Notes under the pieces: generated by a model | Seen by the model: only the letters and a program-made list of their open reading frames with translations | Told to the model about the DNA's origin: nothing | Databases searched by the model: none | Shown: positions 1-64,000 of the stretch, in pieces | Position numbering within the stretch: the first letter of the stretch is position 1 | Layout: each line of letters opens with the position of its first letter | NCBI RefSeq assembly: GCF_001194135.2 | Contig: NC_068985.1 | Coordinates: 22,618,379-22,682,378 of the forward strand | DNA: 64,000 nucleotides | DNA from: Octopus bimaculoides | Taxonomy: Eukaryota | Direction: 5' to 3' | Program-made: the position numbers and the translations under genes

Positions 1-68
<68 letters not shown>

Positions 69-92
69 CATCATCATCATCATCATCATCAT
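1..92. repeat. (AT)n followed by (CAT)n microsatellite
   Basis: Directly visible; the CAT run is the tail of the adjacent SINE-like repeat. Confidence 0.95.
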
Positions 93-295
93 TGTTTAAC
101 GTCCGCTTTCCATGCTGACATGGGCTGGACGGTTTGACTGGGGACTGGTGAGCCAGATGGCTGCACCAGGCTCCAATTTGATCTGGCAGAGTTTCTACAG
201 CTGGATGCCCTTCCTAACGCCAACCACTCCGACTGTGTGGTAGGTATTTTTACGTGCCACCAGCACGGGGGCCAGTCAGCAGCCCTGGCAACGAT
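68..295. mobile_element. Abundant SINE-like interspersed repeat (catcatcatc-gtttaacgtccgctttccatgct...ggatgcccttcctaacgccaaccact family)
   Basis: Same sequence recurs in both orientations at about 5940-6105, 9980-10230, 11345-11525, 16705-16860, 22720-23035, 24650-24820, 27470-27620, 39530-39680 and 60705-60840. Confidence 0.85.
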
Positions 296-611
296 CATAC
301 TTACGTAAATGTCTGCAACTTCATCAGTGTGATCGTCATAGCAATATAATTTGCAGAACTATACATGAGACGTCCGCATGAGATTGAACATGTATATAGT
401 TCTACCAATTACATTTGGTACTATATTTCAAAAGTCTTCGTTTTGGCATGCCAAATACCGGAAATAATTCTGCAGAAAATAATTCTCTGCAGTGAATTTT
501 GCCGGTTAGAGAACATGGTTATTTAAATTTAAATAATAAGGGTGAAAAATGGAATATTATAGGTGGTCTTCTTCTAGCATAATGGATGTCCACTTAGTGG
601 TCATCCCTTAT

Positions 612-672
<61 letters not shown>

Positions 673-1139
673 TGTATATATGTCAATATTAAATGATGAA
701 TGTTATATCCGTTTTGGTGGATATAATTTCTTTATTTGTGAATTAAGGCTACCATTGGTTCCATGTTAATAAAAGTAGGAAAATATCCTAGTGTCTTAAT
801 TTTTCAAGCTAATCACATGGAGAAAAGTGTTCACCCTCATTTTGGAAAATAGAGCCTTGTTTGGTTTGCAGAATAAAACAATCAATCAAGGGACATTACT
901 CTTCAGTGGCATCTTTTGTCTTTTGGGCAAATTGTTGTGTAGTCAATTTGTTTTCATTATTTTGTTTTTGTTCTGGGTGTGGTGTTCTTATACTTGTGCT
1001 GAGGTAGTTCGTCATTGGGGCATATTTCTTCTGAGTGTGGAGTTTGTGTGCTATGTGTGTTTAGAATTCACGTTCAGGAAAGGAGCTATCCTGGTGGGAT
1101 CACCATTGCAGATGGTGGCTCTTCTCATAATGGTGGTGG

Positions 1140-1560
1140 TGGTGTAAAATATTGCTTGTGTATGCAGGGAGAGAAGGTTTCATTCCTAATGTTTAGGATG
1201 TTATCTGTTGATTGAATAATGTCTAATTTTTTAGTAATACAGAGTTCACATTTGGTACACCATCCTTTGTATTCTTTGGCTTTAGCAGTAATTTTCCAAT
1301 CTATCTGGGGGTTGTTTATTCTACCTTCTTTCAATGTCCATATCATATTTGACAGGGATGTTGCATGTGTTTTTTTTTTTTTTTGTGTCTCTGAATGATG
1401 CTAGATGTTGTTTATATACCTTGCTTTAAACGAGTTGCTAGTCATTCTGATATGTTTTTGCTATTCCGTTGGGGGTCTGTGATCTTGGCCTTGTATAAAA
1501 GTTCTTTCTTGAGACAGTTGTTGTTTAGGGGGCAGTAGTTTGGGGATCTGATGTTGCATT
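1140..1560 (-). mobile_element. Penelope-like retroelement fossil, GIY-YIG/C-terminal region
   Basis: Minus-strand peptide ...QHLASF...TSLSNMIWTLK...WKITAKAKEY...CELCITKKLDII...LNIRNETFSPCIH resembles the C..C / LN.R.E...C.H C-terminus of Penelope-like ORFs. Stops and frameshifts present. Confidence 0.65.
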
Positions 1561-4368
1561 ATCTTTCAGGTGTGTTTCTAGTGTGTTTATGCTTATTGTC
1601 ATTATCATGGACCCTATATTGGAAGGGGGGCAACTATAGCTAACTTTAACAGTACTTTTCATTATCAACACGCCATCACCACCACCACAGCTATCTGCCT
1701 CTCTCTCTCTCTCTCTCAATATAACTGCCTCCCCTGTCCATCCTTTCCCTTCAGCTAACTTTTTAACGACGTAATAAGAATTCCTTCCCCACCCCACCAC
1801 ATGTCATTAACACTTCTCTCTCTTTTTTCTCTCATCCTTTTCTCTTGTTCTTCACCTCTACCTTCAGCTGACCAGGTGTCCATTTGGCCTAAGTGTATTA
1901 ATGTTAATCATCTTTCTCTGTTTCTTCCTCTACTCTTTCTTTACTCCTCTCTCTCTCTCACTTTTACTCCATGTCTCACTCATTCCACCTCCACTTCTCT
2001 AACTAACTAATGTATAACGGGCAAATGAACACTCATCAGTTCTGATACCACTTCCACAATGACTGTGCGTGCTAATCCAGTTCATAAAAAAGTATGAAAA
2101 GGAGAGACAATACACAGCCTTTACATAGTCTAACACCCACATTCAACGGTTTTGACTTAGCACCATTCATCTGAAGACAACCATCTAGGGATTTTTGTAG
2201 AATTTCACAGTAACTAGAAGTTTCCCGTTAATCTCAGACTCCTACGAATTCTCTACAGGACGTCTGCAACATGTGAACATATACCATCTCGATGTTTACT
2301 AAACATCTTTTGGTAATGTCTCCATGATTTCTTGAAGACCTACATCTCTTTTCTAAATACCAAGGGAGGCTCAACAAAATTGGAGCGCTCTCTCTTGTCT
2401 CCCTTCTTTAAGAATTGGGATTATCATTCAAGATTGCCATTGCTTTGGTGATTTTCCAGAAGTCAAAGCAATCTGGCATACACGAGTCAATAAGAAAATA
2501 GCTTCTATATTTAAGGTTTTTAACATCTTAGGCTGAATTTCATCCTCCTCATTGCCTAGATGCATCTTGTGTCCACCAGATTTTATTGTCACTGGATTTA
2601 GGAGATCAGCAAAGTGTTCTCTCCTGGTCCCAAGAATGTAATTCTCTGTAGATAGAAGAACCGTAACCAAATTGTAGGTGTGGAAGAAGGTTTCTCTTTA
2701 TGCAGTTGGCAGAAGAAACTGTTGCACATAACAATCTCCACTCCATTTTCACATCCTCAGTTTGTTCAGGAAAGTCTATAAATTTAGATGCAATAGTCCC
2801 ACATATTTATTTCTGATCCTACATCTGCCAGAGCTTCTCATTTTATCCTGGATTTATCAGTTTTTGTGAGTTCTCCCTGTTAGAGATAATCTCAGGTTGC
2901 AGACAATTAGATGGTGATCAGTTGGTATTTCAGACATTTCTTTACATGAATGTCCAACACAGAATCAAAGAGGTCCGTGACAATAACAAAATATATCAGT
3001 AACCTCTCCTAAAGTATCCCTACACCAGATATATTTATGGATATCCCTGTGTTCTCATAGTTTTCAAGGTGAACAATACCAAACCTACTACAAAACGTTG
3101 ACCCTGCTATTGCTCTCTACTAGCTAACTTTGAACTATTAATTATTAATAAGATATTGTATATTTCTACCCCTCATGTGCAAACAGCTCACTGCTTTCCT
3201 TTATCCGAGATCTGAACTGTCAGATCTTTTCAGTTTGGCTGCCAATCTTCGAAAATTCAAAGTTTTGGCTATATTAATATAGTTTTCCAAGCTGAATTTC
3301 TGGAGATATTTCACTTTTATCAGAAAAAAAAAAAAAAAAATGTTATAGCATTTTATAATTTTCACTCAATCACTCAATCTCAGTATGGTCACAGTCTAAT
3401 GACTGAAACAATTAAAAGATAAAGATAAAAGATTAGAGCTTCACCACATCTGCTGTTTACTTTTCAATTCTTCAAATCACTTACCCAGCCACATCTACAT
3501 CTATCTATTTGCTCATGCATACAGACCTAATACTCATTGCATCTCCACCCTTAATATGGCTTCCCCTGACAAATATCAACAGTTATTTTTTTTTTCTTAA
3601 TTTTCCTTTGTCTTATCTATCTTAACCCTGCTGCTTATCAGGTTTTCAAATTTGCATGAGTGTGTCACTTGCGCTGAAGTACATGAGCTAATTTTAACTT
3701 TTATGCTGCACACACACACACTACTCCATCTTATAATACCAGTACTGTTTTTGTTCCAGTCTTTATTACTATGTGTACCATTCATACAATTGTACCACTT
3801 AATCTGCCAAGATTTTTCTCCATCAACAACCCTCCATTCACTTTATCATTTACAACTTTTAGAACCATCTGTTTTGCCTCTTCCTCTTTCTTAGTCATTC
3901 ATACTATTATCTTCTTATCTATTTAGTCAGTACCATCAGAAAATATTTCATAGCATTGTCCTAACCTGGAATGAAAGCATACAAACTCGCTTACTCTACA
4001 AATGATGCAATAATACTATTTCATAATTTTTGATATTACATACATTTGATTTAGTTATCCAGTTTCCTTAGGCTTTCATTAACATGCTCTGGCTTGTTTT
4101 ACATCTATTTGACAGTTTTCACAAATCTGTATTCTGTTGGGAAAGTTTCTTAAAAAATTAACTAAAAACATCACATCACTTGATTAGGAAACAGTATCAC
4201 AAGTTATGGTCAAACTGTAAAATATACTATTGTAATTGTGTTAGTATCTGGTGCAATAATCTACTTTAATTGAATGCTTAGCATATCTGAGAGTAATGAA
4301 ATCTTATTGCAAACAATATAGATATCAAAATTTGCCACCACTAACATATCTCACTAATGCAAAAATAC

Positions 4369-4582
4369 AAGGGGTTACTGAAAGGTTCCTGGCTTTAAGG
4401 GTATTGCGAAAGGCCTGGCTGGAGGCCCAACTTTCTGAGTTCTTTTACAGGGTTTAGAAAAACTGAAGACCACTGCAATAAGTGTGTGAATCAGAGAGGT
4501 GAATATGTTGGATAAAATCATAATTAATTGATCTGCCTGTATTTTCTTTTACTCAAAGCCAGGAACTTATCAGTACCCCCTC
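4369..4582. mobile_element. Tc1/mariner-type MITE with TA flanks; a second partial copy starts at about 4602
   Basis: Left end caaggggttactgaaaggttcctggcttt pairs imperfectly with right end aaagccaggaacttatcagtaccccctca. The first about 110 bp are repeated at 4602-4715. Confidence 0.65.
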
Positions 4583-4744
4583 ATATATATATATATATAT
4601 ATAAGGGGTTACTGAAAGGTTCCTGGCTTCAAGGGTATTATGAAAGGCCTGGTTGGGGTCTCAACCTTCCAAGTTCTTTTACAGGGCTTAGATAAACTGA
4701 AGGACCACCTCAAACGTCCATTCCTCCCTCCGGAACCACACTAG

Positions 4745-5100
4745 CATGTGTCACACCCATACAACTACCAAAGGTATGCAAATATGTATGTGCATGTGTA
4801 TGTGTATACATACATCAGCCAAAAACATGCACACACCCATAAATGTTTTCCCAAACATGCATCCACTCATGTTTACACACAAATATAAAAATGTACACAC
4901 ACACACACCCATGTATGCTCGTCCAGACATACATACATCCAATTTTCACATTTATGCACAGATCCAAGAATGTGCATACTTACACACACACACACGTAAC
5001 AGGCACTAGTGCCCACATATTCACACACTCAACCAGTAACACATACACATATTCATACATCAGGTATATATATGAGTGTACACACACACACGAGTCTTGC
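4745..5100. repeat. CA/TA-rich low-complexity tract
   Basis: Degenerate (CA)n/(TG)n; produces the spurious His/Thr-rich ORFs. Confidence 0.85.
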
Positions 5101-5689
5101 TTCTGCCAGCTCCAGGTGGTCCAAGAAATTCTTTTTTTTAACAGAACTGGGGTCATGGAATCATCAATCTTACTCTCGCAACATCAAGTGATCCACCTTG
5201 ACCAATAGCAGCCCCTTAGTAGCCATCTTGGATTTCCCACGTGCCTCTGGTAATCTGAGCCTGAACAAACTAGACTTCTGTATGAAACTGTTTTAAATAA
5301 TGCTACATGCTCCTACTAAATGTATCGAGTGCCTTTTCCTGTCGTTTGTCCACTCACTTGTGTGTGTGTATACATATTTAAGTATATAATTATAATGAAG
5401 AGCATTGAAAGGACAATGCCAATATGCTAGAAGTAGATGTCAAATGGCTACAGACCACTTAAATTTGTTCTCATTTTTGTACAAAGCCTTGAGAACAAAT
5501 TTAGAGTGATTTGTAGACATTTGATGTCTACTTCTAGTGTATTGCCATTGTCCCTCCAGCATCCTTAATTATAATTATATACTTAAATATTAATTTTACC
5601 AATAATATGGTGTTTTTTTTATATGCTGGCCACTGGTATAATCCTTTTAATGATTATATCCTCAATTTATATTTATAAAAATGGAACAT

Positions 5690-6105
5690 GTAAAAAGCAC
5701 CCTTCGAACATGGCCGATGCCAGTGCCCCCAGACTGGCTCCCGTACCAGTGGCACGTAAAAAACACTATCCAGACAGGATTGATGCCAGGGTCACCTGAC
5801 TGGCTCCCATGCCAGTGGTATGTAAAAAGCACCATCTGAACGTGGCCGATGCCAGTGCACTCTGACTGGCTCCCATACCAGTGGCACTATCTGAACATGA
5901 ATGATGCCAAACCCACCTGACTGGCTCCTGTGCCAGTGGCACATGGAAAACACCCACTACACTCTTGGAGTGGTTGGCATTAGGAAAGGCAGCCAGCTGT
6001 ATAAACATTGCCAGATCAGATTGGAGCCTGGTGCAGCTGCTGGCTCTCCAAACTGTCCAACCCATGCCAGCATGGAAAATGGACGTTAAACGATGATGAT
6101 GATTA
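5690..6105 (-). mobile_element. SINE-like repeat with four tandem about 60-65 bp subunits
   Basis: Unit ...gatgccag...gactggctccc...ccagtggca... repeated about 4 times at 5695-5945, followed by the common SINE body. Confidence 0.75.
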
Positions 6106-6859
6106 TATATGACACACACATGAACATGCTGAAAAGTTCCTGGCTTTGGGTAAAAGGATCAGTTAATTATGATTTTATTCAGTCAACTTGCTGACCTTGA
6201 GCCAATATTTGAAATCTATATTAAAAACTGGGTTTGAACAGTATAAAACTTCAGGAACTTGAATCACACAATCTTTAATACTGACTTAGACTACAAACAT
6301 TACATAGTTGAAAAACTTGTTACATGAGGAAGACATTCCAAAACAAGAGTCAACAGTCAGTTGAAAGTCAAACATGAAAAGTAATTGCAAGTAGAAAAAT
6401 ATTTTTAATTCTATCCACTTTTGTCAAGAAGTTGTCAGATTAAGAAGTTAATCCTTAACAGTATGTTTAAAGAAAACTATTGTGATATTTACTAAGTTAT
6501 TCTCATTGGTTGGCATCCAAGTAAAATCCCCAGGCAAAATAAAAATGAAATAACCAATTCATTAACAAGCTTGACCTGCTAGTAACAGCAATCAAATCAA
6601 ACTCATACACTATATAAAAACAATATTAAACATTGTAGTCCCTTACATGCAAAAATATGGGATGTTTTTTGTACTGTAATACTGATGATCACAGATCTAT
6701 TTGATCAGAACCACATTTAAAAAACAAATCTCAGAAAAATATAAATCTTTAGAGACAGAATTTAATCTTTTTACTATTTGAAAAATTATGAATAATCTAG
6801 TAACATAACTTTATTAAGCTGATGCTTTAAGCATAAGATTTTATTTGAGATAACTTTAA

Positions 6860-7045
6860 CCCTTTAACATTCAGATTACAATGTCAAATGTGATACTTAT
6901 TCATTCACATTGTTTTGAATCATGTATTATCTTGTAGCTTCCAGTTTTCAATGATGTGATTGTTTATTTTTAGAATGACATTGAAGGGTAAGTGTAAGAG
7001 GTCAGAAAATTTGGGTCCGATATAGTCAGTTAAAATGCTAAAGGG
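6860..7045. mobile_element. piggyBac-type MITE
   Basis: TTAA-ccctttaacatt ... aatgctaaaggg-TTAA. Related fragments at about 52910-53040 and 62330-62453. Confidence 0.75.
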
Positions 7046-7509
7046 TTAAACAGTAAGTTTGTATCATAGAACCATGGCAATCCTGTATATATTCTTTCCT
7101 GGTAGGAATAAGTATATCCTTCAAAGACGAGTTCCATTTTATCATCTCAATCCTACCTGAAAGATCCATTTCTGACATATATAAAAAGTCCTAGTGGTAG
7201 AACCAATTGTACGAGTTTAAATTTGTCAAACTAGGGCTAGTCTGAATGGTGTGTGTATGGTAGATGTGGTGGTGGTACTGTTGTTTATCACGCAACTTTG
7301 CAATAAGTTCCAAGTTGACAAATTATATCATTGTTTTGATGAAAATTGTTCATTGCTTGAAAAATATAGTTGAAGTTTAATAGAATTTAATATGTACGGA
7401 ATGCATGAAGTGTCATTGTTGGGCCCAAAGTTTAATGAAGAGCCCACTGCAAGAGTTAGCTTAAAAGCTTTTAAGGTAGTGTATATATATATATATATAC
7501 ACACACACA

Positions 7510-7840
7510 CGAGGGGTACCAAAAGTAACTGGAAACAAACATTCTCTGTGGGACAAGCCCATGTAGTTCAGGCTTCCGCCACTAGAACTCACTTGATGTG
7601 ACCCTCAGCATCAGTCTCACAACTGGCATTGTCAACTGAGGTCATACTGCCATGTGGTGCTTCTTTGTTTTGCAATGTTTCTTCTCTCTGTCAATTTTTG
7701 AGATGGCTAAAAAAACTGAACAGCATGCTTCCATGAAATTCTGTTGGGGAGAATGGTGACCAAAACAGCTGCCTCAAACAGCTTACAAGGCCACTGCCAT
7801 AAGCAAAACACAAGTTTATGAGTAGTTTTCACGCTTTTGA
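7510..7840 (+). mobile_element. Mariner 5' fragment (TIR plus degenerate N-terminal HTH coding region)
   Basis: Starts cgaggggtaccaaaagtaactggaa; decayed EQHASMKFC...AYK..AISKTQVYE*FSRF. Confidence 0.55.
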
Positions 7841-7889
7841 TATGGCTCCATCAGTTTGTACCATCTTGAAGCAAAAGGAAGATTATTTA

Positions 7890-8690
7890 AATAAATTTAA
7901 AGGAAGTCACTTTCTAAAATTCAACTTGGTTACGAAGAAAAGATGAAAGTTTAATTGCACGCATAGAAAAACTTTTGACAGCTTGGATTAGCAATCAAAT
8001 TCATAGATTTCATATCCCACTTAAGATATAATTTACAGTAAAGTAACTTCCCTTTTTAACTTGTTTAAGGATAAATCATTTGTAATGAGCAATAGTTGGT
8101 TTGATCACTTCAAAAAGGGATCCAAGGAGAATTACCTAGTGCAAATCAAAAAGCTGCAGGAACCTTTCCTTGCCAATTAGAAGATTTGATTGAAGAAGAA
8201 AGCTTTGTACTGTATCAAATCTTTAATGTGGATGTGACGGGCCTATTTTGGAAACGAATGCCTTCAAGGACTTTTACTGAGAGAAGAATCTTCAATGTCA
8301 GGACTCAAAGCTGTAAAAGATAGGATAACATTGCTTCTGAGAGGAAATTCTGAAGGGAACTGCAAACTCAAGCCCATGCTTACTTATCAATCTGAAAACC
8401 CCCATGCTTTAAAAGGAATTGATAAGACAAAACTTCCTGTAATCTGGAAGTGTAACAAAAACACTTGGGTGACAAAAACTCTCTTTGAAGATTGGTTTTC
8501 TAATCAGCTTGTTCCTGAAGTAGAATAATATTGTAAGGATAAAAAAAATTCCTTTCAAGATTCTTTTGATAATGGATAATGCCCCCAGTCATGCTGCATT
8601 TTTAAAGCATCATCATCAAAATATTAATGTTGCTTTTTTACCTCCCAGTGCAACATCTATATTGCAGCTTATAGATCAAATTTAATGCTT
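7890..8690 (+). pseudogene. pogo/Tigger-family DDE transposase fossil
   Basis: Segments QIFNVDVTGLFWKRMP, KDRITLLLRGNSEGNCKLKPML, WFSNQLVPEVE*, IMDNAPSH and FLPPSATSILQLIDQ are typical of the DDE_1 domain; interrupted by stops and frameshifts. Confidence 0.85.
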
Positions 8691-9686
8691 GTTATCATGA
8701 AATCTACCATGAAATGAAGAAAGTTTTTCAACAACTTTAGATAATTTTTTAACAAAGAAAACCAATGCAAACCAAATATCAAAACAAGAAACTCAACAAA
8801 TGGAAATGACATGCGCTCAAGAGGCCGCAGTGACAGCAGACCCAATGGATACGAATTAAATTTCAGTTAAATTTTGTTTTATGTTTTTCTTTTTCTTCAT
8901 TCAGTAGTTAGTGATTTAATAAAAAAATTATTCTCTTTAATATTGCTATTTAAAAAAAAAAAGTTAAGAATCAATTTCTTTAGTGAGAACGAATTAAAGG
9001 TATATTGTTTTCAATGGACGATAACCCACTATATGAAATTTTCACTTTACGAATCTAGTCAGGAATAAATTAATTCATAAACATGGGGTTTGCCTGTATA
9101 TAAAATTGAAATTCTGTCTGCTTTTTTTCTCTGACAAAATGAAAGTAAAGACAGCAAATCTGTTAGAGTAGTCTCACCCTAATTCAGGGGAAGTAACACT
9201 GGAAGAAGCTTCAATAACAAAAACACCAGAGGTTTTTCTGCTATTATTGTTGAACTGTGGAATAAGTTTAGAAATGAACTTGAAGATTTCAAGCACCAAG
9301 TTCAGTTGAGTAATCCTGAGCAAGATACTTGTTTCACTGATGCTATATACAATGCATCTTTGATTGAAATAGATCAAATTATTTCTATGGGAGGTGAACC
9401 TATAGAAAATTTAGGTCTCCCGCTAATTGAGGGGATCTTAAGTTTGTTCACTGAAATAATGAGGGGAAAAGGATTTAAACTTAAGCTTGACTAAGGTAGG
9501 ATTTCATATTATAAAGTGGTTGAGGGATTCAAAGTTCACTTCCCAACCATGTGATTTCAGGGTTGCTCCCTTGCATTGCATCTAGGGCAAGAACCTCCTA
9601 CTATATAGCCCTTAACTGACCAAAGCCATGAGGGGATTCTGGCAGGGAGCTGAAAGAAGCCCATCAAATATTTGTGTGTATGAGTG

Positions 9687-9717
<31 letters not shown>

Positions 9718-10935
9718 GTGCATATTTCTTTTTGTCTTCATGTGTTGGTTGGTTGTAAATAATGTCACTATTTGCTTGCAGTCCACTGAAGAAAAAAAAT
9801 GTTTGGGCTTCTTGAAAGAAACAAAGAAAAAGAAAAGTCTATTAATGTGGTGTCATTTGTTTCCAGTTCTCCATGGTAACTATTTGTTGGTCAATAAACT
9901 GGGAGATTACCTCAATTGTAAGTGGATTTAGTAGATGGAAACTGAAAGAAGTTTGTGTGTGTACATACAGACATACATATATCATCATCATCATCATCAT
10001 TGAAAGTCTGTTTTCAATGCTAGCATAGGCTGGATGATTTGACAGGAGCTGGCAAGGCCAGGAGCCATTCAAGGCTTCATTGTCTGTTTTGGCATGATTT
10101 CCACAGCTAGATGCCCTTCCTAATACCAACCACTTTACAAAATATAGTGGATGCTTTTTACATGGCACGAGCACTGACAGGGTCACCAAATACTTTGTAA
10201 GACAAACATCCCTCAACTGGGAACAGGGAGTACTATTGAGTGGGTGTGGCTTTGTGCCAGGACAGGGATAGGTGTCTTGCTGTAGATTAGATACATGGAT
10301 ACCCAGTTGGAAAACAAAGGAGGATGAGTCAGAGGGTAAGATAAGGAGAGCTACAGTGAGAGAGATGATGTCAGGACATGCTCTCAAGAGACACTGGGGG
10401 TGCCTGAGAATGGAAGTGGACTGGGTGAGCTGGCAGGATTGAAGTGGTTGTAGCAAATGGAGAGAAATACAAGAGACTAGGAGCAGATATGTGAGGGCAC
10501 TGAAGGTGATAAGCTGGTAAGTGAGGTGTTAATGATGGAGAACAGCACAGAAAGGAGATGATTGGTGGGGAGATAATGGGAAATGGAAGTGTTTTGGGGT
10601 GGGGGAACTGAGGAAGCTACCAGATATTGTATGTGCCTATTTTGCTTTTAAGTGATAAAGAAGTGATGGGTGTCAGAGAATGAAATGTGTGAGGGGGGGT
10701 GAAAGGTTGATGGGGCAGAGAAGATGGCAACAGGAAGGGCAATCAGCCATTGAAGACTCAACTTACTCTAACCCATGCAAGCATGGAGTAGATAAAAAAA
10801 ACAGTAACTTCCACTTTCTAGCATTTATTATTTACATCAATGTTAGTAAATTATTACTTACATCAATGTTAGCTGTTTTGAGACAGACTTAGCAGTAACC
10901 TCCATGGTTCTACGATACAAATTTTGTGTTTTTGT

Positions 10936-12326
10936 TGTATAGTAAAACTAACCTCCAGGTGAAAAGTGGTAGTAGCCAGCCATTATAAATAGATGGCCAT
11001 GTCTGTGCTGATATTGTAATTATACTGCGATACTGAGTGGATGTTATAACAATCCAGCCTTCTGAGGATAACAACATTGTATGACTGGGAGTCATACAGT
11101 GCCAGATAGAAACATTCTATCAACAACTTCGGACTATAACAATATCAATCAGAGCGACAACCATCGTCAAAAGACATACAGTGGCAATGAGGAAAAACAA
11201 ATTTACACGGATTGAAAAAAGAAAAAAATTCAGAGTTTAAATAAATTCACACAGAAAAATACCTAGACGAAAATAAATAAATAAAATTCTTGTTGTGCAA
11301 ACTATTGAAAATCATAAAATATGGAAGAGCACAATCGCAACGTCGCCAATGCCAGTGGCACATAAAAGCACACACTACACCCTCAGAGTGGTTGGCATTA
11401 GGAAGGGCATCCAGCTGTAGAAACATTGCCAGATCAGATTAGAGCCTGGTGCAGCTGCTGGCTTTCCAGACCTTAGTCAAACCGTCCAACCCATGTCAGC
11501 ATGGAAAACAGCGTTAAACAACGATGATGGTAGACTTGTTAGCTGGAATAGTTGAGTTGCAAAAACAGCAAGGATTGCAGCAGCAAATGTTGCAACTAAT
11601 GAGGTTATTAACGCAACTGGAGAATACATTTTCACCTGACCATGAAGCAAGTTCCATAAGTGAATTCAGATATGTTCCTGAAGGAGGAGTAACCTTCGAG
11701 GCTTACCTTTGAAGATTTCAACTAATTTTTGAAAAACAATGTCAGGATAGGATGCATGAAATGAAAATGCATCTAGATTTAAGAAAACTAGCAACAGTAA
11801 AGCATGAGAAGTATAGTAATTTCATATTGCCAAAAAAAAGCGTAGTGGGTGCTTTTCTGTGCCACTGGCACAGGGGCCAGGGGAGCTGGCATCGACCACA
11901 ATCAGATGGTGGTTTCTACATGCCACCGACACAGAAGCCAGTCAAAGCAGCACTGGCATCGGCCACGTCCAGATGGTGCTTTTTATGTGCTACCAGCACG
12001 GGGCTCACAACTACAATTTCCATTTGATTAGATTTTGCTGTTGATGCACTTGACTCAGTAAGTCTCCTCAAGCACGGCATGTCGCCCTACTATCCAACGT
12101 ACTTTTGAGTGGGCTGGCTATGCAATAATGGTGAAGGTTACAGCTGTGGACTTGCTTTATTTGCCGGGTCTTCTCAGTCACAGCATACCTTCAGAGGTCT
12201 CGATCTTTTGTCATTGCCTCTGTTGAGGCCAAATGTTCGAAGGTCATGCTTCACCACCTCACCCCACGTCTTCCTGGGTCTCCCTCTACCCTGGATTCCT
12301 TCCACTGTTTGGGAGTGGCACTACTT

Positions 12327-12363
<37 letters not shown>

Positions 12364-12730
12364 ATAAAAAGATGTGGGGTGATTAAAAGAGATTGATTGT
12401 TAAATAAGAAACTAAAAGAGAAAATGTATAGTGAAACTGTACATCTCTCCCAGCAAAAAGTGGTAGTAGCCAGCCACTATAAATGGACCAGTAGCCGGTT
12501 GACAGTACATGTAGACAGAGTGCATGTAGACGATAGTTGTGCCTGTACTGATATAGTAATTATACTGTGATACTAAGTGGATATTATAACGATTCAATCT
12601 TTTGATGACAACAGTACTGTATGACTGGGGGAGGGGGGGGGTTACAGTGCCAGATAGAAACTTTCTATCGACAACTTTGAAAGATAATATCTGTCAGAGC
12701 AACAACAGTCATCAAAAGACAGATACAACA
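10936..12730 (+). mobile_element. Old, internally deleted Gypsy-like LTR element (LTR-PBS-gag fragment-PPT-LTR)
   Basis: Diverged direct repeats 10936-11180 and 12425-12730, both TG...CA. tggcaatgagg follows the first repeat. A gag-like peptide lies at 11525-11840 (FRYVPEGGVTFEAYL*RF...LRKLATVKHEKYSNFILPK). A purine-rich tract precedes the second repeat. SINEs are nested inside. Confidence 0.6.
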
Positions 12731-15192
12731 GTGGTGAAAGACTGCTTGACAACAGTTTTAAAGAGATCTAAATTAAAACCTGTCAATATTTCATGTTAAT
12801 ATATATTCCTAACACCAAATCAATGAGTTATTTTGCTAAATTCTTCATTATTTTAAAATCAATTGCAACAGAATATATTTCAACAGAAATATTGTAATAA
12901 AAAGGTTAATCCTTTCAAAAAAATTCCAATTTTTTTTATAGTATGAAGTCTGAAATGCACTATGCAAATGTTTTTTTATGGTTTCTAGATGAAAAATGCT
13001 AGTATGCAGATACAAACTTGGGAACAATTCAGGAAATTGGCTCTGAAATTTTCATTGATATTAACCCTAAAAAATGCACTCCAAAATTAGTTTCTAGCCC
13101 TACCAACCTAATCTTTCCTTCTCTATAAGGAATTAGATTGGGAGTCGATGCTGAAATAATTTTTGACTGATGAAGGGCAGTCTTAGCTACACTGAGTATG
13201 TGTGTACATAAGATCAAGAATTTATGAAGTCTAGCATTTGCAGTGACCTCTAGGGTTCTAGTTGAGGAATGTTCACATTTAGGAAGAATGGGATGAGATG
13301 TTTTCTTGATATGTGTAGTTATTGCGTCTTTGTGATGATGGTGATGAAAACAAGATCGAGTTGACTCTGCAGGAGGATGTTTTTGTGGTCTGTTCATGGA
13401 ATCAGTCCAGAATTGTCACAAGGTGACTACACTGCATATGGTGACACTTGGGTGCAGAAGGTTAAGGGGGGAATTAAAGGTTGTATCATCTGCATAGTAG
13501 TGAGCATTGGTGACAGCAAGTCAGTCAATGAGGAAAGAAAATTGAACCTAGGGGCACACTAGAATTGACAGTCAGGGTCACAGAAAGCCCCACACACTTG
13601 TCAGCTCATGCTGTGAAAGAGCAATCCAACAGGAAGCCATCAATCCAAGGGACAGTTAAGGTCATTGATAATTTTCCTAAAATTTTGCTGATGTTTAGAG
13701 CAAATAACAAATTTACAACTGAAAGCTTATTGCTCAGAGATTTTTGTCACTATAATCTCTTTTAGATAAAAACTTGCTCTAGACAAAACTAATAGAATAA
13801 AAAAAGTAAAAATCCCAGGTGTCTGCCTTATGGAGGTAGCAGCCGACAGGAGATGAAGAATTTTCCTGGTTTGATGAATAGTCAAGACAATTGTAGATTA
13901 ACAAGAATATAGGTCTTTGACAGATCAAGCTTTATGAAAACCATACTAGTGGTCATTAAAAAAACAAACACTGAAAGGATGGTGATACTTCTACCACACA
14001 AAGTAGACATTTCTGTTGAGTAGCACAGAAACTCACAACTAATTTCAGAAAATTATTCAGAAGTGGAAGGCTAATGCTCAGGACAATTTTTAAGGTTTTT
14101 AAGACTTGTTAGGGAATTATCAAATCTGGCCAAATGTTTGCAACAAAGTACTCCACTAAAAGACACTCATGAGCCAGGCTGTGGTGTCAAATAAAGCAAC
14201 AGGTAAATCTACTGGTTCAGGTGTGCCTTTCATTCTGTTTCCTGTCTTAACTAGCATATTGCCCAACTTCTTGAAACTCCCTCTCTGATCCTATTCACTT
14301 GCAAATATTCAAATTGAATATCAACAACAATCTTAACAGCCTAGGAAGGGCTATAATGCTCATGGATACAACTACACTTAAGTATGAAAAAAAATCTACT
14401 GTACTGGGTTGAATAGAAACAGTCAATTGCAAAAGACTCAGATTGATAAATTTAATTACCAACATTAATCTAAATTGCTTATGAATTACAAAGGGGAAAC
14501 AACTATTTTTTTTTTCCAAGTCCCAAATTGTTTCTTGTTGAAAATAGCATAATCAAAATGACACATGAATACTAAAATGCAATAGCCAACACAATATGTG
14601 CAAAAATATTTACATTTAGCAGCAGGTATTATTTAAATGTGTAAATGAAAACAGTTTAGCACTTGTTTAAAAAAAAATCTGATTTGCAATTTAAAATTTC
14701 TAATAAGTATTTTTCTTTTAAAGTCTTAAAAAAGTGGGGAAAAAAATTGGCAGAATTTAAGAAATTATGCATTTTGATAGCTTAATACTATGAAAAAACA
14801 ACAATCTTAATGATTTACAAATCATTTTGCTAAAAATTAACAAGGTTTCCAAAATTTCCAATTCACTGATCCACTTCGACTTGCATTCTTTAATCAAAAG
14901 AGACAACTCTATATGAATTGTCAATAGGATAAACACCAAAACTTAAAAACAGATACTATTTTTCTGTGTTGAACTAATTAAAAAATCTAGGACCGTCAGA
15001 ATCTGGCTAACTACTGAATGACAATTGTGAAAAAATAGTTCGACACCATAAATGTGAATTATATTTTATTCATAGAAACTATATACTAAATTCTAAAAAG
15101 AAGTTATCTCAAATTCCTTATTCTAAACACTAATATGCTTTCGTAATAGTTATATTTAACTGGGGAAAAAAAATGAACTTTGAGTAAACTGG

Positions 15193-15210
15193 TTTATTAA
15201 AAAAAATAAT
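15193..15210 (-). terminator. Candidate cyclin B3 polyadenylation signal (AATAAA) overlapped by a U-rich CPE-like element
   Basis: Minus strand reads TTTTTTTTAATAAA, about 480 nt after the stop codon. Confidence 0.45.
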
Positions 15211-15674
15211 TTCGAAACTTTCAAAGTCACTATATTTCTATAAAAAAATTTTTCCAGATGTTAAAAAAAAATAAAAAAGCCGAAACAATTTTTTTTTGTT
15301 TGTTTATATTAGAATCCCCCTTTAATTTAGCTGAATTTCTCCAGTATTTTGCTGATTTCAGATAATACTCATACATGTACTACAAAAGAAAAATTTAAAA
15401 ACACAGCCAAAATTAAATAAGAATTCGTCACCTTTCAGGTAAGATATAGTTCGGAAATTTTAAAAAGTCAAAATGCCAAAAATATCGGTCTTTATGAAAT
15501 TTTGTACAGTAAAATAAAAATACAGCTTCTGTCAGAACCTGTCACCAACCACAAACACTCAGCATTTTCAGGCAATTAATCATTCATAATCAGAAATGTA
15601 TCACTATTTTCTGTGATGTTTAGGTGGTTTCTGTGCATATTCTATATTTACACTTTTCAGATGAGGCAACATGA

Positions 15675-18600
15675 TTAATCTAGTTGTGCCATTGACAATT
15701 TAGGAATTTCTGCTACTTCCATGAAAACTCTGGAAAATAAAAATATAATATATATAATAAAACAATATATATATATAAATTACTACAAACACACAAATCC
15801 TAAAAATATTGCACACAAAATCTTTAAAATTTTCTAATCAAAAAGTATCTTTCATAGGCACAGGCACGCTTGTGTGGTAAGAAGCTTGCTCCCAACCACA
15901 TGGTTCCAAGTTCAGCTCCATGCATGGCACATTGTGCAGCTGTCTTCTACTAAAGCCTCAGGCTGACCAAAACCTTGTGAGCGGATTTGGTAGATAGATA
16001 CTGAAATATCTCTCTCTCCCTCTCTGTGCGCGTGCATGCGTGCGTGTGACTCCACTGCTTGACAACTGATGGTGTGTTTGTGTCCCTGCAACTTAGCGGT
16101 TCAGCAAAGAGCAATAGAATAAGTACTAGGCTTAAAATAACTCCTGGAGTCGATTTGTTCAACTAAAACCCTTCAAGGCAGTGCCCCAGCATGGCCACAA
16201 TCAAATGACAGAAACAAGTAAAAGATAAAAACAGTCAGAGAGATTACATTATTACATGCTCAAAACTATCCTCATTTACATTCCAATAGGAACAAGAGTC
16301 ATTACTTCATTTATTAGGTTGTGTGAGTGACAAAGTAGCATTTGTAACTGTATTTCAGAGTCCCAAGCAGTTCCAGTTTTTTTGTCAGTAATTATGGCCT
16401 TACATCAAAAAGATATACAATAGGCTTCAGCAAGTTTCAGTTTGTGGAAATTCACTAAAAATCTGAGTGAATATATGAAGATGGAAACTGGCGGACAGAA
16501 GGCAAGTAATGGTAATAATGGAATTTAAGTAGATGGAAACTCAGTAATGATCAACATGATGCTATGCTAAAAGTTACTTATCCAAAGTGCCATGCAGTGT
16601 ATTTGAATCCAAAATACTGAGCCACACAGCCAAGCCAACTACCAGTTAAAAAATATATGTTAGAGTCACAATAAAATGTACCCTGTTGTCATCATAATTT
16701 GGTGTGTGTATTCCATGCTGGCATGCACTGGATGGTTTAGCAGGACTGCATCAAGCTCTAGCTTTGGCTTGGTTTCTGCAGGTGGATGCCTTTCCTAATG
16801 CCAGCCACCTTACAGTATGTATTAGGTGTTTTTTAGTGTCACTGGCACTAGTGAAATCAAGTAATTTGAAAGACAAGAGAAGGAAAAGGCCCCTCGACTG
16901 TGGGACTGTATGAGAGAGGGGGTGGTGGGTATATTTGATAGAGGAATGCACATGTTGCAAGGATAAAGTATGATAGAGGAACAAACACAGGTGTTTTGCT
17001 AGATGAGTTACATCATAAAAGAGTAGGTGTTGAGTCACTGGAAAAACTGAAATGGTGGTCATGATTTGTCAGAAATTAGGGAAAGGGAGGCAGCAATAGA
17101 AACTATGCCAAAAACAAACTGTACAAACAGGATATGGACTTGGAAAACTGCATTGCAAGCTACCTGTCCAGGAAGACAGTACACTGAATAAGAAAAGATT
17201 GAGTAGAAAGAATGATCTAACCACAAACATTCTCGTGTGCCAGTAGCATGGTAAAATGCCCCCAGTCTATAGTAAGACCTGCACTAAGTTGGCTGGTTTT
17301 CTGTGTTGTCGTTGCTGTGAGTCAAATGACAGATTATGTTAACCCTTTCGTTACCACATTTCTAACCAAATTACACCCCTTATGTGTTTCAATTAATTTT
17401 TAACATAATCATAAATCTAGGGTGGTTTCATTAAACAACTTTAACTTTTTTATTTATCAACATATTAATGTGATTTTTGGAAGATAATTTAACAAAAGGT
17501 TCTCAACCAATTCTATACCAAAATTTTTGTCACAAAGTGACTTTAATTACAGGTAAATTCAACAAAATATAAAATTATTAAAATTTTTGTTCAAACATCG
17601 CTATAGAAAATGGGTTATTAGCTAATATTCAATTGGGTATACAACAAAATATTATTATAGAAGAGTTGTGCACATTACTGGATTCATTACTGTCTCTTTT
17701 GCCAGTATAAAATTAAAATCCAGAGCAGTACCCAGTATTTGATTCACAAATCTTTTCCAAACTTTGATCCCCCGTTTTGTGGGCTTTCCTGGCATATACT
17801 GTCGAAAACGCACTCGGCCTTTATAGCCCACCATATCCTCATCTATAAACTGTTTTATATGTGCTTTGAACACAGTCAATGAGGGGTCTTATTTTAAATA
17901 AGGGATCAAAGTCTGGTTTTCTACGTACTGGTGTACTGCTTGTGTCTCTTACATGTAGATATTGAGTCAATTTTAAAAACCGTATCCTCGTCATTATACT
18001 TGAGACATATTAGTCTCCAAAGGGTTCATCACTACTCCAGTAATTTGTTATTCGAGGTAACTTTCTAATGCCCATAATAATATTTACGGCAAAATATGCT
18101 TTAATTTCATTCAAGTTTATGGGAAACCACAAACTATCCTTTTTTACGCTTTGTTTATGCCGTAATCAATTCAAATAGGTACTTCGGAAAAAGCAAAAAG
18201 AAATAGTCTAAAGCTTTACTCTCCTGGGTAAGACTGTGACTTGGTCCAGTTTCTTCAGAAAAATCACTGAAAAAAGGAGTTTTTAAATTTTCACTCCATT
18301 CAGGTACTAATTCATTCTCTTTATCGCTATCATCGGAGCTCTCGGATTCACTGCTTTCATTTTCGGAAAATGAAAACTCAGATTCATTATCAAATACNNN
18401 NNNNNNNNNNNNNNNNNNNNNNNNNNNNNNNNNNNNNNNNNNNNNNNNNNNNNNNNNNNNNNNNNNNNNNCCACGTGCTTTTTTTTTTTTTTTTTCGGTT
18501 ACAGAGTTAGATTTATCAAGGTCTTCAACGGAAAATCCTTCGAATTCTGACTCGATGCTTGACAGAATAAAATTCGTATCCATTTTTTTGTCAGGATTAC

Positions 18601-21600
18601 AAATTTTGAAAACACAACAGGAACAAATTTGGAAAAAAATCTCCCAAAATTCACAAAATTAAAATAACACGTTGATCGTCGTACAAAACTATAGCTGAAC
18701 TGTTTACACAAATAATCACGTGTTTTCACGAATGTACTAACGAGATTTGCTCGGATATTCTCATTTAAATATGAATAGGTGATTAGGGGCGGTTTTGGGC
18801 GGCTTGGTCACATGAACCAAAATTTTTGTTCGGGTGGCTTTGGGTGGTTTGGTAACGAAAGGGTTAAGATACAACTAATCTTTGTCAGCATGGAAAAGTG
18901 GACATAAAATTATTAAGTTAAATGAAGAAAATCAGTTTTAAATAGACACTCTCTTTAAACAAAATTGTGTACAAAGTAAATATCTCTTCCACTCAGTTAC
19001 ACACAAAAAGAAAAAAAAAAAACTTACTCATTTGAATATTTATTATAAACTTCATTGACTGCATTGAATACAGGATGTAACAACATATAATTAAGTTTCT
19101 TAGCCATTTTCTTTGCTTCTTCTTCAGAATAACCAGAGTGATGAGTTAGTATAGCATTCTGCAATTTAGATGGAATTTAAAAATTATGTAGTGCAAAAAA
19201 TAAACAAACAAAAATAAATCTTGCAAAAGATATATGGTAACTAACCCATTCAAGAGCCTCCATCTTTAATGCCAACCACAAACAGCCAGCTGCCTTCAAA
19301 GACTCTTTTTCATAAACAAAACTGTAGTCCAGAAGTGATAATTCAAGTATGTAACGGGCTAGTGTCAGCGTTTTGGTTTCAAAATTAGCAACCTACAATG
19401 TTTAATAGATCACATATGAGAAGACAGGAGAGAAAAAAAAAAAAAAGTAAATTATAAAAGAAAACATCTAGCAATAACTTACCTTACAATAGCGCCGAAG
19501 AAATCGATAAGAGAGAGGGATACCCAATCGAAAGTCCACAGCAACAAAAATTTTCTTCTCCATATCAAATAGTTTCTCCATTGAATAAGCATTGTCACAC
19601 ATATACAAGAAATCATCACATTGTGGAAGAATGCGTTCCTGTTGAGAAAAAAAAAGACTTGAATTAAATTCAAAATATATTCTACAGTTAACACGTGACA
19701 GGTAATGTTTCATCAGCCCCATACATACACACAGTCTATTTGCTTAATGCAGTCCTCATGACAACTACATGCGTTAAACCACTGGACAGGAAAAGGTGAA
19801 CTGTTTTAGGGCTGCTTCCATATACATGTACAACATCAATTTTCCAAAACCTTTCTTTCCAGATTATTGATTTTACCAAAATAGGGACAGTCACCTTGTT
19901 AACACACTAAAATGTACTTGAATAATTAAATGAAATTATAAGTCTCAGGCCATCAGTGTATAGAAAATTGGTGTTGTACCTGTGACTGATTTTATAGAAG
20001 GTACTCAAAAAGAATTAAAAGAGCTTAGTCCCAGGTCAGCTCTGATTGGTCAGATATTCCAAGATATTCTATCCATGAGTATCCAGTCAGAGCATAATGT
20101 ATCTAGAACTAAATCATCCAATGCATTCCTTTTAAGACAGCGAGGTAAAAGAAAAAATATGCCTGAATGGAGATTCAATGTGCTAAACAAGAGTGACAAG
20201 TGGACTAAAATAGTAAGCTAAAAACAAGATATGGGAGCAGGTTTTGAAAAGGAAGGGATAAGAAAATTCAAGTCAAATAGCTCCCAACATGCTGCACATA
20301 TTAGACATATTTAAAACATACACTTACATCATATTTACAGGCAATAAACATTGCAGCAGTCCCGACAAGTTGAAGATGTGCACGTTTGATAGTGACTTTA
20401 GAGAGATACGTATCAACAAGCTTGACAGCAAGGTAGAGTGTTTCATGATGTAATTCAAAGTTGGTCTGAACTTCAACCAACCAGTCCATAAGAATGGTTC
20501 TCATTTCACTTGTAATATCATTTTGTTTACTGGACATGTAATCCGGTACAACATATTTGCACTATAAAAATTTGAAATCATAAGTACATAAATTAGGCAT
20601 TAAAATTGTTGTAAACAGGTAAAATTTTGGAACAGGTAAACATTGACAGTTATTTTTGTATTGTTATCAAAATCCTCTATTACAAAAATATACAATGCAA
20701 CTATTGAAGAGAATTGCTTTAGTCAGCTAAAAACATTCAACTTTAGTACTCCGTGTAGAAGTGTAAGCGTCCCTATTTATTGCAAGCAGCTGGCTGCCAG
20801 TCTTCAGTGAATGCACCTGGCTTGGAACTACCAAATTCATAGCATTCAATGGCATTTTAAAAAATTTAGCCCTTCCAGCAGTTTCCTGATCTTTGTTCAG
20901 TGATGAGGCATCATAAGTAGTGGAGCCATGATTTTCTCTTTAATAATCAGATCAGCATTGGACTGCTCCCTCTTATATACTTGTTAAGCCTGACTTCTCA
21001 ATATGGTAATCCCTAACAGAACATATCCTTCAACAGATCAGATTCATCAAAAAGTTGATAATGCAACCACCAACTGAAGGCTTTTATAGAACCAGAGTAA
21101 TGAATTTCTTGTGGAACTTGGGTGCCTACATCGAAGTATACCTTGATTGAAACATAATTTAACAATCCGGATATTTGATAAAAGCATAACGACGTGTAAT
21201 GTCAGGTCAAGAAGATTAACCATTGCTTATTTTTATCCAACCTATAAATACAAGCCAAAGTTTCTCCATGTTCAAACAGCCATCCAGGTAAAGAATGACA
21301 CATTGACAAACAATGTTCAGAGAGTCATCCAGATAAAGAATGGCACATAGGCGAGCAATGCGTATAGTTATGAGACTTTTTGTAAGGAGAGATCTAATCA
21401 CATGGAGTGAATCACCTCTAAATGTCACATCACTTTTTTCTGGTAGCACAACATAGTTCAAAGTCAATCTGTGCCAAATGTCTTCACTTTGCATGCTTTA
21501 GCTAAGTTTCTATGGCAACGGTCTGGATACTTATTGATCAGAGCATTATAGCCACATACAACAGCCAAAATATTTTAGATTGAGAGATTTTTGATTGGAG

Positions 21601-24600
21601 CAAACAAGAGTTCTGCAGAAAGAAGTAGCATGCTCATTACATTATAAAAGGATACTTGTTGAAGTCACAGAAACATCGATTTTAAACAGTTTATGGAACT
21701 TCAGGTAAAATAAGTGAGAGAGTCTGAAAATTCAGCAAGAAAATTATGAATATAATTTTCCCTTGTGTTCATTTTGTGCTCACATCAAATGAAGTGCCAT
21801 TGTACTTCACTGGAGAAAGCCAAGCCCTAGTGCATTTCCTGGTTGAGCTCGTGAGGTAAGTTTTCACATTTTAACTAATTAAATTGTTGTGACAAGAATT
21901 AGCTGCTAAGAGTTGTTTTATTCAGTATTTGAAGTACAAGGCTGGTGCCAGCCTTCAACTAAAATATAGTATAGTGAACCTGGACTGGAAGTAATAGTTC
22001 AGAACAGCAAATCTGTTAATCACTTCAATAATTTACAGTGTATGAAGACATCTAAATCTTTGTGGAAATTGGTTTATAAAAAGGAAATAAAAAAGAAAAG
22101 TTAGTCTTACCTCTTGTTCTTTATAGTAATCAAAAATATCTCTAGCATATATAGCTTCCCAGAAAGGATCTTTCATATGTTCTTTATCAAAAGCATCATA
22201 ATCAACCTATTAAAATAAAAGTAAATGTCTAATACTACTACTACTGTTAGTATATACTAATTCTTTTTAAACCTAAATAGCAGAATGTCAGTGAACTGTA
22301 ATTAAAAAAAAAAACCTAATTAAAAAGGTCTAAAAGTCTCAAATGAAAGTGCCAAACTCAGAGCACTGAGAAAAAAGTATGAAAGAATTTAATAACATGT
22401 ATTTTTGCATACCATTATGGTTGATAGAACGAATATACACACACACACACACAGGCACAGACCAGAGTTCCAGCAGACTGACAAAAAGGAAACATTTAGA
22501 TATGCTAAAACACACAAATAATTCACAGAAAGAATACCAATCCCACCTCAATCCACTATTTGTTTCCTCTCTTATGCACTCCCCCTTGTACCTGGCACCC
22601 CAACATTATCATCTTCATTGTCTCCTGAGCTACACACCCTTATATAATGCATGTTAGCCATATATCTCCACTACAGCAAGATCCTGTGCTTATTCCTTTT
22701 ATACTTTAAAGCACCAGCACTAGCACCACATAAAAAGCCTGGTGCAGCCTTCTAGTCAGCCAAACCATCTAACCCATGCTAGCATGGAAGATGGACATTA
22801 AATGGTGGTGATGACTAGCCTCTCAGTGCCCAATTTTATGCCACCTCCCCTCCATTTAGTCAAGGGGGTTACTACTGGTGGCACAAAAATGCCCAATACA
22901 CACCATAAAGTGGTTGGCATTAGGAAGGGCATCTGGCTGTAGAAACCATACCAAAGCTGACAATAGAACTTGCTGCAGCCTTGTGGCTTGCCAGACCCTG
23001 TCAAACTGCGCAACTCTTACCAGCATGGAAAACATGTTAAATGAGTAAGTCCCATAAACTACACAGACAGCTCACTAGAAGTAGTTGAAAGTTTGTTACT
23101 TTAGTGTAGAGTAGATGTTGCAAAAGCAAAGTGAAAACAGAAGAAATTAAAACTGTTACTTCTGTAGACAACAAAATGTTTCTTTTCATACAAAAGCAGG
23201 TGTAGGAAATACAATCCATGATAGAAAGTCTTGACTATAGATCTACAGAAGCTGAAGAAAATGATCCACTGGATCTGTTGACTTGCATGAAAGTAAATGT
23301 ATGAGTTGAGAGAGCATTTTCACATTAAACTGGTGCATGTGAAAAATTTAACTGTACTAATACAGCCATGGGGGCCCCAGATAAGTCAATGGGTGCTTAG
23401 TTAAAATTGTCATGCACTTTCAATGAAAAAGAAAACCTGTACTGATGGCAGAGAAAAACACAACAGAAGTTGTAAAGTTAGAGTGCTCTTAGTATTCACA
23501 GACCTGGAGAGCTGATGAAATTGATGCAGCTCATGTTCTGCTTAGACTGTTGAAAATTGGCAATTGCAGAAGGGATATGACCAGAGAAGGAGTTCCAAAA
23601 GGCTGACATTCTGAAAGGACTGAAAATAGTAGTCTGGGACTTGAACATAAAAATGGGTAATGAGAAAAGATGAACAAGAGTGCCTGAGTGGAGGGAGCAT
23701 GAGAGTAACCAGCTCCAAAGAGAAGAGGATACTGTAACAAAAGTAGAAATGGTAGAGAGAAGACAACATCAGTGGACCAGAAGTTGGAGAATGTTTGTAG
23801 TTAAGTGGCTTTTCTCTGGTGGAAGTCTAGAATGTCTGAGTAGCAGTCGTGCTGTCCCAGATGTAAGAGCTTATACTCCTTTGTTGATCCCAGCCAAGAA
23901 TTATAGTGGGTTAGTAATTAAGGCTGAAAGGTTTTCTAGTTCTAAAGGGAAGGGACACTCTACAAGATGTGGTTCTAGATATGTTAAGGACATGTATTCA
24001 TCTGGAGTGATTGTTGCATGATACTTATGTATAAAAATGCAATAATGTTTCCATACGAATAGCAATTGTGTTTTAAAACAAGACTATAATGGGTTTTGAG
24101 AAATTGTAAGCCTCACAAAGCTGTATCTGGACAGAGATAAAAAAAAAGTTTTAAATGATCTTAATTTTACCTTTGGTACTTCTGGTTCTTCAACTTTAGG
24201 TGGCTCCAGATCAATTCTAGAATAAAATATAATTGAAAAAATAAATAAATAAATAAAATATCTAATTATAAGTTACCATTTCTACAAAACAAAGTATATG
24301 AAAAAAAAGCCATTTTAGATATCTGAGCATTAAAAATTTGCTTAATAATTTATTAGGGATTCATTTGTTTTATTCCTAAAATATTTTAATTCACTGCAAT
24401 ACGGAAAAAATTGAGCAATAGAAGATACAACAATCATCATCATCATCATCGTTTAACGTCCGCTTTCCATATAGATCCTCTTGGTATAGTGAATTGATCA
24501 GCAAAAATCTTGGATAGATCCCATCTGAGAGCATACAAGTGACTGAGTGAACACATTAGTAAAGAAACTTAATAAAATTCAATAGAAAAAAGAATATAAG

Positions 24601-27600
24601 TTTTAAGAGAAATTTAAATAGAGATTCATAATTTTCTTTCCATTGAAAATATCACCATCATCATTTAACATCCAGTGTCCATGCTGGCATGAGTTGGACA
24701 GTTTGACCAAAAGTGGCAAGAAGGGGAGCTGTACCAGACTCTTTGAAATTATTTCTATGGCTAGATGCCCTTCCTAATGCCAATCACTTTACAGAGCGTC
24801 CTCAGTGCTTTTATGTGGCATGCCACGAGTACTTTACACCACCAGAGACTGGTCTTAACACTTCTGCTGCACAGTATGGGTCTTCTGCAGTACAGCAAGG
24901 CATGAGGCATTTCAGTCCTTTGTCATCTCACCGGAAGGGTTCAGCATACTGAGGTTGTTCTTCAGTACTTCAACCTATGTCTTCCATGTGTTTCATCTAC
25001 TTTGAGAGACCTGCATTTCTTTATGGAGCTGTCAGCATCCATCTGCATCACATGAACAAACCAGCACAGTCATCTTTTACACACAGGAATTAATTCCTCT
25101 TATGCCCAACTTCTCTCTCAAAACACTAGCACTTACATTATACATCCAGTGGAGCATACTAGCCTCATTCCTCTCTAAACTTTGCAGGTCCTCTGCATTC
25201 AGGAACCATGTCTTACTACCATTTAGAATTGCTGTCTTTATACATGCTTCATGCGGAGGCACAATGGCCCAGTGGTTAGGGCAGCGGACTCACGGTCATA
25301 GGATCGCAGTTTCGATTTCCAGCCCGGTCGTTTTGAGTGTTTATTGAGCGAAGACACCTAAAGCTCCACGAGGCTCTGGCAGGGGATGGTGGCGAACCCT
25401 GCTGTACTCTTCCACTACAACTTTCTCTCACTCTTACTTCATGTTTCTGTTGTGCCTGTAATTCAAAGGGTCAGCCTTGTCACACTGAATATCCCCGAGA
25501 ACTAAGTTAAGGGTACACGTGTCTGGAGTGCTGAGCCACTTGCATGTTAATTTCACAAGCAGGCTGTTCTGTTGATCGGATCAACTGGAACCCTCGACAT
25601 CGTAAGCGACGGAGCGCCGCCAACAACAAGATGTTTCATACAATCTTCCTTTCATTTGGAAAAAGAAAACTTTCATGACCAACAGTGGTAACAGTTCTTT
25701 GAATTGCCTCCATCTTGTTACTTCTTTTAAAAGACACAGAGCGAAAAAGCAAAAAGTGGGAAGTATACTCAGTGAGAGAAATGGTAAAAACAGTGATAGA
25801 ATGTTGCCACTGCACTGTTTTCTCAGCATACTTCACTTATGACAATTTACTCAATGATAAGATGAATTTTAAAATAGCTGTAATAAAATAACCATTCAAC
25901 TATTTATTGGAATGGCTGAATAGTGGCAGCTGAGATGGACAGCATCTGAGAGTTGTCTAGATTACTTGTGTACTGAGCAAGAGATCATGGAAAAAATAAT
26001 GTTAGATAGATGGTATTTCTTATTGAGAAAAAAGTCACTCATTAAACTTTGACAGAAAAAAATATTTTTAAGTTTAAGAGAAATTTAAAAAACAGATTCA
26101 TAATTTTCTTTTCATTTCATAATAAAGTTATAACTTTCATGAAATTTTCAAAAAATGGTATCTTTAACAATCTTGTTAAGGAATATACTTGTGTGTATCT
26201 GTGTATGTAGATACATACGTAGGGGGAGAGTGAGAGGGGAGGGGAACTTGAAAAAGATTTCACAAAAATGTTGATTAGTTATTGAAGTATACAACTAAAA
26301 TTATTTTATCCCATTTAAGATTGGGCAAACTACAGATGGCTCAGTCAAAATTCAGAACCAGCTGAGAGACTGACATTTTACATGGTATTGATGGGCAACA
26401 TACCTGAATCAAAAAAACCAAGTCCTTCGCTTGGATAGATGCAAGTTATGAAGTATGGTAAAATTCACTAAACAGCAGCAACCTTGTGAAATTAGATAAT
26501 ACATAGATCTACCATAGAACTAAGCATCAGAAAGAATTAGCTATTGAAAAGTTATAATTCTAAATATCTTTCTAAATTTAATTTGAGTGGAGAAAAAGAA
26601 AAATGATAGCACATCAATCACTGTAAGACAATATCTAAAAAAAATAATTCTACATGTAATTGCAAGGGTGCAAAATATATTATCTGATTCACATTTTAAT
26701 TGGAATGTAAGTAACAAAGTCATTTTAATGTCTACTTTTCCATGTTTGCATAAGTCAGACAAAAGTATATTGGGGTTGAATTTTCTGCAGCTAAATTCCC
26801 TCCTTGTTGCCAAGCCCCACTTATTACCAAGTGAGATAATTATCTCCCAGACAAGCAGCCCAGAGATGTTTATGAGAAGAACTGGAAACAACACTGTATG
26901 AATAAACCTTTTGCTTACACAGATCACACAAAATATATCAAGAAAATTGGCCATACTTCTGCAGCAGACAACACTCAGTAAAGCCATCGTTTACAACCAG
27001 CGAGTCAACACACAATCATGATGGGCTTCTTTCAGTTGCCATCTACCAAATCTACTCACAAGTCAGCCCAGGAATATAGAAGACACTTGTCAATGGTGCC
27101 AGACTAAACCCAACACTACACGAGTAAATACTGAATTTAACCATACAGCTATGCTTGCATCTAATGCTCAAATATGCACAAGGCATTCATTTGAACTGGC
27201 AGCGATCCAAGTTCAGCTAAATATGAAATACATTCTCGAAGCATTTACAACTTTAAGTCAAATTCTTTTCACTTGCATTAGTTTGATATAGCCTCACAGA
27301 GAACGAAACTTTTAATTCAATCAGTGCAGTCATAGTTAATATGTTCATTTCGTTACAAGGTTTCAGGATCAATCCATGTGACATGCAAGTGAAATTTTAG
27401 CAAAAGGAAACTGTATGAAAGGCTGCTATACACATGCACAAGTGTGTTTGTGTCATAATTTAATGGGTTGGATGGTTTGACAGGATTCTATAGGTTCAAA
27501 AATTGCATCATGCTCCAGTATTTGCCTTGGTACAGTTTCTACAACTGGATACCCTTCCAAATGCCAACCATTCCAGAGTACTGGGTGCTTTTTTACATGC

Positions 27601-29795
27601 CATCAGTCCTAGTGAGGTTGCTATGCAGCTTGCAAGACTGAAGTCTGAGAGGGTGGCTTTATGCTAAGAGACGAGAGGTAAAAATATGAGAAAGGGCCTA
27701 AATAAGAACAGGTTTCCTGCTGTAGAGGAGCTACATGACTACTCATATTTTAGAACAGAGGATGGGAGAGAGTAGTGATAAAAACAAGTATTGAGATGAC
27801 AGAGTGGACCTTCAAGGTAAGAAGTGGGTAGAAGTGAGAGGGATCAGTAGCAGGTGGATGAATGTTACAGCTGAATAGTAAGAGAATCTGAGATGGTGAA
27901 TGGATGAAGAAGGGGAAGTAGGCAATCACTAGCAATGTAAGAATTAGAAGGGGAGGAGGAGATGACTGACAGTACAGAACAGCAGAATTATGATGATACA
28001 GCAGATAGGAGAAGGATGACAGGATGTTAGGTAGGTTGCAGGTGTAAGCAGGGAAGAGGTAGGCATAGTGCATGAAGGCGAGGAAGGAGCGAATACTAAT
28101 GGATGAAGGATGGGAAGCAAGTGAATTGGTTCTAGGTAGTAAGAAAGTGCTATCAGGGAAGAATAGCGATTAGTGAGGGTGTGGATGTGTATCCTCATGA
28201 GCCTTTGCACAGACATGGGCAACAGTGACAGTTCTTTCCCACAGCTCAATAGTTTGATATGCAAAGACAAATGCTGACATCAAGAAGGGTAACTGATCAA
28301 ATACAACCTCAAGTCTCATCCAAACCATGACAGTTTGAAAAGAAAAAACATAAGGATTTGGGTTGACAAAAAAAAAGAAGAAAAAAAAAAGAAAAAGAGT
28401 AGGAAAAAAACCCATTTAATGTCCATTTGCCATGCTGGTATGCAGACAGAAACATCTCTCCAGATCACTGCAGGGGTCGTTAAACCAACAAGGGAGTTCT
28501 CAACTTGTTGGACATAGCAGCTTTACACATTATCTAGATGTATAAAAAGGCAAGATTTGTGATGACTAGAATGACCTTTGAACATACTTCTGGCCAACCA
28601 GCTCATTTTTATTTGGCCAATAAAAAGCTGGATTCAATAAATGTTAATAAGAAGAACTTACATTATAACTGGAGAAGATTCTGGGTTATCTCGAGCCAAG
28701 TCAATTGGTTGTAATGCCTTGGTAAGTTCTTCAATTTGGGGTTCTTCTTGCTTTGGGTTGCATTTTGGCTTCAAAACGATTGTAGATCTTGTTATTTTAG
28801 TTACACCTTGTTTTTTAACTGGCAGTTTGCTTTCCTTTTCTATTATTTTCGTATTCTTCTTTTTCTGCAGGGGTAGAAAAAGTGAAAATGTAATTGTCCA
28901 TTATAACAATTCATGTGTATTCATTAATTATTAAATAAATTGTCGGTGCATTCTCTCTTACATTGGTAATATCGCCAAATACAGCTCTTCGTTTCTGGTC
29001 TGGTCCTTGGGTGACTTCAGTCTTAGAACGGGTGCGTTTCAGGGGACCTAAATTATCAGCAACGCAATGAATCTAAAATTAAAATAAAGAAAACTTAGAA
29101 GAAATTTTCAAAATGCAGACGAACAAAGTTTTAACTACAGCATAAAGATGTTCGAAGGGCAATCCTTCGGTATTCGTAGACGACATCTTTCACCCACACG
29201 TTACCTCATGACAATAAAGAGGCTAGGCTTAAAAAGACGGATTGCTGTTCGAAGTCGAATGATTTGAGTCGGGGCCAAATATTAAAATTAACATTTAGTT
29301 ACAGGAATACATTCGCGAGATGGCATTTAAAACATCCGAATTTCAGCTGAGACAAAAATTAAAGATAAAATGTATAAGCTATTGAATAAACAGGAAATTA
29401 TGCAACCAATGAGAGACTAATTTAGCAATTCAGAAAAGAATATTTTTTAAAACGTTTTCATTCAAAGGAAGATAATGAACTTGCAACGGTCAAGAAAAAA
29501 AGAAAAAAAGGAAAACAAAAAAAAAGAAAAAACTATATTTGTAATAGCGGCTTGAAATTAAATATTAACCAATGAATATTAACATCATATAAACCAAAAA
29601 TAATTTCAACTGAAATGAATAAAAAGAAAATATAATAAAGCTTTAGATAAGCAGTTGCAAATTCGACATAGAGTATATGTGAATGCTTTCGGGTATATAA
29701 ATAATATTTACCTTTACAGGAGCTTCGTTTTTAGATCGAAGAGAAGGCCCTTTGGTTAGAGGAACTATATCTCTTTTGAATTTGCGAGTGGCCAT
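15675..29795 (-). CDS. CCNB3: G2/mitotic-specific cyclin B3, 420 aa, 10 coding exons
   Basis: join (minus): 29795-29712, 29072-28962, 28864-28662, 24216-24171, 22206-22111, 20561-20328, 19638-19483, 19392-19246, 19158-19028, 15729-15675. All introns GT-AG, phases consistent, 1263 nt open. Cyclin box MRTILMDWLVEVQTNFELHHETLYLAVKLVD; FLYMCDNAY; PLSYRFLRRY; RxxF-type D-box RAVFGDITN characteristic of B3. An extra N-terminal exon cannot be excluded. Confidence 0.92.
15858..16225 (+). mobile_element. tRNA-derived SINE
   Basis: A/B-box-like head (tgtgtggtaag...ggttccaagttc) followed by family body. Related pieces at about 9500-9670, 30385-30760 and 48090-48210. Confidence 0.65.
17343..18863 (-). 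mobile_element. piggyBac deletion derivative in the last intron of cyclin B3
   Basis: TTAA at 17339-17342 and 18864-18867; 14-bp TIR CCCTTTCGTTACCA. Acidic N-terminus plus ALDYFFLLFP (ORF 18155-18583) and IDEDMVGYKGRVRFRQYMPGKPTKRGIKVW (17655-17879). The remainder of the transposase is missing. Confidence 0.9.
18398..18470. other. Assembly gap (73 N)
   Basis: Run of n. Confidence 1.
24960..25255 (-). mobile_element. RTE-like LINE 3' fragment
   Basis: ACIKTAILNGSKTW...LERNEASMLHWMYNV...LREKLGIRGI. A related decayed piece lies on the plus strand at about 47340-47560. Confidence 0.7.
25254..25620 (+). mobile_element. tRNA-derived SINE, near full length
   Basis: A box TGGCCCAGTGG, B-box-like GTTTCGATTTC, core ttgagcgaagacac, (caa)n tail. 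Relatives at about 31610-31885, 32405-32560, 34478-34710 and 42640-42770. Confidence 0.75.
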
Positions 29796-29879
29796 ATCTC
29801 AGGTATGAACGGAATAAAATATATCAAATGTAAATACAACGATACACACGAACAGCAAGTAAACTGTTTATAAACTGAG

Positions 29880-29935
29880 GAAACTGGACCGTTTGAATTT
29901 CGTACGTTTATTTCCTGCTTGCTGATTGGTTCAGT
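29880..29935 (-). promoter_or_regulatory. Cyclin B3 core promoter candidate: CCAAT box (29925-29929) and CHR-like TTTGAA (29892-29897)
   Basis: Motifs lie about 100-130 bp upstream of the ATG in a CpG-containing patch. CCAAT plus CHR is the known architecture of vertebrate G2/M promoters. Confidence 0.45.
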
Positions 29936-32281
29936 TCCCCCCACCATCACTTAAATATGTTAAGGGACATAACTCAGTCTTCCTATTCCTAACGTAGTTT
30001 CGATTCTTTGAAACCACTGTTTTTATGTCACTTATTTCTTTTTTTAAAAATGCACGAACGTTACACACTCTTTTATTTTAAATCCTATTTTTAAAAAAAT
30101 CATGCTAATTTTCGCAGGTTTCTTAAATCACTCACAGACTCACTCTTGCCCACAATCGTGCTTGTCCCTTCTCTTTACCCCATTGATTGGTATTAAATCA
30201 CTCGCAAACATATCCCTGCCTTGGCCTACCAGTATGCTCTCTCTCCTCCTCCTCTCTCCCTTTTTATCACTCCCAGCTAGCTACCTCCGCTTATCATCCT
30301 TATCCTGTTCAATCACATAGGCACCGCACTTCCCAGAACGACGAGCCACTGGAATCTTTCTTATGTTTTCTATTTTTTACGTTTCAGTCATTTCACTACG
30401 GCCATGCTGGGGCACCGCTTCAAAGGGTTTAGTCGCACAAATCGACAATAGTACTATTTTTTTAGTGTAATACTTATTGTATCGGTGTCTTTTGCTAAAC
30501 CGCTAGGTCACGGGGATGTAAACAAACCAACACCTGCTGTCAAGCGGTGGTGGGCACGGACAAACACAAAGATACTCGCATGCGCACACACATATATATA
30601 TACAGATATACAACAGGCTTCCACACATTTTCCGTCTACCAAGTTCACCCACAAGGCATTGGTTGGCTCGGGGCTATAGTAGAAGACATTTGCCAAAGAT
30701 GCCGCGCAGTAGAACTGATCCGAAACTATGTGGTTGCGCACACCCATACTTGTGCCTAAAACTAATGATTTCAATCACTGTGTCTGGTTTGTGAAACCGA
30801 AAAGATCCGTTGTTCACTTAAAACAGGTTAAAACGGAAGATTAACAGCATCGTGCTCGCTGGCCTCGGAGAGCCTGGAAAAGTCATGGATACCGCCCCTT
30901 CCTCAAGACTGAGCAATTAAAAATAAAACGTCAAAAATAAAAGCCTATTTCACATTGCTGCTAATGATCTTAGGAAACACACGCAGCAGAACACTAAATT
31001 TCTCTTACCTTACAAATCTCAAATATTTCATACATGTATATAAAGAATTTCTTTTGCAATTTTTACGTTTGACATTCTAATGCATAAAACAACTAAAGGA
31101 TTTTGGGGAGGGTCACGAACCAACTAAAGAATCTGCTAAAGATAGTAGCCAAATCTCCTTCATATCACAACCAACAGTCATAAAAAGGAAGGATACTGGA
31201 TAAGTTGGTTAGATTGTCTTTGATCGTAAGTCTGCTTAACATTCCCTTAAATCACATCTTAATGTACTGAGAGAAAAAAGAAAGATGAATGCATTGGATT
31301 ATGTACTTCTTGTTAAGCTATCTTGCAAAAAAAAAAAAAAAAAAAAAAAAAAAAGGAACGGTCGCGGCCAGATTGCTTTTAATCATATATACACTTAATC
31401 AGGGCTGACATAAAGTTAATGTAATTATCTCCGAACCTGCTAATTACTAACATATTACATGCACCACCAGGTTTCTCTGGCTATTGTAAATATACTGTTT
31501 ACTGCGAGAAACAAATTCAGATTCATTTGAAACTTAATAGTGTATTTAACAAAACTTTCCTAGGTGGTCGATGTTCACCTCCGATTTCAATGACGATAAG
31601 TACGTAAGCATCCCCTGGACCGGTGGTCAGAGCGTTGGGCTTACAATCATAAGATTATAAGTTCGATTCCCTGCCGAGCTGTTTGTTGTGTTCTTGAGCA
31701 AGACGCTTTATTTCACGTTGCTCCGATTCACTCGGTTACAGAAATGAGTTGCGACTTTACTGGTGCTTTTGCCTTTCCGATGTGGAGAGGGGAGACTAGT
31801 ATGCATGGGCAACTTCCACAAACAACCTTACCTGGACTTGTGCCTCAGAGGGGAACTTTCTAGTTCCGATCTCATTGTCATTTGTGACCGAAAGGGGTAT
31901 TTAAGTACACGAAGTTCCTCGTTCTGTAATGAATTCAGTATTATAAATTCAAACTCTGTCGATGTCAACTTGGCCTTTTATTCTTTCGGGATCAGTAAAA
32001 AAAAACAAAAAGACACTTCAATCTAGGACGGTGATTTTGTGAAAATGAAAGAACAGTTAACCTTGCGGTATTTGTTCTGACCTTTTCATTCCGAGTTCAA
32101 ATCCTGCCACGGCATACTTGGTCGTCCGGTTTATCACTACCATTTGGCACTCTAAGTGCATTTAGCGGAGTCTACTATGTTGAAAGCATTCGAGCGAGAC
32201 CTCTGGTTTCATTATACCTTTCCCCTTCCCTCCCTTCAGTTATGGAGACCCTGTAACAGAGTAATGGGTACTACCTCTCCG

Positions 32282-32316
<35 letters not shown>

Positions 32317-33564
32317 GCTAACATATTACTCGTCAATTTTACTGTGCTGACGCCGTTACAACTTTGTACTACGGCACTCACCTTCGTTACAACTTTGTAG
32401 CGAAGGTGAATGGCGTAGTGGTTAAGGTGTTTAGTTAAATACGATAATGTCATGGATTCAATCGCTGGACCGGTTGACAGATTGTGTCTTTGAGAAAGGT
32501 ACTTAATTTCAAGTTGCCCTAGCCTGCTCACCCGTGAGTATTATCCGAGTGTTGATGCACCTTTCTCCTTCCAGTTGTCATATCCTGGGTGCGCCTTTGG
32601 GTCAAGGGTGAAGAAGCTGAGAGGATGTCGATGTCTGCTCGGGATGACCAAGGTACTTAAAACAAATAGCGAAAGCATGGTACATATATCTATCTGCTTG
32701 AGAGTGGAAGGTGGTCGTACATTATACAACTTTATTATACCGGTGAACTGAGTCGTTTAGATCTTAATGAACAAACACTATTGCAAGAATTCGAATTGAC
32801 CACTACTCAGGTGGTTTACGACACCCATCAACTTGAATGTTCCTATGCTCGGAGAAGTTTGATGCAAACAACTTTTGTTTTAAGCATCATCAATGCTTGT
32901 CAGTCGTGTATAGCATGAATAATTTCGAATTAAAAGTGCTCCCTTACAGGCTTTCATTGGAACGTATTCCTACAAATCACTCAATTTTAAGAAACAGTGA
33001 TATTACTAAGTCAGCTTTCATTCTATTTTTGCTACCTCCATAACAAACTGTTTTATGTCGAACTAGCAAGGTAGTCATTGCATGATCCTAGAAATAGCAG
33101 CAAATTTCTCTGTCTTAAAAGACTGCGTTAGGTAATATAGTATTAGTTAAATAACGTTTGAATAAAAGGCAGGTAGTCGTAGGTTTAACACTTTTGGCCA
33201 TAGGTCTACCAAGGGCATTCTTAACAACCCTATGGGTCTCTGAGCAAAACAATACATTGTGGACTCTACATTTATTTATAAGCAGCAAACTACAAACCAC
33301 AGCAAAGTATTGAGTTCCTAAACCTGTAGGGCCCCTGAGCAACTGCCCGGTGTACTCATGCCTGAAGACACTGTTAGTCAGGTTTAATCCGAGGCCTAAC
33401 GGCATCACTGTGGAAGGCTTACTTATTTTCACTGACTAGGATATCATTAAAACATTCTGCAATAGCGATTTCGAAAACTTAATCTCTTTCAACAACGCTA
33501 AAACAGATTCATAATACATATCGAGGAAACAAAACTATCATTAAACTACAATTTAAATGCCGCG

Positions 33565-33735
33565 AGCTGGCAGAATCGTTAGCACGCAGGACAAAATGTT
33601 TCTATGTATTTTGTCTATCGTTATGTTCTGAGTTCAAATTCCGCTGTGGTTGACTTTGCCTTTCATCCTTTCGGATTCAATGAAATAAATACCAGTTGAA
33701 TACTGGAGTCGATGTAATCGAGTAACCTCCTCACA
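33565..33735 (+). mobile_element. SINE (gcggcgagctggcagaa family)
   Basis: Closely related copy at 40293-40470. Confidence 0.7.
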
Positions 33736-35388
33736 CCAAATCTTATTGAAAATAGGTAACGTAGTTTTAAGGACAGTGTATCTGAGTACAATAAGATGAC
33801 CACGGTTAGAATGTCTTTGATCGTAGTTTTGCTGGATTAGGACTAACCTTGAACTAAACAATGACAATGATAACTTATAAAACAATTTCCGACAAGCTCT
33901 CGCAGAAAAATTCATCTGAAAGATTGAGTTTCATTTGCAATCTCGAACAGTTGTTAATCCGTTTCAAAACATAAATTGTATTTAGTTTAATAATTATAAT
34001 TCCTGTTAAAATAATCAACACAATAAGTGGAATGATCAAAGCTTGGCGAAAGATAAATGATAAAATCGTAAAACTCGTTTAAATTGTATACTTTCTTTAA
34101 TCATATTGGTAATTGTCGACAATATTTCAGATACTTTGTGCATGTGTATAACTACACATCAGTGCTCCATTTTGTTTCCTTATAACTTTCTTAGAAATGC
34201 ATACATTTTTATGATGTATTGTAGATACATTGCGGAGAGGATAAATTACCATTATATGTATAAAAATAACTCTCTTTGATATTGTGTAGCAAAAAACGTT
34301 TTGGAGAGAACGCAGATTACGTAGCATTGATGTTTCAAACACCACATGATTTCGAGTTTAGGTAGTCCCACTGCATGGCACCTTCAGCAATCCCGAGCCA
34401 ACCAATGTCTTGTGAGTGAATTAAGATGGAATCTACGCGGAAGTACGCCGCGCACGTGTGTATACCGGGAAAGGAGCGCATGGCTTAGTGGTTAGAATGT
34501 TGCACTCAGGATCACTAGATCGCGATTTCAATTTCTAAACCGGGTGGTGCTTTGTGTTCTTGAGCAAAACACTTTATCTCACGTTGCTCTGCGATCACTT
34601 CGAAACGTGACGCGTGGCACACAGCGCACCTGTTCAGACAACGCCGATTTGATGGAGAGAGTGAGCTAATGTGCGGCACGAACATTTGATCATTATAAAC
34701 AGATCATTGTGCAAGTCGTCGTCTGTGTCCAACAGCGCTTGATACCACATTCCAATGACAGAAACAAGACAAAAGATATAACTAAAAAAACAAACAAACA
34801 AAAAAAAAAAACAAGAGTGAACAATGCACAAGTTACGGGAATTAGTGATATCAAAATCAAGATGGGAGGAGGAAGAACGATTCGAAATTCACTCAAAAAA
34901 TCATCGGCAAAATAAAAAATATGCATTTTAAAGAGAGTTATGAGGAAACAGAATCGAGAGTGGGTGGAAAATTATTCCAAACTCCTTAATTATTACAATC
35001 GTAATCGACATCCTCGAAATGTTTCTCTGGAAAATAACATGGAAAATTTAAAATTTTCATGAAGTTATGCTGAAAGAATTTCGGTAATGGAAGAGAGACA
35101 CCGATCTGTTTTGCCTAGTTTCGTTTTAGTGAAAATAAGTAAATTATTGCTTATTTTTTTAAAGTAAAATCATCGCCTAGTTTGATCCGCGTGACGAGTA
35201 CGTAATTCCAGCCTTCGCTCATTGTTGATCTGACAAAAAGAAAATGAGATAAAACGTTAAATGAAACGTTAAAAAATTAATTTAGTTTGAAACTTAATAA
35301 TAGTGACAAGCACCGAGCATACACCGTACATTCTAATGAGCATGCCATTAAGCCATATTTTCACGCATGCGCACTTATCTGATTTCGA

Positions 35389-37248
35389 ATGCCTCGCTCT
35401 GTGTCGAAGTTGTTTATTAACTTTCATGGTATCATACGCTCTCTACAGCTAACGTTGAAGTTGTCGCAGCTTACACTAAACATGGACTGGGGTTATAGTG
35501 ATACAGATACTTCTTCAACGAACAATCCTTCTTCCCGTGATGAATGCCTTACTATGTCTCCGTCACTGTCTTCAGAAATGTCAGCAAGTGATTCTGACCC
35601 TCCTCCGAAAACTGATATTTCTCCTCCCGAATCAATACAAGAAACAAAGTCGAAACTTAAGTCGCGCATTCTTCCTAAATCTTTATTGGACTCAGTGACA
35701 GAAAAAATTCGCGATGGAATTGTTCCTCAGGCTGACATTGTAAAGAGTCCTTGTAATTTCAACGATAACTTTTGTATTGGAGAGGAACATCAATTAACTA
35801 ATACAACTTGTTTTCTGGAAGACGAAACTGTTTCTCTAACTTTTTGCCCTAAAACTTTTATTGATAAACAAGAGGCAGAAAACATAACGGTTGTTCCTGA
35901 GGGTGAAGTCTTGACATCTTCGGAGTGCAATGACAGTGTTACGAAACAGACAGTTATCGATGAAGAAAGTGGAACATTAACTTTTAATAATTTAAGTGAT
36001 GAGAATTCGATTTTAACCGTGTTTAGTGATGAAGAAACACGAACGAAAAAGCAAAATAAAAATTCGTTCAAACAAATTCCAAATTATTTTATTTCAATCC
36101 AGTTTTCTGATACAGAAATTAATACAAATTTAAAAGATGTACAGAAATCTGTTATGAAAAAAAATGGAAATTATTCCTTGGCAGTTGTACCGCTTCATAG
36201 TCTTCACATGACGCTTGCTGTGATGCATTTAGGGGGAGACGACGATATAGACCGGGCCAGAGCAGCATTAGATCGGTCTGGAGTTAAACTGACACCAAAA
36301 TATGAAAAGGAGATGTTAAAGCTTCCTTTACAAGGTCTGGGAAACTTTAGAAATTCAGTAGTTTTTGCTAAAGTCCAGCCAGGAGACCATGTTGCAAAGT
36401 TGGAAGAAATTGCTGAAGAAATTCAAGCGCAATTCTTTGCAGAAGGGTTAGTTGGAAAACAATCAAATTTCACGCCTCATGTTACGGTGATGAAGTTATC
36501 GAGGGTTGGAAAAAAATTAACTAAAAAGACAGGATTGAAAAAGATTTATCCTGACGTTTATGATGAATTTATCGACAGTTATTTTGGCTGCCAGCCTGTA
36601 GGTAGTATACAACTCTGCTCAATGTTAAAACAAAAAGGCATCTCTGGTTATTACCATATAGAGCATGAAATATATTTTGGTACTAGTTCTAAAAATGGAA
36701 CTAAAAATAGCAACGCTGCTCCAGAATCGGTTAGTGAAAATCAAATGAAGTTGGGTTCAACCTCAAAACCTTCACCTGACAATGAATGTGAAAAAGCTAC
36801 TGATATATCAGAGAAAACTAATTCAACTTCCGATGAAGCAGTCAACCATGCGGATGAAATGAACTCGTCATCAACTTCAACTCTGAAGCCCGATTCGTCC
36901 CATTCTGTTATAGGATCTCAGTCACAATTAGATACAGAATCAACATGTCCTGCAGAAATAGTAACTGTTATAGAACCACTGGTTGTTGCAGAAATCAGTC
37001 CTATATCTGTGAGTGAACCTCGCAGTCCTTGTAAAAGTTTCGTTGATGTTATTGAAGAAGGTTTGGAACTAGCCGAAGAGGCAATAGAGTATGTTAATAA
37101 GGGTTCATCTTTACCTCGTGCCTCTTCACCGAGTGAATCGCTTCCAAATCCAGATCCACATGAAACAAATATTCAAATTTCAGGTAATGAAGGAAGTTCT
37201 CCTCTTACTAAAAAATTAAAAAAGACACCGAATTGCAACATTATGTAA
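35389..37248 (+). CDS. AKAP7: AKAP7-like 2H phosphoesterase (2',5'-phosphodiesterase-like), intronless ORF, 619 aa (588 aa from the better-context ATG at 35482)
   Basis: Domain at 36079-36681 follows AKAP7 gamma/delta: PNYFISI, HMT (36205-36213), LQGLGNF, FTPHVTVMKLS (HVT 36478-36486), LCSMLKQKGISGYYH. Flanks are acidic and low-complexity. Orthology versus paralogy not established. Confidence 0.85.
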   Translation: MPRSVSKLFINFHGIIRSLQLTLKLSQLTLNMDWGYSDTDTSSTNNPSSRDECLTMSPSLSSEMSASDSDPPPKTDISPPESIQETKSKLKSRILPKSLLDSVTEKIRDGIVPQADIVKSPCNFNDNFCIGEEHQLTNTTCFLEDETVSLTFCPKTFIDKQEAENITVVPEGEVLTSSECNDSVTKQTVIDEESGTLTFNNLSDENSILTVFSDEETRTKKQNKNSFKQIPNYFISIQFSDTEINTNLKDVQKSVMKKNGNYSLAVVPLHSLHMTLAVMHLGGDDDIDRARAALDRSGVKLTPKYEKEMLKLPLQGLGNFRNSVVFAKVQPGDHVAKLEEIAEEIQAQFFAEGLVGKQSNFTPHVTVMKLSRVGKKLTKKTGLKKIYPDVYDEFIDSYFGCQPVGSIQLCSMLKQKGISGYYHIEHEIYFGTSSKNGTKNSNAAPESVSENQMKLGSTSKPSPDNECEKATDISEKTNSTSDEAVNHADEMNSSSTSTLKPDSSHSVIGSQSQLDTESTCPAEIVTVIEPLVVAEISPISVSEPRSPCKSFVDVIEEGLELAEEAIEYVNKGSSLPRASSPSESLPNPDPHETNIQISGNEGSSPLTKKLKKTPNCNIM

Positions 37249-37757
37249 AATGTTTATAGTTGCAATAGAAAGTATAAATATTAAGATCATAAGATATTAT
37301 TTCAGGACTTTGAAAAATCATCTGTCATTTGTCATTTTTGCACATGGTTTTGTTTTGCAGTTTCTTTTCTTAAAGTTTTTAGTTTGGTGTAAATATATAA
37401 AATTATGAGTTGTTAACAAATTGTGATCGAATTACATGATTACAAAATTTAGGAAGTGCCTTGATTAATGCTTTTTTGTTATTTATAAATAAAATCCCTG
37501 GCCCCTCTCCCTCTTTTTTTTTTTAAATTTAAAATTAAATTTTAAGGAAAATCTATTTTACTGTCATTAGGTAATAAAATAAAACCAAAAGAACTTGACA
37601 TAAAACAACTTCGAAATGTTTTGTAAATTGTCATCTTTTAAACACTTTGGCAGTCTGTCTCTGGAAAGATAATGAATGACTATATAAATGTGATCTTATT
37701 GCACTTTCTTTTTAATACGCTTAGATTTTTTAAAATTTTTTTGTAGATAGTACTTCA

Positions 37758-37827
<70 letters not shown>

Positions 37828-39289
37828 GTACTACCTTATAGCTACATTCAATTAAAATTTAAATCTCTATATTTTTTAAATTTACTGTTTCGTCATGGTA
37901 TATTCTTGTTAAAAGCATCATTTAATTTTATAGGCAGTAGTAATAGTTGTTAATCTGTTATATTCACTGACATTTTCTATAAAGAAAATCTTTATTTTAT
38001 TAATTATTAGCTTGAACATTTAACACCCACCGCTTTCCCCAAGATCTTCATAATTTACTTATCCAGTGTTATTAATTTCTAAGGTGTACTTGCATTATCA
38101 ATCTAGTGTTATCGCCGACACCATCTGAAAGCTAAATATTGCTTCTAATGAAACCAAAGTTAACTTTTGTTGCTAATTAAGCACAACTCATTTCTTAAGA
38201 ACATTCTAGCATAAAACTGATTATTTTTGGGCATACGTAAAGTTACGTCTTTCATTATTTGTTTTTCTTATATGCGAAACATTTCTTGTATTTTATAATT
38301 ATTACTGAACAGTTGTTGCCGAATTCTACTTCGAAATAGTAGTTGATGTCAAGATTAGTAATAATTTTTTTTTTCCAGTTGTTAAAATGACTAAAATTTG
38401 CTTTTAAAGATAGACGAACAGTGTATTTATAGTTTGGTGCCTCAAAATTGCGCAGCACTTTATAATATATCCAACTCGTTCAACATGTTCATTACCTTGC
38501 ATGGTTTCAAATTTTCTCTCAATGTTTAAGCTATCGGGCACTATTATTGTAAAACTTGCATCACACAGAAATTTTTACAATTATTGAACCAGCAAAACAA
38601 TCTCTAATGATGTGTGTAATTAGTTTAAATTTACTTTATATGGTCTTCGTTTATCATTTACTAAGTATATAATCAGAACGGCTTTTTCGTGTTGACACCT
38701 CGAGATGTGAGGTGCTCACGGAAATTGATAAACAAAGTGTGAAGTTATTTTTGTGATGAATATTTGGAAATACTATTAATATAACATGCAATGTTTCTAA
38801 CCTGAAAATAAATAAATGAAACAAAAACTTATTAAAGAAAAGAATTACATGTCTAACCTGCTAAATATTTATATTTCAAAATGTTTGTATATATATATAT
38901 TTAATGTGCGTTTGTTTGCGGGTGCGCAGCGGTATGACAATCCCCTCCCCTTTTTTTGTTACTTTGGTTGGCAGTTGCTTTCACCAAAAGACTTAACTAT
39001 TTGATTGAATTGATTAAATTCTTCAATTATGATCCTAAAAATATCTACATAGTCACTGTCATCTGGCTGCTAAGGAATTATTTTCTAATTTATTTAAATG
39101 TAAGCAGAGATTTCTCAACCAACAACCAGTGCCATTGTTGAAATTCTGAGGTAGATTAAATAAGTTGTCAGACGAAATCCTGTTCCAGGCATTGTATTAT
39201 GCTTTTATTATTCTACTTGTTTAAACTCACCTAATTTAGAAAAAGGTTCCTGGTTTATGTTAGGAATGGTAATCCTGCTGTAAAACACT

Positions 39290-40790
39290 TGAACTTCAAC
39301 GTTTAGGTCATGTTGGAACCTGCTGTACAATTTTACTTGGATAAACTATATAAAAATATTTTGAAGAATGCCTCCACCAATAAACATCCCTCTTTTTTTA
39401 CATCTTCTATTTTGGTGGTTTAGACTCAGCAACCAGTAATAATCTTAAAGCACCTTAGCCATTCTTGGTGCAATAGATGAAAACTTCATCAGGTGTTCAA
39501 TAGTTATGCCTAAATATTCCTCATACCATCATTCAACATTTACCGTCCATGCTGGAATGTGTTGGCTGGTTTGACAGGAGGTGGTAAGCCAGAGGACTAC
39601 ATCAGGTTTCACTGTTTTGGCAGTTTATACAGCTGGATGCCCTTTCTAATGCCAACCACTTTACAGAGTGGATTGGGTGTTGATAATGTCAACAATTTTA
39701 GTTTATATTTCTTGACAAGAGCTTAGATCCCATATTAAATACATCAGATTCTTAAACTGATTCTCCCATAATTTTTGTACTCCTATCTCCTCCCAACATG
39801 AATCAATAAATCTACAGTTTTTGTAAATGCCATGGGTTCTGCCTCTCCACCTCAGACTAAAACTTTAAAAGTAACCTTTAAGAAGGCCTATACAAAAGGC
39901 TACAAGTACCGTCCACCTTTTCCAATTTAACAGATAAACTGTGACTGATATGCAGAACTTTCCTTTTTTTATTTTTTTTTTTTTACATATCCAAATTAAA
40001 TTTCGTTTTCACACCCAAATGCATAATAATCGTATTTTTTGATATCCCTTTATAGGTTAAAAATTTTTTTTATACATGGTTTTTCTTAATCCTTTTGATA
40101 CCAACCCTGCTGAAACTACCTCCAACATTGTAGTACAAATGTCTTGTTTTCAAAATTCTGAATTAAAATCTTCCACCAAACCTTAGTCACAATTTATGTT
40201 CCTAACACTAGCTTAATGATAATTATTTTACTATAATCTTTGTTATATTTAAAATTAATTGAAAGAGCATCTCAACAGAAATATGGTAACAAAAGGCGGC
40301 GAGCTGGCAGAAATGTTAGCACGCTGGGCGAAGTGCTTCACGGTATTTCGTCTGAGTTCAAATTCCGCCGAGGTCGACTTTGCCTTTCATCCTTCCGGGG
40401 TCGATAAATTAAGTACCAATTACGCACTGGGGTCGATGTAATTGACTTAATTCCTTTGTCCCCTTGTGGGCAATGAAGAAAATAACTGGTATAGATGTTG
40501 GTTGATTTCTCTAGACATGCTTTACATTATATATATATAGGAAGGAATGAGAAACAACATAAGGGGTGCACACTTCGACTTCAACGTTTGGGTCATGTTG
40601 GAACCTGCTGTACAATTCTACTTGGATAAACTATATAATATATAAAAATATTTTGAAGAATGCCTCCACCAATAAACATCCCTCTTTTTGTTTTTACATT
40701 TTCAATTTTGGTGGTTTAGACTCAGCCTTGGTGCAATAGATGAAAACTTCATCAGGTGTTCAATAGTTATGCCTAAATGTTCCTGGCAGG
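39290..40790. repeat. About 200-bp direct repeat pair (39290-39510 and 40580-40790)
   Basis: ttcaacgttt.ggtcatgttggaacctgctgtacaatt...cttggtgcaatagatgaaaacttcatcaggtgttcaatagttatgcctaaat occurs twice; the second copy lacks a short internal segment. Confidence 0.85.
40090..40296. mobile_element. piggyBac-related MITE
   Basis: ttaa-tccttttgatacca ... tggtaacaaaagg resembles the TIR of the 17343-18863 element; the right end abuts a SINE. Confidence 0.5.
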
Positions 40791-42099
40791 TAAAAAAAAA
40801 TACTCATAATGAAGGAAAGAGAATGCATATAATGAACTTGCTCTTGTTGGTTTCAACATTTAAGGATTTGATAACCTACACTTTGCCAGTCATGTTTATG
40901 ACGAAAGTAACATTCAAGTCCCGGAGAATTTCCCATTAAATAAAAATCAACAATTTTAAGGTATTTTTTTTTTTTTTGAAAATTTGTATTAATTTCATTT
41001 TGTATGAGTGGGTTAAATTATACTTCTCAATATTACCCACAGCAGTAAAAGATACTTCCAAAGTTGTCATGAGTGGTAACGCTAGTATAGTATGCATTTC
41101 TTCAGTTTGTGCTCACCCAACTCTACCCTCAACATATAGGTTTTCCACTTGGTTGCTCTGTTCAGGCTTTCCTTTCTTTTGTTTCATCCCTCACTCTCTG
41201 CCTTTTGCCATCTTTCTGCTTCTCTCACACAATACTTACCAAAGTTCAGACTTTAGTTCTCTGATGATCTATAGAGGTTAAACAACCACACTGTTGAAAT
41301 GAAGTCAATTTGCCTTTATCTGAAACATTTGTTGATCTCAAAGCTCAGTGCACTATGTATTTAATATTATTTTAAATTATTCAGCTGTTTGTTTTCTGAA
41401 ATCTAATTACTGCTTTGTTTTAACTATATATTTATGTATTTTTAAAATATATATATTTTTTATGGTTTTAAAGAATTTTGTATTTCAAAGGAATTTTATA
41501 ATAAATTTTGATAAAAAAAAAATTGAATTTCATTTTCTTGTTTATTTAGTCACTAGACTATGTTATATTTATTTAAAGTTTGGTACCTATTCTACTGGTC
41601 AATTTTTATTGAACCCTCAAGTTATAGGGGATGTAAACAAAACTATCAAGCAGCAACGCATATACACACAATAGGCTCCTGCAATTTCCCTAAAACATTT
41701 GTTGGCCAGTGTACTGTAAAACATTTTAACACCCATATAAATATATATATATTTTTAAAGTCTGAGTAGTGTTCTAGCAACTTTTGTTCAGTTTGAAATT
41801 GTATAGAATTTTGACTGTATGAAGAATATGGAAGGAAAATAATTCCAGAGCCAGTAATTGCATTTTACTTGGATTTTGACATCATTTAAAGGGTTGTTTG
41901 TGTGAAACAAGTTTATTAATGCAGCATAGGTCATTTTGTTATACTCAGTGTAACAGTGAAGACACATGGCTTAGTGATTAGGGGATTTGGCTCACAATTT
42001 TAGGGATGTGAGTTTGATACTTTGCAGTGGATTGGGATCTTTTTCCCTTTGGCAGGCACATTTAAAAAATAAATTTTTGTAACTAAACACTTTCAAAAT

Positions 42100-42625
42100 T
42101 CGTATACTGGTAGAATGTGTCACATAAAACATCATTTACTCTTGGCGTTTTTGAGAAAATTGTGTTTTTTCAACCAATCAATGACGTCTATTGAGGTGAA
42201 AACAATTACTGCTGTTGTTTGTCATTGTTATTTATAACATATTTCATCTCATTTACGTTTGTATGAATAAACGAGTGTATCTGAAGCAGGTTTACTTCAT
42301 GGCACCACCACAATTGTTCGTGCATTTCTACTGCTTTTAGTCTTTTTCCCCGGTTTTTCAGCTATTTTTGGAAAGACATTTTGCCCCCCCCCCTCCAATT
42401 TCTTCATTTTTTCCAAAACCCTAAAACCAGTACAAACACAAACGATGTCATAAATACCAGTGACAAACACCAGCAGTAATTTTATTCAGCTGAATACACA
42501 TCATTGATTGGTTGAAATTACTGAAATACAACTTTTAGCAAGAAATAACTTTGAAAAAATATAAACTTTTCTCAAAAACACTAAGAATAAAAGATATTTT
42601 ATATGACGTTCTACCAGTGTCCAAA
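42100..42625. mobile_element. MITE with long imperfect nested inverted repeats
   Basis: actggtagaatgtgtcacataaaacatc vs gatattttatatgacgttctaccagt; inner ttcaaccaatcaatga vs tcattgattggttgaa. Confidence 0.65.
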
Positions 42626-44881
42626 GGGAAACGATCCGTGGATTGTCCCAGAGCATGATACTTTTATTTCACATTGCTCCAGACCACTCAGCTGGCAAAA
42701 AGGAGTTGTACTTGTAATTCAGAGCGATGTTGAATCTTCCAGAGAACTACGTTAAGGGTACGTGTGTCTACAAAATTTTCTTAGATGCTATAGTTGATTC
42801 CATAAGTATGCTTTTCAATCAGCCCATTTAATGTACATACAATTTGTCTATCTTTGTACATCCTCCACATTCATTATCTGTTTTGCAACCATGCATTACA
42901 TAATGTGCCTTTCACTGAAAAAGAGGCTCTCTAAAGTAATACCTACCTCAATTTAGTCACCCTGTTATACTTTGGCTGTCAACTTCTAGGCATTTGAAGG
43001 TACTCATTGCTAATTAAATCTGTGTATACAAAATCTTTCTACCAGCCAGTCGTAATAAACCAACTTTATTCCGTAGGCTTTGCTTCTATATTCGGAATTT
43101 GCTCCTAATTAACTGAGTTGTCTGACTTTCTGTAGAATTGCACCCAGACCAACAAATTTCTGGCCTATAATGACGACTACTACCTCATTCCTTGGACTAC
43201 ATGATCAAAAACTTTGCAAGAGATTCAATTTCAGCCATAAAAAAATCTTTACTAGGTTGTTTAACTGCTAATCAGCCCTATGATCTAAGTTATTTCCAGC
43301 TGTGATGTATAGGTTAAGAATCAAATTATTGTCTAATTAGATTTTGTACATAATTACTCCTTCTCTCAAGATACCTGCCTATAATAATAGAAGCATGTAA
43401 CTAAACTATTTTACCTCCCCTGTCATTTTCATCTGGTTAAGTGCTTTGTTCTCATCTCTGGTAACACATCCGAATGCTATTCTCTTCTCAGTCAGATTTG
43501 ATTGTGAACCATAAATGGCCTCAAACTCAAGCAATCATAAAATCTAAAGCCACAGCACTGCTATCTGCTCAGATTTAAAACTGTCTCACATATACCTTTT
43601 GTAGACTGGCACACTTTTGTGCTGTATCTTCCAGAAATATCTTTTCTTTCAAAGCATAATGAACTTCAGAACTTCTTAGCTGTAATCCATGTAACATATA
43701 TGAAAATCTGGTTGGAATGTAATAAACAGCAATGTGCAATATAACAATTTCTGTTCATAATTCTTGGTAAAGAAAAACACCAGAACTTCTTGGTACTTTT
43801 TTCTCATAATACGTGTCCCTCCCTCCTGCATTCCCATCAGATCTTAACAATTGACGTTCTCTCCCCTGTACTTAACTATTCTATTGATGTTCTTAAGTCT
43901 TTAACAGTTTTCTGTCTCCAATTGATTCAATGAACTGTCCCATAAACTGCAATTGGTGTGCAACAGAGGTACTTGCTACTCTCTTGCAGATGTCATTTCT
44001 AACCAGCAAATATGGTCATTGAAGAGGAAACAGTCATGTTTTAAGCATGCAGATACATGCTCCCTCCAAGAATGCTATACCCAATTATATCTTTCTGGGA
44101 AATCTTACATATTTGTTTGAAAAAAAAAAAAAAAAAAAAAACCCCGGGGCCTACTCCAGCTCTAGACATCCATAGAGTTTCCTGCAAATCACCTCTACAA
44201 TAGTCTTGCAAGCACCTTAGATATTCATTTGTGATGTAGAGACAGTATCAAGCTCTTGTTGGAAACAGTAGGAATAATTAAATAAGCATACAAAATAGTG
44301 TACTTGCCAGGAAATTGAACAAACCCAAGTCGTATACTAAATGTACAAACGTTCAAGAGACTATTCTACTGGTCAGAAAAACTTTTTGTTCTAATAAACA
44401 AATCGTGATTATTAAATGAAATTTATTCTTAAATTGCAGTACTCATCTAGTCATGATAGTAAATCCATGCTTTACTTTGGCAAAGCATATACATCTATTA
44501 AGAAACTTTTACCAAATTATTTCCGACTCCCAACATACAAAATTCACTTCACAATGTCTCACTCTAAAGCTATATTATAACAGATGAATCTTTGTATTTG
44601 AGAAACAATACTTCTGCTCTTCAGAATGAATCCTTACCAGAAAGGTATAAGCCTCTCTGGTTACTATTGAAACATCTATTTCCATTGATGATTAAATGAC
44701 ATAAGTAACAAAAGGTATGAACTACATTTAGGAAGTCCTAACATAATCATTTGCATGTGGTTGTTGAAATAACAATGAATACACCAAATAATTCACGAAT
44801 GAAATTTGGTGCTTCAGAAATTGAGCACAACATAAAATATAGTAGGAATAACTTCAGAAAAATACAGATACCAGGAACAAC

Positions 44882-44887
44882 TTTATT
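44882..44887 (-). terminator. RPS24 polyadenylation signal AATAAA
   Basis: About 45 nt after the stop codon in the terminal exon. Confidence 0.75.
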
Positions 44888-44932
44888 CCACAGTAAAAAC
44901 AGATATCAAACAGATGCCCGGGATCATTCTCC

Positions 44933-47900
44933 TCACTAGAAAGAAAAAAGAAAAAGAAAAATTAGAAAATCATTTAAGCACGAACTACAGTTTAAATTCA
45001 CAATGAATTTCAAAATGAAGTGTATATGTACACACACATCAGCAAACGATGTTAGTAAAAAGAACCCAGTGGTAATACAAAGTTATCAAAAAAAAAAAAA
45101 AAAAAAAAAAAGTCAACACTTCAAACAGGAAATGGTTTGCATGCTATAGTAATCATATAACAATTTAAGTCTTTTAAATCTATTTTACTGATATAACTAA
45201 TATTGTAATTCTAAAAACAAATTAACAACAGGAACTTTAACAGAACACTCAATTTCACATCAATTTACCTAACTGTTAAACACAAAATCTCAATGTTACA
45301 TAAAGTGGGATGATTTAAGCCGACGGCATTCTCACACCCACTCGAAGTCGAGGTTCATACTTGTTGCAGTATGGATACCAGCAACCCTCCTTTTAATGAA
45401 CTCATTATAAACTGACTTTTATAGTTATAAAATCTCTAAACTACTTTCAATATGTGCAGTAGCACTTTTACCACAAAACCAACGTTACTGAGTATATTTT
45501 ATGGCAAAAAAATATACTCAGGAGATTAGTTTTAATTCAAAACAAAAACAAGGTGTATGAGAGCAGGTGATCAGAAAGCAGACTATTTGTGATTTTCAAT
45601 GCCTACAATAACCGTCACGCACTCTCTGAATTAAATGTTAAGTTACATACAGAATATGGCAAATTGACAAACAGTGACTAACACTAATTTCACCTTTCAT
45701 TTCAGAGTACAAATTATGATGTGTGTATTAATAAGTTTTTTAAAACTTTGCTCTGAAGATAATTTTGGGTTAACTACTTTAGTAAAGTTAAACCCCCAAA
45801 TTTTCAAAGCAAGAGGAACTATATTTACAAACAACATAATGGTACATGGCAAAAAGTGTACTGTCAGTCATATTTTGTATGTAACATGCAAAAAAAGGGA
45901 ACACACAACAATACAAACCTTTTCATGTCTGTACAAAAATAATCTATACAAATTTCTGAAAAGACTTGAAAATTGGCCTATATAATCCAAAATGAATGAA
46001 ACGGCATTAATATTTTATGGTGAATTACAACGACCAAAGTGCTGGAGTAGTAATTATGAATACATACAACTGCCATTGTACTGTTCCTTTAGGCAATGTA
46101 TGTTTATGTCTCAACACATGCAGCTGTGTAAATTAACCAACCCATACTTTTAGGTTGAGGGGTTAAAGGTAAGAAAATTGCTAACAGAACTGCAAAAAAA
46201 TATGCTCCAGCATTATGCCTGAAATTCCCAGACCATCATGCCTAAGTTAGCATGGATAAACGGAAGTACAACAGTTAAAAATTTAAACGAATATTTACAG
46301 ACATGAAAAAGTTAATGCGTAAAATAAACTATTCTAAAAAGGTAGACTGGTGCTAGGAGGTAATTAAGAATAATTTAGATGAACAAGGAAAACATCAGTT
46401 CAAAAGTGGAGCACAACATTCAGGAAACACTGGTGGCATCAACATTAAAACGAAGATATATCAACCATCTTACCAGATATAGAAATAGTAGAATCTTATT
46501 TTTTCTAAAAATGAAACAAAATATTTCATGATGTAAAACATACCAAAATACAGGAAATACAGCATTATCTACATCACTACTTTAAATGGGAAAGCAGAGT
46601 ATTGATAAATAGAAAATTACAGAATGAACAACAACAGCCGTCTTGGAAGAAGCACCGCTCACAAAGAATACTGAAAGCAGACTTTGCCGCATTTACAGCA
46701 AAAACACAAAAAACCTTACCTTTTTGCCAGCACCAATTTTGGTTTTAGCCACACCCCGTACTTTCTTTTGCCTATTCTTTCTTTCTTTTCTCTGTTTGCG
46801 GCTTATCTTTCCTTTCTCATAGAGACCATGCTAAAAGAAAAACAAAAATCATTCTCATGTTTTCGTTTTCTTCTACATCTTAAATCTATTTTATCAATTT
46901 TTACATTATCCAATTCAATATTAAACAACATTTATTTTTTTTTCAATTTACAAAGCTTTAGCTAAATGTTGATTCAAAATACACATTTAAAATTCAGGGA
47001 AAGAAAAATACATACCCTTGCTAATCTGTGTTTAGGCTCAAATTTCTTTGCAAAATCTAATGTGTCATATATCATAGCAAACCCCGTACTTCTTCCACCG
47101 CCAAATTGTGTCCGGAAACCAAAGCAGAAAATCAGATCTGGTGTAGTTTTGTATTTAGATGCTAATTTTTCACGGATCTCTGTCTTAGGTACAGTAGCCC
47201 GTCCAGGATGTATGACATCTACCACCTATTTGAAGAAAAATAAAAAATGTAATTCTTTATCATTTCAAGAGAGCATCAACAGACTAGCACAGCATGACAC
47301 ACCTAATTTTCAGACAACAATGCCTGGAAATTTGAGATAGAAAATACCAGGGAGATGTTTTCACAGGAAGTGTGCAAGAGTTGGAAGGAAATGATGTGAC
47401 CATTCCTTGCTGGATAAGTAATGTGTAAAAAATGAACTGAGGGAAAAATTAGATATGAAGAATCAGAAGTAGTGTAAGAGAAGACTATGCCTGCACAGTA
47501 TGGAGGATGCCAGTCATGTAAAAAGGTGTAGAACACCTTAAAGATTACACAGAACTGAAATTTGTGAGGAAGTGATGTGCTGGAAAAGATTCGCCCAACA
47601 TATCTGTGCAGGAACGGCAAAAATTGATGACAATGAGCTATGGGATGCAGAATATCCACATTTGTATCTTTCCTTAATATTCAGTCTTAGTCTTCTTAAT
47701 ATTCTACTGACTTTGTAGCTACCTCACAACTATCACCATATTTATTCCCATCAAACCATCCATGTAAAGAAGGAAAGTATAATTTTGATCTGCCTATATC
47801 AAATCCCAATTCTTTATTGTTAGCCACTACTCACTGCTTCCCCTACTACATGCCACTATCCAATCTCCTTAAAATATTTACCGAACATTGTTCCATCATT

Positions 47901-50900
47901 ATATTCTCTTCCACTGCTCGCCTCTATTTGCCAGGGATCAGCATGGCAACACAGATGTAAAATGATGAAATATATTGAACTGGCTAATCCAAAACCAACT
48001 CATAAGAAATAACCATATCACAACATTTGTGAACTGAGTAGATGAAGCAGTTTTATGTCACTATTCTCTACATCAATGCCATAAGATTAAGAAATATTAT
48101 GAAGTGAAACTAGTTACACAGTTCCATGCATAAGAGCCTCCTACTATAGGTTCAATCCAACCAAAGCCTTGTAAGTGAAACTTAAGAGACAGGAACTATG
48201 TTGAAGCTCATTGTGAAGACTGTTCCTCATTCTGAGAGTGCATGGATGCCATAAACAGAAGCCAGTCTGATGCAAGCATCCTAGCTGGTTTCCCTGGTCT
48301 GAGAACAATACCCAGTCAACAGAATGGTGAAATGAAAAACCAAGTGCTGTTTACAGAACCATCATGATTGAAAAGTAGAAGACATCCTTCTGGCAAGGTA
48401 CCAAAAGGATCAGTTGCAATTTTGTGAGGCAAAAGAGGCACAGAGCTAGTTTTTGGGATGATGGTCCCACATGGTTGTAATGTTGGGTAGCAACCACCCA
48501 TCCAGCTTATGGGGATGTATGATTTGCTTAAAGCATTGCTCTCTGCCAGAGTGAAGCACATAAAGAACTGTTAATATTGACGAAACAGAGCACATATCTA
48601 TCAGCCCAGTTACAAAAAACAAAAATCAAGTAAAAAAACAATGTTATTTGTCACGACATTCTCGGAACCACTGAAGAATAAAATCAAAAGCAGCTCGATT
48701 TATATGAAGTAATTAATGTAGCTATTATGAACAAGATCCACATAATATCTTAAAAAAGACCATGTGGGGTGAAATAGCATTTGACAGAGCCGTAAGAATA
48801 ACTCAAACAATTTTGCTGTCAATATAATTGAAAACAGTTGGAAGACTTTCATCACCCACTTGTATATAATCCATAAGCATGTTTTTCCTACAAGTATAGC
48901 TTCTGAGTACCTTCATCCAATTAGAGACACATGAAAGAGAGTAAAATCAGCTCAGCAGGAATTAAGTTTATTAGAGAAATGATGTTTGCAGCCATATGTT
49001 AGTGCTGTAAATGGCACACTGGATATAAGGGCAAAAGCAACATAACTCATTTTCCCAGAAAGCCCAGCAAAGTATCATTTGAAGAAAAACAATTTACTAA
49101 ATACAGAAATAAAAACAAGAAAAAAATTTTCAATAACACAATCAGGAACAATGACAAAACACCCCATATCTGTATGCAGATATGCTTGTACAACATTGTG
49201 TGAACAAAGCAACTGTAATTTATGTAATTGTTTTAAAAACCCAACACCAACCGAGTCTGATTAAAGAAAACAAAGTCATGTAACAACAGTTGCGAAACCA
49301 CAAGGACAAACATACCAAATGGTTCGATTAGATGAAGTAATTTTATGTAGCTATTGTATATATATATCAATGCCACAATATGAAATAAAACATACCGTGG
49401 AGTAAAAATAGCAATTTATAATGTAGGGATTTAGGAGATTTCATGAGCAACCAGACATGTGTACCATCACTTTACAAAGACATGCTAGTTTTAAGGTATA
49501 CATTTATGTTAGTATTGTAAAAGGCACACTGGATATAATTCACAAGCAACATAACTCATTTTCCCCAGAGAGAGAAAAAATAAACACAATCAGGAACAAT
49601 GACAAAGCAACAGTAATTTATTGTAGTTGTTTAAAAAACCCAACACCAACCCAATCTGATTAAAGAAAAAGTAAAATCATGTAACAACAGTTGCGAAACC
49701 ACTAGGATAAACATTCCAAGAGGTTCGATTAGATGAAGTAATTTTATGTTGCTATTGTATACNNNNNNNNNNNNNNNNNNNNNNNNNNNNNNNNNNNNNN
49801 NNNNNNNNNNNNNNNNNNNNNNNNNNNNNNNNNNNNNNNNNNNNNNNNNNNNNNNNNNNNNNNNNNNNNNNNNNNNNNNNNNNNNNNNNNNNNNNNNNNN
49901 NNNNNNNNNNNNNNNNNNNNNNNNNNNNNNNNNNNNNNNNNNNNNNNNNNNNNNNNNNNNNNNNNNNNNNNNNNNNNNNNNNNNNNNNNNNNNNNNNNNN
50001 NNNNNNNNNNNNNNNNNNNNNNNNNNNNNNNNNNNNNNNNNNNNNNNNNNNNNNNNNNNNNNNNNNNNNNNNNNNNNNNNNNNNNNNNNNNNNNNNNNNN
50101 NNNNNNNNNNNNNNNNNNNNNNNNNNNNNNNNNNNNNNNNNNNNNNNNNNNNNNNNNNNNNNNNNNNNNNNNNNNNNNNNNNNNNNNNNNNNNNNNNNNN
50201 NNNNNNNNNNNNNNNNNNNNNNNNNNNNNNNNNNNNNNNNNNNNNNNNNNNNNNNNNNNNNNNNNNNNNNNNNNNNNNNNNNNNNNNNNNNNNNNNNNNN
50301 NNNNNNNNNNNNNNNNNNNNNNNNNNNNNNNNNNNNNNNNNNNNNNNNNNNNNNNNNNNNNNNNNNNNNNNNNNNNNNNNNNNNNNNNNNNNNNNNNNNN
50401 NNNNNNNNNNNNNNAATAAAACATACCGTGGAGTAAAAATAGCAATTTATAATGTAGGGATTTAGGAGATTTCATGAGCAACCAGACATGTGTACCATCA
50501 CTTTACAAAGACATGCTAGTTTTAAGGTATACATTTATGTTAGTATTGTAAAAGGCACACTGGATATAATTCACAAGCAACATAACTCATTTTCCCCAGA
50601 GAGAGAAAAAATAAACACAATCAGGAACAATGACAAAGCAACAGTAATTTATTGTAGTTGTTTAAAAAACCCAACACCAACCCAATCTGATTAAAGAAAA
50701 AGTAAAATCATGTAACAACAGTTGCGAAACCACTAGGATAAACATTCCAAGAGGTTCGATTAGATGAAGTAATTTTATGTTGCTATTGTATACACCGATG
50801 CCACACTCAGCCATAAGATTAAGACATAGAGTGGAATGAAAATAGCAGTTTATAATATATATATACACACACAAAATTTCATGAAAAAGTAGACGAGTAC

Positions 50901-53900
50901 TGTCACTCTACAAAGACGTGCTAGTTTTAAGGTATACATTCATATAGTTTTATCTAAGTTTAGGAAAATCAGTTAAAGAAGAAGCCACCAACCTAAGTTG
51001 CTACTTTTTGGTTATCTCATCCCCATTAAAAAACTGGGTTATCTCCCCACTAATAAAAACCTAGTTAATGTGGCGACAATAGATTGGATTAAGAGAGATC
51101 CTTTGGCCTCCTCAATAGGCATAGTATGATTAATTATCAGATTCAGTAAAATGTTAAATTTTTCTTTGTTTTATTGAGGGTTAAACAACTTTTTTAGTTG
51201 AAGGAGATAACCAAAGTACCGATATTTCTCGTAAAACGGAGGGAAATAACCCAATTTTTTAATGGGGGTGAGATAACCAAAAAGTACCCCCAAAGTTATA
51301 GATACTTAAGAAATGTATGTGTCCATACTAGAGACCGGCACTGTCATGGTATTAGCTGTCAGAAGTGAATGTAGAAAAATCTGACAAGGAACGTTACTGC
51401 TGGTTTGAGTTGATTCTTTGGCTACTGACAGCTAATACCATGACTGGCCGGAGCGAGCTATCTGTCTGTCTGTCTCTCTCTCTATCTATCACTCGAAAGT
51501 TATTGGAACAAATTTGACACCTATATCCATGCGTTTGAAAACACACAGAGTATAAGGGTACTACTAAAGCAGAGTGGTCCCGAACGCGCAGTCGCGCGTC
51601 CGCGCTAGCTAGTCGTGAGTGGTCGATCCTATTATTTTTTAACTTCAAACTTCATTTGTTTTCTATTTAGATAAATTCTCTCTGTTGAAAATTATATTTT
51701 TATATTTTAAATAATTTGCAATTTCAGAAAATATATTTTTATATTAAATTTGCGTTTTCTAATTTGATAAATTCTACGGACACAAACAGGTGAACGAGTG
51801 ATAGATAGATAGATAGATATAGAGAGAGAGATAGTGAGATAGACAGACAGACAGACAGATAGATAGCTCTGGCTAGTCAGTAGCCAAAGAATCAACTCAA
51901 ACCAGCAGTAACGTTCCTTGTCAGTTCTACTTTCAATTCTGACAGCTAATACCATGACAGTGCCTAGAGACCACCTGGTATGTGATGGTCTCGAGTGTGG
52001 ACGCTTGAATTTTGACTTGTAGATGTTTGCAGCAGACTGCTCCAGCTTTACAAAATAGACATTTAACAAAATAACTCAACAGAGAACATGCTCCTTCATT
52101 TTTCTTAAAGACCAGCTGGTTTTAAAAAGATATACCAAGGAATAAAATTGCCTATTATTACACTACCACTTGGCACATGGGTGTCTTACCCTTTTGTTGC
52201 CATATTTTTGATAAAATAAGCTGCTTTTGTTTAGTTAATTTTAAGATAATGAAGAATTTTATTAAAACAAATTTATGTCATAGAACTGGAGGCGGTCCCA
52301 AAAGGATTAGAGTCCAGTGTGCTGCATGTCTATGAGGTAACACACCCGGGGAACTCAGTATTATCACAAGAAAATATAAGTAAAAGTCATGTAACAACAG
52401 TTGCGAAACCACTAGGATAAACATTCCAAGAGGTTCGATTAGATGAAGTAATTTTATGTAGCTATTGTATCACCAATGCCACAATATGCCATAAGATTAA
52501 GACACACTGTGGAGTAAAAATAGCAGTTTACAGAGTCAAGAAAGGATCCACATTTAACAAAACAACTAGACAGACAACATGCACCTTCATTTTTCTCAAC
52601 AAGACCAGCTGGTTTTAAAAAGGTAAACCAAGGAATAGAATTTTCCCAATATATGACTACTGAAATGATCATACACAAATTTATAACGATGCTTGCTTAC
52701 TTAAATATTACACATACAGAATAGTGATCATGATGGTGTGGAGGGTATTTGTTTGAAATTTAGCTTCTTTTCAGCTGGACAATTAAGTTGGCAGCAAAAA
52801 GGCCATTTCCATGCGAGTAACTGCATACAGAAACGTCGATCACAAGAAGAGGACTCTCCAAGCTTGTAGGAATTCCTCTGGCAAAGGGATCGATGAAAAG
52901 GATTGTCAAATATATTGCTTATTCATTCACATTATTTTGACTTAATCATTCACTACCTCATATCTTCAATGATGTAATTGTATTCTTTGAGAATGACATT
53001 GTAAGGTAGGAGTGTGAGGCTGGTTATGGCCAGTTTCAATGCTAAAGTGTGAGCAGCAAGAGAACTATCAGGCCATGTAATGCATGGAAGAATCCTTCAT
53101 CAGCTGATGGTCTTGTAGGGGTTGCAGTGCTGGGTCTGATTTACGGAGGTGGGAGATTTTGTTCAAAGCATTATTCTTTGCCCAAGTGTACTAATTTGGG
53201 AATGTAGTGGTTATGTATAGGGGGTGGGAGTACTTGGCTAAAAGGATGCGTTTACTATTGCACTCCTGTATGATAGCCCAGAGATGAAGAACATGCACTA
53301 CCAGAAAAAAATTAGCACAGAACTAGCGGAGCCCCATCCAGTCAGGTAATATTGCATAGTATGCATATGGCAAAAAGATGAAATACCTATTTCAAGAGAT
53401 GGACTTCTCCCAAGTTGATTTTCCTCATTGACTTACAAAAGTACACTAAGATAGGTATCTTGTAATAATCAACAAAGGAAGGAGATTAAAGATGAAAAGT
53501 GAATAAATAAAAACATTGTCACAACACTCTCGGAACCACTAAAGAATTTGTCGATAGCAGCTCGATTTTATGAAGTAATTAATGTAGCTATTATAAACAA
53601 GGTCCACATAATATCCTAAAAAAAAGGACTATGTGGGGCGAAATAGCATTTATACTATTATATTCCTTATCATCATTTAATGCCTACTATTTCATACTTG
53701 CACAGGTAGATTGTCTATGGTCAGATGCTTTTCCTATCACCAACCCTCACCTGTTTCCAAGCAAAGTAATATTTCTTCATGGTTGGCATATTTTCAAAAG
53801 AATGAAAACAAAGGCTACAGCGTGTGTGATGGCAAGTCTCATCTACAACTCTCATAACACGACAACTTCTTTCAAATGTTACTTACCAAATCTACAGCAG

Positions 53901-55863
53901 AAGACATTAACCAGAAGTGCCACACAGTTGGTCTGCGCCCAAAACTAAACCTAATTGGAAATAGCTGAAGAGAAATGTGAAGTTCTAGTGGAAAACTCCC
54001 CACTCACTTGTATACAATACATACGTTTATGATTTTGTGGTTTTTTAATGCCAACTTTTATTACGGAACCTTATAAAAAAAAAAACTTCATACTTATAAG
54101 TGAATATATCTGCATAAAGTTATATGAACAAAGCAAGAAGGCGATATTACGCATAACTAGCACAAAAATTATGCACACAAAGCTAAGATAGTACTTCATC
54201 AAAGGTAGTGAATTGAGGAAGGAAAAAAAAATCCCGGCTTTTTCTACAAGTCGAATATTAAAATTAAGCACAGTTACCCTACAGCTTTTATCATCTATCC
54301 TGAATTGCCTTTCAGCTCTTTCTGTTTAATCAATTTACCTTTAACCTGTATGCAGGTTTTCTCACTATTATAGAGTCCTGTTTCAACGAAGATATTCAAC
54401 CACTATACACAATTGCATGGACCAGAAAATTTACACACAAATGCTGAGAGGTGGAAGGCAAAGCTTCTCCCTTTGTAATATAACGCACTAAAAACGAATA
54501 AAATAGCAACCAGATTCGAGGCAGTGTGGTTTCGAAGCCGATCCATACACTACGGGCAAAACTTCAATAGTCATAACTGAACAAATGAAAAGAAACAATT
54601 CTCACTAATTACAGCTAAAGCCAGGCATTTCCGATGCCCTTTCGATGTCTCGGGAAAATATATTAAGTTCTAAGTTAAAAAACCATTGTGTAGAGCTATA
54701 GGTTAAGTCCTGACATTAAAGATCACCATAGCTGCTACATCAGTACTGAAAGTCTATATCAAAGAACCATGTTGAACCCATCTCAGTACCCTTATTAGAA
54801 CACTGTCCACATTACCTTTCTTGTAAACAATGAAATATTTTTCATCGGTCAGTTTCAGAAGTTTAGTTGGTCTGTAATCTTAAATGATATACTCACCATC
54901 TGCTTTCTGCATAATAGACGGTTCGTTAAGAATTTCCTGGTACGTATTGTAGCTGCGCTTTCAGCCTGAAATAAAATTCACAACAATGAATTCACCAGAT
55001 GGATGTTTGAAAATAAGTGCTAAGTTCTTTTCAATCAGCCTGCTTTTGAAATTAATATTCACAAACTAAGAAGTTTTATATCGAACTCGAAGGAATGGAC
55101 ATGACGTTTTCGCTTCAGAAGCATTTGAAAGTTAATGAATAAAGGCGTAGTGCTTCTATTTAAATACCGTTCATAAACAAGCAAGTTATAAAGTGCAACA
55201 TGTTGAGAAGTCGGCAGGAACCGAAAACTATTTCAAAAGATATTTCACTAAGAATGCCGTGTAATTAAACATTTACTTCAAAGCAAATGTAATGTAGGTG
55301 TAAACAATTATACCGAATTAAAACTTGAACTACTTCAAGTCATATGATTATAATTTTTTTCCAATTTATATACTGTATAGCAACCCATGTTGTAACATGT
55401 ATAAAATCATATTAGTGTTAATTTGGTAATATTCAAAGTTACATTCCACGTGTTCTTGAAATGAAATTATTTTTACTTCGTTCCTTGATTAAAGAATATT
55501 TTACTGATAGTTTTTTAGGAATACTGAATTTAATACCGCTGTTTTCAATACCAACGATATATGAAATGCACCTCTACTAGCTCAGATATAAAATGAATTA
55601 CGTCGCATTTGCCAAGAAGTGAGTACAAATTTGAATCAATATTAAATATATACAACACATGCACATCATTAAAATGGCGACAAGTGCCATCAACATGAGA
55701 AATAAAACTAAAAAATATAGCTTATTACCATTATTTTAACGGAAAATCTCAATTTTAAATAAGTTAAATTCTTAAGCAATTAAAACTAACATAATTGAGC
55801 CTATAAAAATATTTTAAAAAACGACGATTGTAAACGATTTAAAGAGACAATCTAACTTACCAT
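44933..55863 (-). CDS. RPS24: 40S ribosomal protein S24 (eS24), 131 aa
   Basis: join (minus): 55863-55861 (ATG), 54965-54897 ([23 protein letters not shown]), 47225-47016 ([14 protein letters not shown]...KHRLAR), 46830-46720 (HGLYEK...GAGKK), 44935-44933 (TGA directly after a strong acceptor). All introns GT-AG, phase 0. Confidence 0.97.
48646..48779 (-). ncRNA. Box H/ACA snoRNA candidate, family B copy 1
   Basis: Hairpin GCTATT...AATAGC, H box ACATTA, second hairpin, ACA 3 nt from the end; 134 nt; sense to host RPS24. Confidence 0.75.
49276..49413 (-). ncRNA. Box H/ACA snoRNA candidate, family A copy 1
   Basis: GCTATT/AATAGC stem, H box ACATAA (49343-49348), hairpin GAACCA/TGGTTT, ACA at 49279-49281; 138 nt. 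Confidence 0.75.
49677..49762 (-). ncRNA. Box H/ACA snoRNA candidate, family A, 3' half only (cut by gap; probably the same locus as 50708-50847)
   Basis: Identical to 50708-50793. Confidence 0.4.
49763..50414. other. Assembly gap (652 N)
   Basis: Run of n. ORFs 49744-50481 and 49746-50465 are artefacts. Confidence 1.
50708..50847 (-). ncRNA. Box H/ACA snoRNA candidate, family A
   Basis: Same architecture, H box ACATAA, terminal ACA-TGA; 140 nt. Confidence 0.72.
51002..51286. mobile_element. Foldback MITE with about 46-bp inverted termini
   Basis: tactttttggttatctcatccccattaaaaaactgggttatctccc vs gggaaataacccaattttttaatgggggtgagataaccaaaaagta. Confidence 0.75.
51337..51964. mobile_element. 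Non-autonomous DNA transposon with about 160-bp TIRs and 8-bp TSD (Merlin-like by inference)
   Basis: TAGAGACC at 51329-51336 and 51965-51972. Termini GGCACTGTCATGGTATTAGCTGTCAGAA / TTCTGACAGCTAATACCATGACAGTGCC. Confidence 0.8.
52387..52525 (-). ncRNA. Box H/ACA snoRNA candidate, family A
   Basis: Same architecture; 139 nt; H box ACATAA; ACA at 52390-52392. Confidence 0.75.
53514..53648 (-). ncRNA. Box H/ACA snoRNA candidate, family B copy 2
   Basis: Paralog of 48646-48779 with a compensatory stem change (TCTT/AAGA to TCCT/AGGA); H box ACATTA; ACA at 53517-53519. Confidence 0.75.
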
Positions 55864-55895
55864 GGTGAATGGATCAGTACAGATACCGGAAGAGG
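55864..55895 (-). promoter_or_regulatory. RPS24 TCT initiator / 5'TOP leader
   Basis: Minus strand cCTCTTCCggtatc fits YC+1TYTYY, giving a 31-nt 5'UTR before ATG|gtaag. Confidence 0.75.
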
Positions 55896-57229
55896 ACGTG
55901 CAGGTCGAAAACCCGCAGTAAATTCAAGATTATATTATCAAGATTTTTATTTTTATAAAAGATAAATTTAGTAAATTATTATTTTTTTATAGTATAAAAA
56001 ATTAATGCTCTTTTATAATTATACTTCAAAAGTATTACTAATAATTTTGTATTATCGATAGCTATTTGGGAGTAAATTAGTCGGTAAGTGAATGTTTACC
56101 AAAGTTTGGAGGTATTCATCAGTGGTTTCCTTGTCACAAGGTATTATGTTAAAAACAATCTTTGTGTGAGCTTTTGAAAGATATACAATAGAATCTTTCG
56201 TTAAACGAAGCTATCACAGAGAATATATGATCTTTTACATATTGTTTAATTAATTTATGTCCATCCCATGATAAAGAAATAGCAGGTCGTATTTCTTCGA
56301 TGTAATTTCTTTAAAATGTGGTTTTCCTCTTCGAATGCACCTGAGGATGTTTATAGGTTTCGATTTCTCAGAGAATGTATATGCTTTAACCTGATACTTT
56401 TTTTCTCGACTATCGGTATCTCATCATTTATTTATCTCTAATCACACAAACAAAGCAATTGTATTTAATAAAATCTAAGAGAGTTTATTGAATATATCCA
56501 TTATCTATCTGCATATGTTTATACAAATAGAAATTAGCCTTATATCAAAGTTTATCTTACCCGTGCTTATTGTTCTCTTTTAATTTGTAATATGTTACAT
56601 TGAGTTTCTATGTGTGTTGACAAACATTTTAAACCTTATTGTTTTATTATATGTCGGTTTATGCAATATAGATATGGTTCCTTACAGATACCAACTTATC
56701 TATCATCTCCCAATCAATACGTCATTTCCTCGGCATTACTGAATAACTTGGGTTTCCTTTCGATTAAAGTTGCGTTCTTTAAATCCTGAAATTTGAAGAC
56801 ACTCCCTTCTTCTAGCGGAAGACACACTACCAGCTTTAATAAATATTGACTAAAAACAATATATAAGAGCCAACGACTGAACCTCAAAGTTGTTACGATT
56901 TCGACATCTATGTATGTTAACCCTAGTTTCTGAGGAGGGTGTTATGTAGAATATCTTTCGTATGATCTTAAGAAAATCCAACAGTGCTGGAGCCTAGGTT
57001 AGCCCTGTTCCAGCTGACTAATAATCAAGTATGTTCCAGTTATAACTATCCCGTTATTTTTCATTTTATGAAAGACAGTGCTTAAGCTAACGAAAGTGCT
57101 TTCGATTAAAAGACCAAATCCAACATTTCCCAACGAGAGAACCTCCACCTGGTCGCAATACCTGCTAGGGGAAAAAAAGGAAATCTCCCCCAAGCCTCAC
57201 TCTACCGTCTTAAAAAGAAAGAAAGAACA

Positions 57230-57279
<50 letters not shown>

Positions 57280-58024
57280 GCACACATATATATGATAACA
57301 TTATGTCTGTAAAAAGACAGTATGTTTATGGTTGTAAGGTACAATAATAATATAAATTTGAACATTTGTAAAACGTATGAATACTGTTGCAAGTAACCAA
57401 GCAAAATAATGGAAGTAATGTTTATTCAATATTGTGAAAGTATTAGTGTTCTGTTGTTTCATTTTCTTAAAAATTGAAATGCTGTTCCAATTTGTTTAAC
57501 AATAAAAATGTAATTGGAAATACTAACAAAAATATTTCTACACTTAAGATGTAAACGAAATACATTTACGAGGTAATCATTTGAATTAAAAATATTGAGA
57601 AAACATTCTTAGAGAAATGATACAAAATTCAAAAAGAATGTTTCTATAGAATTTGAAATTCTGTGGCTTTAATTTTCTACATATATTTATGATTATCATT
57701 TACATTCAAAACCTTGTGAAAAAGTAAAAGAGTACAACCCTAAGGCACTCATTAATGAATATTCAGGTATTCTGTAATAAATCCAGTATTTGAATGAATA
57801 TTTCTGTAGCCGGTACTCTTCCTGTAGCTAACCAGTCTTTCCATGATGTAGCCCTGGTGCTTGTCAATCATTGTAGACTGATGCAATACAATTCCATCAC
57901 ATTATTTTTATAACCCTCTTAAATACCACCCACTTACAAAATAATAGAAGTCATTCGTTGTTATGTATTCTGATGTATATTTCTAATATTATTTTCTTTA
58001 TTGTTTTGGTGTTTTAGTTTACAT

Positions 58025-61000
58025 ATGATGAGTCATGGGACCTCCCCTAAAAAGCTAAAACAATGTACGCTTGATGATCTATTCAATAAAAGATCAACAC
58101 CTGGACACAAAGGTATGTGTAATTGTCAATCATTTAAATTTCCTAGTTATTTCCTTATTTTGGCAAGGATATTGAAGCATTGAACTAGGATCATTGATGT
58201 ATCCAGTTCAGTGATTTTGGTTTAAAATTAAACACTATGAATTTTGCTCGATCATCATACTTGAGTTGATATCCGTTACAAAACAGACTTTGTATTCTGT
58301 AAAAAATTATGTTTATCCCTTGATTACCTCCATAATGTTGGTTTCTTTAATATTTGTGGTGACTGGAGTCAGTACTAACATTTGTATGAAGCTGAATTCA
58401 TAAAGTTGTAATATTTTTGCTTTTCCTTGTTTAAATGTTCCCCACTCTTCAGATTTCATGGATGTCAGAGATGTGAAGGTTACTAAGAAGCTTCATTCCT
58501 TCTACTTCTCAGCCATGATAATTCTGTAAGAAGTATTGCTGTTGAGAAAGCTCCTACATTTGCTGCCTGCTTTGCCTCCTGCACACACTTGGTAAATCTT
58601 AAATCTCCTTCAGAACTATCCCTCTTCATTCCACCAGGTTCGCCATATTCACCTCTGTGAAAGCACGTCTAGTTGCTTCAAACCGACAAGGAAGTGAGCC
58701 CTGACAATGTCCCCTCTTTCACTCTCAAATAATCTACCCTAGAACTTGCCAAATTCTTCAAACTTTCTGTCTGTCTGTCTCTCTCTCTCTCTCTCCCTCC
58801 AAAAACCTACCATAGTCTTTGTAAATCCACTTCAGTGCATGCCGTTCCCAAAAGAGCAACTCCTTTGACCCTTCCAGCTACTGCCCAATCACTTTCAATC
58901 AGCTTTGAGATGTTAGAAGTGAGACAGTCATTAACAACCACCTTCTCCATCACCTTGAAAATCTCTCCCTTTTCAATAACTCCTCTTAATTTTGTTTTGT
59001 TCCATGGAATTTCCATGGGTCACATTAGTTACTAATATTTGCATATTTATTGTAACTGTGTGGTGAGAGAGAAACAGATGAGACTGATGATGTTATTTAT
59101 TACTTCCTTATGGAAAAAATAAAGTTTAGGGAGAATTATATCAATAAATAAGATTTATAAAAAAGGAAGTATATTGCAATTTCTAGTGTATATGTAACAC
59201 TATTTTATACTTAATTTTAACTGAAGAGACTAGGGTGTAATTTATACATGAGGCAAAACTGGTATCAAATTTGAATATGAAGGGAAATAATATTGCATCA
59301 AGATTTGACACCAAATTTTAAGTGCTACTTAAAATTGAGAAAATACAGTAGTTTTTAATCTCAAAATATATCAGAAGTGAAGTGAAAAATATTTTCAGTT
59401 TAGCTAATAAAAATAAATAAAAATAATAGCATTACTAGGATAATCTGTAATTTTCAATTTGATAGTTATGTACAAACATTCATTGAGATGTTTCTAATGG
59501 ATATTGTATTGAATATCTCTCATACATTTTGAAATATATATATTCATATATTTTTGACTTCATAGCTACAATGCAAGATTCCTTCAAACGTGATGATAAA
59601 GATCTAAAAGTTACTGATTCTCAACCAATTCTGGATAATAAATTATCAGAAAGTGATGACTTGTTGGGAGAAAAGAGGTAATTCCTTTACTATTCCATTT
59701 ATTTTTCTCATTCTTTTTTTCTTCTTTTATTTAAAGATTTATATAACTTCTATGCGTTTATTCTTGTATGTTGGTTTGAGTTTATGGAAAAATGTCTAGG
59801 AACTGATTACAACTGTTTCTTTAGTAGTTAGCTTCCATGAGAATTAAGAGTCTCTTTTACAGTAAGAATCATTTAAGGATATATTCCCTACTTATCTCTG
59901 CTATTTGGCTGATCTCAATCCAAGTGGCACAATTGTTGTTTTGGACAATGACTTCTGCTCCAGTGTTAAGGAATGTTAGCTCTGTCTTGGCAAACTATTA
60001 GGTTGGCAACTAAGTTCCTGCCGTTTTTTTAAATTTAAATTTTTTAAAAGGTTTAATAAAAAATAACAACTAATTAATCAATAATGTATTCACCCTTGTT
60101 GTTTACAACTTCTTCTCAACGTTCAACAAGTTGGTAGAAATCCCCCGATTTTGACTCGAAAAATTGATTCAACCAAGCTCTCAAATCTGTATCAGTATTG
60201 AATGAAACTCCGTGCATAGCATTTGAAAGAGATCGAAAGAGGTGAAAATCCATTGGTGCCAAATCAGGAGAGTACAGCGAGTGTGGCAGCACTTCCCAGC
60301 CATGCGTTTGAATGGCTTCCTTGGCCATATTGGCAATATGAGGGCTGGCGTTGTCGTGCAGTAGAAGAACTCCATGCTGTCGATTAGGTCTTTTCTCTTG
60401 AGTTGTTCCATCTGTTGAACACAGATTCCATGTTGACCATTTGGTTCCGTTCAAGCGATTTGTAATGGATAATCCCTTCCCAGTCCCACCATACACACAA
60501 CATTGTTTTACATAGATGAAGATCTTGTTTCACACGCAGTGTCGTTTGTTTACCGGGGCTAAGCCATTCCTTACGCTGCTTCATATTGATGTACAGGCAC
60601 CATTTTTCGTCACCAGTAACGATTCAGTAAAGAAATCGTTGCTTGTGTCCATGAGTTGAGCGGTGACGAGCAAGCAAACCAGCGGAGATTGTGGCTTGTT
60701 GATTTTGTTGGTTGGCATTAGGAAGGGCATCCAGATCAGATTAGAGCCTGGTGCAGCTGCTGGCTCTCCAGACCTCAGTCAAACTGTCCAATCCATGCCA
60801 ACATGGAAAATGGACGTTAAACGATGATGATGAAGATGATGATATTTGTGTGTGCATGTGTATGTCTTTGTGTTTTCTTTCTGCCACTACTTGTGTCAGT
60901 CTGTTTTTGTCCCCAAACTTAGTGGTTCACCAAAAGAGACCAGTAGCATAAGTAACAGGTTTTAAGAAATAGGTGCTGGGGTTGATTTGTTCAGCTAAAA

Positions 61001-63238
61001 TCTCTTCACTGACCCTTCAATGTCATTCTAAAAATAATCAGTCATATCATTGAGCTCTCAAAGCTATGAGATTATTAAAAACAATGAATAAATACCATAA
61101 ATCCTCGAGTATAATCCGCACTTTTTTCCCAAAATTTAAAGGTCAAAATTTCTAGTGCGTACTATATACGAGGTTAAAAATGTAAAATATTTTCTAAGTG
61201 ATAAATATGTAAAGGCAGTTTATTTAATATTTATTTTTCACGGACGTTATTACTGTTATTTCTTTATCTTCTGCAAAGTGCACAGAAAAGCTACATGTCT
61301 GCATTATGTTATATATACAATAATAATAAAGGACGTTACCGTATATACGTTTACAAACCAAGGACGTTATATAGACCTCCTTGACTCAAGTTAGAGAAGG
61401 GGTGCGTATTATACACAAGGTTTAGGTTTTTCAGAGGTGCAGCCCCCTAAAAATCCCCTGCGTATTATACTCGAGGATTTATGGTATTCATTACATTTGA
61501 CAGTAATCTGAATGCAAAAGGATTAAACAGGATATTTAAAAAAAATTTTTTTTTCTTTTTAAGAATTCAAATGGATGAAGACTTGAGTGAGTATATTTAC
61601 TAATACTTTATTTCTTAAAAACGTTTGAATGATGTTTAGCAGTTATAACAGTTTTAAATGTCATCAGAGACAATTACTTACAGAGTAATAAGACAGCTTT
61701 TTTTAGAATAAAATATTTAATTTTTCTTGTAAAATTAGAATGTTGAAAATTGACAATTATTAGTAAGCTAGAATATTTTGCATCTTAAAACTTCTGGACG
61801 AAGTGGTTGTTAGTGGCATGCTGTCTTTATTGCTGTGTTTTGTAGGAGGTTGTAAGGGTCATGAAATAATGTTGCCCATCTATCTTCTATGTTCACTATT
61901 CTGAGGGTAGAATCCTCAGGCACCTCATCTGTAGGGTCCTGTCAGAAACAACTGTCATTAAACTTTTTCTCGCTGAATTCCTAAGCACGAGCATCTGATA
62001 CTATGGACATTATTCAGCCATCTTGATCATGGTCTACCATAGGAATAATGTTGTTACTGATAAAATTCATAATCAGAGGATTTAAAATTTTAACCATTAA
62101 CCTCAAGTTATGCTTAGCACCAATAACAGTTCTTGAGTACTGTATCTTTGAGATAATTTTTGGTTTATACTTTGCTATTAATAAAACTTCTGTTGCTGAT
62201 CTACAAAAGTAAAACAAAACAGCTTATGGAATTTTAAAAACTTTCAGTATTTAAATTAGCCACATTTTGCTCAAATATTCTACCTGTTTTATGTTCAAAC
62301 TGGACAAATCCAACCTCTCACACCTAGCCATTTTAAAAGGAATCAATCACATCATCAAAATCTCAATGCTACAAGATAATACATGATTAATTCAAAACAA
62401 TGTGAACAAATAAATATTTCATTTGACAAAATAATCTAAATGCTAAAAGGTTAAAGGAAATTGTTGTTTATATTGCTAGATACTGTTAAATGTTTTATCT
62501 CTTTCTTATTTCTAGCTGACAGTCAGTCTTCCTTGAAATCTCTGCATGACACAGCATTTTGTATAGATAATACTAATGTAATTGAAGACATCCTTGAGTA
62601 TGCAAAATATTTTTCATTTTAGTTGTATTTTGATATTGTACAAAACCTTATTTGCATCATCTCAAAATCCTTATTTGACTGTTACATCATTATTGAAATG
62701 TTAAAGAGTTTACTTAGTGTTTGATAAATAATTTTCCCTCTTCTAAATGTAATATTTCTTATATGCTTAGAAATATTTTAGTTAAGATGGTGCATTTGGC
62801 TGAAATAGTAGTTCATTGCCATTCTGTTCAGAGCTAAAATTGGCTTTACCGTTCATCTCTTTAAGGCTGTTAAGACAAGTTCTATTAATATATTAATAAT
62901 TAATTAAACCCACTGTACCTCTTCTTATAGAAAATTGGCCTTGTAGCTTGTCAAAATAAATTTGTTTGATTAAGATATATATTATTTAAATATGCTTACA
63001 CAAATATGAATAACTTTTATCAAAGTACATCATCTTTATATTGTCTGATATTATCACACCCATTCTAGGTTGGTAAGTGTCATACTTATATTCTTTTGTT
63101 ATTTGAAGAGAGCAACAAATGATAGAACATCCTTCTACATCCAACCCTCAACCAAGCTCCAGTGACTCAAAATTAATCAATGCAGTCCAAGGTTATTTTG
63201 ATGTGCAGGAAGAGAATGATGATGAACCTCAGCATAAT
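58025..63238 (+). CDS. 5' part of an unidentified multi-exon gene (acidic, probably disordered N-terminus with PIP-box-like motif); likely continues beyond the window
   Basis: join: 58025-58112, 59566-59677, 61564-61586, 62516-62597, 63109-63238. GT-AG introns with matching phases give MMSHGTSPKKLKQCTLDDLFNKRSTPGHKATMQDSFKRDD...EENDDEPQHN. Possible non-coding first exon ending at 56083 (G|gtaagt). Further exons near 63524 and 63820 are uncertain. Confidence 0.65.
58480..59000 (+). mobile_element. Decayed CR1/L2-like LINE fragment
   Basis: Degenerate ...PDNVP...LELAKFFKL...TSVHAVPK; a related 3' fragment lies at about 23480-24020 on the minus strand. Confidence 0.4.
59998..60700 (-). mobile_element. 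Mariner (DD34D) transposon, 3' half, pseudogenised
   Basis: RIVTGDEKW, LCVWWDWEGIIHY, LLHDNASPH, YSPDLAPMDFHLF across frameshifts. TA plus TIR ttaggttggcaactaagttcc at the left; the 5' part ends at a SINE. Confidence 0.9.
61095..61484. mobile_element. Tc1/mariner-pogo superfamily MITE, TA target duplication
   Basis: Perfect 21-bp TIR CCATAAATCCTCGAGTATAAT, TA on both sides, internal subterminal gcgta(c/t)tata repeats. Confidence 0.85.
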
Positions 63239-64000
63239 GTAAGAGATAGTCTGCTTAATTTCTAACTTTCTTTAGCATAACAGAGCAAATATATTTAGTG
63301 CAATGAAATTCACTAATGAACACATTAAACAAGAAAACTTCATAAAGTTGTACAATTGCTTTATGTTTCTAATGATTCATTCTGAAAACATTTCTATGTT
63401 AGTTTCACCGTCAGTTTTAATTAGATAATCTTTATCAAGCATTACCTTTGGCAATGAAGAAATACTTTGGTATGGTTTTCTTAAAATTTCGTTGGTTTAT
63501 CACCATGGTCTTTACCTGTTCAGATTTATCAAATTCAAAGCCATCAACATAGGGAAAATGGTACATCACATTACCAAAAATGTAAAGTGATTAGGAAACT
63601 GGTTTATGACTGTAGACATTATGAATTCACTAGAAGATCTGATTGGAACAAGTACCAGATCATCTGGTGTTTTATCATGAGTCAGATTAATCTACCATTT
63701 TCTTTACACCATAGAACTGAAGCTAAGTATTAGCTTTTAAGAAGCACAGAAGGCCAAAGAGAGAGAAGTGACTTGGATCAACAAAAAAATAAATAATAAA
63801 ACCTATTTTATTTCTTAAGGTGCTATTCTGATAAACACTGACCGACATACGAATGTAAAGCCAATGTACTTATATAAATAATATGATCAAGCTGTGGAAG
63901 TTTTATACTGGAAGCTTTGTCAGAAATGGGTGTTTGAAGGAAGAAGTACATGGGACAGTCACTGGATAGAAAGAGTACTTGAGTCAGAAATATGCAAAAT

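Follow-up and report, generated by a model that had tools for sequence, protein, structure and literature searches.

The gene described here raises the question of whether a phosphoesterase of the AKAP7 type can be directed to membranes by the last few residues of its own polypeptide. It lies in the window, the whole stretch of 64,000 nt of Octopus bimaculoides DNA that was analyzed (NC_068985.1, positions 22,618,379 to 22,682,378 of the forward strand). The gene and its central domain are located as follows.

35389..37248, + strand: complete, intronless coding sequence of an AKAP7-type 2H phosphoesterase (ORF list; 619 codons plus stop).
36079..36675, + strand: AKAP7/AKAP18-type 2H phosphoesterase domain, aa 231–429 (Pfam, PDB, AlphaFold2 and Foldseek).
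36205..36213, + strand: first catalytic H-x-T motif, H273-M-T275 (translation).
36478..36486, + strand: second catalytic H-x-T motif, H364-V-T366 (codons CAT GTT ACG).

The coding sequence is 93% identical to LOC115211903 of O. sinensis and is collinear, without interruption, in the genome contigs of three other cephalopods (O. sinensis, Argonauta and a squid). The Pfam profile AKAP7_NLS (PF10469) matched the protein over positions 1–207 of its 208 with 133.5 bits (E = 1.2e-38; the curated cut-off is 24.4 bits), and a PDB search gave the central domains of AKAP18 delta and AKAP7 gamma as the closest solved structures (E ~4e-39). Only 2H-type domains were returned when the protein was searched against Pfam, and no Pfam match was obtained in the N-terminal 229 aa. 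AlphaFold2 reached a pLDDT of 30 on the six coleoid sequences only, and that model was used just for secondary-structure hints. With a 62-sequence alignment as input, a confident model of the 2H domain was obtained (pLDDT >90 over aa 230–430), and its best Foldseek matches were 2vfk, 5jj2 and 2vfy (E ~1e-19, target TM 0.85–0.90). We also observed that H273, T275, H364 and T366 are invariant across the 62-sequence alignment, and that both coleoid HxT motifs line up with HIT and HLT of AKAP18. From sequence and model, the gene product is predicted to be a ~68 kDa AKAP7/AKAP18-type 2H phosphoesterase, the catalytic site of which looks intact. The AKAP7-like 2H domain named in a preliminary description of this DNA agrees with the PF10469 and AKAP18 structure matches. 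By analogy with mammalian AKAP7 and CNPase, the candidate substrates would be 2′,5′-linked oligoadenylates, 2′,3′-cyclic phosphate ends or nucleotides.

The C-terminal end of the protein is composed of the following elements.

37201-37248, + strand: P605 through the stop codon (ORF translation).
37210..37224, + strand: basic cluster KKLKK, aa 608–612, a putative electrostatic second membrane signal (ortholog alignment).
37234..37245, + strand: CaaX box C616-N-I-M619, with Cys616 as the predicted farnesyl acceptor (ortholog alignment).
37246..37248, + strand: stop codon right behind the CaaX box (TAA or TGA directly after the Met in 6/6 species).

The open reading frame ends in SPLTKKLKKTPNCNIM followed by TAA, and translation places the ending that had been reported for it, PLTKKLKKTPN-CNIM-stop, at the same coordinates. 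Farnesyltransferase prefers Met at position X and an aliphatic a2, and its substrates need an unstructured segment at the tail. We took as a farnesyltransferase-type CaaX a Cys placed exactly four residues from the C-terminus, with an aliphatic a2 and with M, S, Q, A or C as X. In the window protein, the segment that leads up to the Cys, SPLTKKLKKTPN, contains many P, S, T and K, and the model gives it a pLDDT <50 and no secondary structure. By its sequence, the tail is a textbook predicted CaaX box of the farnesyltransferase type, adjoining a basic cluster.

The comparison of this tail with K-Ras4B, made in the preliminary description, holds for the arrangement and is overstated for the charge of the octopod tails. 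K-Ras4B (farnesylated at CVIM) and the coleoid tails have in common a CaaX box with X = Met, a Lys/Arg cluster beside it and the lack of a palmitoylatable Cys close by; C616 is the sole Cys among the final 20 residues in the window, and Argonauta has a further one at −17. A tail was taken as K-Ras4B-like in charge if the 15–20 residues before the Cys carried about +6 net or higher. The decapodiform tails, KRRKKMGKCVLM and KKRRKKIGKCSVM, have seven K/R and a net charge of +7, which is near K-Ras4B, whereas the last 20 residues in the window have four Lys and one Glu (net ~+3; +3/+4 among the octopods), which is far weaker. Since the octopod charge is far below that of K-Ras4B, plasma-membrane specificity is doubtful for octopods, as work with farnesylated charge probes reportedly indicates for charges this low. 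The cargoes differ as well and are not homologous: in K-Ras4B a GTPase domain, in coleoids an enzyme of 68 kDa that hangs on a long acidic linker.

We compared the tails of the six coleoid orthologue clusters available (four octopods and two decapodiforms). The endings are CNIM in the window and CCIM, CSIM, CSIM, CVLM and CSVM in the others, with a K/R cluster before each. C616 and M619 do not vary, a2 is taken by I, L or V, and a1 is free (N/C/S/S/V/S); the codon of the Cys is TGC in octopods and, synonymously, TGT in decapodiforms. The basic cluster, which reads KRRKK.GK and KKRRKK.GK in the decapodiforms, is found 3–8 residues upstream of the Cys in every orthologue, with K608, K611 and K612 invariant, and P605 is also conserved. 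The identity between octopus and squid is 40–47% over the last 15 residues, against 10–19% in the surrounding linker. With a K/R cluster and C-x-[I/L/V]-M-stop conserved in 6/6 coleoids, we conclude from the alignment that the tail is not a chance ending. The lack of a CaaX box in close orthologues, which had been named beforehand as an observation that would speak against the membrane reading, was looked for, and the motif proved to be kept in all six, including the decapodiforms.

It is highly improbable that the CaaX-like end is fortuitous after all, or that it is an annotation artefact, absent from the mature protein owing to splicing or termination further upstream. By chance, ~2% of proteins are expected to have a Cys at −4, and this agrees with the 3–4 sporadic cases among 148 non-cephalopod representatives. 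A donor-like CAG|GTAATG is also present at 37181–37189, 60 nt upstream of the stop, and is identical in the four octopods. However, this site has T, not G, at +5 and is missing in the decapodiforms, where the tail is still present; the motif and the position of the stop are common to octopods and decapodiforms despite the near-complete divergence of the linker; and one continuous open reading frame was found in every genome examined. Domain and tail can be joined without any splicing, since a single exon spans the whole coding sequence in the three other cephalopod genomes. Three Logan contigs (L003–L005; short-read, RNA or DNA) are collinear with the window over ~5 kb, flanks included, and diverge from it in their first 54 nt, at a microsatellite. 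Past the stop, poly(A) hexamers are present at 37488 and 37573, but they are uninformative, as this hexamer is not enriched in the AT-rich window.

Conservation of the tail for a role other than prenylation is quite unlikely. The tail could then be a C-terminal short linear motif for a binding partner, a degron or the site of a redox- or metal-binding Cys, on a soluble protein. Protein–protein binding can preserve short C-terminal motifs, and a binding motif would account for the conserved P605 and lysines too, but the free a1, the I/L/V at a2, the Met at X and the exactly three residues from Cys to stop in 6/6 coleoids are the signature of a CaaX box, and we know of no alternative motif with these constraints.

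The tail was not found in the AKAP7-type relatives from Lingula, Sinanodonta, Solemya, Mizuhopecten, oysters and Haliotis, and likewise not in those from amphioxus, the hemichordate Glandiceps and vertebrates. Because these outgroup proteins are without the tail and 6/6 coleoids have it, the best reading of the sequences is a lineage-specific gain, in which the tail was acquired within the lineage leading to coleoids. Conservation of a CaaX end throughout an anthozoan branch of the family was considered and rejected, as only 2/86 relatives there (P0049 and P0076) have such a tail, which would be sporadic or from unsampled lineages. A domain-only homology search for more decapodiform orthologues returned five P0014-like proteins alone. 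P0014 is a 294-aa intronless AKAP7-like ORF without a CaaX box, and no synteny was observed between its locus and the window. A prenylated AKAP7-type protein was not described in the literature searched, the scope of which was limited.

The gain at the C-terminus is accompanied by a loss before the domain. The pattern K[KR]x[KR] is present in the 30 aa preceding the 2H domain in 86/116 other family representatives vs 0/5 coleoids, and coleoids have 4–6 K/R in this segment, compared with a median of 10. As judged from these residues, the NLS-type K/R cluster upstream of the 2H domain is lost in coleoids. We therefore favor, with moderate confidence, the reading that the coleoid 2H enzyme gained a C-terminal signal for membranes, made of a farnesyl group and basic residues, and lost its NLS, so that it would reside at membranes instead of in the nucleus.

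The anatomy of the sequence, its conservation, its restriction to the lineage and the fold are observed here; the lipid that is attached, the membrane that is reached and the substrate that is cleaved are inferred, the first two along the following lines. Cytosolic farnesyltransferase would farnesylate Cys616 of the terminal CNIM; the last three residues would be cut off and the new C-terminus methylated at the ER (RCE1/ICMT pathway); and the adjoining Lys/Arg cluster would provide electrostatic affinity for acidic phospholipids. The 2H domain would then be tethered to the cytoplasmic side of the plasma membrane and/or of negatively charged endomembranes, from which it would hang on an acidic disordered linker of ~170 aa here vs ~330 aa in squids. 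With the NLS cluster upstream of the domain lost, the net effect would be that a normally nuclear enzyme is moved to membranes.

Because the basic residues could be read as a monopartite NLS too (KKLKK and KRRKK, by way of KKLK and KRRK, match K-K/R-x-K/R), some probability, though a small one, has to be left for the nuclear envelope as the destination. Targeting would then be lamin-like: the C-terminal cluster would be a replacement NLS, the farnesyl group would anchor the protein in the inner nuclear membrane, and the enzyme would stay nuclear, like mammalian AKAP7 gamma/delta. The CSIM ending of two octopods is identical to the CaaX box of prelamin A. In lamins, however, a long distance separates the NLS and the CaaX box, and a cluster directly against the CaaX box is the layout of small GTPases of the plasma membrane and endomembranes. 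The AKAP7 family is typically nuclear (PMC10835031), and coleoids are without the NLS that it usually has on the N-terminal side. Against a destination at the lamina, the Pfam search met no intermediate-filament rod, lamin tail, Ig domain or other lamina-binding feature, and the long acidic linker is without any other nuclear signal. Anchoring at the plasma membrane and/or endomembranes is the reading that we favor.

We also analyzed the region between the domain and the tail.

36685..37200, + strand: acidic, S/T/P/N-rich linker, aa 433–604, predicted to be disordered (composition; pI 4.3).
37039..37098, + strand: conserved acidic amphipathic helix FVDVIEEGLELAEEAIEYVN, aa 551–570 (ortholog alignment and both AlphaFold2 models).

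The linker is poorly conserved, with many indels, and its pLDDT is <50 outside the helix. The helix is ~45% identical between octopus and squid, and L559, E560, A562, E563, E564 and A565 are invariant in coleoids; the squid version has only ~12 residues between prolines. This helix was considered as a site for the binding of PKA RII, which is unproven: a search of the last 189 aa at E ≤ 10 gave no match to PF10470 (AKAP7_RIRII) or to any other Pfam family, and the match to an AKAP consensus regex is not conserved: in Octopus the regex picks out just a Pro-containing segment, and in Argonauta and one squid nothing. Applied to relatives from vertebrates, amphioxus and hemichordates, the same regex recovers the known helix. 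The coleoid protein may bind RII in a non-canonical manner; as the search for a helix that binds PKA RII was negative, its status as an AKAP is unproven. The nearest invertebrate relatives (Lingula and oysters) are named AKAP7 or AKAP7-like at NCBI, and we suggest that the annotation 'A-kinase anchor protein' should not be carried over to invertebrate homologues, because the PKA-binding helix is not detectable in the coleoid and other lophotrochozoan proteins examined.

Compared with AKAP7 gamma/delta (AKAP18 gamma/delta), the coleoid protein has the PF10469 domain in common, with 39–45% identity, a TM of 0.85–0.90 and both HxT motifs. In the long vertebrate isoforms, an NLS is present at the N-terminus and an RII-binding helix towards the C-terminus, and there is no CaaX end, whereas in the coleoid protein neither an NLS ahead of the domain nor a canonical RII helix was detected; it has instead long acidic disordered arms, a basic cluster with a CaaX end and an intronless coding sequence. 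The statement in the preliminary description that the 2H-containing mammalian gamma/delta isoforms are not CaaX proteins is borne out by the vertebrate relatives, which are without the tail. The short isoforms AKAP7 alpha/beta (AKAP15/18) are membrane-bound through N-terminal myristoylation and palmitoylation and are without the 2H domain. They thus combine an N-terminal acyl anchor with the absence of the enzyme, whereas the coleoid protein combines a predicted C-terminal prenyl anchor with a retained 2H domain.

The membrane-tethered 2H enzyme with a CaaX box had been presented as an unfamiliar architecture. It is preceded by CNPase, and its novelty is confined to the AKAP7 branch. Vertebrate CNPase, the 2′,3′-cyclic nucleotide 3′-phosphodiesterase of myelin, is a 2H enzyme that is prenylated at its C-terminal CTII and thereby directed to the plasma membrane, and it has two in-frame starts, the longer product bearing a 20-aa mitochondrial targeting sequence (PMC3290555, PMC10761555). 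Two conserved in-frame ATG codons are found in the coleoid gene as well.

35389..35481, + strand: 31-aa N-terminal extension read from ATG1, the upstream start, mitochondrial-presequence-like (composition).
35482..35484, + strand: second start codon, M32, with a strong Kozak context (a at −3, G at +4), invariant in the coleoid alignment.

ATG1 is in frame in 6/6 coleoids, with a stop 2–5 codons upstream, and in Octopus its start context is weak. The extension is basic and amphipathic (pI 12, no D/E, muH 0.58), and a product of 588 aa (P0001) begins at M32. CNPase and the coleoid protein are alike in the 2H domain, in the CaaX box and in an upstream start, which adds a presequence in CNPase (CNP2/CNP1) and would add a presequence-like extension in coleoids. 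They differ in that CNPase has a PNK-like N-terminal domain, which the coleoid protein is without, and has X = Ile and no adjacent polybasic cluster. Membership of the CNPase family was rejected, as no CNPase Pfam match was obtained and no CNPase structure was among the best 50 Foldseek matches. The likeness is convergent, not homologous, CNPase being a different branch of the 2H superfamily. A bolder proposal, which we regard as rather unlikely, is that coleoids convergently arrived at the design of CNPase with an intronless gene of the AKAP7 type, in which leaky scanning would yield a mitochondrial long form and a short form held at membranes by farnesyl and polybasic signals, the NLS having been discarded. 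If true, the outcome would be a membrane-proximal 2′,5′/2′,3′-cyclic phosphodiesterase, which could operate in neurons or glia of myelin-free animals or, alternatively, regulate 2′,5′-linked nucleotide immune signals at membranes.

A further parallel is OAS1 p46, a 2′,5′-oligoadenylate synthetase that is sent to endomembranes by its C-terminal CaaX box (PMC7612834) and the product of which is degraded by the 2H domain of mammalian AKAP7 (PMC7612834, PMC10835031). OAS1 p46 is a nucleotidyltransferase and not a 2H enzyme, and to link the coleoid protein to an OAS-like pathway is speculation.

The location of a 2H phosphodiesterase decides its possible targets. Mammalian AKAP7 is held in the nucleus, removal of its NLS changes where its phosphodiesterase can act, and the viral copies are effective on the cytoplasmic 2-5A pathway only after loss of the NLS (PMC10835031); the membrane function of CNPase depends on its CaaX box (PMC10761555). 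The exchange of an NLS for a predicted lipid anchor in coleoids would be a natural experiment on this principle, and the coleoid protein, as a predicted prenylated 2H enzyme, would independently add a second case to CNPase. Cephalopod biology gains in it a simple, testable candidate. As part of the bolder proposal above, C-terminal membrane anchors may have originated repeatedly in the AKAP7-type family. Two further anchor candidates were observed: an anthozoan-like RKRKRCMVM tail, the gene of which is beside a Mab-21/cGAS-like gene, and a tail-anchor-like helix in a stick-insect protein.

We observed that the window holds a single long AKAP7-type 2H phosphoesterase ORF. Its end carries a polybasic cluster, CNIM and a stop at exactly the place given in the preliminary description, 37201-37248. 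Its features, with residues numbered in the 619-aa protein read from the upstream ATG, are as follows:

35389-37248, + strand: AKAP7-type 2H ORF, 619 codons, ending ...ISGNEGSSPLTKKLKKTPNCNIM and then TAA
35389-35484, + strand: two in-frame ATGs, the second invariant, found in 6/6 coleoids
35989-36078, + strand: 30 codons before the 2H domain, without the usual K/R NLS-type cluster
aa 231-429, + strand: AKAP7_NLS 2H phosphoesterase domain (Pfam E=1.2e-38, 133.5 bits versus a cut-off of 24.4)
36205-36213, + strand: first catalytic H-x-T, H273-M-T275, invariant in a 62-sequence alignment
36478-36486, + strand: second catalytic H-x-T, H364-V-T366, invariant in the same alignment
37039-37098, + strand: conserved acidic amphipathic helix FVDVIEEGLELAEEAIEYVN, aa 551-570, with the coleoid core LE[LV]AEEA invariant
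37201-37248, + strand: the tail, codons P605 to stop, an exact codon match
37210-37224, + strand: KKLKK basic cluster, from translation
37234-37245, + strand: CaaX box CNIM, from translation
37246-37248, + strand: stop codon TAA, from translation

In genome contigs of O. sinensis, Argonauta and squid the coding sequence runs as one unbroken exon, and joining the 2H domain to the tail needs no splicing. The window and the O. sinensis LOC115211903 locus share ~89% nucleotide identity over >10 kb, non-coding flanks included, which marks the window as cephalopod DNA of an Octopus near to O. sinensis but separate from it.

By sequence, the nearest solved structures were those of the AKAP18 delta and AKAP7 gamma central domains (E ~4e-39), and ASCC1 and archaeal LigT-like proteins were far weaker matches than AKAP18. 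An AlphaFold2 model built from the 62-sequence alignment has pLDDT >90 throughout the 2H domain; its top Foldseek matches were the AKAP18 structures 2vfk, 5jj2 and 2vfy (target TM-scores 0.85-0.90), and no CNPase structure occurred among the top 50. The Pfam, solved-structure, H-x-T and Foldseek results agree with the AKAP7-like assignment made earlier, and by sequence and model the domain is an AKAP7/AKAP18-type 2H phosphoesterase that looks catalytically intact.

Outside this domain the protein is predicted by the model to be disordered, with an acidic N-terminal arm (aa 32-224, pI 4.3) and an acidic C-terminal linker (aa 433-604, pI 4.3, S/T/P/N = 42%). The helix at 551-570 is the sole conserved helix in the otherwise unconserved linker, and in one squid it is reduced to ~12 residues between prolines. 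It matches neither the PKA RII-binding consensus nor any Pfam family, and Pfam and motif searches detected no RII-binding domain or motif in the coleoid protein. The protein's status as an AKAP is doubtful for these reasons. The vertebrate AKAP7 sequences examined end in the RII-binding helix region (e.g. ...VESAVLKAVQQYLEE...), in agreement with the earlier statement that the alpha/beta isoforms are acylated at the N-terminus and that the gamma/delta isoforms do not belong to the CaaX proteins.

Next, we compared the tail among six coleoid orthologue clusters, the window protein and five from the homology search. A terminal CaaX, which the preliminary description proposed to look for in close orthologues, was present with a basic cluster in 6/6:

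C-terminal tails of the coleoid proteins
Octopus, window protein: KKLKKTPN-CNIM
O. sinensis: KKLKKTPS-CCIM
Another octopod: KKSKKTPN-CSIM
Argonauta hians: KRLKKTPN-CSIM
Decapodiform 1: KRRKKMGK-CVLM
Decapodiform 2: KKRRKKIGK-CSVM

The stop codon directly follows the CaaX Met in all six. P605, K608, K611, K612, C616 and M619 are invariant, and octopods encode the Cys as TGC, decapodiforms as TGT. Position a1 is free (N/C/S/S/V/S), a2 is only I, L or V, and X is Met in 6/6. Between octopus and squid, identity is 40-47% over the last 15 residues versus 10-19%, with many indels, in the flanking linker. Judged from these alignments, the tail is an island of conservation and more than chance, and its substitution pattern is that expected of a farnesyltransferase CaaX constraint, unlike generic conservation. 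The same pattern disfavours two other readings: that the tail is kept for reasons other than prenylation, which we consider improbable, and that it is an artefact, which is scarcely credible. We regard a functional CaaX box as probable.

A splice-donor-like CAG/GTAATG lies at 37181-37189, 60 nt before the stop and inside the ISGNE codons conserved among octopods, and is identical in four octopods; its use may give an octopod isoform lacking the tail. Decapodiforms do not have this site and still keep the tail.

Among the best 150 of the 1,164 family members obtained in an exhaustive profile search, no CaaX ending was found in the nearest non-cephalopod relatives, namely Lingula anatina AKAP7, the bivalves Sinanodonta, Solemya, Mizuhopecten and two oysters, the gastropods Haliotis and Batillaria, amphioxus, the hemichordate Glandiceps and vertebrate AKAP7. 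This distribution is best read as a gain of the tail in the cephalopod lineage, in the coleoid ancestor at the latest, Nautilus being outside the sample. In the rest of the family, a Cys at -4 is about as frequent as chance would give. A complete CaaX motif was seen in two anthozoan-like singletons, P0049 (...RKRKRCMVM) and P0076 (...KSKNLHCDIL), and none of 84 coral relatives shares their tails.

In mammalian AKAP7 an NLS directly precedes the 2H domain, and without this signal the phosphodiesterase can act in the cytoplasm (PMC10835031). In the 30 residues before the domain, K[KR]x[KR] was present in 86 of 116 non-cephalopod representatives (median 10 K/R) and in 0 of 5 scorable coleoid proteins (4-6 K/R each). 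Coleoids thus join a loss of the family's customary nuclear signal to a gain of the C-terminal basic cluster and CaaX, which fits an exit from the nucleoplasm. The main rival reading, in which the C-terminal cluster would itself be an NLS and the protein would be fixed to the inner nuclear membrane by its farnesyl group, appears unlikely to us.

In the preferred reading, Cys616 would be farnesylated, farnesyltransferase preferring X=Met with an aliphatic a2; the -NIM tripeptide would be cleaved off and the new C-terminus methylated. The Lys/Arg cluster would act as a second, electrostatic membrane signal, and the long disordered acidic linker would tether the intact 2H domain to acidic membranes on their cytoplasmic side. 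We hold this whole scheme, with its presumed plasma-membrane or endomembrane destination, to be somewhat more probable than otherwise. The term 'K-Ras4B-like' fits in part only: the decapodiform tails have seven K/R (net +7), the octopod tails four Lys, with a net charge of ~+3 over their last 20 residues. Going by what is reported for farnesylated charge probes, ~+3 would be expected to give a mixture of binding to the plasma membrane and to endomembranes.

In vertebrate CNPase, the prenylated CTII box sends CNP1 to the plasma membrane, and Cys-to-Ala mutation abolishes this targeting (PMC3290555; PMC10761555). The coleoid protein is alike in anchoring logic, an intact 2H enzyme with a CaaX, but falls in another 2H branch and lacks a PNK-like domain, which rules it out as a CNPase (Pfam, Foldseek). 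The literature searched contained neither an account of a prenylated AKAP7-type protein nor anything on AKAP7 in cephalopods. The architecture appears undescribed for the AKAP7 branch, as had been supposed, but is no new principle, since a CaaX-anchored 2H enzyme is established in CNPase. What stands of the proposed membrane-placed 2H enzyme is a real, conserved and lineage-specific CaaX-plus-basic signal on an AKAP7-type 2H enzyme that looks intact, together with a loss of the family NLS.

CNP2 is CNP1 plus a 20-aa targeting extension from an upstream start (PMC10761555), a dual start that the coleoid ATGs parallel at the sequence level only. In 6/6 coleoids the first ATG is followed in frame, after 31-40 codons, by a second Met that is invariant (MDWGYSD or MEWSSD), and is preceded by a stop codon 2-5 codons above it. 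In Octopus the context of the first ATG is weak (c at -3, C at +4); that of the second is strong in every coleoid species (a at -3, G at +4). The 31-aa extension is basic (pI 12), without acidic residues and amphipathic (muH 0.58), and resembles a mitochondrial presequence. Mitochondrial members of the family exist, as AKAP7_NLS-domain proteins are kinetoplastid mitoribosome components (PDB 7aor, 7ane, 6hiw). In the AKAP7-type P0115, from a JGI metagenome contig, the N-terminus (MLSMHFTRKSLQLSKLVFINR...) is presequence-like and the C-terminus (...NCCYICAIC) is rich in Cys.

A hydrophobic, tail-anchor-like C-terminal helix was seen in three AKAP7-type representatives: P0143, from the stick insect Bacillus rossius, P0041, which has three tandem 2H domains, and P0016. 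C-terminal membrane anchoring may be recurrent in the family by independent routes, which we offer as a lead only. The P0049 ORF is a single-exon one with its polybasic-CaaX end on the public contig L009, ~2.3 kb from a Mab-21 gene of cGAS/OAS-like nucleotidyltransferase fold (loci 5001-6311 and 8610-9932).

Cyclin and RPS24 genes were called in the flanks of the Argonauta locus, and the match of this flanking DNA to ~29678-29976 and 44850-46840 of the window suggests a conserved order cyclin / AKAP7-type gene / RPS24. The intronless coding sequence in Octopus, Argonauta and squid (contigs L002, L006, L007) is possibly that of an old retrogene. Runs of N inside ORFs 18155-18583 and 49744-50481 mark two assembly gaps in the window, which also has a weak DDE_3 transposase-like fragment at 60119-60496 on the - strand (E=0.011, below cut-off). 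At 37760-37824, ~500 nt downstream of the AKAP7-type ORF stop, there is an (AC)n/(AT)n microsatellite.
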